A stretch of DNA of 64,000 nucleotides from Peribolospora baueri. Its lineage: Eukaryota. Positions 1 through 64,000 of this stretch are shown here, in pieces. The position numbers and the translations under genes were made by a program. Location of the stretch: assembly GCA_029717555.1 (NCBI GenBank), contig JAMDHS010000017.1, positions 124,001 to 188,000 on the forward strand, in the 5' to 3' direction. Under the pieces are notes generated by a model. It was not told where the DNA came from and did not search any database. It saw only the letters and a list, made by a program, of their open reading frames with translations. How positions within the stretch are numbered: the first letter of the stretch is position 1; every line of letters begins with the position of its first letter.

Positions 1-2453
1 CCGCCTGCCCAGGGAGGCGCTGACTCGGAAGCAGCGCTGCTCGGGCTCGCCGACGCCAAGGAGATGACGGTTGTAGGCGGAGGCGGGACGAGAAGGTCGC
101 CCGCCAGGCGGACGGCGGTGGGCACTCGCTGAAGGCGGATGGACTCGGACAGCTGGCCCGGCGGTCGCGGCATGCCCGATTGGACAAAGAAGGAGGCAGC
201 GCCACCGGAGCTCAACGAGGCTGAGACGCCTTGAGCTTGAGCGAGAGACTGGCTGCGAACGCGTGTACGATAGGGGTGCGGGGTGGGTGCGACGGGAGGT
301 TGGGTGGGCAAGGCATCAGAAACAACCGAGGTCGGCGGCGGAGCTTCGGGCGAGGGTGCTCCGGGAAAGGCGAAGGGCTCAGAAGGGGAACCGGACGGAG
401 TGCTGGCAGTGGACACGGGAACGGCCATCGTGGGATACGAAGACGCCAGAGCCCGGGTGTCGACGCCAACAGCGAGGAGGTCCGAGGGCTTCCTAGTAGT
501 CTTGTTGGTGCGAGCCTGAACGCTGAGCGCCGGCGCGGCGGCAGACGGAGCGAGCGTGCCAGAAGGCTTGGGCTCGCCGCCGGTCTTGCCTTCGCCGGAG
601 ACATGGCGCTTGGCGATGAAATCAGGGCCTAGAGCCTGACGTCCAGAACCGTCGCCGAGAAGCAGTCCGCCCAGCGACCTGGCCCTCCTGTGCTTCCCTC
701 CTCCCTTTCCGCCACCCCCGCCCCGGCCCACGAGCGCGCCGGCCGCTCTGGCGGGCCTGGTTTCTGCCTCATCCTGTACGGTCGCTGAGGCAGTCCGTTC
801 CGTCACCGGCCTCTGTCCCGCGTCCTTCGAGACCGACACCACCTGCGCCGCGCCCTTGGCAGCCGTGGGAGCGGAAGGCGCGGACGCCGCCGCCTCCATG
901 ATAGAAGCGGCGGGTGAAAGGACATGCTTGCTCTTGTGGACATCTGCGGTACCGACGGCCGAGGCAGCGGGTGCGGCGGACGCCGTCGTACCGAGTTCGG
1001 ATCTTGACCGCTGTGTGATGGACGCCTCCTCAACTGCCTTGGTCGCCGCCCGTTTACTGCTTTTCCGACCAAGGGCCGACAGCGAGGTAGCCGTGCCGCC
1101 GGCCATCTTTCGCACCGGCGTCTCTACACGTCCCTCTCCATCACCCGCCGAACCTTCCAAGTCGAGTTCTTCATCGACCTCCTGGGGAAGAGTGGACGTG
1201 TACGCGAGAGGACTGGAGAAGTTGGGCGTGCTGTCGAAGGCGGGCCTCTTCGCCGCCGGTAGCGGCAGACCGCCGGGCACCACGCCCGCCGTCTGCGTCG
1301 GCGGGGAAAAGGTGGGCGCTTGCTGGGATACGGGGGAAAGCGGAGAGGGATGATGGGAAGTCGAAGCGCCGGGCACGGAGACGGGGACGACGGTAGGACG
1401 GGCTTTCGCGAAGGGGTCGACGAACACGGGAGGCGGAATCGGGTCTCCTGCGGCAGCACTAGCGGTTTGAGAAGAGCGAGCTTCGACCTTAGCAGTGCTG
1501 ACGGAAGTGAACGGGTCTTCAAGAGCAGCCTTGGTTACGGGCGGCGAAGGCGAGGGCGCAAGAGTGTGTTTCCTCTCCGCCGCTCCGGCGTCCGACGTCG
1601 CGACGTCGGCGTCGAGGACGAACACGCCTCCGCCCGTGGACAGGCGATGCGGGGCGCTGGCGCCAGAGGAAGGAGTAGAGGCGCGCGGAGACTGGGACCC
1701 CGAGCTGCTCGAGTCGTCATCGCCGGCCCCGGATCTGCGGGCATCGGTCTGCGCGTGGGTAAGGTCGGGCTGTGAGACCGCCCTATGCGCTGCGACGGGC
1801 CGCGGAGACGAAGGCTTGGAGGAAGAAGGCGCGCCCGTCTCCGCTGCCACTGCCCGATGGGAACGCCGGTGTTGAAGGGTCGAAGACGTGCCATGCGAGG
1901 AAGAGGACTTGGGAAGTGCAGATGGGGCGAGACTAGAGACGGAAGGCGGCTGAGGAGCGGCGCGCTCAGAGAAGGGACGCGCGAGGATGGGAGGAAAGGG
2001 ACGATGGGTAAGTGTCCGACCGGGGTCGTCCGCTTTGGCGGAGACGGGAAGTGAAGGGGAGCGAAGTGACATGGGGGAAGGCATGGTGGACCCGTCGTCG
2101 CCATGGCTGGGGAGTGGAAGGCGTGGGTCGGTCGAGAGCGGCTGACGACCGACGTCTCCGTCGCTGTCGTCTTCGTTATCGTCTTCGCCTGTTGTCGTCC
2201 AACGCGCATTGCCCGATCGTCCGTCGTCCGACGTTGTCTCATCCGCATTGGAGGATGATTTCACCCTCTCCGGCCCGGTGGGCCCCGGCAATGATGCCGC
2301 CCCCCACGCCCCAGAGGGGCGCTGAGAGGCGGCGGCGGAGGCCGGCGGAACGGCGAGAAGCTCGTCGTCGTCAATGCGAGCCGAGCGGTGAGACGAAGTC
2401 TGCGGCCGAGACGAGGCGAGTGGCGGAGAAGGGGCCTTGCGGCTCGAGGACAT
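1..2453 (-). CDS. Large Ser/Pro/Ala-rich hypothetical protein, N-terminal part (runs off the left edge)
   Basis: Minus-strand frame from ATG at 2451-2453 (MSSSRKAPSPPLASSRPQT...). No stop in the stretches translated by hand down to base 1; its absence from the ORF track fits a frame with no stop in the window (about 817 codons). No domain recognised. Confidence 0.7.
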   Translation of the reverse strand, partial: MSSSRKAPSPPLASSRPQTSSHRSARIDDDELLAVPPASAAASQRPSGAWGAASLPGPTGPERVKSSSNADETTSDDGRSGNARWTTTGEDDNEDDSDGDVGRQPLSTDPRLPLPSHGDDGSTMPSPMSLRSPSLPVSAKADDPGRTLTHRPFPPILARPFSERAAPQPPSVSSLAPSALPKSSSSHGTSSTLQHRRSHRAVAAETGAPSSSKPSSPRPVAAHRAVSQPDLTHAQTDARRSGAGDDDSSSSGSQSPRASTPSSGASAPHRLSTGGGVFVLDADVATSDAGAAERKHTLAPSPSPPVTKAALEDPFTSVSTAKVEARSSQTASAAAGDPIPPPVFVDPFAKARPTVVPVSVPGASTSHHPSPLSPVSQQAPTFSPPTQTAGVVPGGLPLPAAKRPAFDSTPNFSSPLAYTSTLPQEVDEELDLEGSAGDGEGRVETPVRKMAGGTATSLSALGRKSSKRAATKAVEEASITQRSRSELGTTASAAPAASAVGTADVHKSKHVLSPAASIMEAAASAPSAPTAAKGAAQVVSVSKDAGQRPVTERTASATVQDEAETRPARAAGALVGRGGGGGKGGGKHRRARSLGGLLLGDGSGRQALGPDFIAKRHVSGEGKTGGEPKPSGTLAPSAAAPALSVQARTNKTTRKPSDLLAVGVDTRALASSYPTMAVPVSTASTPSGSPSEPFAFPGAPSPEAPPPTSVVSDALPTQPPVAPTPHPYRTRVRSQSLAQAQGVSASLSSGGAASFFVQSGMPRPPGQLSESIRLQRVPTAVRLAGDLLVPPPPTTVISLASASPSSAASESAPPWAG

Positions 2454-2533
2454 GTGTCGGCGGCGGCGGGGCCTAGGTGGGAAGGGCGACGGCTGAGTTG
2501 AGCCTGTGCTTCACCTTGACCTTGACCTCCTCC

Positions 2534-2692
2534 TTTGTCGTTGTAGTCGTTGTAGTCGTCGTATTCTTCTCTTCTTCTTCTTGGTCGTCTTCTTCTTTTT
2601 CTTCTTCTCGTCCTTGCTCTTCTTCCTTTACGTCGTCTTCTTCTTCGTCGTTCTCCTTCTCCTTCTCCTTCTCCTTCTTCTTCTTCTCCTTC
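2534..2692. repeat. Pyrimidine-rich simple repeat tract (GTC/TTC/TTCTCC)
   Basis: Runs of tct/ttc/ctcctt immediately upstream of the ATG at 2453. Confidence 0.8.
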
Positions 2693-3723
2693 ACTGCCTG
2701 TCGTCTGGTGATGGATGGGGTTACGTGGGGTCGGCTCGGACGCCCTGGCGATCCTGCGCGGTGGTTATCGACGGCAAGAGTACTGAAAGGAGGCGGGCGT
2801 CCAGGTCAAGCAAAAGCCATGCCTGTGGGATGCTGAAGGGGGAGGCGGAGGGTGGAAGGGAAGGAGGGGAGGCGACGTAGGGATGGAGAGGGAGGACGAC
2901 GACGGGGAGCGGGAGGAGCGAGCGGTGAGACGACGACGGATGGAGGCGAGGCCGAGGCGAGGCTAAGCGGATATGAGCGTTGCCGGAGCGAGGGCGTGAG
3001 TTGAAGCCGATGGCGTCGATCTAATTGTCCTCTAACCGCCACTTCACGCGCCATTTCAATTCCTCCCGCCTTGTTTGTACTCACCGCGGCCGTCCGTCTG
3101 CTGCGGCTACCGTGCTGCGGCGTATGTCCTTAGCTTAGCTTACCGGTATGCATGTATGCGAGTAGTTTACTAGTCGCTGCCCGCCCCGCTCCCGGCTGGC
3201 TGGCCGTCCGTTATTATGCTCTGCAGCACGTCGTCGTCTTGTGACCGCCGCCGGTTTCTCCAGAAGGGTCGACACGCATATATACACAGTAGACAGCAGA
3301 CAGGACGCAGTAGACAGTAGACAGGAGACGGCAGACGGTAGACATAGAAGGTCTCTCTGCTCTCCCCTGTACGTACATCGGCGCTGGCATGAGTCCCGTC
3401 CCGTACGTGGGCGCATCCAGCCAGCCAGTCGATATGGGCCCGTGGCGCCGAACGCGTGCCCAACAGGCTCAACGCTAGGAGACCATGGCCGCCAGTGGGC
3501 GGTGACCTTGGTGCTCGGTGAGCCCGTCCTAGCCTTCTCCCGCGATCCTACGCCGCACGGCCCCCCTTGGGTGACGAACGACGGACGGACGGGACGACGG
3601 CCCACCATCCAGATAGACAGACAGACGAACCTCGGATCCTCGGCGAGTTCAGCAAGGCGGCTGGCTGATCAGGAGTCCGTGCTCGCAAAGGAACGCACGG
3701 TCGCCTTCTTCCTACCTCGTCGT

Positions 3724-3756
3724 GATGATGATGATGATGATGATGATGATGACGAC
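3724..3756. repeat. (GAT)9(GAC)2 microsatellite
   Basis: Read directly from the sequence. Confidence 0.9.
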
Positions 3757-4131
3757 GGGCTGCCTCGGCTTGACATGGCGCTCGGATCGGAAGACACCCT
3801 CACAAGCTCGTCCGCGCGTCACACCTGCCACGAGGTCACGAACCACGGGCTCCACTTCATATCGTGCGGTCCATGTCGGCCGGCTGTTCGTCACGATTGC
3901 ACGCATCCTTTCATGCCTACCGCTCGTTCCTTCTCACAGAAAACCCCAGTAGCATACAGCACATCGGACGGACACGCCGACGCACGAACGAGCGGCGCGG
4001 ACGGAGACGGCCGCCGGTCAGGCCCATCTTCCACCATTGGCATCGCGCTGCCGACGTGCAACTCCACTCGACCGCCCGTCCCGTCGAGATCGTGCTGAGC
4101 AGGTGGGGAGCCCACGCTCGTCCTACTCTGC

Positions 4132-5318
4132 TCATCTTGCCGCAAGCCTCTTTCGCTCTCCTTCAAGCTGAGGGGGAGGAAGGAAGGACGGGACGAAGAA
4201 AGAAGGGTGCGTTAGCCGGTGTGCGTCGACCTGCACGGGCTAAACCCCCATCCGGCGCTCCTCGGGGCGATCCAGAAACAGGAGCAACACGAAGCGAGCC
4301 ATGATCCATTTCGCGACATGATCAACTCACCACTTTCCGAACCCGCGCCCAACTGTTCGCCTTGCCCTTCGCACCAGGCTGACGTTCCTTAGCCTTGCCG
4401 TCACAGAGCGCGGCGAGGTGGTCGTTGTCCAAGTTGGGCACCTTGACGTTGGACACCTCGTACGGAGGTGCGATGATCACTTCGTCGAGCACTATGATGT
4501 GCTTTTCGTGCCATCGGACAGGCAGCCTGTGGGAATGACAAGCATTCGAAAAAGAAGACGCGGACCCTCGTGCGTGAGCGCGATCTTCACATTCATTCCC
4601 TCGAAATCACCAGGCCTCTACACGAGAGAGAGCGAAAAAAAACCCACGTCTTAGCCAGCGCGTCGTAAACCTCCTGCGCCTCCTCGGTGACGCCGACGCC
4701 GATCCTGGCTATCCGGCTCGCCTCTGCCTTGATCGCCTTCGCTTCCCTCTCCTCCGCGGCCTGGATGGAGACGGGGGCTACGGGGGTCAGGCCTTGTGGC
4801 GCCTGTGCTGCCGCTTCGCTCGACGTCATGGAAGTCGTGTCATTCGTGACGCCCGAAGGAGCAGGGCTAGGCAAGGGCCCTACCACCTCGACCGCCTTGA
4901 TCTCCCGAATCTTGACGATCCTAAATCCCGCCCGCGTTCCCTTCACTGCCCTCGCGCCGCTCCCGCTTCCGTTCCCGTTCCCGGCGCTGTTGGCTTCCGC
5001 ACCGCCGCCGGCGCCTTCGCTGCCGTTCTTGGGAACGGCGCCGGTGGTCTCGAGGGCGACGCAACCAAGGAGAGGATCGAAAGCGAACAGCCTTCCCTCG
5101 ACCTTGCGCGCATCCTGAGCCATCGAGTCGGCGAGCGTGATTCGGAGAGGCACGCCCAGAAGCGAGGAGAGGTCCTGAGGTGCTCCCGTGCCGGCGCCGG
5201 CGACGCCCCCTCCTCCTCTACCCGCGGTCGAGCTCGTGGGTGGCGCGGTGGAGGCTACACGAGAGTAGGCGGGAGCGGAGGCGCCCGTGCTGGGCCGGGA
5301 GGAAGACGTGCTGCTCAT
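4132..5318 (-). CDS. LSM12: LSM12-like protein (N-terminal Lsm fold plus anticodon-binding-like domain), 3 exons
   Basis: VEGRLFAFDP...FRIVKIREIKAVEV, then IGVGVTEEAQEVYDALAKT|LPVRWHEKHIIVLDEVIIAPPY...RVRKV|LEGERKRLAAR*, joined by GT-AG introns. Confidence 0.85.
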
Positions 5319-5651
5319 GGCGAGGGCAAATGGGAGAAGAAAGGAAAGTAAAAAGAAAGAGAAGCAGAAATGCACGCCCAAAACGCCGTTCGTTCCAAGC
5401 CAGCCTGGGTACGGGTATGAGAATGGAAGCTGAGAGAGAAATACAAAAAGGCGACGAGGATAAACAGCCGGGTGGAACACGCTTTACCGTCATTATGCTC
5501 GGCCTTAGGCGGTAGGAGAGCGGAGATAGATCTCGATCACCACCAAACGCCCCGTTGGTCGGTCCGCCGCAAAAGAATCTCGCAACGTTCGTCGACGTTC
5601 GCACCACTGCTGACCGCACTGACACGGCCAGGCCACGGACGAAGACGCACG

Positions 5652-8368
5652 ATGCCTTCCGACTCGCGCCACCGCTCTTACACGCCCGATTCGGATAACG
5701 AGCGGCGGCGACATCATCACCACCGCTCTTCCCGCCACCGCTCTCGTTCTCGAGATCGCCACGAGCGGTCGCGCCACAGCGACAAGGAGAGGCATAGGCG
5801 GGACGACCGCGATGAGAAGGACAGAGACGACCGGGTCAGGGATAAATACTCGGACAGGGACACAGATAGGGATAGGAGGAGCAGCAAGCGACACAATGAC
5901 TCGGCGGACGAGGACAGAGACAGGAGCGACAAGAAGGACAAGAAGTGAGTGATTTTGTCGTTGGTCGATCTCCTACTTTGGACCAACGCTAATGCTCGTC
6001 CCTCTCCACCCACCACAGGCGCCGAGAAACCTCGTCGGAGCGTCGCGCACGCAAGGCTGCGAAGCGAGCTCGGCGCGAGGAAGAAGTGGAAATCGAAGAG
6101 GCGGCCTTGCGCGCACAGGCGGCGGAACTGAGCATGTACAGCTCCACGGACAACCCGTTCAATGACGCGAACCTGAATCAGCAGTTCAAATGGGTCAAGA
6201 AACAGGAGAAGGATAGGAAAGCCGGCCTTTCGGCTGCTGAGGCTGCCCGAAAGGACGCGATCAGGAGGAAAGAGGCCCAGGTGGGTGTGATCGAGGGCGC
6301 CGCGGTGTTTCGTGTCGCGTACCGCGTGTCCATTTCGTTGAGAGAAAGAACCGGAAGGTCTCGCTGACGATACATTCCCCGTTATTGTCATCTCACAGGA
6401 AGAACTGGAACGCCTTCGGCGCAGGCGCGATGAACGTGAAGCGGAGCAAGCGGCCCGAGAAGAAGAGAAAGCCCGACAAGCACGATTGGCCGAGTCGGAG
6501 CACATGGCGGTGTGGGTGGCGAAAGAGGACGAGTTTCGACTCGAGCAGGCGCGTCGAAGGGCACAGATCCGGATCAGGGAGAACCGAGCCAAGCCGATCG
6601 ACCTGCTCGCGCTCAACCTGCGTTGGGCAGATCCTTGGTCAGAACGCGATGAAAATAAGAAGGACGAGGAGGAGGACGAGGAGGCTGGATTGGAGATCGA
6701 TTTGGATGAGCCGTACGCGATCTTTGATGTGAGTCTGAGGTGATCTTCGATTCTTTTTTCTAACCTCCGAACTGATATTCCTTTCGTTTCGACAACAACG
6801 ACTACAGAACCTTACCCTTCACGAGATGGAAGAGCTCTTCGAGGACATTCAGATGTACCTCGAGCTGGAGAAGAACGACAAAAACCTCGACTTTTGGCGT
6901 GCCATGATCATCGTCGCCAAGGACCGTCTCGAAGCTGCCTGGGACGCAGCGCGGGGTAAGGGGGAGAGCGAAGTGCAGAGAGAAATCTCCGCTCTGCTCG
7001 AGCCGAAAGGCTACGAGCAGTTGGAGCTGCTTCAGGGTCAGGTCAAGGCGAAACTCGAGAGCGGCGAGCCGATCGATGTGGAGTACTGGGAAAGCCTTTT
7101 GAAAAACATCCTGGTGTTCAAGGCCAAGGTGAGCCTTTGCTCTTTTGAAGCAGTGCTGCTCAGGATGGGATCTTGTTCCCGCATCATGCGGTGCTGCTGA
7201 CACGAATGGCCCTTTGTCCTGCTTCAGGTGCGACTACGCCAGCTCCACGAGGTGGTGCTTTCGAACCGGCTGGAGTACCTTCGCAAGCGCCAGCGGGACG
7301 AGGCGCTCAAGATGCAAGACGAGCTGGCGTACGCGATCGACGTGGGCGCCGAGGATGCTGCTGTCGGCGGAATGGAAGGCGAGGATGGTGAAGAAATCGG
7401 GCTAGAGGCCGGCGAGGGAGGCGAGGTGCTGGGGAGGGCGGAGGAGGAAGAGGCCGAGGCGTTCGAACGAGAGATGAGCCCGGAGCCGATCCCGGCGAGC
7501 CAGCTCACGTACGAGGAAAGGGGTCTGGAGACGGTGGACACGGACACGGACAGGTCGCGTCTGCTCTCCTCCCGCCGCGCCGTCATTTCCTCTACCTTCA
7601 TCCCCAAGCCTCGTCCGGCGCCCACCGGAGGCGAGGAAGCGCTGGACGCGGAAGAGCAGCTGTACCGCGCCGAGGCGAGCAAGGCTTTGGATCTCGAGGA
7701 GGAGACTTTCAACAAGGACGAGGAGATTCAGAAGCAGACGTATATGTGGGAGGACAAGTTCAGGCCAAGGAAGCCGAGATACTTCAACCGGGTGCACACT
7801 GGATTCGAGTGGAACAAGTGAGTCGCGCCATCCGTCCTTGCTCGTTCGTTCGTCCCGGCTACGGTCACGTGCGGGAAGAATGACCGTTCGTTTGGCCCCC
7901 GTCGCAGGTACAACCAAACGCACTACGACACCGACAACCCGCCACCGAAGGTGGTCCAAGGCTACAAGTTCAACATCTTCTACCCTGATCTCATCGACAA
8001 GACAAAAGCGCCGACGTACAAGATCGTCAAGGAGAAGGGCAACGACGACACCGTCTTGCTCGTCTTCAAGGCCGGGCCGCCGTACGAGGATTTGGCGTTT
8101 AGGATCGTGAATAGGGAGTGGGAGTATTCACACAAGCGGTGAGTTGGGGAGCTTGTTGGTTTCGTTCTTGCATGTTCGTCGGCTCGGTTCTGGGTGCATG
8201 ATGCTGACGTTCCTTTCCATCCCTCTTCCCGTCCTTCTGCCCTCCCTTGTGCGCCTGCTGCCCCCATCGTTCCCCTGTCTTGTTGTCCACAGCGGCTTCC
8301 GAAGCTCTTTCGACAGAGGCATTCTACAGCTCTACTTCCACTTCAAGCGTCTTCGTTATCGGAAGTGA
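5652..8368 (+). CDS. CACTIN: Cactin (spliceosome-associated), multi-exon
   Basis: RS/RD-rich N-terminus; YSSTDNPFNDANL; RIRENRAKPID; KPRYFNRVHTGFEWNKYNQTHYD; GYKFNIFYPDLIDK; GFRSSFDRGILQLYFHFKRLRYRK*. Confidence 0.95.
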
Positions 8369-9248
8369 AGGCGGTCGCCGCAGTCTTTTGCGCCGCTCCT
8401 GTTGCGTTCTGTATGTATCGAGCTGCGGATCGTCGATGATGGCAGGGAAACTTGCCTGCTCGAGGAACATGATTATTCGTTGCTGCGACATTCTTTCGGG
8501 GGGAAGAGTGGGGGAGGAACCGGAGGGGAGGTTATGGACGGGACGACGGTGGGACGTGCAACAATAAGGGCGGACAAGGAGGAGTGGGATGAGGAAGAAG
8601 AGCGTTGTGCGACCAGGTGAAAAAGTCGCGAGCGGAGGCTTGGACGGTCGCGTGACTGTGTGTCGAGGGAGCGCCATTGCTACGGCCGTGAAATAGATAG
8701 GCCACGAAGAGGAGGGGACAGCGCAGCTAGTCACTCATGATCAGATGCAAAGCGTGACGAAGAGGTGGTGGCCGGACAGCGCTCTCGCTTTCTCCTGAAC
8801 ACGGCCCGACGACGATGATGGTTTGTCTTGTCTCGCTAGACGAGAAGAAAGGGACGTCCGACCGCCTTTGGATTCCGCCACGGCGCACGGACCATTGTTC
8901 GACTCCGGCCAGGCTCGACAACGGCGAGGCTCCAAAGTCAAAGCCAGGTCTCGCCATCGATGAGGGCGAGGGTGATGGCGAGAACGATGACGAGCATGGC
9001 GGACTGGGAGGAAGGAAACGAGGACAGCGTGTTGTGAAAAACAGTGTAGGCTCGCGGTGGCGTGGACGACGACGTCAACAAAAAGGGAAGAAAGGGGATT
9101 GGAGGTGAAGAACACGACGACGACGACGACGACGATAACTACAACAACGATAACATGTCTCGGACCAGTCGTCTGGTTCCCTACTATATCTCTCCCTCCC
9201 TGCCCCCCGCCTCGCCCTCTTCGTCCTTTGCAAGCCCCCGTCAGCAAG

Positions 9249-11130
9249 ATGCGCACCCACCACCAATCGCCCTCCTCCACTGACCTCGTCTCTCCCGACC
9301 TCCGCACCAGCTCCCCCGTACTCACCCTCGACCGTCCTCGGTCGGCCACCGCCACCTCCTTCCCCTCGCGCTACCCCCCGCACAAGTGGGACTACGACCC
9401 GACTCGCCGGAGCGCCGAAGCGTCGTCCACCGCCAACAAGCGCCCCCACTTCCTCACCGCCCCTTCGCCCACGTCCATCTGGAGAGCCTCTCCCACGACC
9501 CCGCGCCCCATCACCACGTTCACCAGCGTCAACCTCTCCCGGCTGTGCGTGACGGGCGACATGGTCGTCGGCGAGCCTGTTGGACACAACTGCTTCGAAC
9601 GCGCTTGTCAGCACGCGTTGATCAAGAGGCCGCCTTTGGAGGTTCGGAGGCGGGCAAAGGAAGAGGCGGACGAGGGGGAATCCTGCGCAGTCGTAGATCA
9701 TGGCAGCGAACTTGCGCACCCTCTCGCGCATCCGCACCACCCCTACGAACACATAGACGATCCAGGCGAGCAAGACGAAGACGACCAAGCCCACGCCCTC
9801 CCTTGGCCGGCCAGCACGCTCTCTATCGCCAGCGCATCTTCCTCTTCTTCCTCCACCGTCACCGTCACTTGGACAGGCACCAGCTCCAACGTCAAGCTTC
9901 GCTTCGCTTCCCCCAGTGGCGCCTGGAGGTGGTTCCAGTTTCTGCAAAAGTGGATTGCAGGTGAGCCGAGGGTCTGTCCGCGTTAGATCCCTTTCTCCTT
10001 CACACTCTCCCATTCATCTGGTCTCTCATTTAACGATGGTCGCTTTTTTTCCTGCTCCTCCCCCTTTCCTTCCAAATGGATCCCTCGCAGCCCCAGATGA
10101 TGAACCACTGGAAGACGCCTCGTTCGCGCTCGGTATCCGACGCACCGAGTTCGTGCAAGCAAGTGTGGAGAGCCTCTGTTGGTGCAAGGTCGATGGCGAT
10201 AAGGCCGTTTATCTCGCCCCAAGGAGAAGGGACGAGGCGGTAAGCGTCAAACCTGGGCCCGCACCCGAGTCCGTCGTCGTCGAATGCAATGGAGATACCA
10301 GACTGACGTCCATTCCTCCTGTTCCCGGGACCTCTTCGTCCTGTTTGCCAACGTCCAAAGCAGCAGCTTCCACCCATCGGCCGACCATCTTCGCCGACGG
10401 TGTGGCACCGCCCGTTTCAAGACCGATGCCGAGACGGTGCGATTGCGAAAATCGAGGCCCGGGGCGATGACAACTCCACCACCGAGGTCGCCTACCTCTG
10501 TCCTTGCCTCCCGTTCTCCCTCTTGCCGCTTCCGCCCGGCGAAGGCGATGGACAAGGGCGCGGCGGCGCCTGGAGCCCGCAAGGCGCCGTCTTCTCCACC
10601 TCTGCCGCGTCCGAGGGAAAGGCCGAGAGAAGACTGGAGAGAGACGATTTCGAGCTTGCTGGCGTGTCTGTCAAGTTGCATCAGCTTGCCACTCGCTCAG
10701 ATGGGGACGGCCAGGGGCAGGGGCAAGGGCGGGGGCAGGGGCAGGGGAGAAGGAGGGCGCTCATTAGCCATGCCCGGCTGAGGTTCACCTTTGAAGACGA
10801 GGCGGAAGCGGAGGGGTGGCTCTGCGCCGTTCTAGCCGAGATTCGGGACGCTTGGAGGTGAGTATCATCTAGCTTCGCCGAGCCTTTCATCCATTTTTTT
10901 CTTACCTTTGTCGTACGATACGACCGTCCCACGCCACGTCACGTCACCGGCACAGCCACCAACAAAGCATCGCGCCGCCCGACACCTCGTGGGAGTTCCC
11001 CTCCCCCTCCCATCCGCACCCATATTCATATTCCACCACATCTCCACCTCCACCCAATCCTTCCTCTCCCTCCCGCGGCGTGTTCGGTAGGACGGTTGCG
11101 AGGATCTGGGCGCATATGCGACGCGCGTAA
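9249..11130 (+). CDS. Hypothetical protein, possibly with two degenerate PH-like domains; boundaries uncertain
   Basis: ORF blocks joined by GT-AG introns (9961-10090, about 10240-10360, possibly 10858-11090). Motifs KLRFASPSGAWRWF and LRFTFEDEAEAEGWL. Confidence 0.5.
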
Positions 11131-12205
11131 AAGTCCACTCTGTGTGTCTGTCTGTCTGTTTGCTTGTCTGTTTGTGTGTGTCCAATCACGTCAGCGAAAC
11201 GTATGTACGAGTACTGCATATGTAATCTCCCACCGTGGCGGTCGTAAGCTTGCCGATCGGCCCTTCCCTTCCTTCCTTCGTTCCCGCACCGGGAAGACGA
11301 AGGGCGGGCGAGAAGTCCGAAACATGTGACGGTGTGCCCAATCGGGGCGGCTTGGGATGAAGTGGGCATCATGTATGTGCATGACGGTCATCTGAGCCTT
11401 AGTTGGGTGGCACGGCGCGGCGCGGCCTGCCCACCCCACCGCCAACTCGTGAGGGCCGCAAGAGAGACGGCCGAACGTACAAGACGACGGACGGGACGGG
11501 TCGCGTCGTGCGAGAACGGTCCCACCTACCCTGGGGCCCTCCTTCGCCTTGTGTGGAATGATAATAAGGTAGGCGTCACGATGGCGCCTCCCTCTAGGAG
11601 AGATGGAACGGCGCCTTTGAGAGGTCCACCAAGGACGTTTTTGCGCCGTCTTGATCTCGCTTCCGTGGAACGTTTGGAACAGAAGGTGGGCGTGAATAGA
11701 AGGTGGGCGTGAATACAGGCGTGCCTCGGTAACAACCTGTGGGGAGGAGAGAGAGAAAGGGAGAGGGTGAGATAGTAAAAAAGGGACGAGGAGCAAGGAC
11801 CTGCGTGGACGCTAGGCTTGGCGGACAGAGTGGCTCGTCTTATTCTCCAGCAATGAGGCGGCGGTGTGTATGCGTGGATCAGGTCGTTGGATTCGGATGG
11901 AGACGTCAGCGTGCGTGGTCGGAGAGGGCGTTAAATGCGAAGAAGCGAAAAGTGGAGGGGAAGGCGAAAGAGGGGATAGATGATGTGCGTAATCTACATG
12001 CGACAGGCGGGGAGAGACAAGCCGGGTGACGAGAGGACAGAGAGGGGAGCCCGAGATGGAGGTGAGAAAACGAAAAGGAAGTGATATGAAGCGGAGGCGG
12101 CGATCGACGGAAAGGGCAAAAAGGGTCCTTGGTTGGACGAGCGTGAATGACGTCAGAGGGCCGGGCGAAGACGAAGACGAGGCGACCCGACGAGGTGGTC
12201 TTGGC

Positions 12206-14447
12206 TCAATAGTTGACAGTGACCAGGAACTCGGCCTTCTTTCCTCCACCACCGCCAGCGGGGGCGAGGGGCGCTCCGCCGCCGCATTTGCATGGACCTG
12301 AGCCCGGGCAGCACCGGTACCCGCTGCCAGGGACGCACCACCATGGACCGCCTCCGCCCCCGTAGCGGGCGACGATGCCGGCGAGGGCGTCCTGTGATGG
12401 CGACACGGCAGAAATGGGCAATGAACAGAAGACGTGAGTCGTGAAGGACGGCCAGAAGGAGCGCTCCTCGATCGTAATAGACAGTTGAAAAAGCGAAATG
12501 AGAAAGGGAGGAAAAGCAACGCACGTCGACACCATCAGAGGTAGGCACTTTCTCATATGCGCCCTTCTTCTTCGCCTCCTCCTCCTTTTTCTTCTTCTCT
12601 TCCGCTTCCTTCTTCTTCTTCTCCTCTTCCTTCTTTTTCTTCTCCTCCTCTGCCTTCTTCTTCAGCTCCTCCACCCTGCCCGGTATGAAGATGGGCGCCA
12701 GGTCGAAGGCTAGGAGGAGCGCGGCGGCGAGGCTGAGAAGGAGCAAAGCAGGAGGGAAGGGACGACAAACGAAAACGAGGTCAGCGCGGGTGCGTGGGTG
12801 CAGCCAAATCGAGGGCTGGGGCCAGCTCGAACGAAACTCACAACTCGGTGACGACGAACAAGATCCAAAACGCGACGGCAGACTCTGGCGGGGACCTGCC
12901 TATCCCCTTGAGCGAGTCCCAGCTCATGTAGACGCCCTGATACTGGCTAAGCTCACCGCCGGGGTGGCCGGCGGCGGTCCATGCGGTCTCGGCCACAGCG
13001 CCTGCCCAGATGCACCAGATAAAGTGGATCAGTAGGAGGGCAAGGCCGCCTTCGAGGATGGCAAGCGCCATCGTAGGGATCTTGTGCACCGAACGGGCCA
13101 TCAGGGTGCTGCGGAGATGAAACGAAGATTGGTTTTTGATGGTCCGGGAGGTGGGTTGGGAGAGGGAAGACGGCGTCAGTGTGGGGGAGCGACTCCTTCC
13201 ATTGCTGAGCGCAACCGGAAAGGAGGGGACCGGGCTCACAAGAACATGGCGACCAGAATGACGCCCATCTCGATCAAGCTAGCGGCAAGGGGCAGCAATG
13301 GCGCGGCCTGGTCTGGCCTACCATCGTTGACGCCGGCGCCGGAGGAGCTGCTTGGCGTGTTTTGGTTGAGGAAGACGGCCAAAGCGGCCGAGCCGCCGAT
13401 GTAGAACGCAAAGGCGCCGGCGTTGACGATGCGCAAACCGAGTATCGACATTGGGCTGAACTTGGGCGCTCGAACCGTGAACAGATATAGATATACCTCC
13501 AACTGTGGGTGTGGGTGTGGGAGGAAAGCATATGAGCGGGCGGAGAGAGATCTTTTGCGGTGTTGCGGAGCACCCGAGTCCGGCAATCGTCCTCACCAGG
13601 AAAGGCGTCGCAGCCTGCAGGAAGACTTGCTCAATGACGATCCCTCCGGTGGTCGGATCGTTATTCGCCAGATATGCCCTAAGCGGGGTGGGTGGACGGA
13701 GGGGGAGCCGAAGGCCAGATGAAGAAGAGGGATACGGAACCAGGCCGGGTCAGTTTTTTGAGTCGTTTTCATCGAGGTACCGCGGAGAGACGGGAAGAGG
13801 GACTTACCTAGCTGCAAAGGTAGCGAGCCTGAGCACCAAAAAGAAAGCAAGAATCAGTGAGGCTATCTGAACGGCCAACAGCTTCCTAGTGAACCTCCAT
13901 GCCAAGGCGGCCAACAGGGCCAGGTAGAGGAGAAGGAAGATGACCGAGCTGGAGGGGTGGAGGGGCGCATGATGGACATTGGCGAGAATGAAGTGGACGT
14001 CAGCGGGCGTGCCCCGGAGGGGAAAGAAGAAGGAGAGAGAGGAAGAGAGCGAGCGGTAGGCACGCACGCAACCATATCGTCGCTTTCGTCGGGCACGACG
14101 CCATAGATGACTTGCACCCAGCTCGGGCCAGGCCAGACGGCGCAGGTACCGCCGCTGCCGCAACCCGGCGAGGTCTCGGGCGAGCTAGTGGGCCAGGGCG
14201 TGGTGGTGGTAGAGGAGGAGTGGTGGGAGGGGGTATACGGGTACGAGTTAGAGATGGTGGTGGTGATGGTGGTGGTACAGTCGTCCCACTCGGTCGTCAT
14301 CGTCGTCGTCGTCGTCCACCACCTCCGCGCCAGCTGCGTCGCTGCCGCCGCCGCCGTGGGTCCGGCCGTACGAACGGCTGAGGCGGCTGCGCGTAATGGG
14401 TAGGAGGTGGGTGTTGCCGGGGTGGGGACGATGGGGAATGCAGGCAT
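12206..14447 (-). CDS. RTA1-like multi-pass (about 7 TM) membrane protein with Thr/Pro-rich N-terminus, K/E-rich coil and Cys-rich tail; about 7 exons
   Basis: Spliced reading: ...PDESDDMVA|SVIFLLLYLALL...LVLRLATFAAR|AYLANNDPTTGGIVIEQVFLQAATPFL|LEVYLYLF...GVILVAMFL|...FWILFVVTEL|LAAALLLAFDL...KKKEEE...|DALAG...WWCVPGSGYRCCPGSGPCKC...VTVNY*. Intron phases checked are consistent. Confidence 0.7.
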
Positions 14448-15484
14448 CTTGGCGGCGTCGTCGTTGAGGTCGTCAATGAAAGGTTATTGCTGTGGTCGGA
14501 TGGTCTCCTCGCCCGCGATCGGGCGGGAGGAGAGGGAGGAGGAGGAGGAGGAGGATAGGAGGTGGGACGAGAATAGCTTGAGGAGAGCAGATGATAACGG
14601 AAGAGGGAACAGAGGGAGGGCCCTCGTGGGTGGGGGAGCACTTGGATAAGAATGGGAGAGGGAGAGGGAGGGGGAGGGATGAGGCTTGCGATACAACATC
14701 CACTCCCTTCTTTCTTTCATTAAGGCCGTCGCTCGCGTACACATGGATGGGCACCGCATCACGCTGACTTGCGAAGGCGGAGGGAGAACATCGGTCAACA
14801 TGCACCTCCCTTCCGACCGGCGACGCGATGATAGATAGATGGAACCACATATGATGCCGACGACCACGGAGCGACGGCCGACGGACGCTAACCCACACGG
14901 ACGAGGCGATACATACGACAGTTGCTCTTCCTTCCGACGTCTTCGTCGCCGCCACCCTCGTATACAACCTGGGCGCTTCGATGGGTCAGATCAGTAACAA
15001 AGCGGCCACATCTCGCATCTGGGAGCGCAGAGACGCCGGCGCCGACGGCGGAAGCAAGGGGCTCAGGGGGAAGTGCATCGCCTCGCCCCAAAGACGACGT
15101 ACATGCATATGCGTCGTAGAACGTATCTGTGTAACATAGCTGTCACCCGTCGCCGTGCAACGTGAGCATCCGGCGCACATGCTTAGGAGCCGATCAGACC
15201 GACCTGTCATCCATCCACATCCAACGCCATAGACGAGGACATCGAACAGACAGACACGAGACAGAATTGCCATCAGGATCAGGGACCAGGTACGGTATCC
15301 ATGCGAACCCCTAAATGAGAAGAAGTGGCCCGTCAGGTCTGATCGCAAGTAACTCAGGGCGAAATTGCTTTCCCTTCGGCCGTTGCCGTCTCCTCTTGCG
15401 GCTCTGGAGGAAATGAGCGCTGGCGAGACGAGAAGATGATCGAGCCGGAAGCCGGTCGCGCTTGGGCGCGTCGGGGTAGCCTCG

Positions 15485-16703
15485 TGTCACGTGCGTCCGC
15501 CGGTATGCACTTGCATGAGCGTGGGAACAATAGGAAAAGGATGCGATCCTCAGATGCGCTGTAATCAAACAGCGTGAAAGCCCGTCGATACCTTGTTCTC
15601 TTGGTTACAATCGCTTAAGCCCGCCAACCCTGCGAACAGGTTATTAGCCCAGGCTCAAGTCGTCTAACCGCGCACGGACCAAGCAAGAACAAGGACAAGA
15701 TGTCGACCCACCGAAAGCGACGCTCGAGCGACGTATTCGACGACCAATCGCGTCCAACGACCCCTAAGAACGACACGACGACGAACTACGCGAAGCTTTC
15801 GCGTCCATCGCGGTCGAAGACAGCTCGCCTCCTAGGGTCCTGGAAGAAGTCTCGCACGCACGAGGCAATGAAGGCGCCGACGTCAGCTGAGAGGAAAGCC
15901 CGAAGCAGGAAACCACCGAACAGCGTCAAGGCTTCATGCCACAGCAGCCTCAGCGGCTGCCTATGTGGACGCTTCAGTGGCCTGCGAATGTGCAAGGAGG
16001 GACGCACACGTATGCGATGCCTCCTGCGTTTTGGCCTCAACTTGTACAAGGTCAACAGGCTCCAATGCCTTGGCCCCAGACCACGCAAGGTCAGCCGCCT
16101 CCAATGCAGCAAGTTTACTTGCCATGGCCGGCTTTCCATCCGTCGGTCTCCCAGCCTCCTCCCGATGTGCAAGGTGCACCGCACTGGTCGCGACGAAAAC
16201 AAGGACGTCGGTCACAACACCTCAGCCGGACCGACAGTCGAGTCCCAAAACGGACGAGAGAGGGAGAAGGAGATTGAGAAGGATGAGAATAGGGCCAATC
16301 AGCTCGTGACAACGCTTATGAACTCCAAGGAGGTCAAACTCATGGGTCCGAACTACGACGCTTGGCAGTTTGCGTTCAGGCAGGTTGCCGGGGCCATCTC
16401 ACCCGGATCGCTCCGGATCATCGAACGCAAGGAGATCGGGCCCCCGGATAACGCTCCCCAGTGGGAGAAAGACGTTTTCAAGGAGCAGAAGCAGCGGGCA
16501 CAGTCTGCGCTTGTACTCGCTCTCGACGAGCAGCACAGACACGAAATGAGGGAAGTCGAGGATCCGCACGAAATCTGGAGGTCTTTGGCGGAAGGTACAA
16601 GCCTATCGAGCAATCGTCCTCTCTGGGTGCAGTTGGAGAACCTCTTTGCGGCAGATCATCATGCTCGGAAAGAGGTTCTCCAACTGCACCCAGAGAGGAC
16701 GAT
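15485..16703 (+). mobile_element. Truncated Ty1/Copia LTR retrotransposon remnant (putative 5' LTR, PBS, decayed gag)
   Basis: Candidate LTR TG(15485)...CA(15638), followed directly by GGTTATTAGCCC (one mismatch to the Copia-type PBS GGTTATGAGCCC). Gag/UBN2-like peptide LMGPNYDAWQFAFRQV...AQSALVLALDEQHRHEMREVEDPHEIWRSL. No pol. The LTR start is tentative. Confidence 0.8.
15700..16660 (+). pseudogene. Copia gag remnant
   Basis: The protein-like reading shifts frame near 15770 and near 16180, with an internal TGA near 15887; truncated at the hairpin loop. Confidence 0.65.
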
Positions 16704-16766
16704 GAAGACCTCCAGATTTCGTGCGGATCCTCGACTTCCCTCATTTCGTGTCTGTGCTGCTCGTCG
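16524..16766. repeat. Fold-back inverted repeat (hairpin)
   Basis: 16524-16585 is the exact reverse complement of 16705-16766 (62 bp). 16613-16647 is the exact reverse complement of 16669-16703 (35 bp). 21-nt loop; 27-nt bulge on the left arm. Confidence 0.97.
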
Positions 16767-16781
16767 GTGCGAGTGGCGCTC

Positions 16782-16853
16782 CTTATATACAGCGCATCAG
16801 AGGATCGCCTCCTTTTCCTTCCTCTCGTCCCACGCTCATCCACGTGCATACCG
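16782..16853 (-). mobile_element. Inverted, diverged LTR-like fragment with TATATAAG
   Basis: The reverse complement of 16788-16853 aligns to 15501-15563 at roughly 80% by eye. TATATAAG on the minus strand at 16782-16789. Confidence 0.75.
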
Positions 16854-18562
16854 CCCTACTGTAGCAACGGCGCTGCTGCTGCAGCAACTAGCAAGGAAGG
16901 CTTATTAACGGTCCCTTTCTTCTAACATCCCCGCTCCAGCCTCGCTGCGGCACGGAGAGGAGGACGATTGGACGGCGTTCCGGGCGACGAACTTTTACGT
17001 CTTTGCTACTTGCATACTTCCTTGAGGCCCGCGTCGGTGACAGAAGTTGAACGATGCGTGGGCTGGGAGGTATGTGACGGGCGGGTGACTCGGGCCGTCC
17101 GGCAGCCTGATCGTCGTTAGCGGCGGTAGCCAGCACTCGAACGAGGCCGGCGCTCCAGCGCATCATCGATGATGGGTGTCCTCGACGTCCGCAGCGCATG
17201 GTATGCACAGTAGGACGACTTGTTTCCATGCGTCGTTCAGAGTCTCCCGACGTTGGGTGCCCGCGTCCCGCTGCGAGCTCGTCTTAGGTCGTGTCGGCGC
17301 GCTTCTCGCGTCTCTCTTCTTTCTCTTCTCACAAACAAACCGTTTGGCCTACGAGGAGTACCATTTCTTCCTTGCTCGGAGAGGTTCGCGCGCCAACGTG
17401 GGAGAGCCGTCTCTCCCTTCGTTGGGGGGCGCGTCGAGTCCTCACTCAACGTGGCCGACACTGTCTGTCCCTAGCTTGACCGCTCGCCCGCTCTGTCTGT
17501 GGGGTGTGTATATAGGCAGCCTGGCGGTCTGTGGGAGCGAGGTCCAAACCGATGGAAGGTCGCCAGACGGGAACACAGCCGTCTGTTCCGTCGTTGTTGA
17601 CCCGTATGGCTGGCTGCCTATGACCGACCAGGAGGGGGAGGAAGAAGGAAGCGTCGTTGACGAATGAAGCGCAGAGTTGGTGAAGAAAGAGCACGCCCTC
17701 GACTGCGGATGGCTCCCTCGACTATGGGAATGGCGACGGCCAGCGGGATCCGGACGTCTTTGATGAAGCGAAGCGGAGTGAGTATTACTATGCATGCTGC
17801 GCAGTATACGGTGACCATGTCACTTGGGGCCGCAGCGCGAGAACGGCGTCCGGACTTGGACATCCCTCGGATCGTGTCCACAGTTCGGTGCAGTTTAAAC
17901 TGGGTGTCAGCGCGTCGAGGGACCGCCCGGTCGGTCGGTCGGCCACACATCCCGTCCCGTCCATCTGAGCTCCTGTCAGGTCGCGGTCGTCTGCGTAGGG
18001 CGCCTCGTCGTTTGTAAATCCACTTTGTCAAAGATGGGGCGACGGGAAGGACGGACGATAACGTCGCGGAGACGGATCCATCAGCACCTCCGCGACCTCT
18101 GGGGCCCCGGGACGCCCGGAACGTCCGGACGGAGGCCGGTCAGGGCGTCCGTGGTATTCGTCATTCGCCGAGTGCTGAGCCACTTGTTTTCCTTCTTCTC
18201 TTCTCCGAACCGTAGACACGTAGATACACAAGGAAGAAAGGGACGCCGGCTCCTGTGTTTACGTACACACCGGCCACTTCCGTCTGGGCCACCTGGGGCG
18301 GACTCGGGCAGCGGCCGGGAAAACGGATTTGCCGGCGCGCCTCCTGCTGACGTCGGCAGATTAGATCAAGGTAAAGAAAGGGTCGGGTCGACCGGCAATA
18401 CACAACGTCGCCGGTGCTCGTCGCTCCTTCTTCCATTAGTCAGTCACGTCCCCAGATCGGGGCGGGTGCCGGGACTGGGCGCTGTGTGTCTGGGGTAGCA
18501 CACAACGTCCGGCGATCCGGAATGGAGGCCAGGAGGGGATACGAAATTCCGTTGCCGGAGTG

Positions 18563-18618
18563 AGACAGCTGACAGGCAGACAGCTGACAGGCAGACAGAC
18601 AGACAGACAGAAAGACAG
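18563..18618. repeat. (AGAC)n-type simple repeat upstream of the monooxygenase
   Basis: agacagctgacaggc x2 followed by (agac)n. Confidence 0.7.
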
Positions 18619-18886
18619 ATCTCCGCCCCGCCTGCACCGGCGCAGGCGGCTCGCACAAGCACCACTATTTGAAGGACCCCCGCCCGAGCGCAAGGTCATC
18701 CCCGTCCCTCCCTTCCACCTGCACACGGCACCATCGCCTTCTTCGTCTCCCGATCCACCCAGCTCGCCGCCGCCGTCTCTCCGTCGGAGGCCCCCGCAGC
18801 GCCTTTTCCTTCCTCGTCACCGCGGCATCTTCCTCCTTCATCGCTCGCCTAGCCGACACCCACCAAGGCTCCCATCCTCGACAGAT

Positions 18887-21800
18887 ATGGCCACCTCAGA
18901 CTCGAAGCCGAGCCAGGGAACTCCGGCGACGCAAGAGGAGACCCACGCCGTTCTCTCCTCCGTCGACCTGCACAAGTACCCGGCCACGCACACGGAGATC
19001 AACGACGACGAGTGGGATTTCGTCATCGTCGGCGTGAGTGGACAGCCGGCCTTGCTGAATGTTCTTTCGCGTCGCCGGGCGCTCTAGCGCGTGCCGCAGG
19101 TTTCGCTCAATCTTCCGGCCTTTCTCTCTGCTTTCGCTCCCCGTCTCTTTTCGTCTTTTTTTGATGATGCCGACGACAGGCTGGCCCAGCGGGCCTGATG
19201 CTCGCCGTGAGTATGTGCAGATGGCGTTCGATTGGGCGCGCTCGCGCATCCAGCCGTGAGAGGGCGAGCGTGTACAGGAAATCTCACCTTGGTCCCGCTC
19301 TCGTGTCTTTTCGTCTCCCAGGCGTCTCTCGCTCGCTTCGGAGGACACAAGATCCTTGTCGTCGATGAGCGTTCCGAGCCTACCACCGGTGCGTAGCCCA
19401 GGCGCGGAAAAGGCCTCCCCTTCGCCCTCGACTCACGTTTACCTTGTAGACTGATCCCCTCCCGCTCTCCCCCTTCCAGCTGGCAGAGCGGACGGCGTCC
19501 AACCGCGCACGATCGAAGTCCTTCGCAACATGGAGCCTTTAGGCACAGAGTTCGTCCAGCGCTCGAGCGCCAGCTTTGAACGCACGTTTTGGGATCCCAA
19601 GGCGGACGGTTCGAGGGGGATCGAGAGAACTAGGAGGGTGCAGAGTTTCCCTGCTGGCATGGAAATTCAGGGTGAGTATGAGCAAGTCGGCCGAAACTTG
19701 ACGTACGCCCCTTTTTCAATTGTCTTTTCGTTTTTTCCATTGTCCGCCCATTTCCTTCTGTCCAGACAACTGCACGCTCGGAATACAGCAAGGTCTGATC
19801 GAGGGCGCCTTCTTGAGAGACATGGACAGGCACGGTCTCCGAGTCACACGGCCATGGGTGCGTCCGGACACTTCGTCCCGCCTTAGCCGCGGTTTGGGGA
19901 AAGGAAAGAAGCTCGCGCCTTCTTTCACTCGCTTACCTCTTTCTTGATTTCATGCTCTTGTTACCTTGCACACGGAAAATAGGGCTTCAAAAACTTTGTT
20001 CTGGACAACTCTCCGACCCACCCCGTCGCGGTGACCCTCCAAAAGTTCCTTCCCACCGTCGATACTGTCAACCAATCCGGCCAGCCCACCTCTGCGCCTC
20101 TTAAGCCGACGGGCGAAGTGAAGGAGGTGCGGACCAAGTTTTTGATCGGCTGCGATGGAGGGAGGAGCAGCGTTCGTGCCGTGATGGAGAGGGAACACGG
20201 AGTGACGATGACCGGAGACTGGGTGGATACGCTGTGGAGCGCGCTGGACTGCGTCGTCGAGACGGACTTTCCTGGTGAGCTTCGATGCGTGGCAACGAAT
20301 GGATGGGCGCGTTGTGTTCTACGTGCGCGACGTACGACGGCTCATTCGTGTCCCCCTCCTCCTCCCCCCTTTCCCTTCTTTGACACCCGCGACTGGAAGA
20401 TGTGAGGAAGATCGCCGCCATCCACTCGAGGAACCACGGCGCGCTGTACATCTTCCCACGCGAGGAGACTCCGGACGGCAAGCCAATCATCAGAGCGTGA
20501 GCATGGGCCCCCTGTGTCATCCTGGATCCCCTTCCGGGAGCTGCGATTTGCTTCTTTGGCTTGAGATGATACTCACCCTTCCTCCTTCCCTGGCACCCCA
20601 ACGTCTCATCATCTCGGACACAGATACACCCAAGTTAACTACCTCGAAGGTAAAAAGTCCAACGAGAGCGCTCTGACCGCCCGAGACAAGATCACGAAGG
20701 AGATGGTGCAGAAGGCCATTCAGGAGATCGCCTACCCTTACAAGTTTGAATTCAAGCGTGAGCTACCAGACGATGTGCACGTACAGACGTTTCGGATGTC
20801 GAAAGGGCGATCTCGATCTGACCTGACCGTTTTGTGCTGTCCTCGGGCTCGGACCTCGGCCTCCTTCGCTTCCATAGAGGTCGAATGGGTGAGTGTTTGG
20901 AGGCGATCGCTGCCCGGTCGGGAAGGCGCCGAGCCGAGCTTAGCTGACGGTTTCCCTCCCTTCTTTTCGTTGCTTCTGCAGTTCACCGCGTATCCCATCG
21001 GTCAGCGAATCGTCAGCCGCTACTCGAACCTAGGTTCCGAGGGCAAGTTCCCTGCCCACCATGTCTTCCTCGCCGGCGACGCTTGTAAGTGGTATATTCA
21101 CGACGGCGGGATTTATGGTGCCCTCATCTGCTCCCACGGATTTGGTGTTCCCTTCGCTCATCCCTATTCCCCCGCTCTTCCCCTCCCATTTCTTCAAGGC
21201 CACACTCATTCGCCCAAGGCCGGACAGGGCATGAACACGGCGGTCATCGATGCGCACGCGCTCGCTTGGCGCTTCAACCTCGTCCAAAAGGGCATGGCAA
21301 ATCACGATGCCCTTCTTGGCTCTTACCACGACGAGCGCTGGAAGGTCGGAAGGCAGCTGATCGACTTTGATGCCGAGTACGCCGCTCTGTTCAGCGGTGA
21401 GATTCCTAAGAGCCAACCGCATCTGATCAACATGAGTGAAGAGGAGAGGAGGGAACACTTCATCCATGTTCAGAGGAGGAACGTGAGTTAGGATGGGAGC
21501 CATACCTTCGCTTTCACACTCGTCTAGGCCGAAAGCTGACAATGATGCGTCTCGAAAACTCCGCGTGACGTTCTATAGGCCGCTTTCACGACCGGCGCCG
21601 GTGTGGTCTACCACGACGGCCTCCTCAACTACCGGGATCCTCGTCCCCTCGGCCTACCCGGGCCCGTCACCAAATACCTCGAGCCCGGCGCCCGACTCGA
21701 GCCGGCATGGGTGACGCGCTTCGTCAACTCCGAGCCGGTGCGCATCATTCACGAGATCCAATACGACGCACCCGGCGGCTTCCGCATCTATGTCTGCACC

Positions 21801-22383
21801 GGCGACCTCGAGCTCAACGCGCGAAAGCTCGAGGAACTCGCCGCCGCGTGGTCCGGTCCTCAAAGCTTCCTCAACCGCTTCACTTCGAACCGCACCATCG
21901 GTTACAACAAGAAGCCGCCGCAGCTGAACACTGGCTTGATGGGCGGGTTCGGTACGGAGGTCAACCCGATGTTCCATATTCTGACCGTCGTCAAGCAGAG
22001 CCGGTTCCGCTTTGAACTGGAGGTGAGCGGCATGCTTGCTGTTGTTATTGGCTGCGAAACGAGCGAGCCGTCTTGCTAACGTCGTCCCCACCACCTTTTC
22101 TTCCCTTCCCCTCTTATAGGATCTCAAACACCTCGGTCCCCTTCGCGCGATGGTCTATGCCGACGACGAAGAGCGGGGCGGACGCGCCATCGGCCGCGAG
22201 GACGGCGACTTCACCGTCGGTGGCCTTCACCGCAAGTGGGGTCTCGACAACGGCGGCATCGTCGTGTGCCGCCCCGACGGCTATGTCGGCGTCGTCGCAC
22301 CGCTCGACAAGACAGGCGTGGAGGCTATCGAACGGTACTTTGATGCGTTCCTCACCGAAGCTAAGGGGAGGAGCAGACTTTAA
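18887..22383 (+). CDS. FAD-dependent phenol 2-monooxygenase family protein, many exons
   Basis: DFVIVG|AGPAGLML; GRADGVQPRTIE; FLIGCDGGRSSVR; VFLAGDA|CHTHSPKAGQGMN; C-terminal thioredoxin-like GIVVCRPDGYVG. Confidence 0.93.
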
Positions 22384-23651
22384 GCCGAAGTTGACGGGAC
22401 GGTCAAGGACATAAAGATCGTCTTGCGTCGGCCTTGATTTTCTTCGCTTGCTTCCCTCCTCGCCTTGGCAATTTTTTTTTTCGGATCTGTGGAAGGACAG
22501 GTCTCTTCTGTGTTTTGATCCATGGTTGGATGTGAGGAAGTGTAGTGCAATCGAGCAAGACTCTCATGAATCTGTCGTATATATATATAGCTTCTGGGAT
22601 TGGCCAGTAGTCAGGCTGACCAAAGGTGCCTTTTGCTGGCTTAGATGGATTGTGTTTCCCAGACTCCATCCGGACAGTTTGGTCCATCGAAGGCCGCGCG
22701 CCGCTCAAGCCTTGCGAGGTATGTGAGCCACACACCGAGCGGCAAGAGACGCCGTGTGACAGGCATATCTATCTATCTGATCTGATCGAGCATGGCGCAC
22801 GTGCCATGTCATTTGAGCACGCCATGAGGTCCATCGACGTTCTTCCCAGCCTATACCTACCACACTACTGCTCATTCAGAAAATGCCGTTCGACCTCTGC
22901 GGACCCAAATCAGTTCATGGTCAGATTGGCCAGGTCGATGTGAACGTTTGCACGTCCAAGTAGTCTCTCGCCTCGACACGGGCAGTTGGGGGCGGCACGT
23001 ACACGTGTGTGGAGCCCTTGTACCGCCCATCCTCTCACCGCCAGTACCCCCGCCCGCGCCCGCTGCCTGCATTATGGATACTCCAGTCGGCGGGAAGCTG
23101 GCCTTCTTGGCCGTTCGCACCGCACTTCTTGCTCTTGCGGGGATGGACGGACAGAGACATATCGACGCCAAACGAATCGATTGAAAAATTGAACGTCTTG
23201 TTGTACGCAAGGTATGAATATGTGGAGAAGCACGAGGGCCCGGCCCCTATTTAGCAACATCGGGCGGCCACCGGCCAAGCAAATTCAGAAGGAATGCAAA
23301 ACACCTCCCCCAAGACGCCATCGGACGGAGCATGCGCATCGGGACATGGCCAAGGCGTAAGAGAGATGTACGAGGCGAGATTGGGAGAAACGGAAGAAGT
23401 GCTGGGGGAAAAGGTCACATAGGACTGGTATATAGAAGCGAATTAGATAAAGCAGACCACTGGGAGAGAGGAACTAGCAAGCATGCGGGAGGCGACTCTG
23501 CAGCTGCAACTGTCGGCGACATTCTCCACGCGGCAAAGGCTCATGACGATCACTGAAGGCAGGACGTCGCAAGAGGTATAGGCTCAGGCGTATGCCACCC
23601 GCGTAAAGACGAAAGCGAAATGAAGGCGATCGAAAAGACGGGCGGCGTGTA

Positions 23652-26600
23652 TTAGTCCTCCTCGTCGACCGGCTGGGGGAAGATTTCATCGACCTCTTTC
23701 CAATGTGTATCCTTGCCCTGCTTGCGAAATGATCCCACCCTATGCCGAATGGGACATCGAAAAATAGGTCAGGACCGGGCTGTGTCTCTTCGGTGCCCGT
23801 TTCCTGGTAGAAAAATCCGAGCGGCATGAACTCACCTCTCCCTCTCCAGCCAATATTCGAGCTTCTTAGCCGACTTCTCTCCCGCATCAAGACCCTCAAC
23901 GACATAACTAGGCTCCCAATATGACTCTCCCGTATCCGGCTCAGTCCTCCTCGTGAACCACCTAGGCCGATGAGGCGGTAGCTCTCCATTCTCCCTCTTC
24001 CGCCTCGTCTCCCGCTGGTGGTCTTCCAGCCATCCTTTGAGCAAGTTCGCGTGTTCGAACTGGCCTTTCTCGAACGCGTGCTGGTCAGGTCGGAGTCGAC
24101 AGTCAGTGGGCGGGAGGTACGGTTGCAGGCCGGAAGGCAAATGGTTGAGCGTGATCGCGAACGGAGTGAGGTTGAACGGCGCCCGCCTCTTTTCCGAGTT
24201 GCGCCAAAGAAGGAGGTACTCTGGGTTGCTCGCGGAAGGGCCATCTTTGCCGTCCTCGTTGCCGGGCACCTTCGCGTCGGGCTGTAGCTCGCCCCTGCCC
24301 ACGCCCACCTTGCGGGCGACCAACTGGCCGTTCCAGCGTCCTGCAATGTCCCACGCCAGGTTGCCCGACGCGTCGTACACCGCTCCTTTGATCTCGTACG
24401 CGTTCGAACCTCGCCAACCCCGCTGCTTGAACGTCAAAACGCAACGGTCGCCTGTACGATGGTTGGTCACCACCTGCATACCATCCGAGTAACGGTCAGT
24501 ATTTGGTCCAAGTCGTATCATGCAAGAGAGCCGTGAACACGTGGCAAAGAGAAAGTAGTAACACTGCTCACCATGTCCCCGAAGTGATCAATGGTTGGGC
24601 TCCCAAGCACAAACCCGCTGACGCTGGTGGTGACCTTATTCCAAGAGTAATGCTCTTTCACGAATCCGACCTGCACGTCCGGGGGATAGTTGGGCGCCCA
24701 CTCTTGCGGCAGCTTGAGGTCCACGTGCGCCACACCTGTGGGGCGGATCTCGAAGGACTTGCCGAGGAACTTGGACCTGAGGAAAACGAAAGTTCGTCAA
24801 TTGAACGTTGCGCGCAGGACCGGGACTTTCGAAGAGTGGCCACTCGACTGACTTTGCATCAACGCATCCGAAGTAATTCCAAGTAGGCGACTCTGCGATG
24901 CATGCGGATATCGGCTGAGATGGTGGGAAAAGATCCACAGAAGGGTCAGCATTACCTTCCTCTCTCCTCCGGATGAACTGCCGTACTCACCGGATGGTGC
25001 GAGACCTGCTCGCTCATGTACCGATAGTGCTTGTCTAATCTGGCATACTCGAAAGTCTCGCCAAGTAAAGGATTGAAAGGCTTGGCGATGCGACCGATGG
25101 TGCTCGAATAGTTGGACATCGCGAACGCGGCGACGAAGGCGATACGCTTGGTCGAGTCCTCTTGCGCGGCCGCGGCATCGAGGCATTCGGAGAACTCCAT
25201 GTCCTCGGCCATGCGTTGAAGCATCGATGTCGGCTCGTTGAAATAAACGGGGAATGAGATCCTCGTAAGGTCCTTGCCGATGGAGCCTTTGAGAATGGCC
25301 CAGAGACTGCGAGAAGTCCAAACACGGGACGACATAAATAAGCAATTCAGGTGGTCCGATGATACGGTAGACGGCAGGATGACTCACGAAACCGGCGGTC
25401 TGTCATCGTCAGCGAGCGGCATTGTGGTCCTTAGATGCGTGTAAGGAGTAAACGAGTCGAGATTGAGGTTGTTGATGTCTATGGTTCTAGGCCACTCCTG
25501 TTCCCCAGCGCGATCCAGCGGGGTCTCAACTTTCAGCCCTGGCAGGTTTCCGGTCTCGATGGCATCAAAGAAGTCGTCGTCGCCATCCATCTCCGTGTCC
25601 GCTTCTGAGAATATTTCGTCCAGCGCTGCCGCCGAGGATGCTTGACGGAGCGAGCCGGAGGGCGAAGCGAGCGTGTTGTTTGGCGATTCCAGGCGTAGGG
25701 ACGTGAGGGCTGAGGGAAGTGCACCCTCCCGTCGAGAGACAATGGTACTACCAGGGGTCTGCAGTACGTCATCCAAAGCGTTCTTCTTCGGCGGTGGCGA
25801 AGAGGTAGCGGTGGCCGTTGGCGCAGGCGGGGATGTCGGCGGGCTGAATGGCGGGGAGGAAGAGCTCGCAATCGACTCGCGGACCGTGCGCAGCGTCCGT
25901 CGTCGATGCTCCGCCTCCACCGCAGCTTGCCTGAGAGCAGCATCCATCTCGGCGTGCTGTTTCGCTAGCTCCTGCATGTTCTGCTCCCAGAGGTGCTTGG
26001 CTTGAACCTAAACATGGAAGATATCGGGATCAGACGATGCAAGCACTGGGGCTCGACCCTCTCGAATTAACTTACCTCTTGCTCGAATCGCTTGACCAAG
26101 TACTTTTCCCTCTCGTCAACGATGCCCTGATACTCCTTCACCATCTCCTCCAAAGTCTTCAAACTCTGCTTGACTGCATCCATTAGCTGCGAGTCCGCGG
26201 CAGACGACCCACCGTCCACAGGAGAAGTGGCGGGAGGCGGCTTGATGGAGTGAAGCAACTGATGTACCATACCCAGCTGGGTATGAATGGAAGTAGTGAG
26301 GAGGTGGTACCGGTCCTCGTGAGGCGTCTGAACCGTCTTGGAGAATGCATCGCCTATCATGGCCTCGTCGCCCTCCTCGCCATCAGCTTCTGCATCCGGC
26401 TCATCCGCATCTTGATCCTCCGACGGCGAATTGGAGACGACCGAAGGCGTATGTGAAGTGGAGCTGCGCTGTTGCGCTGACGAGGCGCCCAGTGACGCCG
26501 CTCGAGGGCTCTCGAAAGACTTGCCCATGGTCATGGTGGTGTTACCCGCGGTGTCCACACTGAGCAGGCCACTTTGCCGCTGGCCCGCCGATAGAATATC

Positions 26601-28675
26601 GATGGAACCACTACGACTGGGCACCGGTCGATGGGCATCCGAGCGACCCGAATTCAAGCGTTGCTCGCGTTCTTGTCGGTAAAACTCAATGTTCTGTTCG
26701 AGCGCATGGATCCATCGCGCTCGCTCGACGGGATGCGAGCCCCGTATGTAGATCTATTGGGGAGAAACGGGTGAGCGAGACACTGTTGAGCACGCATGGG
26801 TCGTCGCGAAGCAAAAGATAGAGAAACGACGGGCATATAGAAACGTACTTTCGGCCCTTTACTGCCATGCTGCGTACTAGCAACCTCGAATCGATGCTTG
26901 TCGTTTCCATCCGCCTTGACGGTTGCGAAGCGCATGTTGATAGCACCGCGGCTCAATTTGCCCTCGTCCTCCTGGGTGCGATAATATGATAGCACTCCGT
27001 TATCGAGGACGAACCACCGCGTCTTGTAGCCCTGGGCCATGTTCGTCCATTTTTGCTGATTGCCCAAAAGATGTGGAAGGTCAAATGCAGTTCGTTGACG
27101 AAGGCTTGGTAGCTGAGAGGATCTCACCATGTACCCCTTGAGCGAGGGTGCCTTGCCAGGTGCGGCTTGCGCCCGTCGTGCTGCATCGGCACTCGTGACT
27201 GGAGACGAAAGGGTGTAGGGTCCAAACTTTGATATGATAGACACGAGATACACACACACATACACTCACACTGCCGCAGGTATGCCTTTATCTTCTCGTC
27301 CTTGGCTACGTCGATCACGCTCTTTCCTTTCCTATCCCTGGCAAGCACGTCCGCCCCCCTGCGCACGGCCAGTTCAACCATCCTCATGTCCTTGCGCCTC
27401 GTCGCCTCATGCAGGAGTGTGGTCCCTGTCGAAAGGTCTTGACTGTTCAAGTCGAGCACGCGGTAGCGAGGTTGGGAGAGCAGCGATACGAGACGGGCAG
27501 GAGAGTCGGGGACCGAGGAGATGTATTCGGAGAGGGTGAGGAGATATCGGTCGTTATACTCTGCACGAGAAACTGGAGAAAAAAAAACCGAGCATTTGCG
27601 TCATGTTAAGATCAGAAAGTGGCTCATCACCCGTTTCCAAAAGACAAACCGAGCCAACCTTGTATGATCTGAGCTATCTCAGGCCTTTCGGCAATGTCAA
27701 GAGCCTCCTTTCCTTGCCGGTTGCGTATTGTATCGTCAATGTCCTTCTGACCTAGCAGCAAACGGACCACATCAGCACGTCCCATGGAAGAAGCGATGTG
27801 AAGTGGTGTGCTCCAGGTATCCGAATCAAGGGCGTTCACATCGGTGTGCTTGGAGGAAAGAACAAATTCGATCGTCGGGTCTGCATGCACCGGGATCAAG
27901 CGCGTGAGTGAATACATCGATCAAAGTGGAGGAAAGGATGTCAGCAACCACGAGCAAGTCCTAGCGCTCTCAGAAGATGAGAATCCTCACATTCGGCGCA
28001 ACGGATAGCCAGATGCAGCGGACTAGCCAGTTCACTCTTGACCAGCGTTTTCTGATCCGCCTCCTCCGAATCCTTGCCAGCGGTGACGGTGTTCCGCGCA
28101 GATGTGTCTAAGCTACCCTTTCGAGTCGCACTCCGAATGCTGGCCGCCGTGCCGACACGAGAGAGGCCGCGGGAGGGGGGACGGGGGACCGGCGACGACG
28201 ACTGGGAGGCGGCGTACAGAATGGAAGCAGGAACAGAGGTGGTTTGGGAGACCGAAGCGGTCAGGAAGGGCATGATACGTGCGACATCGCCTGGTACAAG
28301 GGCGGACGACAAGGGGAATTGGAATACCCATGTAAGAACATGACACTAAGGCGCGCTCTCTGAGAAGTGGCACAGAAAAGCGAGTCGAATAAAGCTGTTG
28401 GCTCACCGCTTCGCAACGCCTCAAGCAACTTGAACGAGTAAACGGCATCGCTGCCTGCTACGGCGGTGGAAGGGGTCCCCAAAGGGCCGGAGCCAAAGGA
28501 ACAGAACGAGAGTGAGTGCCCGTTCAATCGAAGACGGTGCAGCTTCCGTGCAAAGTTAACAAAAATAATCGCAACCGAGCCATGGGGTGAGGACAATTGC
28601 CGAGTCGCACTCACTCTCCGTCGAAGTTATGATAGAAGAGGCGCGCCCGGCGCCGCCCGGCGTGTTCTGAGCCAT
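23652..28675 (-). CDS. OSH1: Oxysterol-binding protein, long form (ankyrin repeats, PH, FFAT, ORD)
   Basis: Ankyrin TPLHIASSMGR and TLLHEATRRKD; PH WTNMAQGYKTRWFVLDNGVLSYY; FFAT DDDFFDAIE; ORD KPFNPLLGETFEY, EQVSHHP, LPPTDCRLRPD; last exon HWKEVDEIF...*. Confidence 0.93.
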
Positions 28676-29095
28676 GCGGATATCTCCTTCGAGAGCAGAT
28701 GCTGATCTCGGCTCGCAAAAAGGGGCGGAACTCAAAGCTGAAAAATCCCAAGGCTGAGGTCCAAGAATATGGTCAAAGCGGGGAGAAGAGAGACGATGTG
28801 GAGAGGAAGTTCGCTATTGAGGGGTTGGATGGTGGTGGAGGAAGGGATCCGCCCGCGTCCGTTCCTCTGAACATTGCCCCCGCACGTGCCATCGTATCAC
28901 GCTGAAGTCATCGCCACACGTGGCATTATCTTTCACGTGACAAACTGTGGTTGCCGACGTTTCGGCTGCGGAAGCTGCTTCCGGTTTCCGGCGCAGCAGC
29001 TTCCATTCACCCCATCCATCTATCGATCGAACCTCCAAAAAAAGCATGGTATTCTACAGAGTCCGGTGCGGACTCGGGCGGACTACTTGGCCACA

Positions 29096-30704
29096 TCACG
29101 GTGCCACGCCTACCGCGCCATGCGCGACTGCGTCGCCGCCAGCCGCATTGACCCCGCCCGCGACGTGAGCGACATGGGCAGCGACGCTCGCGGCTGTGTC
29201 CTTCGCCCACCCTGCGGCTGCTTTTACGCCTTGCGCAGCTGCGGCGCGCGTTCGGTCGTCGTCTACGCCCTCCATGTCGAGGAAGAGTGGTTGTGGGTCC
29301 GCAAAGGCCTCGTAGAGGTAGATGAGGCCGAAGAGGAGGAAGAGGCAGGCACCTCCGAGGGTGACTGGCGCATGGTGAGGTGAAAGAGAAAAGACATCAG
29401 CATCAACCGTCCTGGGCGATAGGTCTCTTTCCGAGTACGTGCGACAGTCGATGCGCACCATGTTTTACAGAGATTTTGCTCGCCAAATATCGGCCGCCGA
29501 GCACCGCCAATGATGTGCACAGGGCATGGCCGATCACTGTCCCGATGGTGACAAGGTAGGGGTTCTGACCGAGGTCGAAAGGGAAGCGAGTGTGCGGGGA
29601 TGAGGGAGCGTTCCGACGATAGACCGACCAGGCTCCCTTTAAACCGCTGAACTCACATGTGCAGCTGCGAGAGCGATGGTAGCAATTTGGCTTCGATCTC
29701 CCCACTCTCCGAGGAAGGTCAACACGAACGCCTGAGCGAAGACAGGGCTGAAGAAGAGCTGGCAAAGGTTCCTAGCTCCTTCCTTGAAATTCTGCTTCGC
29801 AGCAGGTTCCCTTTTGTCGCCTAATGGTGGACGGGCCCGACCCCAGTCTCGGGAAACTTTGCTTGCCATGCCAGGCGTGGCGGGTCGCGATGGAGGGAGG
29901 GGCGAGTTGATGGCGTTGACAAAGTGGTCTTCCGTTTGCCCATCTTCGACCTCGCCCCTTCCGGCTTCCAGGGCCTCGAGCGAAATGGCCTCCCCGTTCC
30001 CGTAAACATTCCGCCCTTCCGCCTCCGCCTCCTCTTCCTCGATCTCCTGCTCCGCCTCTCTCAACTCCTCTCTCACCGCTTCCGTACCCCCTTCCATCTC
30101 CAATCCATCCTTGAGCATTTTGGCACCAAACACAAGGAAGAGCACTGATGCTGCGAACTCGGTAAGGGAGCGCGGGATGAGCGAAGGAAGGATATAGCCT
30201 AGCGCTGCGGAGAGGGCAGACATGACCGCTAAGGACAACCATGCGCCGAGGAAGACAGTCACGCGGGCACGGCGCATGGCCAGGATCGCAGCGATGAGGA
30301 ACGTCTTGTCCCCGATCTCGGACATCTGTCGGAGCGGAGAGGTGGATAAATGGAGCAGAGATAATCATCGCAGGTAATGAGAGGACGCTTAGGCGTGAGC
30401 ATGCACCCATTTCCTTGTGCGAGCGCATGTTTCGTCCACCCGTTGATCCATCAAGACAGTCTGTGCTTCCCTGGCTTGACCTAGCAGTGCTAAGTGGGAG
30501 CCGACGTCCACTCCGGGCCCTTCCCTTTACAAAGGGTGCAAGCCTGGGAGTGTTCCTAAGATTTAAGTATGCCGGAATACTCACGACGATCATCGCAAAG
30601 GAATGCCACAACGCTCTCGGATCCGCCTCCAGCAGCGCCTGGAAACGTCGGAGAGAGCTACCGTCGAAGGCCGTGGCGACGACGTCCGGCGTTACCGCAT
30701 CCAT
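29096..30704 (-). CDS. GDT1: GDT1/TMEM165 (UPF0016) Ca2+/Mn2+ transporter
   Basis: Two signature motifs, SEIGDKTFL and GEWGDRSQIATI, plus IGHALCTSLAVLGG. Confidence 0.93.
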
Positions 30705-31230
30705 GGCGGGTGTCGAGTACAGGTCCAACCCTCCGTAGACAGGCCAGAGTCCTACGAGAGCGAATTGGGAGGGAAGTGGCTTGAGAAGAGGTCTCCAAGA
30801 GCGGTCGAGCAGAGTGATCTTGGCGAGCAGAAGCGGGCTGTATCGTCCCTTCTTGGTCCCCAGGCTGGACGTGCGCAGTGACTGCGGTCGAGTAGCCGCT
30901 CGGCACGTGATGCGAGAGCGCGACGCGTTGTGCTTGTCCAATGAAGGTCGCTTGCGTGGCTGGTGGTTTCCTGTGCGCATGTGGGTTTGGATCTTCTGCT
31001 CGTGCTGCATCCATCGTCCGACCGTCCTTAGCGCCACTAACATACGGTACATTAACACGTACGCTGACGGACGGACGACAGACCGCTTACTTGGTCTTTT
31101 AAATTTTCTCTCTTCATCGACACACGACCGCGCCTGGCACAACTTCAGTGGCGACCGCCTCAGCTTCATCCGCCAACCGCGCTCACTTACCCGCCGTCGC
31201 AGGAGGAGCTAGACTCGCATCGAGTGTCCC

Positions 31231-34200
31231 ATGAGGCTCCGAAGCAGTCGATCAGTGGACACCGTTCCCACTTCCACTGACTCTCCAGAGAGGGAGGAGG
31301 AGCGAGAGGAGGAGATGGAGCTATCCAGCGACGATGGGGGTTCTCCTTGCCCGATGCTCGCTTCGTCGGTGACAAGCATTCCAGCACCAGATGACACCAT
31401 GCATTTCTCCGAACTTGGCATAGATGAGGAGGGCTTTTGCGCAGAAGGGGTTCAACCTGAACACGCCGAGCACGATGGGAGCCAATTTTCCGCCTTAGAC
31501 GTCCACACGCCATCCAATTCCTGGATCCCGGCGGAATCCAAGCACGGTCTCGAAGCAATCTCTCCCTCTCTCTTTACGACTATGACGCCCAAACCGAGTG
31601 GGCGTGAGAGCGGTTCTCTGCGAAACTACGCGCGTCTTTCAACTACGCTCTCCGTGGAACTCGAGCCTGGGACTGCTGAGGAAAAGGGCGCCGCGGACGT
31701 GGAAGAGGAAGGGGAAGGGGAAGGGGAAGATGAAGCGGAAGCGGAAGCGGAATGGATGGGCACGATGGACGAGGAGGCAGCACAGCGATGTCTCTGCCTT
31801 GAGAAGCTCGTGGAAGAGTCGCGTGTTGAGCTCGCCTTCAAAGAGAACGAGGTCGAGGCCCTGCGTTTGCAGGACGACGTACGACAACATTCTGTCGGGG
31901 CGGACGAGAGAGCAGTCCTTGTTGAGCAACAAGCAGAGCTGGACACCATCCGCGAAACGGCGCGGCGAGCGGCTGCCGATACCCAAGACAGGACGGCCGA
32001 TCTTCAGCGACAGCTCGACGAACGACAAGCTGAAGCCGACAAGACTCTTCGGACGCTTCGCCAGAGAGACCGAGAGATCGCCGCAGCTAAGAGGCTGCTG
32101 GTTGCTCTTGGCGGTAGCCTTCGAGCGGCGGCCTCCGAGTCCGGCCACCATCGCTCTCGTTCTCCATCCCCACTACCTCTGGATTCTCCTGGCTCCAGTC
32201 TCTCCCCCCGGTCATTCCAAGATGATTTAATAGACACGATCGAGCAAGCACGGATGGAGTGGCAGACGGTCCAAGACCAACTGGATTTCCTCCGTGTTGA
32301 ATCAGGTCTTCAGCTCAAGGACCTCGGGTTCACCGTTGAGGCGCAGGAACAGGAGATCAAACACCTCAAGGCCGAGTTACGAATCAAGGCGGAACTTCTA
32401 CATGCCGCGGAGGATGCTAGGCGGGACGCTCGGAGGGAGGTGGAGGAGGTGCACGAGCAGCTCTCCAGTCTTCAGGCCGATTCATCCTCGGTATCTGCTG
32501 TCGACCTCGCCCCATCGGTCGACTCCGACGCATCGCAGGTGCGCGAGCTTGAATATGCGCTGGAGGAGAAGTCCCAACTGATCGAGGCACAGGACCAGAA
32601 GCTTAAGGAGCAGCGGAACGTCCTGGAGGGTGTCCAAGATCAGCTTCGCCACGCCATCCAACAGCGCGAGAGCGTCGAGCGAGCACTTCGAGACAGAGAG
32701 GAGGAGGCGTTTGTCCAATCCGTTTCCGCGGACGCGTCTCGTATGCAAGGACTCGAGTCAGCTCTGGAAGAGAAGTCCCAGTTGGTGGAGGCCCAAGAGC
32801 AGAAGCTCACGGAGCAACGACATCATTTAGAAAGCATGGAAGAACAGCTCCGTCACGCCATTCAACAGCGCGAGGGCATAGAGCGAGCACTCCGAGAGCG
32901 GGAGGAGGAGGCTTTCGGTGCTCAAGAGCGCTTGGAAGCCTCCAGGCAGAGGACAGCGCGCATCGGCGACCTTTTCGACAAGCTCGAAGCCAGGCGGGCT
33001 CGGCTTCACGAACTGACAGCCCGGCACGACGTTCTTCAGCGCGGCGTCAAGGACGGAGCGGACCACATCGCGGGATTGGAACATCGGCTGTCGGCTTTTG
33101 AGGCCGATGCGGCCGAGTGTCAGCTCTCACATGAGAACATGGCCAGCGTACTAGCTGGAGTGCGACCTGGTGCGCCTGAATCTATGCTAGAAGCCGAGAG
33201 TGACAAGACGGCGATGGACTCATTGCAGCGGGAACTGGCCGAGGCGGTTCAAGAACGGGACGCGCAGAGGGAACAGGTCGCTGCGCTCGAATACAAGCTG
33301 GCGGCGTTAGAGGCTTCTCAGCATGACCTTGAGCAAGAACTCGAGGTTGCGAGGAGCGCAACGCCTTCCGCCAACACGGCGGTTGAAGCGGACCTTCGCG
33401 CTGCAGCGCAGACGTGCAGCGAGCTGGAGCAGGCGAAGGAGAAGCTGGTGGAGGAAATCGAGAACCTCAAGGAAGCTTCCGCTGTTGCGACGCTCGCGGC
33501 TGAGACCAAGTTGCGTGCCACCGAGGAGAAGGCAGCCTCCCTCGAATCTGCTCGGGAAAGTCTTGTAGCTGATCTCGACAACGCCAGGACTGAGACGGAG
33601 ACGCTTAGAGCCGAATTGGAGTCAAGCCTGCGTGCCGCCCGGGACAAAATTACGTTGCTGGAAGACGCTCAACAACGCGTTCGGATGGAGCTCGACGAAA
33701 CGAGGAATGCTCTCTCTGTAGCAAACACTAACTCGGACTCGACGGTACGCCTCGCACAAGAACGGACCAGGACACTCGAGATGGAGGTGGAGCGACTGTC
33801 GATGGAGCTCGGGGGGGCTAGAATGGCATTGTCCACGGTCCAGACGGAATCAGAATCGTCTCTCCGCTTTGCCGAGGAACGGGTCAGATCTCTCGAGGCC
33901 GAAGTGGGACGACTGTTAGCCCAGCTCGAGGACACCAAGACGGCTCTCTCCGCTGCGCTCTCGGAACACGCGGCTACGCAGGAGGCGGAGAACGAAAAGC
34001 TGGCGAATGAGCTCGAGATGACTCGGAAAGCTCTGTCTGAGGCGCGATCGGAAGCGGATTCCATGCGCCTCGCCGAGGACCGGGTCAAAGTCCTCGAGTC
34101 GAGCGAACAGCGGCTCTCCAACGAGCTTGAGGCTGCCGGGGTCATGTCAAGGGAAGCGGAACGAATCGCCGAATCGAAGATCAACAAGGCGCGTGAGACG

Positions 34201-35365
34201 ATCGAGTCTTTGGAGGCGGCTGTCGAGCATCTTCAGGCGGAACTCGGTGCGACGTCATCGGCTGCCGCTGCGGCCAAAGCACAGGCGGAATCGGACCGTC
34301 TCGCGTCTGAGGAGAAGATTAAAGTGCTTGAAGAAGCCCAGGAATCTCTCAGGGATGAGCTTAAGGATGCCAAGGCTGCAATGCCCCCGAAGGACGGACA
34401 GGAGGAAGAAGTCGAATACCTCAAGTCTAGGATCGAGGAGTTGGAGAACGACTTGACAGAGAAGGCAAACGAAGTCGAGGAGGCAGATGACAAGGTACGA
34501 GGGTGTCTTAATTGGAGAGAGTGCCGATGGAGCAATCCTGCCAACGTTTGCCTTCGCTTTCACTACTTTGCAGTTTCTCGCCTCGCTCAAGAACGAAAAG
34601 CGACTCGCTGTTAAAGTCAAATCGCTTCAAGAGAAACTCGAAAAGCTCCAACGTCAGGGAGCTTCCTCGGCCGGACCTTCGCCCTCTCCGCCGTTGCAGC
34701 GACCGTCGCCGCTCCGAGTCGGCGAGACAGTCAGCTCTAAGCCAGAAGAGCCACCGAAAAAGCAACTTCCGGCAGACACAGCCCCGGTGGAGCCCGCTCG
34801 CAGCGTCAACGGGAGCGTCACCCGAAAGAGGGCTTTGCCTGACGAGTTCAACCCCGAGTCGACTTCTCCTGGTCGAGCGTTCACATCTGCGCGTCCCATC
34901 CTCCTACCCAGCTCTCATCGGACTACGACCAGCAACGGCTTCACTCCCGTCCGCCGGAGCAAGACTGCATCGCTCAACGGTGGTCAGCGTCAGGCGTCCG
35001 GACTCCGACAAGAGGTCTTCTCGGCCCCCGCGAACGGGGAGAACACATATCCGCCCACGCCAGGTCGATCGAAGGTTGCTCGTACGCGCGGTACTGAGCG
35101 CGGCGCTGAACACACCGAACCGAGCCCTGTGAAGAAGACGGTCTCGAGTCGACCGGTCGTTTCGCGTCCGAAATCGCCGACCAAATCAAATGTGCATGCT
35201 GTTCAGCCTGTGGTCAAAAAACTTGCAGACAGGACAAACACGGCGGAGGTTCCTTCGCCAGGGGTAATGACTTCGGCAAAGACACCTCTCAAGTCTGCGG
35301 CGGACGTGGGTGCCGGGCCAGAGGCGATCATGGCGCGCCTCAAGGCCATGCAGCGAAGGTTGTGA
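31231..35365 (+). CDS. Long coiled-coil protein with internal repeats and a Ser/Pro-rich tail; one intron near 34495-34572
   Basis: 1127-codon ORF rich in E/L/A/R/Q heptads; EADDK|FLASLKNEK splice into the 34487..35365 frame. Confidence 0.8.
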
Positions 35366-35624
35366 GCTTGCAACCCCTCGGACCTTGAAATGCTTCTTCT
35401 CTCTCTTGGAGAATGCAAGGATCGGTTCTGTAAAGTATGGTGGACGACCGAGCTGCACTTGTACACTATATTGCTCGCATCGAATTCGACGAATTGGCTG
35501 CCTCGTAGATATCTAATTTTATCTTTCAAAGGGCATTCATGGGGATTGTGTGTCCCGCACGACTCGCAGGTTGTGATTGGCTGTTGCGGACGTAGGACTC
35601 GGTACAGGAATACGGAGTCACCTG

Positions 35625-37469
35625 TTATGACCCGATGACCTCCTCCAGGACCTTGATGGTTCTATCATATCCGACACTGACGACCGTCCTCGAACCGGGC
35701 ACTACCGCCACATCTCTGACGACGTTGTTTCCTCCCCACCCGACCGTAACTGGGCCAGTCCCTGTAGTCCCGTGTGCGACCGCAGCTTCCCCATGTGCCC
35801 TTATGCACGCCCTCACCTTGCCACTCACGTCGATCACCCTGACGCAGCCGTCCTCGCCCGAAATGACCACGCCGCTGCCGTCCTTGAGCCACATGTGACG
35901 GGGCGAGGCATAGGCGCCCGCTTCGGTGCCCGTCCAGAGAGTCCTCACGCGCTCCCCCGAAAGCAGTGGCAGTAGCAAAATACGCGAGAGCGCCCCCGAC
36001 GAGGTGACGTTGTTTGTAAGCGCGGACGATGTAGCATGATCACCCGTTTGAAGGGAGATGTATCGCCCTGAGGGGTGGAGGCCAATGGACAAGAGGGAGT
36101 AGGAAACGTGGAGATCTAAGTCATTGACGTTTGTGTTGAATTGGACATGTGTAAATGGATCCGTCTGCGTAGGCTTGGAGGATTGTGTTATCTGCTCAGA
36201 GGCGATCGTGGCAGCACCGGGGCCCACTGGAAAGGTCGTGGATCCCGAGGTGGGCGCAGAGTTAGGCAGAGAGAGATAGTGAATGAAGCAGTCGGAGCGG
36301 AGGGTGTACGCAAGTTGGCCGTTTGGCGTGAACAAGATAGCTTCGGGGTTGGTACTGCACTCGTGCCGGTGCCTCTCGGTGACACGAAGGTGCAGTTTGC
36401 GCGCCAGTTCCTCATCTGCATCCTCGGCGCCGCCCTTCCCTTTTTCGTCCTCTGTGGTGACGTTGCTTCCGCCGGCAATATTGCTGTCTTCCGCCTCTAA
36501 TTCGAAGATGGTGATGGTGCGGTCGTACGAAGCCGAGGCGAGCCAGCGCCCACAGGGCGAGAAGGCTACTCTGACCACGAATTTGCGGTGTGCATTCAGA
36601 GTGTGGAGAGTCGCACGGTTGGCCTGCACGACGACACACGACTCAATGAGCCAGAGCACGCTCAAAGCTTGCAAAGATCTGTTTTGAGCTCACAATGTCT
36701 GTAAGGACCACCTGAAGCGACGCAGAAAACGGGACTTTTCAGTGGTGCTCGACAATGCAAGGCAATGTCGGGGGCCCGTTATTTACCTTGCCGTCCATGC
36801 TTCCCGTGGCCATCACCCTTCCTCCAGCCATGGGCCAGAAAGCAATGCTGAGTGTCGCAGCCGTAGTCGGTTCGAAGTATTCCAGTACCTCTCCGGATGC
36901 GAGGTCGGTGAAAGCCACCCTCTTGTCGGCGCCGGAAGTGACGACACATTGACGTCGGGAGACAACAAACGAGAGCGAACCAGAGTCAAAAGATCGACGA
37001 GGAAGATGATGAATGTCGCAGGTAATGATGTTGTTGCCTGTCCAGAAAAGCAGAGGTTCTGTTATGACATCGGGGAGCCCAGGCAACCTAAGCGACGCAG
37101 CGAAGGATTGCACGGAGGTTGCTCACTGTGGACAGTATCCCAGCTCTGTGCGACTCGATATTGAAGCTCCCTCGGCCCCTCCAACCGAGTTTCCAGGGGC
37201 TCCCTAGCCTCGTCGACCTCGTCTAAGCGCAAAGCCTTGAGCCTCGCAGCTGCTTTCTCGCTGAGATAGCTCTCTATCACATCCCTCAGGTCGGGATCGC
37301 CGTCATTCTCCTCGTCCCCAAGTCTAGCTGCCTCGCGCTCTGAGAGAAGGCTTGAAGAAGCGACATCTTTGCGCAATGCCTCCAGCGTACTTCGGTAACC
37401 TTGCAATGCGAGGAAATGCGCTACCAGGCGATGCGAGCGTATGACAGCGTCCTCTTTGCTCGTCGCCAT
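35625..37469 (-). CDS. LisH plus WD40-repeat protein
   Basis: N-terminal LisH-like RLVAHFLALQGYRSTLEALRKD; WD motifs TSGADKRV, ATGSMDG, AHRKFVVRVAFSPCGRWLASASYDRTI, VSVGYDRTIKV. Confidence 0.85.
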
Positions 37470-37621
37470 GATCGAGGTCGTCGTTAAATGCCTCTTCGGT
37501 GTTCTTCGGGCCGGCCCTCACCTGTTGATAGGCTGCGGCGACCTCCATCTTAGGAGAGCTCAAACGCTGCCCGTCCTTGACCAAACATCACTTCGCTCGT
37601 CGAGCTCGCCCCGCCCCCTAT

Positions 37622-40600
37622 ATGAGCCGTTCCAGGGCGTCAGCGGCATCGGCAGCGTCGGCGGCGCCGGCAACGTCAGAGCTGCCCAAGTATGAGCTCA
37701 CACCGCCGGCTTGGCGACCGCAGATCCATCCGAATCAGCAGAGTGAGCCCAATGCTGTTCCGAACCGTCGTTGTGCCGTTGCTTCGTCCGCTCGCTGACC
37801 AGTCTCTTCCGCACCCTGATTCGGCGGCGGCGTAGCGTTCCCCGACTTCTATCCTTCTTGCCCTGGCGGGCCAGAAGACGATGTCTCCGAAGCGGTGGTC
37901 AAAACGGGGTATACGGCGCAGCACATCGTGAAGCACGAGTATTTCTCGGCGCATAGCTTGGTTTTCGACAGGTTGATGGCTGTACGTGAAGCGCCCCTTC
38001 TCCGGATGAGTGCCGTCATGGACGAAATCTTGCGACGGAGAGAAGCCATTGTCGGCGGCGGGAACGATGGAGCTGGTGCTGTCGGGTAAGGCGTCTCTTG
38101 CCCTGCCCCCACTCACAGTCATTGTCCTCAGGCTGATTTCCGGTTGCTTTGTGCACCTCCAGTCCCCACACACCTAGACTGCCTTCCCGGGTAACCCTTA
38201 ATGATATGAAATTGGCTGCATGGATACGAGACCTTGCCGACCCGAACGTGCCTCTGCAGAAGGTCGGCAGAAGCCTTCCGCACGGGTACCGTGGAGAAAG
38301 GATGCTCGACATGCTTTGGGGAGGCGGTGCTAACCGGAGGCCCGTCGACATCAACCGCGCGGTCTGGTTTATAAGAGTCAGCGGAGCTACCGAAATGGTG
38401 AGGCTGTTGTCCAGCGTTGGCGCGCGAACATCCTTCCATCTCTAACCACGCTTGAGCTTCCTCTCAACCAGCAATCCTCTCGCAACAAAGCCAACTTCAA
38501 CTATCCGGTGGAGCTGACGACCGCATTTACGGCATACCTTCGAAAGCAGCTCAACGAGATCACGATGTCTTCCTCTTCTACACCTACTGGCATCATGTCA
38601 GCCCGGCAAGCTGCACCTGCGCTAAGGCGTAGCCCAACAAAAAATTCTCTGGGTGCCGGCGGTGCAGGGCCGGCGGCAGCACCAGGCGTCTTGGCAGACT
38701 CAGAGGCTCGGAGGAATTGGATAGACAGATTCTCGTATACGTGAGTCCACCCCCTTCGTCCTACGAAACCCGGCGAATCCGTTCGCTTATTTCTTACTTT
38801 GTGTCCTTCTAGCATGTCTCTCTTGAAGGCACTATATTCGGCCTCGTTGCTTGACTCGCAGACAATCCTGCGATGGTCGCTTGATCAACTTCAGCCGGCC
38901 AACTTGGCTCAACTACCCTTCGTGTTGACTACAGTGGACGAGTTCCTCGAGAAGTATCTCTCCAGTACGGCGCATGTTCACGTCCTCTGGGAAGGCTGCA
39001 TCAAGCGGTGGGAAGAAATTAAGGAGCATCCGGCCAAGAAAGCACTTGCTTCCGTCAAGCGCACCTTGGAGCGTCTACTACAGGTAGGCCATTCAGGCTG
39101 CCGAAATGGGAATAGGCAGTGTCAAATAAGAGCCGCTTTTGACTCATTCAATCACATCCCTTGATTTCGTGCACACAGAGCGCATTCTTGGGCAGTCCAG
39201 ACTCGTTCATCTGTCCGCGACTTTGGTTGGCACACCGGACATCTCTACACAAGATCCTTGTTGACAAACCTTCAGAAGCTGCCGGAGGTTCCTCGACCTC
39301 ATCCTCGGCAGAGGCCTTTCTAAGTGCAACCCTTCAAGACGATTTCCTGCGGATTAACCGGAGAAATGACGCTCTTTTGATGCAATGGAGAGCGAATCAG
39401 GCTAGCAAGAGCATCAGAGCCCAGGAAGTGGACGACATTGCCCTTTTGGACTCAATTTCGAGCTCGGCCAGCATGCGATACATACACGACGTTTTCTTCG
39501 GTCAAAGCTGTGACGATGCGCTGGAGCCGGCTACGTCTACGCGGTCGTTCGGAGATAAGTTGGACACCCTTCTCACCTGGGCGACCACACCTCTCCGAAC
39601 GGGCAACCACCGAGCATATGCAGTTGGTTCCATTCTTGCAGTGCATGTGAGAGGCTTCAACAACGACGAACAAAGGGTCCTGGCCTCAAGCCAACGCAAG
39701 GATCGAAAGCAGAAGCTCGTCGAGCTGCAGGAGGCATCCTTTTCCTGGCTCGACAAAGTCGATGCACCGCCCGGGAGCTCGACGTTAGAAGAGATTGTCA
39801 TTGTGTTCGGCGAATTGGTTCGATTGGGCCTGTTCTCTTTCGTCAAATACCTCCAACGATTGATCGCAAAGGGCATCAAGGTCAGCTCCGTGCGTTCAAT
39901 TGCTTGTTGTCGAGCTCGACTGCCAAAACTGACCCGTATCTTATTCCTTCACAGGCTGCTTCCACACCCAACGCAGCCAAGCATCAATATGTTTTGAGGA
40001 ATGTACCTCTTTTCTCGCCATCAGCCTCGCTGCTCAGTCAAAGACACGTAGCCATCCACGGCGTGACGCGCGACGTGTCTCGAGAGGAGAAGTCAGAAAG
40101 GCGGGCGATCCGCGAATTGAGGAGTGTTTTCCCCGTCCTCTTCCGCGACGCTGTTGAGCAAAACGGTGAAGGAAGTCAAGGTATGGCAGTTTGATGATAT
40201 TAGTTCTGTGCCAGATCGACTCATGACGGCTTTTCCTTGACGTGATGACTTCAAAGGTCGACTCCCCTGTAATGCCGCTGAGCTCCGAGCTCGTCTGCCT
40301 CACGTCTTCTCTGCGACTCGATTTACACAGTCTCGGGTGGTTCAGGTGGCCCTGTTATCATCTATTGTGGGCGACGAAGACGGAGAGGAAAGGGAAAATG
40401 CCGTGCGGGGAATGAGCGGCGATGAATTGGCAGCTCTTCTTATACTACTCGACGCATTACGAGATTACGCGGCGTTGTGGAAGGTGCGTTAGTCGCTCAG
40501 TTGCATTTCTAATATATGTCTGCTAAATTCCCCGTTCTTCACAGGTAATCTCTTCCGTCTCGGCCAAGCCTGCGGACAAGGCTTGGCAGTCCGTCTTGTC

Positions 40601-43511
40601 GGACGCCTTCCAATGCTTTGCCGACGTTTGGATTTGCATGGGCGTGATCAGGCCGCATCAAGTGACTCCGTCGTCGGACCTTCATCAGGCCAACTCTTGT
40701 CTTCAGCCCGCGGCCAGTTCTGATCCTGGACATCAAAATGGAAGTCAGATGGTGAGCTTAGCTACGGTGGCCTCATTGCTATGTCTACTCACTGACAGAA
40801 GCCTTTCTCTTGCACTAGCATTGCGTTTCCCCTTTCAACTCTTCCCGCCCTTCGGAGACCTCGTTCCCGCAATTGCTCGAGTTGTTCCGATCAACGACCT
40901 TGGCAGGGCCCGACATTGCCGACCGTTTATTCGTTAAATACCATGCATCACCATTCTGTTTGGAGCAGGTTTGGACGGACACGATCAAATTGCTCGCAAA
41001 ACTCGACGACGTCGGCCAGGATTCGCAAGTGTCGCGCATTGGCGACATGCTAGCTCGACTCTCCAAATTGACCAACACCTCCCTGGACAAAACGATCCTG
41101 CGGTGGGCATCAGACGGAAACTTTGATCCGCAAGATGGTGCAAGTTCCGGGCTGCCTGTTTCACCTTCGCAGAACAAACTCCCCATCTGGTGCCTTCTTC
41201 TGCAAGAGCTCATCTTGTCAGCAGAGCTGTCGAGTACAACCCTGCTCAGCGCGGTAGTGATTCCTCTCCTCCGATCAAACGAGAGGAATCCTGATCCTAC
41301 TTCTGCACTTGAGATCGGCTATGCCTTGGTCCACTTCATCCTCGGGGTCGGCGCGGAGGGTGCGGCGAGCCAAAGTGACACGGTTGCAGGCGCCTCGCCA
41401 TTTCGCGCTTTCCATCTTTGGGCACAACGGCAGGCACTGTTTGAGCCATCTACCTTTCCTCAACTCCTTCGACTGGTATCACTGCTTGCTTTTCACGAGC
41501 GGACATCAAAGGGAACAGTCGCGGCCGACTGCGCGGTTTTGCGGGAGCATATCACCAGGCTACCGATGTTCAGCGGGTCGGCTTTAAGAGATTTGGAGGA
41601 GTTAGGCGACATTATTGTCCGTGAACTGGCAGATCAAGGCCAGAGCGAGGATACCGACGTCATCTGCATGCAGATTCTTCACTCGAGTCCACCGAGCGAG
41701 GTCAATGGTAGGTCCAGTGTACTGCTTCATTTACTTTTTAAATGGTTATACGCTATCAACGTGCTCACGACTTCATCCGTATTGTTCCCGGCAGGGTTTC
41801 CGCCGGGCGCTCAAGACGATTTTACAGCTGCTTCGGTCGATTCAGATGTTTGGCATGCTCATGCCGCCTCTCTAAGGTTTCGCCTCACGCTAGCGAAGCT
41901 CTGCGGCGACATGAAAGATCCACAGAAGGCGCCCGCCGCAGATGTGGCTCTCGATGAACTGGTGGAGCAGTTCTTCAGTGACCAGAGCGGAACGTTGGGC
42001 GCGAGCATGGTTCAAAAACATCTTGCCAGTCTCGATGTCGTTGGCCTAAGCAAGGTGGGCTCTCTTTGCTATCCTGTCGCGGCCACGCCATTCTCTGGGC
42101 TAAATCCGAATCCGATCTTCCTTATCCAGTTCGCGGAAGTGGCGTTTAAGCGTCTTCTTGGAGACCTCGAAAAGCAGACGGACTCTAGCTCTCGCACCAG
42201 CTCGTCTGAATTATGCCGTCAGCTTGCCTATATAATTTCGCGGTCGGAGGGACATCGTCTACCCGCTCTTTCCTCACCTGTCTGCGAACAACTACTCGCT
42301 TTTGTCACTCATGTCTTCGAGGCCATTGCCCAAGGTTCTCCCAGGGCTGACGACGATCCTAAGTGGCGAGACGATGTTGAGCTGCTTGTGCACGTGCTGC
42401 ACGCAGTTCTCAGGACGCAATCGGCCTTCAGCGGAGCGAGCAAGACGTATGCACCTAGGCTGGCTTGCGCCTTGATCCGGGTCGCTTTGGTGAGCAGACC
42501 GTAGTGTTGATAGAACCCAGCGACCTGCTCATGACTATTTTCGTCGTTCGAACCCCCAGCGTTACGAGGAGGAAGAGGACGACCATGTTGGGTTTACAGC
42601 CCTTCTGGACACACTCGTCTACTTGTTAGATGGTGAGGATAATCTGCCTGCTTCAAACTGTTATGATCGTAGCACTCAAACACGGGCTTATTCGTAACTG
42701 TCATACAACATCAGAGCTGCCCACAGAAACAAAGGCTTGTGCCTACGAAGCGATTAGCCAAGCGCAACCTTCTATCTTGTCTTGCGCTGCTACTTCGGAC
42801 GTCCGAGGGCCGGTATCTGTCCAGGTCTTGGCTCGTCTTCGACATGTCCTGCCTCCCGATCGGCAAGACTCGCTTGCCGAGGGTCTCGTCATCGCGCCTT
42901 CAGTGTCGGCCGCAGCCGCTGAGGACATCGCGCCGGTGATCGCCAAGCCGTGGGAGTGGGCTGAACTGATTGAGCCGCTCAATGACGTGCAGTCCAGAAC
43001 AGCTCCGCTTCGCAATGCGGGCTCTCTCTCCCTGGCGAGCTTCTCAGTTCGCAAGACAAGAGAGATACCCGAGTCGGCGATCACGCACAAGACGACGCTT
43101 GAATCGGAGCGGTCGTACGACGAGGGCGTCGAAAGCGTTTCGCTCTACGCAAAGGGCTTTAGGAGAGGGCTGGCTCCCATGTCGTTTGCGGACGATATCG
43201 AGGACGACAAAAGCGTTGACAGCGATGAGGACGGCGCGGGCTCCCCGGACGGCGTCAAGGAATGCGCGGCGCAAAGCGAAGAAGTCGAAGAGCTTGACAA
43301 GAAGCCGCCAGGCGAGGTCATTGATCTTTCCGCAGACTCGCCGCCTCCAGAAGCTGCCCCGCCGAGCAATTTGAAGAAGTCCAACCCGAAGAAGCGCCAG
43401 GCACCCGAGGACGTGATAGACGATGCGGACGGGTCGGCCGCAGTGGTTCCTGCACCGACAAAGCGCGGCGGTAAGAAAGGCGCAAGCATCCGAGGGAAGA
43501 AGAGGAAGTAG
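37622..43511 (+). CDS. MED12: Mediator subunit Med12 (Srb8), many exons
   Basis: Med12 domain LPSRVTLNDMKLAAWIRDLADPNVPLQKVGRSLPHGYRG...RAVWFIR; FGELVRLGLFSFVKYLQRLIAKG. Confidence 0.9.
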
Positions 43512-43665
43512 CGATGAACACCGCCACCGTCTATACGTATCTCGATTTTTTGTGATTCCGTCAACGAGTTTCGAGTCTTGAGGAGGCACGTTGACGACTA
43601 GGGTGCATGGTGGTACATTCGAGAAGACAGATACTCGTACAATCACAAGATTCTCGAAACACGCA

Positions 43666-46600
43666 TCACAATTCGTCCGTCTCATCCCCAGATTCGAACT
43701 CCAGCTCGTGTGTCTTGCGGCTTTGAAAATAGCGAAGGGAAAGATGTGGGCGCGGAAAAAGGGTGAAGAGGAAAAATGTGGATAGACAAATTTGACATCA
43801 GTGTTGACAATGGTAGAAGGGACGGAAAGAGAAGGGAGTCCATGTATCGAGAAAGAGTGTCCTAGGTATCGAGGAAAAGAAAGCGTCCACAAATCACGTA
43901 GATCGAGAGGAGCAAACGGGGGGGGGGGGGCGGGGGCCATATCATCCGATCTGATTTGACTCAGCCAGAATCAGAAGAAGGACAGCTCCTGCTCAAAGAA
44001 ATCTGTGCCAGCGCAGGACTTGTCGGCGCCCAAGCTCTTCTTCCTCGATCGGAACCAACTGCTGATGCCCACTGGCGTGCCGGGAACGGAAGCCGGGCTG
44101 GCAGGGCTCAAATCGCCGGACCGGGACTGGGCCGCGCGCTCGTTCGCCCGGACGGCGAAGTGGGACGACGTGGGCGGCTGGGGACGCTTCTGGAGCTTGC
44201 GGCCCGTCTCCGCGTCTAGGGTGAGGCTGAGGACGCTACGAGGTCTCGACGGTGAGGGAGGGCCCGGAGTCGGGTAGCCGTCCTCGGGGAGGTCGATATC
44301 GGAGGGTGAACGGCGGTTACCCACGCCGATGCCCACGGTAGGTGCGAATACGGCTTCATATGGGGTGCTCGCTTCGATGGATAGGAGGGAGCGATGGCGT
44401 GGGCGGGAGAAGGGGCTCCCCGGAAACGGGGTACGCAGAGGCAGATGATCGGACGGAGGCATCGAAGGGGCAGCGACCATAGAGGGTTCGATGAAGAATG
44501 GTGGGGAGACTCTTCGAGACGAGACTGGCGAGGGTCCCGCGAATGGCACGGGTGAGACGCGGGGAGATGCGCCAGTCCACATCAACGGAGTGGATGGCGC
44601 GGGCCGGGAAGAAGGGACAAAGTCGGATGAACGCTCAAGATGCTCGCGCTCGCCCTCCTTCTCCTCTACGTCGCAAAGGACATCCTTAGTACCCTCGTTC
44701 GAGCTCGTTCGCTTAAAAGAAAGCAGCGAAGGCAGCAGCGAAGGTCCTGGAGACTTGGTGGGGATGACCGCAGCGCCTCCCTTCGCTGAATCGGGGTCGC
44801 TCGCTTGACGTTGTTGTTGCCCAACCGCTTCGCCTTGCGGCCGTTCAGAATGATGCTCTCCCGCGCTACCGCCGTTTTCCTCTCGGTCCTTCTTTGGAGA
44901 TTTCTGGTCATTCCCTCTTTCCGGTGGACGCCGCACGTCATCTTGGCTACTGCTGATGCGCGTACCGACCTCCAGATCGGGAGAGAGACCAAATTCCTCG
45001 AACAGAGGGCTGCCACTCTTGCTCCGCTTGTGTCCGTTGGGAGTCATAAAACTGATCTTGCTTCCGAGTGAGGATAGTGCGTTCATACTGAAGCGACGAG
45101 CGCGAGCATCCTTGGACGACGTAGACCGTATAGAGGGTACAGATGGCGGGGTAGTCATTCCGTGACCCGAGCCTTGCGTGGCGACGTTCAGTCGTAATCC
45201 AGAGAGAGGACGCCTCGGAGCCGGGAGTTCATCGCGCGGGAAATCAGTGACGCGCGTATGCAAGTCATTGGGAGGCCCGCCTTCCGTCCAGCCGCCGCCG
45301 TGGGCCGTCCTTTTCTCGTCTCCGGTCGGAGCATGCCCATTCGGCTCGAGCGCGGATGTCGGCACGCTTGTCGTTTTTCGGAGACCAAGAACCGCGAATG
45401 GCCGGAATCGACCGGCTGGCGGCACCGAGCTGGCCAGAGTAAAAGAGGAGGTTGGAGGAGTCAGTAAGGGATGTCCATATGTGAACAGGCTGTCGTAAGA
45501 ACAACCGACCCTCTGCAACGTCGCTGGACGAAGTTTGGCACGCACCCGTAGACTTCCCCCACAATCGATCGAAAGCATTCCACCACAAGCGTTCTCGAGA
45601 ACAGCGGACAAAGAGGAGAGAAAAAAAAACCGGAGCAGATGAAAAGGAGCAGACAGACACTAACCTTCGCTTGTTCGGATTAGCGAGCGACATGCCCGGT
45701 TTCGGCTTGGTCGGCGGCTTGGGGGGTTCCTCCCCCTTGCTGGCTAGGGATGGGTTGGACGACGCGAGATCTCGTTTCTGAACGGGCGTCGAACAACGGC
45801 AGACGACCAGGTTCAAAATCAGACGGAGCTTGCGACGAGCCGCAGACGAGGGCAGATGACGGATCTGGTCTTCGAGCTTGGACTCACCTCTCTTACGAGC
45901 CTTTCTACGTCGGCCTTGAGCTTGTCAATCTCCTCCTTCAGTTTGGCGTTTTCGGCGAGTAGGCTCCGGATTCTTTCACCTGAGGTTGAAAAAAAAAGTT
46001 ACATATGAGCATCGGCAGAGAGTCGTCCTCAGTCGTACGCGATCCCGAACAGACATGACTCACCGTCGACCTCGTTCCCGTCGCGGGGAGGCTTCGTGCC
46101 CTGCGCAGCATCCACACGGCACGAGCCTGTATTTACTATTTGAGACACGAACTGTTTCCGCCAGTTGGCGATCCCAAGCAGAAGGAATCGTTAATGAGCG
46201 TCGTGCAGATGAGACTCGCGAGACCGCAGGCTCAGACTCGCCTTGGCCGCCAATTCCGTGGCTCGCCTTGCCGAATCGGTGATCGATAGGCGGGACAAGC
46301 GTAGGACGAGAGGGTGTGTATGGGCATGATCGAGGACGAGCTAAGCAGCGGGGTTCGAGAAAGGAGAAGTATGAAACGAAACGCACGACGTGCTCAGCAT
46401 GTTTTCTGTAGAACGCACGAAGGACAAGTGTAGCGACAGTTTCAGACGTCCCCGCTCACTTCCATCTCTGCAGTCGAGTCGGAGACGGGGAGAACGACGT
46501 GCATCTCCCCTTTCTGCCAACTTGCGAGCAGATGGGAGAGAAGCAGCGAGTAATGTCGTGTTTCCGTCTTGGCGAGCTGTCCGGACGAGGAGAAGGCGAA

Positions 46601-47169
46601 GCAGCGGAACGGCATGCACGACAAGAAACGAGGCGAGTTAAACGCGGCACAGCTGAGAAGGGGGAATCCTGGGTGGAGGGGGCACTCACCAAGACGTGCC
46701 GTATCTCCCTCTCCCCCCTCCACCTTCCCTCCCACCAGGTGCCGCCATCGAACCCCTCCACCCTGCCCACGCTCACTCTCCACATCCACTCGCCGCTCGG
46801 ACCGTTCCCCCCTTCCGTTCCCTTTACCACATCAGCCTCCGCCTGCTCTTTCTGATTCTGGGCAAACTTGCGGTCCCATGGCCCCTTCCAGAACTCTTCG
46901 TCTGTCCCTCCTCCCGAGCCTTCGCCGCGACGCGCGGGGACGCGAGCGAACGCAGACGAAAGGACGAAGCGACCGCCATGCTCGTCGTGAATGACAGAGA
47001 CAAGTCCGTCGAGGGAGGAGAGGGAAGCGAGCGGATCGGCGGGCGAGTCGGGGCTGTTTTGCAACTGCGCCTGCGCCTGCGCCTGCGATTGCGATTGCGA
47101 TTGCGATTGCGGTCGCGGTTGCGAAGGAGCGGCGCGACTCGGCCGGGAGAGTGGACGCTGCGAAGACAT
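43666..47169 (-). CDS. PAXX: PAXX/XRCC4-superfamily-like NHEJ factor (predicted 347 aa, 7 exons)
   Basis: Exons 47169-46690, 46576-46460, 46340-46242, 46151-46064, 45979-45888, 45777-45665, 43720-43666, all phase-consistent. Head-domain-like strands RFVLSS, WRVSVG, WWEGRW, LVLRLSRL; coiled coil; C-terminus PGMSLANPNKRSRKTHELEFESGDETDEL*. Confidence 0.65.
43971..45429 (-). CDS. Large Ser/Pro-rich exon inside the last PAXX-like intron (alternative terminal exon, or nested gene)
   Basis: 485 sense codons ending DFFEQELSFF*. Preceded by a CTGAC branch site, pyrimidine tract and CAG, in phase with the donor at 45664. Confidence 0.65.
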
Positions 47170-47632
47170 GGGGCCAGCGCTGCCTGCCCGCGCGCCTGCG
47201 TGCCTTGACTGGCGCGGCGAGAAAGGGGACGAAAAGGGGACTTGGTGTGGATACGACGTCGAGATGAGACGGGCGGCGGTGGTTCGAGCAGTGGACGGGT
47301 GCTGATATCGGCCGCGAGGATAACAACATCGCCCCGATCACTCCGTCGCGAGACCTTTCAGCCGTTTAAAAGTCGCATTACAAATCGATAATCGAACGAG
47401 TTTGGGCTTCTTACGATTGATCGATGGACGGCGTCTCGCAGCACCGAAGAGATCCTCTCGTTTCATCTTTCATCGCTTACACGAGGACGCAGACGACGGA
47501 CGCATGGCGACATTCGCACCAACAACAAGTTGCAAGCAAGTCAATGGTCCAGTCCACGCTGTCCCATCCGGTTATTTGGCTATTAACGATCCATTCTGCC
47601 CGCCGAGCAGGCTCTAATTCGCTCCAAGCACT

Positions 47633-49151
47633 TCAGTTCTTCAACTCGCCCAACAGTCCCTCCACCTCCCACGCGCCTTCCCAGTAACGCGTCCGTGCCT
47701 TGAGGCCTCGATCCTTGCCCTCTTGCGCGATTCGCTTCTCCAGGCCGCAGTGCTTGCGCACGAAGGCGACGTCGTGGCTGTGGTGTGGGTGCAGAGAGGG
47801 GCGGCAGGAAAGGGAGAGGACGAGGCGGCAGCGTTGTGGCAGAAAAATGACCGATTCTCGAAGCTCAGCACCACGACTGGCCCCGGTGACATCCGTACAG
47901 GGGTCACATTCAGTAAGAGACACACCTTCGAAGTCGCAAGACGGGGCAGAAGTCGTTGCCACCATCGCCGACGTACACGATGCGGTCAAACGAGTCCAGG
48001 CCACCGTGGCGCGAAAGGAACGCTTCGAGCTCCTCTCCTGAGAACGTGAAGGTTAGATGCGTTTTAGGCGGACGGAACAAGAACACGACATATTCTCTCG
48101 ACGTGTTGATCCTTCGTCCTGAGATGGACGGACCCACCCGCCCACGCGTGGACACGAAACCGACAGACTCACCCTTGCACATGTTAGGCTGGCAGCCGAC
48201 CTTGCAGTTGTGCTGAGGGCCGTCGGGGCTGACGCGGCGGCGGAGGCGCAGGAGGTCGCCCTCCCACTGCGCCGGGTTAGTGACGATTTCGGTGAAGACG
48301 TCTTTCATGTTGTGGTGCTATTGGGCGAAGGCAAGGCAACCGAAAAGAAGCCGGAAAGGAAGGAGCGAAAGGCGTATCCAATCTCAGCCACTCGGGTGTA
48401 CACTAAAAATCGAGCGCGTGGAAGGCATGCTCGCCTCGAGGATCAGGTTGATGTAGACGGTGTTGGAGTTGGAGAGGAGGAAGAACGTCGTCTCCGGCGG
48501 AGAGGTCTCCTTGAGGTCGCGTACGCCTTTCTTCATGGCCGGGTGCTGAGATGTAATTATGTGCGGCAGGGGAGAACGGAAATCAGCGATGCAGTGAAGC
48601 GGGCGGCGAAGGGAAAAGAAGGAGATGCAAATCTGGATGGGAGCACTCACGAAAGGAAGCAAGCGCATGGCATTCTCGATGTCCTCCCTCGTCTTGCCTT
48701 CGGCATGCAGCTCGACGAGAAGCTGGGAGCTATGCAACGTACCAAGAACGAGTATAAGCGCACGATGAAACCTCAGCAGGGTTCATTTGGATGGCCCGCT
48801 GCACGGATAACTCGAGGCGCGCCTTCAAGGGTAAAAACTGCTCGCACTTACCACAAGTCGGTGAACTGCGTCGTAGGCTCGAGCTCCTTGAGCTTGCGAC
48901 GAAGTCGGGGACAAAGCACCTCGTGCACCCAGCGGTCCGTGTCTTGGTCCACGAGCGACCTGAATGGAGAGTAAGAAGGAAGTTCGAGAGTCGGACCCGT
49001 GGGTGCAGTGAGGACGCCAGGCCATTCAGCTCGCCGTCGGTCCCCCCACTTGACCTGCCGTCTGGACAGTGAAAAAATGCGCTCACCAATCAAAGTCATA
49101 CACGACCAACTGCCTTTTCACAGGGGAGCTGCTCATCTTCTCGGTTTGCAT
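47633..49151 (-). CDS. PHOSPHO2-like HAD phosphatase (pyridoxal-phosphate/phosphoethanolamine phosphatase family)
   Basis: [49 protein letters not shown]. Confidence 0.9.
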
Positions 49152-49373
49152 GTCGGAGGAAAAGGACAGAGCTGGTCCGAGTCAAGGCCTTCCAAGGACT
49201 TGAACCGTTTCGTACCTGTGCACGTGCGTCACTTTCTTCTAGCTGCGGCCGGCGTGGCTCTGGCGAGTCTTTCCTCAAACCGACAGTCGACCCGCTCAGC
49301 CAGCCATTTATTGAAAATCTCAAGAAGCAATATTCTCCAGGCGCTTGAGTGCTTGTTCCCGTGGTCGCCCACT

Positions 49374-50768
49374 ATGCTCTACGTGATCGGACTCGGCCTC
49401 GCAGACGAGCGGGACATCACCGTCAAGGGCCTCGAGGCCGTCAAAAGGTCCTCAAAAGTGTATCTCGAGGCGTACACTTCCATCTTGATGTGCGACGTGA
49501 AAAAGCTGGTGCGTTGCGGTGTCGCGAATACAGTTCCCCCTTCCGGCTACTTTCAACAGTGGATGATGGAACGAGAACTCTCTCGCTGATCGACCCTTGC
49601 CGCTTGTGGACCGGCCGTCCATCGCCTTCGCACCAGGAAGAATTTTACGGCAAGTCAGTGATCGTAGCGGATCGAGACCTCGTGGAGACGCAGAGCGACG
49701 ATATCCTGTCCACCGCCGCCGTGGAGGACGTTTCCTTCCTCGTCGTCGGTGACCCGTTGGGGTGGGTTTGCCCTTTTGGCTGGCTGCATGCCGTCACTAG
49801 CCCGTGGCTCGATGCTCATAGGTTTCTCTCGCCCCACGGAATGGCAGCGCGACGACCCACACGGACCTAATCATCCGCGCACGCAGTCTAACCCCGCCAG
49901 TGCCCTACCGCATTATCCACAATGCGAGCATAATGAACGCAATAGGCTGCTCCGGTCTCCAGCTCTACAACTTTGGCCAGACCGTCTCCGTGCCCTTCTA
50001 CACCGATTCCTGGCGACCCCATAGCTGGTACCCGCGCGTTAGGGAGAACGTGCAGCTGGGGATGCACACGCTCGTGTTGGGAGACATCAAGGTAAAGGAG
50101 CAGAGCGAGGAGAATATGGCAAGGCGAGTGGAATCGCGCTGGGTCCGCCTGCGTCTCATCTCACTTGTCGGGGAAAAAAAATAAAAATAAAAATAAAAAT
50201 AAAAATAAAAATAAAAATAAAAATAAAAATAAAAATAAAAAACCGTTCATATATTGACCGAGGATCTCCCATCCTCGCCCGCAGAGGCCGCAAGATCTTT
50301 GAGCCGCCACGCTACATGCTCGTACCGACGCTCATCGATCAGATGCTCCAGGCCGAGGCAGATCAAGGGGACGGCACGCTCTCGGCGGACCGTACGCTCG
50401 CCATCGCCGTTTGCAGGGTGGGGGCGAGCGATCAGCGCATCCTCGCCGGCACGCTCGGGGAGCTTCTGGCGCTCGACAGGTCGACCGGCGCTAATTCGAC
50501 AGACAAAAAAGAGGGAGAAGTAGAGGAGGAGGAGGACGAAGACGAAGACGACGACAGCCTACCCCGAGACGCCGCCACGCGCGCGTCCATCCTCGCACTG
50601 CGAAGAGCATACCAAGACCCGTCCTACCCTTTCGGCCCGCCGCTGCACAGCCTTCTCCTCGTCGGACGGAGGCTGCATCCGCTCGAGAGTGACTTCGCAC
50701 AGGCGTTCGCCGTCGAGGGCAGTCGGTGGGCGGAGGTCGCGAGGGACGTGTATGGGTGTAAGGAGTGA
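49374..50768 (+). CDS. DPH5: Diphthine methyl ester synthase
   Basis: [61 protein letters not shown]. Confidence 0.96.
50174..50242. repeat. (AAAAAT)10 repeat inside a DPH5 intron
   Basis: T every 6 nt from 50182 to 50236. Confidence 0.95.
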
Positions 50769-51052
50769 GGGAAGAAGGGGGCGGTAAATGTCTTGTCTGA
50801 ATGCGAATCCGATTGCCACTGGAGTGGCTTTCTGACGACAAATCAGATTTGGGAGCACAAAGTGCGTGCCACTTCAACGCGGTTCAAACAGCCTCGCAGC
50901 AGTCCCAGGTGCTCTCAAGTCTTCGAAGCAAAAGTCCATCAAATTGGATTTTCAGATATGTATGCGCGCGCTTTACTCTCATCGCAGCAGACTGGAGTTC
51001 CTTCAGAATCGGCGATCTAGACTTGAAGGACGTCGAGCGACTGGGCGGTATT

Positions 51053-52479
51053 TCAGAGGAATAAGCGGAAAGGATAACCTGACGGATGTGGAACAACCAC
51101 CATGTCAGAAAGCAATGCCAATAAAATCGAGAGCTTCAATCAGAGCAGGCGACATCCGAGAGCCTACTTACCCCCGTTCTTCATCCTGAACACGTTGATG
51201 AGCACGGAAAAGACGAAGAGGAGGACGCCGGACCAGATATAGACGCCCAGACGCTGGCGGAAGGGGTCGGTCTGCTTTGGAACGAGGATGGTGAGGGCGA
51301 TCACCGAGATAGAAAGGATGCCGTCTGCGAGCGTGGGAAGGAGAAGGGGCTAGGAAAGATCAGAGTCCGTTCCCTCGGCCACGCGCAGTGCGTCAAGGAA
51401 GCGGTCATATGAGGCGCGACGTACGCCCGAAGCGACGACGAGACTCACAGAGGGTGGCCACTATCTGTGTCTCCATCCCATACTGGTTCTGGAATCCAGC
51501 GGCAATATAGCTGACCGTGCCGTCAGGCCCAGCAGCCACATAGGGCGTTCCGCGAATGCGGTTCCACATGTACCCGCTGGTCATGACGAGGATCATGCCG
51601 AGCCCCAGAACCTGCCAGAGGTACTTGGAAGTGAGGACGAAGGTGAATGAGGAGAAAAAGACGGTGCCGATAAGAACGGCAATGGAGCCGATCACAAGGG
51701 CTGTGATGATCAAGCCGTAGGGAGGAGGTTTGCGAAAGGGAACCCGCCCTGAGATCTGCCCGGAGATCGTATCGGCGAGGTCACCGGCATCGAAGCCACT
51801 GTAAAGGGAGAAGTAAACGACCGTGGTGAACTGACATGAGCTTCTGGGCACAAGTGAGAGCGACGTCTCGGCGATCGACCCACAAGCGGTTGAAGTCATA
51901 TTCCACCGGATCGGTTTTGCCGGTCGCATACGGTCCTTCCGTTGGCGGATAAAAGTACAACATCGGAGCGTGCTGGAGGCCCATCTGTTCCACGAAACCG
52001 TCGAAGGGGCGAGCGTATGTTCGTAAGCATGCACTGTCATAAAAATTTGGAGAAGACGGGAATGAAAGCGTTGGGATGATGGAACCCACCCGCTGGAAGA
52101 TCTCCTTTCCATTCATAAAGTCCAGGCGACCGAAAATGTGCCTCTCCTTCTCAGGCGATTTCTGCCATGCCTTGGCGACGAGATTGTACTCGGGGTCAAA
52201 TTGGCGGCAAGGGTGGCATTTAAAGAGCGGGTCGGTGGCCGTCAGGAGCATGGAGACGGAGTAGTTCCTGGGGCGGGCGATGAACTCGTCGAAGCTGTGC
52301 AGGTCCAGCTTGACCACGCCGCCCTCTTGCGCAGCGCGCTCGTTGAACTTGGCCTGTCGCTCCGCCGGGAAAGAGGCTGCGCGCCCGTGGGCATGGGCCC
52401 CGGCATGAGCGGAGACAAGGCCGAGGGCGACGAGGCAGGTAAGGAGGAAAAAGAAGAGAGGGGGTAGCCGGCTCGTCAT
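51053..52479 (-). CDS. OST3: Oligosaccharyltransferase subunit OST3/OST6 family
   Basis: Signal peptide; thioredoxin-like CHPC; TSGYMWNRIRGTPY; GFQNQYGMETQIV; KNGGYPFRLFL*. Confidence 0.93.
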
Positions 52480-52661
52480 GTTGGTCGCACTCGGTCAGGA
52501 ATCGACGCTCGTCCAGCCGACCTTCTAGTCAGCCAGCGCAACCGCCATTGCTGCGGCGACCCTGTCGGTGCGAAGTTCCGAGGCAACCCCTCAGCGTTCG
52601 CCTGGTTCTCCTTGACTCGCAACCACGAAGAAGGCGACTGCGACGATGGTACGCCATCGAC

Positions 52662-53906
52662 ATGTCCAGCTTTACCGTTTTTCTAGACCCTCCCACGAAA
52701 AGCGAGCTCAGCGTCGAGGTGCCGCCGTCAGGTGCTCGCGCCATCCCTGATTATTTCCGGACCCATATAAATGCTCTCGGCGAACACGAGTCGCTGACTT
52801 GGCCTCCTCCACCGGAGGTGTTCGAACCGGCCGCCATCGAGAGGGAGCACGCTTGCCAGGGAAGTGTGTTTGCCCCTCCGAAACGCCAAGCTCGACCTGC
52901 CGACGTTAACCTGACCGAGTACACTCGCTTGGGAGATGCAAGGAACGAAGTCGCGACCGCTCAAGGTCTCTACGCCGGCGTCATCTTCGGTGACGAGGAA
53001 GAGCACTCGTTAGCAGTCGTGGACAATCAGAGGGACACGACGCCTGACAGTCAATGGTATCGGTGTGTACCTGAACAGCAAGGTACTCATCTGTTCTATG
53101 GAGTAGAGGTAACGAAGACCGCGAGAGAGCTGCTGTCGGGAAGGATCAACGCACTCACATGGACCCGACTTTTTTTTTTCTCAGTCTCGGACATGGCGCC
53201 CCCAAGTCGCTCGGCGTCTCTCACTTGCTCTTTCCTGGACACGTCCCGTCCAGACACCACAAGGGTTTCTCTCAGCCAAAGCTCGTCCAGCCGCGAAGTT
53301 TCGACCTCAGATGAGACCACCCTCCCGCCCTTGCCTATTTTCGCGTTCGCCCTGGATCACCTCTCTCTCATTTCCACCATCCGCTCCCAACCCATCCGAG
53401 GCCACAAGTCTGGCGGGAAGGTCAACCTCCTGGTGAAGCTGTTACACGTCGAGGATGCGCAGCAGGTCACGACGAGGGACGGAAGGAGGATAAGCATGGG
53501 CAAGATGGTCGTCATGGACGAGAAGAAGAGCCTGTTGAAGGTCACTCTTTGGGGTGAGGTCGCTGATGAGTGGACGGAGGCGATGAGGAGCGGAGACGTC
53601 GTGTACATGCAGGGTGAGCAGGCGCCGGTCCGTCTCTTTATTTTCGCCGCCTCGTGCTGTCTGTGATGATGGCCCCCTTGTCCCCACTGTCGCACCTACA
53701 ATGCTACCATCGCATCAGGGATAGCCATTTCGACCTACCAAAACGTACTCCAAGGCACCGCCTCAGTCCGAAACCCATCCCGCTACCAGATCTGCTACCG
53801 ATCCAAAGTATACGACCGCTCCGACAAGCGGTACAACTTCGACCTACGTTTTGCGGAAATGGACTTGCGCGCTGCCAAGGTCAAGCAGCTCGTGAGAATG
53901 TTGTAG
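52662..53906 (+). CDS. OB-fold ssDNA-binding-like protein resembling shieldin subunit SHLD2 (N-terminal motif plus first OB fold)
   Basis: MSSFTVFLDPP; KVNLLVKLLHV...VVMDEKKSLLKVTLWGEVADEW...RSGDVVYMQ|GIAISTYQNVLQGTAS...YQICYR...*; intron 53614-53718. Confidence 0.6.
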
Positions 53907-54347
53907 ACGGCCTGCCTGTTCGAAGTCCATGTTCATCAAGGGTCCGGAAAAGTTGCGTCGGTCCGATGGGCATCTCGGGCGAAGCCCAATCTTTTTCTTT
54001 CCTGAAAGCGGAACTTGTCTTCAAGTGCGTGCGTCCCAGTCAACTCGTATCATCATCACGGACCCATCGAGGAACGTCCCACTATGGAGACAAAAAAGGT
54101 CGCTAAGTAAACTGGCGACGGGTATTATATTATTGCATCATTCGACAAAGTCTCCCTGTATAGACAAAATGTACCGAACTCATAACCACCCCCCATTTTG
54201 AGATCTACCCCGCTCGCGCAGGCAGCATGTGCATGCCAGTCCGAGGAACCGGCCAGACCGTCAACACTCGGTTCAAGCGAGCAAACAAACAAAGAACGAA
54301 GAACGGACGCTCGACCGTCACCCTTGCCTCTCGCTCGCCCCCCACAC

Positions 54348-56539
54348 TCAAACGCTCCGGTTGACAGAGTCCTCCTCCAATTTCTCTTTCGCCCAAAGCA
54401 GCTCCGCCCTGCGCGTTACGACGGCGCGGAGGTTCTCCATCTTGTCGCAGAGGTCTCGGGAAAGGTAGGTCACCTCTTCGCCGTCCTTCGTCCAGCGGAG
54501 AGGCTCGGAGGCGGGAATGTGGCCGTTGCCTGTAAGGTGGCCGTTGGCGTGGCCGTTGGCGTGGCCGTTGGCATGGCCGTTGGCGTGGCCGTTGGCATGG
54601 CCGTTGGCGTGGCCGTTGGCATGGCCGTTGGCGTGGCCGTCGGCATGGCCGTTGGCGTGGCCGTTGGCGTGGCCGTTGGCATGGCCGTTGGCGTGGCCGT
54701 TGGCATGGCCGTTGGCGTGGCCGTTGGCGTGGCCGTTGGCATGGCCGTTGGCGATGGCGGTGCTGTAACCTTGCTCATTCTCCTTCACGCCAACAACGAC
54801 CTTCCCAGACGATCTGGCTGAGTCGACCTTCCAACCGTCCATGCTACTTTGCCCGACATAAGCGCGCCCCAAAACGTCGCAGCAAGAACGGTAAAGGGTG
54901 GTGCGGTCGAGGCAAGAGGAGGGGGCGAGGGAGGCGTGGGAGATTGCGATGGCGCCTTTTTCGTAAGTGATCGGATGGTTCGGCGAGAACATGTAGCGGG
55001 CCTTTAGGGGCGCAGAGTAAGGAAGGCGAGAAAGCGGTGAGTCGAGGTCTGCCGGAGACGCGGGCCCAGACCCGAGTAGAGCACGTAGGCTTTTCGCGAT
55101 GACGAAGAGACGGCTACACGACTCACCAAGTAAAACACAATCGTCATGAACCAAGCGGTGACGGGGTTGAGGAACTCTGCGAAGATGTTGGTTGCCACGA
55201 CGCCGGGATGAACGTTATAGCTCTCCACTCTTGCCGCTTTTGGCCCCGTTCCCTCTTTCTCCCCCTCCTCTGCCGCCTCCCGCTCTTGCCTGTCCCGCCG
55301 CTCGAGCTCGCGCTCGATCTCGGGTCGGTGCGCCTCGATGAATCCATCAGCAACGTCCTGGAAAGCGAGACCCGCGAGCTCGCACTGGAACTTGGAGCTC
55401 TCGTAGGACTTGTTCGTTTTAAGGCACTGGTAGTCCTCCGGGTCGTAGAACTTGCGCATGGCTTCAATTGAGGCAACCCAGACGACGCGGGAGAGGCCGT
55501 AGGGGGAGCGGGCGAGGTGCGGGAGCAGGGAGTTGGCCTGGGAGGAGGAGGATAAGGCGAGAGAGTCAGGATATGGCATGGCAAAGACAGCATGCATCGA
55601 CCTCCTTCCTCGTCCGCTTTCTGCCCTCGCAAGGACGACAACCACTCACCAACAGCCAATGTCCGAAAACATTACATTGCCACACCCATCCGAGCCCTTC
55701 GTCGCTCAGATCGCCCGTCCTCTGTAGCTTGTAGGATGGATAGGTGACGGCCGAGGGGAGGCCGGTGAGGATCTTCCAGATGGCCAAGGGCCAGTTTAAG
55801 CCAGACCAGGCGGCCGTCCCGGCGTTGAGAACAACATGTGTTATGTAGGGATATCTGACGGACGGCGATCGAGCGGCAAGGCGGAGGGGCGTTAGCGGAA
55901 AGGGAGCTGCGTAGAGGACGAACGATGAGAAGGACGAGCTCACCTCGCAAGGACCTCCTTGGCGCAAAAGAGTACCGACTCGGAGGAGCTGAGGTCGCAG
56001 CCCACGAACTCGATCCTGAGCCCCTTTTTGAACCTCGCTAGGTGATCCCTCTCCTCAGAGCTGCAGCCGGCGCTGGTCTTCCTAACGTGCTCGTCGAAGA
56101 AGGCCAACAGCCGCTTGCGGGCTTTGTGGGCCTTGATGGTATTGCGGCAGGCAAGGATGAGCGTCGCGCCGTCCGGTGCAGGGAAGGAAGAGTCCGGAAA
56201 GACGGAAGAGGAGAGAGACTTGGTAGAGAAGGGGAGCGAGCGCTGGTCAGCGATGGTGTCTGGTGGATGGGGAGAGGAAAGCTGGACGAGGAGACGATTG
56301 CAGACTCCAAAGCCTACGCCACTGCACGATGACAAACGAAGGAGGAACGAGGATAAGAGGAGGATGTCGGTCGAGCAGCGGCGAGCGTTGGATGTGCGAT
56401 GGACCGAGTCGTCAACGAGGGCCCCGCCGCGTGGAGACGTGCAGGTGATGGAGAAAAAGCGCGGGTCTCACCTGTTGGCGCCTGTGACCAGCACGATGGG
56501 CCTCTTGGGCTTGCAAGACGAGGATGCGAGGGATGACAT
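54348..56539 (-). CDS. ERG27: 3-keto-steroid reductase (SDR); the start could be the in-frame ATG at 56590
   Basis: [69 protein letters not shown]. Confidence 0.9.
54537..54752. repeat. 18 x 12-bp coding minisatellite encoding (ANGH)n in ERG27
   Basis: [g/a]tggccgttggc units over 216 bp; one unit encodes ADGH. Confidence 0.97.
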
Positions 56540-56866
56540 GGTCGTTGTCGTCGTCGTTGCCGTCGTAGTCGTTGCCGTCGTCGTGGTCATGCCCTTTATG
56601 CCCTTCGGCAGGTCCCCTCCGAGTCGAGCGGAAGGGACGTTCAGTTGCTCGTCGGTCTTCCATGTCGCCCACTGCTGCGGCAATGCACCCTTCGGCCGGC
56701 GGCATACCGTGGGCCGAGTCGATCCATCTGATATTGTTGCATGCGTGGCAATCCCCGCCTAACTCCGACGGCTCCCGCCTCCCAACATATTCGCCGTGGC
56801 TATCTCGTTGACTCCGTTGGTTTACTCTACATGGAAACCAGAGATCTCCCTCGCGCTAACGTCGAG

Positions 56867-57575
56867 CACGTGAACGCGAGCCACAATGTTTGTGTCACGT
56901 GATTCCCTTCCGCCTGCTCCGTAGCCAATTCACCGTCTGTGACGGCTCCTTCCTTAACGGTGCACGGTTGAAGCGTTGCGGGCGAGAGTTTGTCTATGTC
57001 GGTGAACGTCGAGGACGGGGACGGAAACTGAGGGACGAGGGGCAGGGGTGTGGACAGGGAACTGGAGGAAACCTGAGAGGTGACAAAAGTATTCTTAGCT
57101 TGGGGAGAAAAGATGCGGACGCCCTGTCGAGCTCTCTATATATGTTGGAGATTGGCGGCGACGAGCACCGTGGTTAAGCGGCGGAAAGCGGACATGACTA
57201 TGTAGAAGGGCTGTGCTGTTACTGCGGTTTTCCTCTCCTCCTTTTTCCTCTCCCTCTGCAGTTCCCGTCCTTGTATGAGAACCCTGATGATCAAGTCAAG
57301 TAGTCTCTGAAAATGCGTCTGAAGCTAACCGTAATAACGACCCGTGAATGCTCATATCCAACAATATACACGTTCATGAGCCGGTGCAGCGCCGCAGCTC
57401 CTATGTTCTAGCCTCGCAACGCCACAACCCCCATGCTCCAGCCTTGCAACGCCACAACTCCTTTGTCCGAGCCTATGAACGCGAGGTTCTGAGCGGAGGT
57501 TTGAGAACACTCGAGGGCCGGTTGACCTTAGATGCAGGGTCGCGCGGGATCTCGAGCATCACGTGGCGGCACGTG
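56867..57575. promoter_or_regulatory. Cluster of four CACGTG E-boxes in the ERG27/PNPOx-like divergent promoter
   Basis: CACGTG at 56867, 56896, 57560 and 57570. Confidence 0.45.
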
Positions 57576-57775
57576 ATTTTCTGCGTGATTCTCTGCGCTT
57601 GTTATCTCTTGCCGCGAATTAACAAGGCGGGGCAGTGATAGGCCGAGGAGCTGGACATCTATCTATACAGCCGGCTAGGGCCCCGATCTGGAGAACGATC
57701 GCCAATAACTACCGCCATATCCCCACCTCCATCACCTTCGACGCTCGTCTCGAGCGTCCAGGTCGCGTAGACACG

Positions 57776-59337
57776 ATGGGCAAGTTCTATGACGGTGAGA
57801 GCCTACCCTCTGGTCCTGATTCCTATGGGTCACGGTGACACCGTCGGAGGTCCGAATATGCTAGTCTCATAGCGCACACCTTTGCGACGATAAAGATCAC
57901 GACAATACGAAAAAACCGAACATGCGACACTGACTTGAACGACAGCGCTCCCTCCCTCTTGATCTCCCTTCCGGGACTTCGTAGAAATTCCCGAGCACTA
58001 CATCAGTTGGATCCAGAAGCAGAAGGTGGGCGAGCTTGCCCCCTCTTCCTCCATGGCGGTGCGCGCCAATAGACGACCGAGCGGAGCGCTCGACCGTATG
58101 TGCTGTGCTTACCTCCTCCCTTCTCTGCTCCAGCTCTTCTGGGTCTCCACTGCTCCCCTCTCTGGTTCGGGACACGTGAACTGTAGCCCCAAATCCGCCG
58201 ATGGAGCTTTTGTCGTCGTCGATCAGAACCATGTTCGCTATGTCGACTTCACCGGCTCGGGTGCGTCGAGTCGAGTTGGCCTTTCCAAATGGGATCAGAG
58301 GTCCGATCAAACGCGACAAGACCAGTCTACGAGCTGTGGTGGAGATATGTCGGTCTGATGTCGGTCACTTCCCTCCTCCCTTTTACTTCCACACCCTCTT
58401 CTATTTTATCGATGATCTTCCACAGGCAATGAGACGATCTCTCACCTCTATGAGCCAGGCAACGGGCGCATCACGATCACTTTCTGCGCCTTCGAGGGAG
58501 CTCCTCTGATTTTGAGGCTTTTCGGAAAAGGTGGGTTGGGGACCGAGCGTCATCTGACCGAGTCGTCCATTTCGTCGTGTCTTCGTCCTTTTTCGTGCAC
58601 AGGTACGGTCACCGAGCGCCTCCTCACCAACGCTACTACCTTTGCATCCTACCTGCCGCCCTCCGCAACCGCAATCCCGCCGGGCACGCGCGCCGTGATC
58701 GACGTCAAGGTGCACAAAGTGGGCTCCTCGTGCGGGTTTAGTGTGCCACTGTACAACTACGTGGGCGAGAGGGACACTCTATTGCAGTGGGCTAAGAAGA
58801 AAGAAGCGGCGCCGTTAGAGAAGGAAGAGGAGCATAGAAAGGAGGGGAGTGGGCCGGAGGAGCCCAAGGCGGAAGAAGGGAATGGAAAGTTAATACGTAT
58901 GGAGAAGGGCCAGAAGAGGCCAGCAAGGAACAAGCTGGAGGAATACTGGGCTAAGAGTGAGTCGTCGGTGGGTCCTCGCTCTCGTTGAGCGCTCTGTTCT
59001 ACTGGGGAGGTTGTGTTGGAGACTTTTTCAAATGGCTCTTCTTACGCTCTCTTCCCCCCCCTTTCTTCATGACACTGGTTCTCACGATAAATCACGCGCC
59101 CCTGCGACTCGCTCGCCAGCGAACGCGACAAGCTTAGACGGTCTCCCCGGCCTCAAGATGGTCTCGCGCGCAAATAAAGGAGACGTGCTGCATCTTTCGC
59201 AGATAGCCGACCACGTCGGCCTCCTGTCTATGCTCCTCGCCGCGTTCGTCCTCGGCGCCGCCGTCAGCGGAGTCGCCATTCTGATCGTCGCGCGTGATTC
59301 CGTCGGCGCATTGAGAGCACGAGCTGAGCTGCGATGA
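57776..59337 (+). CDS. Pyridoxamine 5'-phosphate oxidase-like FMN-binding protein with C-terminal hydrophobic segment
   Basis: MGKFYD|EIP; FWVSTAPLSGSGHVNCSPK; YVDFTGSG|NETISHLYEPGNGRITITFCAFEGAPLILRLFG; KVGSSCGFSVPLY; SLDGLPGL. Confidence 0.9.
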
Positions 59338-59655
59338 TCCGACCTTGTTCTCCGGCGTAACTACATTGTCTGGTCGCTCCCCTGTCCCGTGCGCGCGTCA
59401 GTCTGTCTGCATGTCCCTATTCTCGATGGAGGTCGTAAAATTCTCGGCATCTGATAAGAAACGAGGATCGCAATGCAAGATCGAGCCGTGTCCGCCGTCG
59501 TCGCATCGGCAGCCATCCGCACGCGCATCTTCTTCGCCGCAGCTTCGATCACTTGCCGTTCCAGTCATCCTCCGCTCACCATCCCCAGCTCCTCTTCATC
59601 ACCCCCACCCCCACCCGTCATCCCTCCTCCTTCGATTCTCTCATGCCCAACCGAG

Positions 59656-62600
59656 ATGCAAAGAACGGCGGTAACAGCAGCGGCAGCACGTCCTCGGTGC
59701 TCAGGGCGCCCTCGATCGAGCTCCTCATCTGGCCCATCGCCCTTCCTCCACCGTCCGGCTCCCCACCGCTCCCCCACTATCCGCCCGCCGCTCTCCTTCC
59801 CTTCTTTCCCTAGGCTCGACAGCTCCTCCTCGTCGACTCTAACGTCCGCTCCCAATGCGTCCTTGACGGCGGCCTCAAAGCCCTTTACGCAATTTTGCCC
59901 TCTCTCCACCTCCGCCTTTCCTGCTCGCACGCCCGTCTCTTCCGGCTCCGGCCCTGCCCAGGGACACGGACGCAAAGGCTATTCGGACGGAGCAGAGCTG
60001 GGACGCCACTTCTATCTCAACAAACAGCTGGAGGCCTGGGCTAGCCGACCCGCTAATAGGATGACGTTGAGGCAGCTGGTGTTTTTTGGCAAGACGGTCG
60101 TCCGGGACCGCGAGAGGCTTTTGAAGGTACGTTTGTCCGAGCCCGGCGGGCGGGGCGGGTTCAGAAAGAACGGAAACGAGCTCACGGCGTCTCGTTGACC
60201 TTCTACGGGATTGTGGCCCTCCCAGAGCGCAAATTACGTGAGTGTCGCGCCTCGCCTAGGAGACGCTACCCTCGTCAAGGATATCTCGTCCTCTTCCCCG
60301 ATTGGCCCCAGCTGACAGTGCTCGTCCCCTGGCTCTCGCCTCTGCGATCTTTCATGTTACCTGCGACGTAGGTCCGTCAAGAACTGCCGATACGCATAGC
60401 GCATCGCATTCGAGAGCTGCAAGCGCTTCCTTTTGTGGTGATGACCAACTCTCACATGGAGGATGTGTACAATGTGAGCGCGCGGAAGGTCCTCTCTTAA
60501 CGACGAGTTCAAAGGTTCGGATCGCCTGATGCAATCCTCGTTCCCGATCCATTCTTCTAATCGGCCCCTCGCGCAGAAATATTGGCGAGCATTCGAGCTG
60601 TAAGTGGTGTCCCATCAGTTAAATAAAGGCAGCAGCGGAGTCGTATCCTATCTCACGATTGCCACGATCCGCTGAACAGTCCCGCTTTCGATCCCTTTTC
60701 TCATTTCGATGGATCCAGCCTCCGCCGTTTTCCTCCTGTGAACACGTTCGAGGACAACGATCGGTTTTGCGCCTTTGTCAAGAGCTTACTCGAGGAACAG
60801 TGAGCGCCCCGGGCGGCCTGTCAGTTTCGCGGTTTGGCTAGCGCACACGTTCCTGACCATGTGGCCGTACATCCTTCCCTCCTCCAGCCTGACAGTCATC
60901 CCCTCCCTTGCGCTCGGCATCGTAGAATCGGCGCACCATCTTCCAGCGACTCAACTCGATCGGTTCATGACGTCGATGCTCCGCTCGCGCATCTCCCGCC
61001 GCGTCCTCGCAGAGCAACACATCGCCCTCTCCGAGGCGCTCGACGACCCTTTCCATTTCCCCGCCTCCGGGGAGGGCAACGAAGGCGAGCGGGTTGGGAT
61101 CGTTTACACGCATTTGAGCGCGTACAGCGTTGTCAGCAAAGGAGCTCGGCTGCTGAGGACCATGCTCATCGGAAGGCTGGTGAGAGGAGAGGAAGGGGAC
61201 GTGGGAGCGTTGCCGAGCGAGGAGGAAGCCGGGCGGTATGTGCCGTGTGTGGAGATCGACGGCGATCTCGATGCGCGGTTCGCATACATTCCGGAGCATC
61301 TGGTGAGCACTGGACGTCTCCGACGACGATGCCTACGTTCATTTGGAAACAGCATTTATCATTTCCCGCGCCGTTCTCTTTCACAGGAATACATCACGTT
61401 CGAGATCCTCAAAAACGCCATGCGAGCGACGATGAGACACCATCGCCGCTCTTCACTACAAAAGGAAAGTCAAGAGGGCCAGCCGCCGGCGGAGTGTCCT
61501 CCAATCAAGGTGACCATCGTCGAAGGTCCGCCAACATCAGACCTTATCATCCGCGTGTCCGACCAAGGTGGCGGCTTCCCCGATGCGGAGAGTCTCGCAC
61601 ATGATGCTACTCATCCAGACGCAAGCTCGGGCGTGGACACATTCCATACAGTTGGCGAGGCGGCCCTCTCGAACCCTTCCATGTACACGCCCCAATCTCT
61701 CGTTCCCGAGGGTCACCCTCGTATGCCTCCGGTGCCGCCCCGACGATCCCACGCGTCAATCAGCTCCTCCGCTCTGACTCTCTCTCGAGACCCCCTAGCC
61801 GATGTCCTCTGCTCCTTCTCTTGCGTCGGACGACGACTCAGCCAATCACCAGACCCGCGTTCCCACGTGGCAGAGGTCGGCCCAGACGGCAGCTCTGCGC
61901 CCTTGCCTCCACATCGAACCATGTCCGAGGCCACGTTAGCCGGTGTGTCCAGCGCGGTGACGAGACCAGACGACGGACTCGAGGCCCTGCGCTCTGTGCG
62001 CTCCTTTAAAGGCACCGTCGAAGAGCAGCTGTTGCCCTCACCGATGTCCAACGGTATCGGAGAAGACCCGACAAACCCCGACCACACCACAATCACCGCA
62101 GATGATTTGAATCGGCCGGAAAGTGAACATGGCTCGCTTTCCACCACCTCAAGGGACATCATCGACCCAGCTGCGGGGAAGGCAAAGCGACAGCGGACTC
62201 GCTTGCCGAGGTCGGACGAAGGCACGGGGGCTGCGGCGCTACAGATGGAGACGGGGCTCGGGTTGGTGAGTGCGGTCGCCGGCTACTTTTTGGGCCTGGT
62301 TAAGGCTATCCTATCGTCGAGTGCAGACCTGTTCATCGTACGATTGTTCCCTGCACGTTCTTCTTGTTCTCCCCGCTACTACGCTGACTCCGTTTTGGCC
62401 TACCTTAACGGTTGAACCCCTTTCGTCCCCTCAGCCGATGAGCAAAGTCTATGCAGAGTTCTTCGGAGGCTCACTCACTTTCAAGTCACTCGACGGGTAT
62501 GGGTCGGACGTGTATATCAGTGAGTAGCGCGCGCCGTTCTTCCGCTATCGTGTCGCCTTTTCCTTCGAGGGAAGTTTCGTGCCGCTTTCACCGAAGCTCA

Positions 62601-62832
62601 AGCCGCCCATCTCGTTGTTCTGTGTTCCTTTTGTTCCTCGTCGATCGCCAACATCGTCAGGGATACCCAAGGTGCGCGATGACGGCGAGGCGCTATAGAT
62701 AGCCTCTTCCAGCTCTTCCTCTCCTTCCTCCCTCTTATCCTCATTTAACGGCCCACGTAGCACGTCTCTTACACCTTCTCGATACGTAACGTCCTTCAGC
62801 TCGGCACCAACAAGGAAGAGATCGAACTCTAG
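59656..62832 (+). CDS. Mitochondrial alpha-ketoacid dehydrogenase kinase (PDK/BCKDK family)
   Basis: Presequence-like N-terminus; TLRQLVFFG; ELPIRIAHRIRELQALP; SRISRRVLAEQH; FEILKNAMRA; RVSDQGGG; GLGL|PMSKVYAEFFGGSL...GYGSDVYI|RIPK|LGTNKEEIEL*. Confidence 0.93.
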
Positions 62833-63039
62833 GGTCCGTACAAGATTAGCGACTACCCCTCTCCTCACTCCTCACTCGCTTCGTGGGTCTGATTTATCAG
62901 AGATCATTGTCGTCTATCAACCCCTCTCCCGGTCCCTTCGTCCGACTGTAGAACGGCTTTGTACTAGCGTTAGATTTTTCTTCGTTGTCCCGGTCCCTCA
63001 TCACAGTGACGCTAGTTTCCTCTCTCGGCCTCTCAGCGG

Positions 63040-64000
63040 TTAGACTTTTGTGTCGTCCGCCGTGCCCGCGTCCCCATTCTCCAACGTCGCCGTCACGGCA
63101 GCCGTAGCCTTAAGATCGGCGATCTGCCTCCGAGCGTCCGCGGAAACTTCGACCGCCATGGTATCAGTGTCCGAGGAGGCGCCCTCCACCTGCAGATCGA
63201 TCTCAGCGGGATGCTTCGTTCCCCAAACACGCGTGGCTCGGATTGCGTTGACGCCGCTTGGACCAGGCATCCCTGTGCCTTTGGTTTGGGAACGGTACAC
63301 GATCTCTTTCAGTTCGCTGTAGAGTACCTGAAGTGAAAGACAGACTCGAAGGGCGCCTACTCACCCTTGTATTGCTGATCCGCGCTGTTCATCGTAGACA
63401 GCCTTTGGGAAGCAGAGCTCGTGTCGGTCTTGAGGACCTCGCGTAGGGCCATGGTAGCGTACGCGCTGGTGCCGAGCGTCATGCGGATCTGGAGGGCGAG
63501 GAACATGCCATTGGGCTCGCCCTTCGGCTGCGGCACGCCGAGCAGGCGATCCTCGTCGGACTGTGCTAGATCTACATCCGGGTCGGTATAGCGCATGAGC
63601 GTCCACGACAAAGAAGTGGGCCGGTGAATGATCTTGCGGTAGGAACCGACCAGCGCGTAGTCTCTGCGTTAAGGAAGATGCGTAGGTGTGAATCGAGTGA
63701 GGATATTTTCGACGTGGGGAGATCAAGAAGATGACCCACCTCTGCTTCGATGCTCCAATGTCGTTTGGCGCCAGCCCGTCCTCGGCCAGCATGGCCTTGT
63801 ACTTGTCGGAGAGCGGGCCTTCGGCATACTTGACCTGATGACCGGGAAGGGGCATGACAACGTCGAGCATGGTATACTTGCTCACATCCTCTTCCGTCAG
63901 GGTCTTGACCTTCCAGAATCGCTTGACGCCTTCAACTGCAAGGCCGCAAGAGTGACAAGTCAGAATGACAAGACGACTGCACTATTCAAGACGAAACACC
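63040..64000 (-). CDS. PUS7: tRNA pseudouridine synthase, TruD/Pus7 family, 3' part
   Basis: DVVMPLPG; YALVGSYRKIIHRP; MTLGTSAYATMALREVLK. Confidence 0.9.

Follow-up and report, generated by a model that had tools for sequence, protein, structure and literature searches.

The window, by which we mean the whole 64-kb stretch of DNA analysed here, corresponds to positions 124001-188000 of contig C88, in a genome of 22.7 Mb and 668 contigs whose genes are intron-rich and fungus-like. It carries the remains of a Copia-type LTR retrotransposon, flanked on the left by an apparent intron-bearing gene on the minus strand (judged by eye, with no Pfam match) and on the right by a FAD-monooxygenase-like gene on the plus strand. 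The left LTR remnant (15501..15639, plus strand), aligned with four other LTR copies from the genome, has lost some 50 nt at its start and about 48 nt from its interior. The interior part is the one that holds the TATA box in the other copies, and no TATATAA was found within 15480-15640. Directly after the final CA of the LTR lies a primer-binding-site-like motif (15640..15654, plus strand), which we take to be of Copia type and which recurs in a deleted copy of the element on contig C33. It is followed by a decayed gag with small indels (15700..16647, plus strand), delineated by a match to Pfam family PF14223 and by alignment to the C33 copy, which matches 15615-16291 at 85% with 65 gap columns. 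The first-pass annotation of this DNA had named the sequence Copia gag; the PF14223 match at 16462-16593 (E 9e-6) agrees, weakly, scoring 25.7 bits under a 27-bit cut-off. A 123-aa piece of this gag found no homolog among the 1.84 billion representatives searched. No part of the element downstream of gag, pol included, is left at the locus.

The element had been described as ending with the hairpin treated below, which proved incorrect. An inverted LTR of the same family, represented by its 5' part only, continues at 16767..16927 (minus strand), so that the LTR bounds TG...CA are both present, as a TG start at 16927 on the minus strand and the CA end at 15639 on the plus strand. A TATATAA at 16789-16783 in the inverted LTR lies 16 nt from the hairpin arm and is directed into the hairpin. 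The joint between inverted gag and inverted LTR (16767..16774, minus strand; gag counterpart 16515-16524) is one of microhomology: ACTCGC is common to gag and LTR and is followed by a CT tract in both, about 10 nt at most if the CT tract of the LTR was intact. Over 66 alignment columns the LTR halves show 83% identity, versus 100% for the gag arms. A DNA search of the genome with the locus gave 21 matches on seven contigs, comprising the locus itself, LTRs on C44, C241, C66 and C640, the deleted C33 copy, and a scrambled copy on C219. In the C33 copy, gag continues into letters that by eye look integrase-like, and the LTR there (L002:2208-2261) has shrunk to about 47 nt, apparently via deletion between two short direct repeats. 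A second Copia family is represented in the window by an LTR-like piece at 57143-57277, 90% identical to the end of an element on C329, and at 54519-54761 units of about 60 nt, 89-95% alike, are repeated in tandem.

Between gag and the inverted LTR stands the hairpin, whose stem, loop and bulge sizes are as first reported. The left arm of the outer stem (16524..16585, plus strand, 62 nt) is the exact reverse complement of 16705-16766, and the left arm of the inner stem (16613..16647, plus strand, 35 nt) is the exact reverse complement of 16669-16703, so that 62 and 35 bp pair perfectly. The fold-back point is a 21-nt loop (16648..16668), in which folding predicts a few extra pairs closing an 8-nt loop. 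The right arm (16669..16766, minus strand) is the inverted copy of both stems plus one extra base at 16704. Between the two stems, 27 nt of gag in the left arm (16586..16612, plus strand) are skipped in the right arm. This bulge had been called one-sided; the 27 nt are there, and they face one unpaired G (16704), making a 27x1 internal loop. Reading frames and, by eye, the C219 fragment suggest that the bulge is original gag sequence; the inner-stem left arm is 91% identical to that fragment over 32 nt. The arms had also been contrasted, as perfect, with a frameshifted upstream gag. They do have zero mismatches and the upstream gag does carry small indels, but the gag reading is disturbed inside the left arm as well, the Pfam match stopping within the bulge. 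The hairpin folds with z = -26 on the plus and -22 on the minus strand, none of 100 shuffles being as good on either, and an inverted-repeat scan found no other such structure in the 64-kb window. Rfam models gave no match over 12000-21000. A bacterial promoter scan was set aside as irrelevant to a fungus.

The region is present, as contigs, in four DNA runs of one study, of which X1 is a possible source of the window and X3 and X4 derive from a second organism, B. Contigs of X1 and X2 break at 16553 and 16737, 30 nt within the arms, as a perfect repeat requires. Among the contigs listed for organism B, an 81-nt contig crosses the loop with one change (X3; its depth is visible in X4), and in X3 and X4 a 98-nt contig covers the right arm, likewise with the skip junction and with one change, 16732 C>T. 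Between organism B and the window, 121 of 5004 aligned letters differ, or 2.4% (range 2.0-3.6%). Since organism B carries the same loop and skip junction, the fold-back predates this split of about 2.4%. The hairpin is real, it is older than had been claimed (a recent origin fails in the strict sense), and it is one of many in the genome. Nor is it an artefact, as the loop and skip junction recur in organism B with substitutions of their own.

Zero mismatches in 97 bp since the split have a probability of 0.03-0.14 under neutral drift, and among the arm positions visible in B, 1 of 158 has changed versus about 3.8 expected (P 0.11, not significant). In B, the right-arm contig has 1.13x and 1.14x the single-copy depth. 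Depth models predict 1.13x for a bulge plus a one-arm change at 16732, 1.54x for a bulge only, and 2.0x for identical arms. Because the observed depth fits the first of these, unlike identical arms, the arms in organism B are probably not being homogenised. Contig cleaning can drop one side of the bubble that such a bulge makes. We had considered arm homogenisation in B, with a perfect bulge-less stem, on account of the lone 98-nt contig, and rejected it because depth fits a one-arm change and contig cleaning may hide one side. The 16732 change leaves a G-U pair on the plus strand and an A-C mismatch on the strand driven by the TATA box. To the right, the flank is about 97% alike between the organisms; over most of 13000-15400, repeats apart, X3 and X4 have no cover, so that the left neighbour may be specific to one lineage or may have been removed by filtering. 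At 17719-18163, 445 nt are inverted in X4, with a 9-nt overlap at one joint, and are not inverted in X3, which bears the same organism label.

Domain searches of the genome gave opposite-strand pairs of matches, and loci of about 3.3 kb were examined for hairpins, defined as inverted repeats with arms of at least 30 bp within 1 kb. One locus was kept per cluster, which removed 1 of 8 gag, 4 of 11 Copia-RT and 9 of 30 RVT_1 loci; 5 of 35 RVT_1 matches are without a locus, and a few retained loci overlap (on C11, C13 and C627). In the resulting set, which excludes the hairpin at 16524-16766 itself, fold-backs occur in 14 of 46 retroelement-domain loci (about 30%) versus 2 of 120 control tiles, taken from 40 evenly spaced 10-kb stretches on eight long contigs (Fisher P = 2e-7). 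By class, the counts are 4/7 for gag, 2/7 for Copia RT, 1/11 for the integrase core, and 7/21 for RVT_1. Left uncut, the same controls give 2 of 40 stretches with a hairpin, and 23 loci encoding GxDxDGD, a motif of RdRP, give 0 of 23. Both control hairpins match RT-bearing loci by BLAST at 80-96%. Pfam searches with the arms of these two and of a hairpin on C241 gave no match in 45 frames, and the retroelement link of the three rests on BLAST to RT-bearing loci. Extrapolating from two in 400 kb yields about 113 fold-back loci genome-wide (95% range 14-410), a density taken from one fungal genome.

Arms range from 35 to 629 bp across loci, and arm identity per locus, in 17 loci other than the one under study, ranges from 89.6 to 100%; the fold-back process must therefore be viewed as both old and ongoing. 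On C23 the hairpin can be set against the element's own LTR pair, at about 92% versus 95-100%, over short stretches. The mismatches in the 17 hairpins show no strand bias of the G-U type (P 0.66) and no excess of transitions (90:67, versus 82:45 between the organisms, P 0.22), which speaks against a killer function, that is, against maintenance of the hairpins as sources of silencing RNA. A noisy coding model assigned 62 kb of 464 kb of control DNA to long non-coding runs, and there we found no hairpin without relation to a retroelement, versus 5.8 expected at the rate of the retroelement loci.

The genome encodes candidates for both of the RNAi proteins whose presence the first-pass annotation had proposed to check. 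One putative Argonaute, on C175, has matches to the N, L1, PAZ, L2, Mid and Piwi domains, and one putative Dicer, on C110, has DEAD, Helicase_C, Dicer_dimer, two RNase III and dsRBD matches, several of them weak and confined to single exons; both are represented by domain matches on unspliced sequence. A homolog search with a Dicer exon found none, and a second RNase III match, on C641, also fits mitoribosomal mL44 families. For RdRP, model PF05183 gave no candidate in the genome, in a search run without a positive control and in which introns can hide exons, and by eye none of the 23 GxDxDGD-coding sites is RdRP-like. In the portion of PMC4290597 available to us, RdRP is recorded in all Pucciniomycotina examined (one to five genes) and in numbers from 0 to 14 in Agaricomycotina, and the accessible part of PMC4469406 lists it for Microbotryum.

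The locus is built like a killer and is at most a candidate for one. The likeness to Mu killer (Muk) of maize noted earlier is supported in layout: the 5' part of the element is duplicated in inverted orientation between two like ends, with a TATA box that has survived and is directed into the hairpin. In Muk, as the part of PMC3440606 available to us describes it, like ends face inward, each followed by a piece from the 5' part of the gene, in inverted duplication; here the order is LTR-gag / gag-LTR. Muk, however, derives from a DNA transposon, its arms measure about 1.3 kb each, it came to notice through the silencing it causes, and a live target for it exists, whereas the present locus derives from an LTR retrotransposon, has a 97-bp stem, is known from DNA alone, and has no target found. 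Both neighbouring genes point away, and any hairpin RNA would therefore need to originate in the LTR. The LTR TATA box may drive a minus-strand hairpin RNA, which Dicer would cut to a few siRNAs. Silencing of its own family in trans, as first proposed, is not supported, the target searches reaching only the locus itself. A protein search of the genome with the arm region matched that locus alone, and the left arm, compared with 167 other fetched loci (957 kb, overlapping), gave exact matches of at most 13 nt, the best of which include control stretches; both are lower bounds. Across the arms (16471-16737) we found no extra copies in X2, X3 or X4, the depth being fully explained by the local contigs. 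Intact family members corresponding to the arms were likewise not found by protein search or exact matching, and by these lower-bound searches no living target appears to be in sight.

We assign a probability of about one half to the reading that the hairpin is a fold-back repair scar in the dead 5' half of a Copia element, and that such scars accumulate in dead elements. A break or stall in gag would have left a 3' end that folded back at the loop; polymerase would then have copied gag backwards, skipping 27 nt, until a template switch at a short microhomology carried it into an inverted LTR of this family and so rescued the process. Of the origins considered, this one, with two template switches during chromosomal fold-back synthesis and the inverted LTR already in place, has the best support. 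The template-switch origin that the first-pass annotation had offered as one option is supported by the microhomology joint and the skip. Rescue into a pre-existing inverted LTR would explain both why the LTR end is exact and why the LTRs diverge, and the greater divergence of the LTR halves than of the gag arms fits an inverted LTR that is a separate, older copy. Scars would pile up in dead elements because repeats supply homology for rescue and the DNA is dispensable. Any siRNAs would have no known living target, and the locus would now be tolerated, not maintained.

Comparable events are known from Saccharomyces cerevisiae, where fold-back inversions and templated inverted insertions likewise involve fold-back priming, microhomology joints, and rescue by a second rearrangement (excerpts of PMC7467729 and PMC11724301). 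In the sections available to us, PMC11724301 gives the microhomology as about 10 bp and imperfect, with secondary, mostly homology-mediated rearrangements needed, and PMC7467729 too describes a secondary rearrangement as required. Most local duplications in yeast measure 5-34 bp, and they are seldom seen in wild type, whereas those of the present genome span 35-629 bp, are fixed, and cluster in remnants of elements. A literature search, mostly at the level of titles and largely outside the subscription literature, found no published report of fold-backs concentrated genome-wide in fungal element remnants. For a repair scar count the zero mismatches, which fit drift, the unequal arms in organism B, the lack of G-U bias, and the lack of a target. 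Against it count the few arm changes in organism B relative to expectation, a TATA box kept solely on the side facing the hairpin, a right arm that stops exactly at the first base of the LTR, and the presence in the genome of SAE2, in yeast a suppressor of small-loop fold-backs. Nor does dispensability alone clearly explain the pattern, given the long non-coding runs of the noisy coding model, in which the expected unrelated hairpins are missing.

It is possible, though we consider it doubtful, that the hairpin loci are instead the working dsRNA source of an RNAi system without RdRP, in which accidental fold-backs that caught element sequence and a promoter would be kept for silencing in trans. 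The present locus would then be a spent member, its family reduced to remnants. The Argonaute and Dicer matches, the missing RdRP candidate, and the enrichment of hairpins in retroelement loci over control tiles are all consistent with this, as is their distribution over domains (1 of 11 integrase-core loci versus 6 of 14 gag or Copia-RT loci). So too are the inward-facing LTR with its TATA box and the direction of both neighbouring genes. The palindromic loci of Naumovozyma castellii are reportedly composed in part of Ty fragments, in a species said to have no RdRP. N. castellii is the closest genome-level precedent, being a fungus with Dicer, Argonaute and many inverted-repeat loci, whose hairpin RNA makes up 74% of siRNA reads (PMC7528652, in the part available). 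Small RNAs were measured there, whereas here DNA alone is at hand, and the Dicer here is of the canonical helicase type. A model study, PMC3155503, in its accessible part treats hairpins as a workable RdRP-free route. Maize Ac/Ds composite insertions are also inverted duplications of element sequence, transcribed to dsRNA that silences the family (bioRxiv 2020.01.07.897926, as excerpted), but they are made by transposase during replication through alternative transposition, a route not open to an LTR element.

Several observations weigh against such a working system. The 17 other hairpins lack the bias and transition excess discussed above, the sole arm change in organism B makes an A-C mismatch on the strand that the TATA box would drive, and the stem is short. 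The RdRP search had no positive control, while the survey in PMC4290597, as far as it was accessible, has RdRP in all Pucciniomycotina examined. In Candida albicans, which possesses Argonaute and Dicer but lacks RdRP, introducing a hairpin construct brought about no silencing, according to the available part of PMC7175516. A more specific version, which we think rather unlikely, holds that RdRP was lost and that the roughly 113 dispersed fold-back loci supply a single Dicer and Argonaute with hairpin RNA made from pieces of every invading family. They would thereby constitute an acquired, heritable memory against transposons, with fold-backs made or retained preferentially at mobile elements, and the present locus would be a spent promoter-plus-hairpin entry formed from its own LTR and gag.

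The fold-back might also have been made on element cDNA, by snap-back of reverse transcriptase and template jumps that left an LTR start at both ends, and have then been integrated or captured at a break; we judge this improbable. The order of the right arm (gag, skip, gag, jump, LTR) and its end exactly at the first base of the LTR would suit such an origin, and in yeast an inversion can arise on an extrachromosomal single strand that a break then captures (PMC11724301, in the part available). The gag arms, however, show no difference, against about 17% between the LTR halves, the start of the left LTR is gone, and a target-site duplication is unreadable. A library or assembly chimera, suggested by the derivation of all four runs from contigs of one study, with X1 possibly the source of the window, is largely refuted and very improbable, because organism B has the same loop and skip junction with its own substitutions, the arms of other hairpins are only 90-97% alike, and chimeras would not pass over 118 of the 120 control tiles.

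The way in which a new transposon is first recognised by its host is an open question, and to our knowledge only a few individual killer loci have been described. The single locus described here is a modest example; the lead worth following is that fold-backs are enriched genome-wide in a genome with Dicer and Argonaute and no RdRP candidate. Fold-backs of graded age in about 30% of retroelement-domain loci, together with one Dicer, one Argonaute and perhaps no RdRP, would make the question of host recognition testable in a compact fungal genome. Should the hairpins be silent, the genome would still show an unusual repair habit, that of folding dead elements back on themselves.

Individual loci elsewhere in the genome differ considerably in form. 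The hairpin on C241 (L047:5322-6167) is a 404-bp inverted repeat free of mismatches; its 38-nt loop holds a short internal repeat, and it adjoins Copia-like integrase letters. At a distance of about 700 nt lies an LTR of the family found at 16767-16927, its TATA box aimed at this hairpin, and a host gene seems to stop about 30 nt short of the arm. A perfect 157-bp fold-back with a 40-nt loop lies within Copia RT on C17 (L048:5042-5395), and C273 (L127:1192-2567) has a 629-bp inverted repeat of RVT_1 sequence, 99.2% identical, around a 118-nt loop. On C96 (L119:385-1628), a 344-bp hairpin (97%) sits in an RT-bearing element with copies 93-99% alike at L122, L126 and L134; it is a better killer candidate, since young targets exist. 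Telomere-like TAACCC letters adjoin its arm. Finally, a 2694-bp RT-bearing unit on C68 (L169:2169-7556) is present as two head-to-tail copies that are 100% identical and whose open frames are about 850 aa long.

What the first reader, a model, noticed from the sequence alone, without database searches (positions are those of the whole stretch)
43666..45777. PAXX-like Ku-binding tail is split by a 1.94-kb intron hiding an in-frame 1.46-kb alternative last exon: a possible splice switch for NHEJ
Seen: the donor after ...PGMSLANPNKR-AG (GT at 45664) has two phase-compatible acceptors. The distal one (43721) adds a 55-nt exon giving SRKTHELEFESGDETDEL* (347 aa). The proximal one (45430; CTGAC branch site, pyrimidine tract, CAG) adds 485 Ser/Pro-rich codons ending DFFEQELSFF* (815 aa). 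Other introns here are mostly about 70-250 nt, so a 1944-nt intron largely filled by an open frame is anomalous. Knowledge: human PAXX ends PGESLINPGFKSKKPAGGVDFDET, and the V-x-F residues are needed for Ku binding. Inference: only the short isoform rebuilds the full motif (L-E-F for V-D-F). The long isoform would keep the head and coiled coil but swap the Ku anchor for a disordered tail. A same-strand nested gene (in-frame ATG at 45578) is the alternative. An automated gene caller could easily miss the small exon.
Basis: partly seen in the sequence, partly recalled or inferred. Interest (0 to 1): 0.85.

Follow-up and report, generated by a model that had tools for sequence, protein, structure and literature searches.

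The report
Fungal PAXX-like gene, two possible tails
A gene in a smut-fungus relative resembles the DNA-break-repair helper PAXX, and its Ku-docking peptide is split by a 1.9-kb gap holding a long in-frame coding block, so it may make two proteins with different tails, though no RNA data could be found to prove it.

Summary
The donor at 45664 and both phase-compatible acceptors (45430 and 43721) are real, and the products are 347 aa and 815 aa, provided one GC-AG intron upstream is accepted.

The upstream exon encodes PG-x-SL-x-NP, which matches Patch 1 of the human PAXX Ku-binding motif as printed in PMC10413649. It occurs once in the six-frame window against 0.009 expected.

The 55-nt distal exon supplies L-E-F-E at the spacing of human V-D-F-D. 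It is the only one of 8412 AG sites in the window to do so. Both acceptors are among 35 of 8412 sites that pass a strict acceptor filter.

The 485-codon block is real coding DNA. An open frame that long has a chance of about 3e-8.

Nothing could be confirmed from outside this sequence:
- No RNA run was listed and no genome is held.
- No homologue of either part was found.
- Pfam gave no PAXX, XRCC4 or XLF hit on single exons.
- The spliced protein could not be folded.

The lineage is a poorly sampled Ustilaginomycotina-like basidiomycete.

Generic similarity to the human tail is not significant for either exon. The long form also keeps a Phe at the same spacing.

My reading: one PAXX-like gene, with the proximal splice dominant and the distal exon probably also used (about 0.45). 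This is not shown.

The parts
46690..47169 (-). Exon 1 (160 codons from ATG 47169). A low-complexity N-terminus is followed by a beta-rich presumed head region.
   Evidence: No Pfam, PDB, ESM Atlas or protein-library match. AF2 on residues 40-160 gave pLDDT 40.
46460..46576 (-). Exon 2 (39 codons), flanked by GTGAGT/GTGAGC introns of 113 and 119 nt.
46064..46340 (-). Exons 3 and 4, with an uncertain internal intron. The model uses a GC-AG intron at 46241-46152 to remove an in-frame TAA at 46193-46191.
45888..45979 (-). Exon 5, a coiled-coil segment (30 full codons).
   Evidence: 13 leucine-zipper or coiled-coil Pfam families matched, all below their cut-offs.
45665..45777 (-). Exon 6, a Pro/Lys-rich linker ending in the Patch-1-like peptide. 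It ends with two bases of a codon.
45676..45699 (-). PGMSLANP, a match to Patch 1 of the human PAXX Ku-binding motif (PGESLINP; S184 and N187 are essential).
   Evidence: 1 occurrence in 127,996 six-frame residues against 0.009 expected.
45663..45664 (-). Shared donor GT (AAG|GTTAGT).
45430..45664 (-). Proximal 235-nt intron. TACTGAC lies at 45466-45460, followed by a 58-nt AG-free tract and CAG at 45432-45430. The in-frame ATG at 45578 lies inside it.
43971..45429 (-). Long exon: the junction Ser, then 485 Ser/Pro-rich codons and TGA. It begins ...PPAGRF... and ends with a basic cluster followed by ...LSFF.
   Evidence: No homologues and no Pfam match.
43723..43861 (-). A 139-nt AG-free, pyrimidine-rich tract before the distal acceptor. 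It contains the branch-like CTGAT at 43801-43797.
   Evidence: 10 of 8412 AG sites have an AG-free run this long.
43721..43722 (-). Distal acceptor AG, in an AAG context.
43666..43720 (-). The 55-nt distal terminal exon. One base completes the Ser codon, and 17 codons (RKTHELEFESGDETDEL) and TGA follow.
43693..43704 (-). L-E-F-E, a match to Patch 2 of the human motif (V199-D-F201-D).

Best explanation
This is one minus-strand transcription unit in a poorly sampled Ustilaginomycotina-like basidiomycete. It encodes a PAXX-like accessory factor of non-homologous end joining: a presumed XRCC4-type head, a short coiled coil, and a Pro/Lys linker ending in Patch 1 of the PAXX Ku70-binding motif.

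Its last donor (45664) has two real acceptors.
- The strong proximal acceptor (45430; 235-nt intron) attaches a 485-residue disordered Ser/Pro-rich tail. It is probably the main product, because it is transcribed first, has a consensus branch site and gives a normal-sized intron.
- The distal acceptor (43721; 1944-nt intron) attaches 18 residues that complete the two-part motif with L-E-F-E and an acidic end. That gives a canonical PAXX-type protein able to dock on the Ku70 vWA domain.

The choice of acceptor would set how much of the homodimeric scaffold carries a full Ku anchor.

Shown here: the sequence features and their statistics. Inferred: the PAXX identity, the use of both sites, and Ku binding.
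For: (1) Patch 1. PG-x-SL-x-NP occurs once in the six-frame window against 0.009 expected. It sits after a coiled-coil exon in a Pro/Lys linker, as in human PAXX, whose peptide and essential residues are printed in PMC10413649.

(2) Patch 2. Only 1 of 115 AG sites downstream of the donor, and 1 of 8412 in the whole window, gives [VLIM][DE]F[DE] 3-12 residues after the junction and within 15 residues of a stop. Under four looser definitions, 4-7 of 8412 sites qualify, which is 0.055-0.096 expected among the 115.

(3) Acceptors. A strict filter required an AG-free zone of at least 40 nt containing CTRAY and at least 70% pyrimidines. It passes 35 of 8412 AG sites. On the minus strand between 43000 and 47400 it passes exactly two, and they are these two acceptors.

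(4) The long ORF is real coding DNA. The chance of such an open frame is about 3e-8 (from the composition), and the other frames are broken. It is in phase with the donor.

(5) Reading through the donor gives 133 Cys/Trp/Phe-rich codons that do not look like protein, so the donor must be spliced.

(6) No consensus GT donor inside the long exon could reach the small exon in phase. The two exons are therefore alternatives, not consecutive exons.
Against: - No transcript evidence could be obtained.
- No relative could be obtained, so conservation of either exon is unknown.
- Pfam gave no PAXX, XRCC4 or XLF match on single exons, and exon 1 has 0 matches in 1.84 billion representatives.
- The head fold is untested.
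- The distal acceptor is AAG. From my general knowledge, not a tool result, this is a minority class in fungi.
- Its intron would be about 17 times longer than the other five introns (84-119 nt).
- A consensus acceptor lies upstream of it, so the spliceosome should strongly prefer the proximal site.
- Plain BLOSUM62 similarity of the distal peptide to the human tail is unremarkable (rank 708 of 8412).
- The motif definition was chosen after seeing the sequence.
- The long exon keeps a Phe at the same spacing, so it may not need the small exon.
Confidence: 0.45

Rival explanations
1. Only the proximal acceptor is used. The gene makes a single 815-aa protein: head, coiled coil, Patch 1, then a long disordered tail. 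The 55-nt 'exon' lies in its 3' UTR and is either a chance match or a relic of an older gene end.
For: - The proximal site has a consensus branch site (TACTGAC), a pyrimidine tract and CAG. Its 235-nt intron is the same order of size as the gene's other five introns (84-119 nt), whereas the distal intron is 1944 nt.
- The distal site is AAG with a 1944-nt intron.
- The long exon starts with ...PPAGRF..., keeping P-A-G and a Phe at N+13. It scores slightly higher than the small exon against the human tail (rank 256 against 708 of 8412).
- Pyrimidine-rich, AG-free tracts also occur in intergenic DNA, so the 139-nt tract is not proof of an acceptor.
Against: - The small exon is the only one of 8412 AG sites with the acid-flanked hydrophobic-x-Phe at the right spacing and near a stop. 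It also passes the strict acceptor filter, which 35 of 8412 sites pass. If these two properties are independent, fewer than 0.001 such sites are expected among the 115 candidates.
- The long exon's Phe sits in a basic context (G-R-F-R). In human PAXX the matching Patch 2 faces Ku70 R517, so the charges would clash.
Confidence: 0.3
2. Only the distal acceptor is used by the PAXX-like gene, giving 347 aa. The long ORF is a separate same-strand gene nested in the 1944-nt intron, with its own promoter and the ATG at 45578.
For: - There is an in-frame ATG at 45578, and the frame is open from 45659.
- The long ORF has no detectable link to repair proteins.
- The short form alone gives a complete canonical tail.
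Against: - A promoter would have to fit into about 86 nt between the donor and the ATG, and a terminator into about 250 nt before the small exon.
- The consensus branch site and CAG at 45430, in phase with the upstream donor, would be a coincidence lying inside the nested gene's coding region.
- The stretch 45659-45430 has lower GC3 (0.47 against 0.65) and T-runs, so it looks like intron rather than coding sequence.
- The only typical donor in it (GTGCGT at 45545) would shift the frame. This is my reading.
Confidence: 0.1
3. The gene is not PAXX-like at all. It is some other coiled-coil protein, and both motif matches are coincidences.
For: - No profile or sequence search recognises any exon.
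- The fold is untested.
Against: - The two halves of the motif occur in the right order and spacing, after a coiled coil, at a C-terminus. Their window-level expectations are 0.009 and 0.014.
- The failure of searches says little here. A neighbouring 561-aa ORF also finds nothing, and a conserved kinase is only 39-50% identical to its best relatives.
Confidence: 0.15

Closest known systems
Human PAXX (C9orf142) and its P-KBM, residues 177-204. I read passages and the Methods of PMC10413649.
   Same: - The inferred architecture is head, short coiled coil, flexible tail.
- Patch 1 is kept as P-G-x-S-L-x-N-P, including the Ser and Asn whose mutation abolishes Ku binding.
- A basic stretch follows, then hydrophobic-acid-Phe-acid near the C-terminus (short form).
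- The Asn-to-hydrophobic spacing is 11 residues here and 12 in human.
   Different: - There is no detectable sequence similarity outside the motif.
- There is a 45-residue low-complexity N-terminus, and a long insert in the presumed head.
- The motif is split between two exons 1.94 kb apart.
- Nine residues rather than three follow the Phe.
- An alternative 485-residue tail is in frame.
Plant PAXX (AtPAXX). I read sections 5-8 of the bioRxiv preprint 10.1101/2023.05.26.542399.
   Same: It shows that very divergent PAXX orthologues exist outside animals and keep a C-terminal Ku-interacting motif built around a key hydrophobic residue (L228).
   Different: - The preprint names animals, C. elegans, amoebae, ciliates, excavates and plants. 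The text I read does not name fungi, and its Figure 1 and Table S1 were not visible to me.
- It describes no split motif and no alternative tail.
XLF-like motifs of XLF, WRN and MRI. I read passages of PMC4831024.
   Same: The long exon ends with a basic cluster followed by a C-terminal ...LSFF. The paper defines the motif as a basic patch followed by a conserved Phe, usually at the C-terminus.
   Different: About 20 residues separate the basic cluster from the terminal Phe-Phe here. In the printed XLF and WRN peptides the gap is 2-4 residues. This is a lead only.
Fungal Nej1/XLF and Lif1/XRCC4
   Same: They belong to the same superfamily and are the known fungal NHEJ scaffolds. From my general knowledge, both have long disordered C-termini.
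   Different: Pfam gave no match on single exons at E up to 1. From my knowledge, the PG-x-SL-x-NP signature is PAXX-type and is not found in XLF or XRCC4. Whether this genome has separate Nej1 and Lif1 genes could not be checked, because no genome is held.

Membership tests
PAXX (Pfam PF15384; XRCC4 superfamily) | Match to the family profile | tested here: not met
   0 Pfam families at E up to 1 for exon 1 (160 aa), exon 2 and exon 6, each scanned alone. The spliced protein could not be submitted, so this is a weak negative.
PAXX (Pfam PF15384; XRCC4 superfamily) | XRCC4-type head (beta-sandwich with a helix-turn-helix) followed by a stalk helix | tested here: inconclusive
   AF2 on residues 40-160 (exon 1 only, no alignment) gave pLDDT 40.4 and is unusable. 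The head spans three exons, and the spliced protein could not be folded with the tools allowed.
PAXX (Pfam PF15384; XRCC4 superfamily) | Short coiled coil after the head | tested here: met
   exon 5 (30 aa) matches 13 leucine-zipper or coiled-coil families, all below their cut-offs. The heptad-like sequence is visible.
PAXX (Pfam PF15384; XRCC4 superfamily) | P-KBM Patch 1, with the Ser and Asn equivalent to S184 and N187 | tested here: met
   PGMSLANP against PGESLINP. The pattern is unique in the six-frame window, with 0.009 expected.
PAXX (Pfam PF15384; XRCC4 superfamily) | P-KBM Patch 2 (V-x-F) near the C-terminus | tested here: met
   Met only in the product of the distal exon (L-E-F-E). 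The proximal product has G-R-F-R at the same spacing.
PAXX (Pfam PF15384; XRCC4 superfamily) | Binding to the Ku70 vWA domain | not testable with these tools
   No Ku sequence of this organism is available, and the spliced tails could not be submitted.
Alternative 3' splice site or alternative last exon | Both junctions present in RNA | not testable with these tools
   no RNA holder was listed. This says nothing about whether the gene is expressed.
Nested gene within an intron | Own transcription start and own start codon | tested here: inconclusive
   An in-frame ATG exists at 45578. No promoter evidence is obtainable, and the composition of 45659-45430 looks like intron.
XLF-like motif (PMC4831024) | Basic patch followed by a conserved Phe at the C-terminus | tested here: inconclusive
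   the long ORF is the only one of 658 ORFs of at least 60 aa that has both a [LIVMF]F end and a 4-of-5 K/R cluster in its last 30 residues. The spacing is wider than in the printed examples, and the definition was made after seeing the sequence.

The most novel reading that the evidence does not exclude
Through the choice of 3' splice site, one fungal gene switches the same homodimeric PAXX-type scaffold between two different Ku anchors. One is a complete PAXX-type motif, which would dock on Ku70. The other is a long phosphorylatable disordered tail ending in an XLF-like motif of a basic patch plus a C-terminal Phe, which would be a Ku80-type anchor. A single locus would then cover the partly redundant PAXX and XLF roles and could tune end joining.
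Probability: 0.07. Interest if true: 0.85.

Novelty: new variant of a known kind. Interest (0 to 1): 0.5.

Why it matters
PAXX is described as an ancient but patchily kept NHEJ accessory factor. The papers I could search do not name a fungal PAXX, and one states that budding yeast lacks it. A basidiomycete gene carrying both halves of the Ku70-binding motif would extend the family into fungi and offer a genetically tractable setting for PAXX function.

If both acceptors are used, the locus would be a natural experiment. The same dimeric scaffold would exist with and without a complete Ku anchor. That bears on how the number of Ku contacts stabilises the pairing of DNA ends. It also bears on control of end joining against homologous recombination, which matters for gene targeting in fungi.

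For annotation, the lesson is that a gene caller would almost certainly report only the 815-aa fusion and miss the 55-nt exon.

Tried and rejected
- **RNA evidence.** No RNA holder was listed for 43500-47400, so read laying could not be used.
- **Whole genome.** None is held, so Ku, Lif1 and Nej1 could not be sought.
- **Homologues.**
  - Exon 1 against 1.84 billion representatives gave 0 hits.
  - The long exon against the 5.8-billion-protein library gave 0 of 8000 scored candidates.
  - The first metagenome scan gave 160 pattern matches and 0 relatives.
  - The second metagenome scan, with the head region, gave one locus, L001. Local tblastn showed this to be only the 8-residue search pattern on a 64% GC contig, so it is not a relative.
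  - As a control, a neighbouring 561-aa ORF also finds nothing. These blanks reflect a poorly sampled lineage, not absence.
- **Other libraries.** Pfam, PDB sequences, Rfam and the ESM Atlas (no usable hit; best 0.86, below the level that counts) gave nothing.
- **Structure.** AF2 on exon 1 gave pLDDT 40.4, so no fold search was run.
- **Coding signal.** GC3 and a codon-usage log-odds profile trained on 11 long ORFs of the window are too weak in this genome to place the coding start. Training ORFs themselves score only 0.01-0.15 bits per codon.
- **Similarity to the human tail.** The BLOSUM62 local score against the 13 residues after NPGFK is 16 for the distal peptide (rank 708 of 8412) and 18 for the proximal (rank 256 of 8412). 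Neither is significant.
- **Long exon as an internal exon.** I tested whether it could splice onward to the small exon. No GT donor of consensus type is in the needed phase. There are only three weak GC-type matches, and the eight in-phase GT sites in the last 400 nt do not fit the consensus. Rejected.
- **An intron for a nested gene.** A donor at 45545 joined to the acceptor at 45430 gives 116 nt, which shifts the frame. Rejected.
- **Earlier notes of this scan.** None exist for this genome or sequence.
- **Literature.** One search was badly framed and returned nothing relevant.
Full report

Yes. On the minus strand, exon 6 (45777-45665) ends ...PGMSLANPNKR plus the two bases AG, and is followed by the donor AAG|GTTAGT (GT at 45664).

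- Splicing to the AG at 43722-43721 adds a 55-nt exon. One base completes a Ser codon, and 17 codons (RKTHELEFESGDETDEL) and TGA follow.
- Splicing to the AG at 45431-45430 adds the same Ser codon and then 485 Ser/Pro-rich codons that end ...LSFF.

This holds only if a 90-nt GC-AG intron (46241-46152) removes an in-frame TAA at 46193-46191. One search lists other in-frame boundary pairs, so the middle of the protein is uncertain by about 20 residues.

The gene's other five introns are 84-119 nt, against 1944 nt for the distal splice and 235 nt for the proximal one. The in-frame ATG at 45578 is there.

**2. Which organism, and can anything be compared?**

A pyruvate/branched-chain ketoacid dehydrogenase kinase gene at about 59.9-62.5 kb finds 94 relatives. 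The best are all Ustilaginomycotina (Violaceomyces, Thecaphora, Pseudozyma, Tilletia, Exobasidium, Meira), but identity is only 39% over 87% of the query, or 50% over 42%. The window therefore comes from a basidiomycete with no close annotated relative.

Consistent with that, a neighbouring 561-aa ORF also finds nothing. So the blanks for the gene itself say little:
- Exon 1: 0 hits in 1.84 billion representatives.
- Long exon: 0 of 8000 scored candidates.
- Two metagenome scans: no true relative.
- ESM Atlas: nothing usable.

No RNA run was listed and no genome is held. Everything below rests on this one sequence and on published knowledge of PAXX.

**3. Is it PAXX-like?**

Sequence searches do not say so. 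Pfam gives no family for exons 1, 2 or 6 scanned alone, and PDB sequences give nothing. AF2 on the part of the head encoded by exon 1 is unusable, with pLDDT 40. The spliced protein could not be submitted to these tools.

The case rests on architecture and motif.
- Exon 5 is coiled-coil-like. It matches 13 zipper-type families, all below their cut-offs.
- It is followed by a Pro/Lys linker and then PGMSLANP.
- The Methods of PMC10413649 print the human peptide as RRRCPGESLINPGFKSKKPAGGVDFDET.
- That paper shows a two-part interaction with Ku70. Patch 1 needs S184 and N187. Patch 2 needs V199 and F201.

The fungal peptide keeps P, G, S, L, N and P of Patch 1. The pattern PG.SL.NP occurs once in 127,996 six-frame residues, against 0.009 expected from composition.

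**4. The small exon**

It supplies L-E-F-E with the Leu 11 residues after the Asn (12 in human), after a basic stretch, and before an acidic end.

- Of 115 AG sites downstream of the donor read in the same phase, it is the only one with [VLIM][DE]F[DE].
- Of all 8412 AG sites in the window, on both strands, it is the only one with that motif 3-12 residues after the junction and within 15 residues of a stop. That means 0.014 expected among 115 sites.
- Four looser definitions give 4-7 of 8412, or 0.055-0.096 expected.
- Separately, the acceptor follows a 139-nt AG-free pyrimidine tract, a length reached at 10 of 8412 sites, which contains CTGAT.

Against it:
- The acceptor is AAG.
- The intron would be far longer than any other in the gene.
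- A plain BLOSUM62 comparison with the human tail is unremarkable (rank 708 of 8412).
- The motif definition was made after seeing the sequence.

**5. The long exon**

An open frame of 485 codons has a chance of about 3e-8 at this composition. The other frames across it are broken, so it is real coding sequence.

It is joined to the donor by a textbook 3' splice site: TACTGAC, 58 AG-free pyrimidine-rich bases, then CAG. A strict acceptor filter passes 35 of 8412 AG sites. In the minus-strand interval 43000-47400 it passes exactly two, which are the proximal and distal acceptors.

The stretch between the donor and 45430 has lower GC3 (0.47 against 0.65) and T-runs, which fits an intron.

No consensus donor inside the long exon can reach the small exon in phase. 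The two exons are therefore alternatives.

- The long exon begins ...PPAGRF.... It shares P-A-G with the human peptide and has a Phe at N+13, the same position as in the short form, but flanked by Arg instead of acids. It ranks 256 of 8412 against the human tail.
- It ends with a basic cluster and ...LSFF. It is the only one of 658 ORFs in the window that combines these two features. This recalls the XLF-like motifs printed in PMC4831024, but the spacing is much wider.

**6. Weighing the models**

- Reading through the donor gives 133 implausible codons, so splicing is needed.
- The proximal site is too good, and too well phased with a real ORF, to be unused. This argues against a purely nested gene (0.1).
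- The small exon combines a rare motif, the right spacing, a position near the terminus and a rare acceptor-like context. This argues against pure chance. However, fungal spliceosomes favour short introns and the first good acceptor (my general knowledge), so the short form may be minor, conditional or a recent relic.
- I put both sites used at 0.45, long form only at 0.3, nested gene at 0.1, and not PAXX-like at all at 0.15. The last overlaps the others.

**7. Comparison with what is known, and novelty**

The preprint on plant PAXX (sections 5-8 read) lists PAXX in animals, C. elegans, amoebae, ciliates, excavates and plants. Fungi are not named in the text I could read, and its Figure 1 and Table S1 were not visible. 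A 2026 preprint states that budding yeast lacks PAXX. Two searches that paired PAXX with fungal terms found no paper describing a fungal PAXX.

This would therefore be a new, very divergent member of the family. If the two tails are real, it would also be a new variant: a Ku-binding motif split across an intron that carries an alternative in-frame terminal exon.

**8. Limits**

No claim about expression, regulation by DNA damage, dimerisation or Ku binding is shown. The statistics use one 64-kb window as their own background, and the motifs were defined after the fact.

Noticed in passing
window 43974-44070 (-): The long exon ends with a basic cluster (RSRKK) followed about 20 residues later by a C-terminal ...LSFF. 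It is the only one of 658 ORFs of at least 60 aa in the window with both features. This resembles the XLF-like motifs of XLF, WRN and MRI, but the spacing is wider.
   Followed up: partly
window 46152-46241 (-): The gene model needs a GC-AG intron (AAG|GCGAGT ... AAACAG) to remove an in-frame TAA at 46193-46191. Other boundary pairs are possible.
   Followed up: partly
window 52443-53663 (+): A 407-aa ORF matches the first OB fold of shieldin subunit 2 (PF21669, 29.2 bits against a cut-off of 26) and an RPA OB domain (23.4 bits, below its cut-off). It may be an RPA-like single-strand-binding protein lying 7 kb from the PAXX-like gene.
   Followed up: no
window 15619-16905 (+): An ORF with a copia-type gag match just below the cut-off (25.7 against 27 bits). 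This is probably a retrotransposon remnant.
   Followed up: no
window 59900-62520 (+): A multi-exon mitochondrial ketoacid dehydrogenase kinase gene. Its best relatives are Ustilaginomycotina at only 39-50% identity, which places the organism in a poorly sampled branch.
   Followed up: partly
window 31213-34611 (+), 6-2510 (-), 29775-31208 (-), 40819-42501 (+): Four open frames of 478-1133 aa have no Pfam family at E up to 0.001. One of them also has no homologue in the protein library. The lineage seems rich in unrecognisable proteins.
   Followed up: no
window 43511-43666: Only 154 nt separate the stop of the small exon (43666) from the stop of the convergent plus-strand ORF (42630-43511). 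The two 3' UTRs must therefore overlap or be very short.
   Followed up: no
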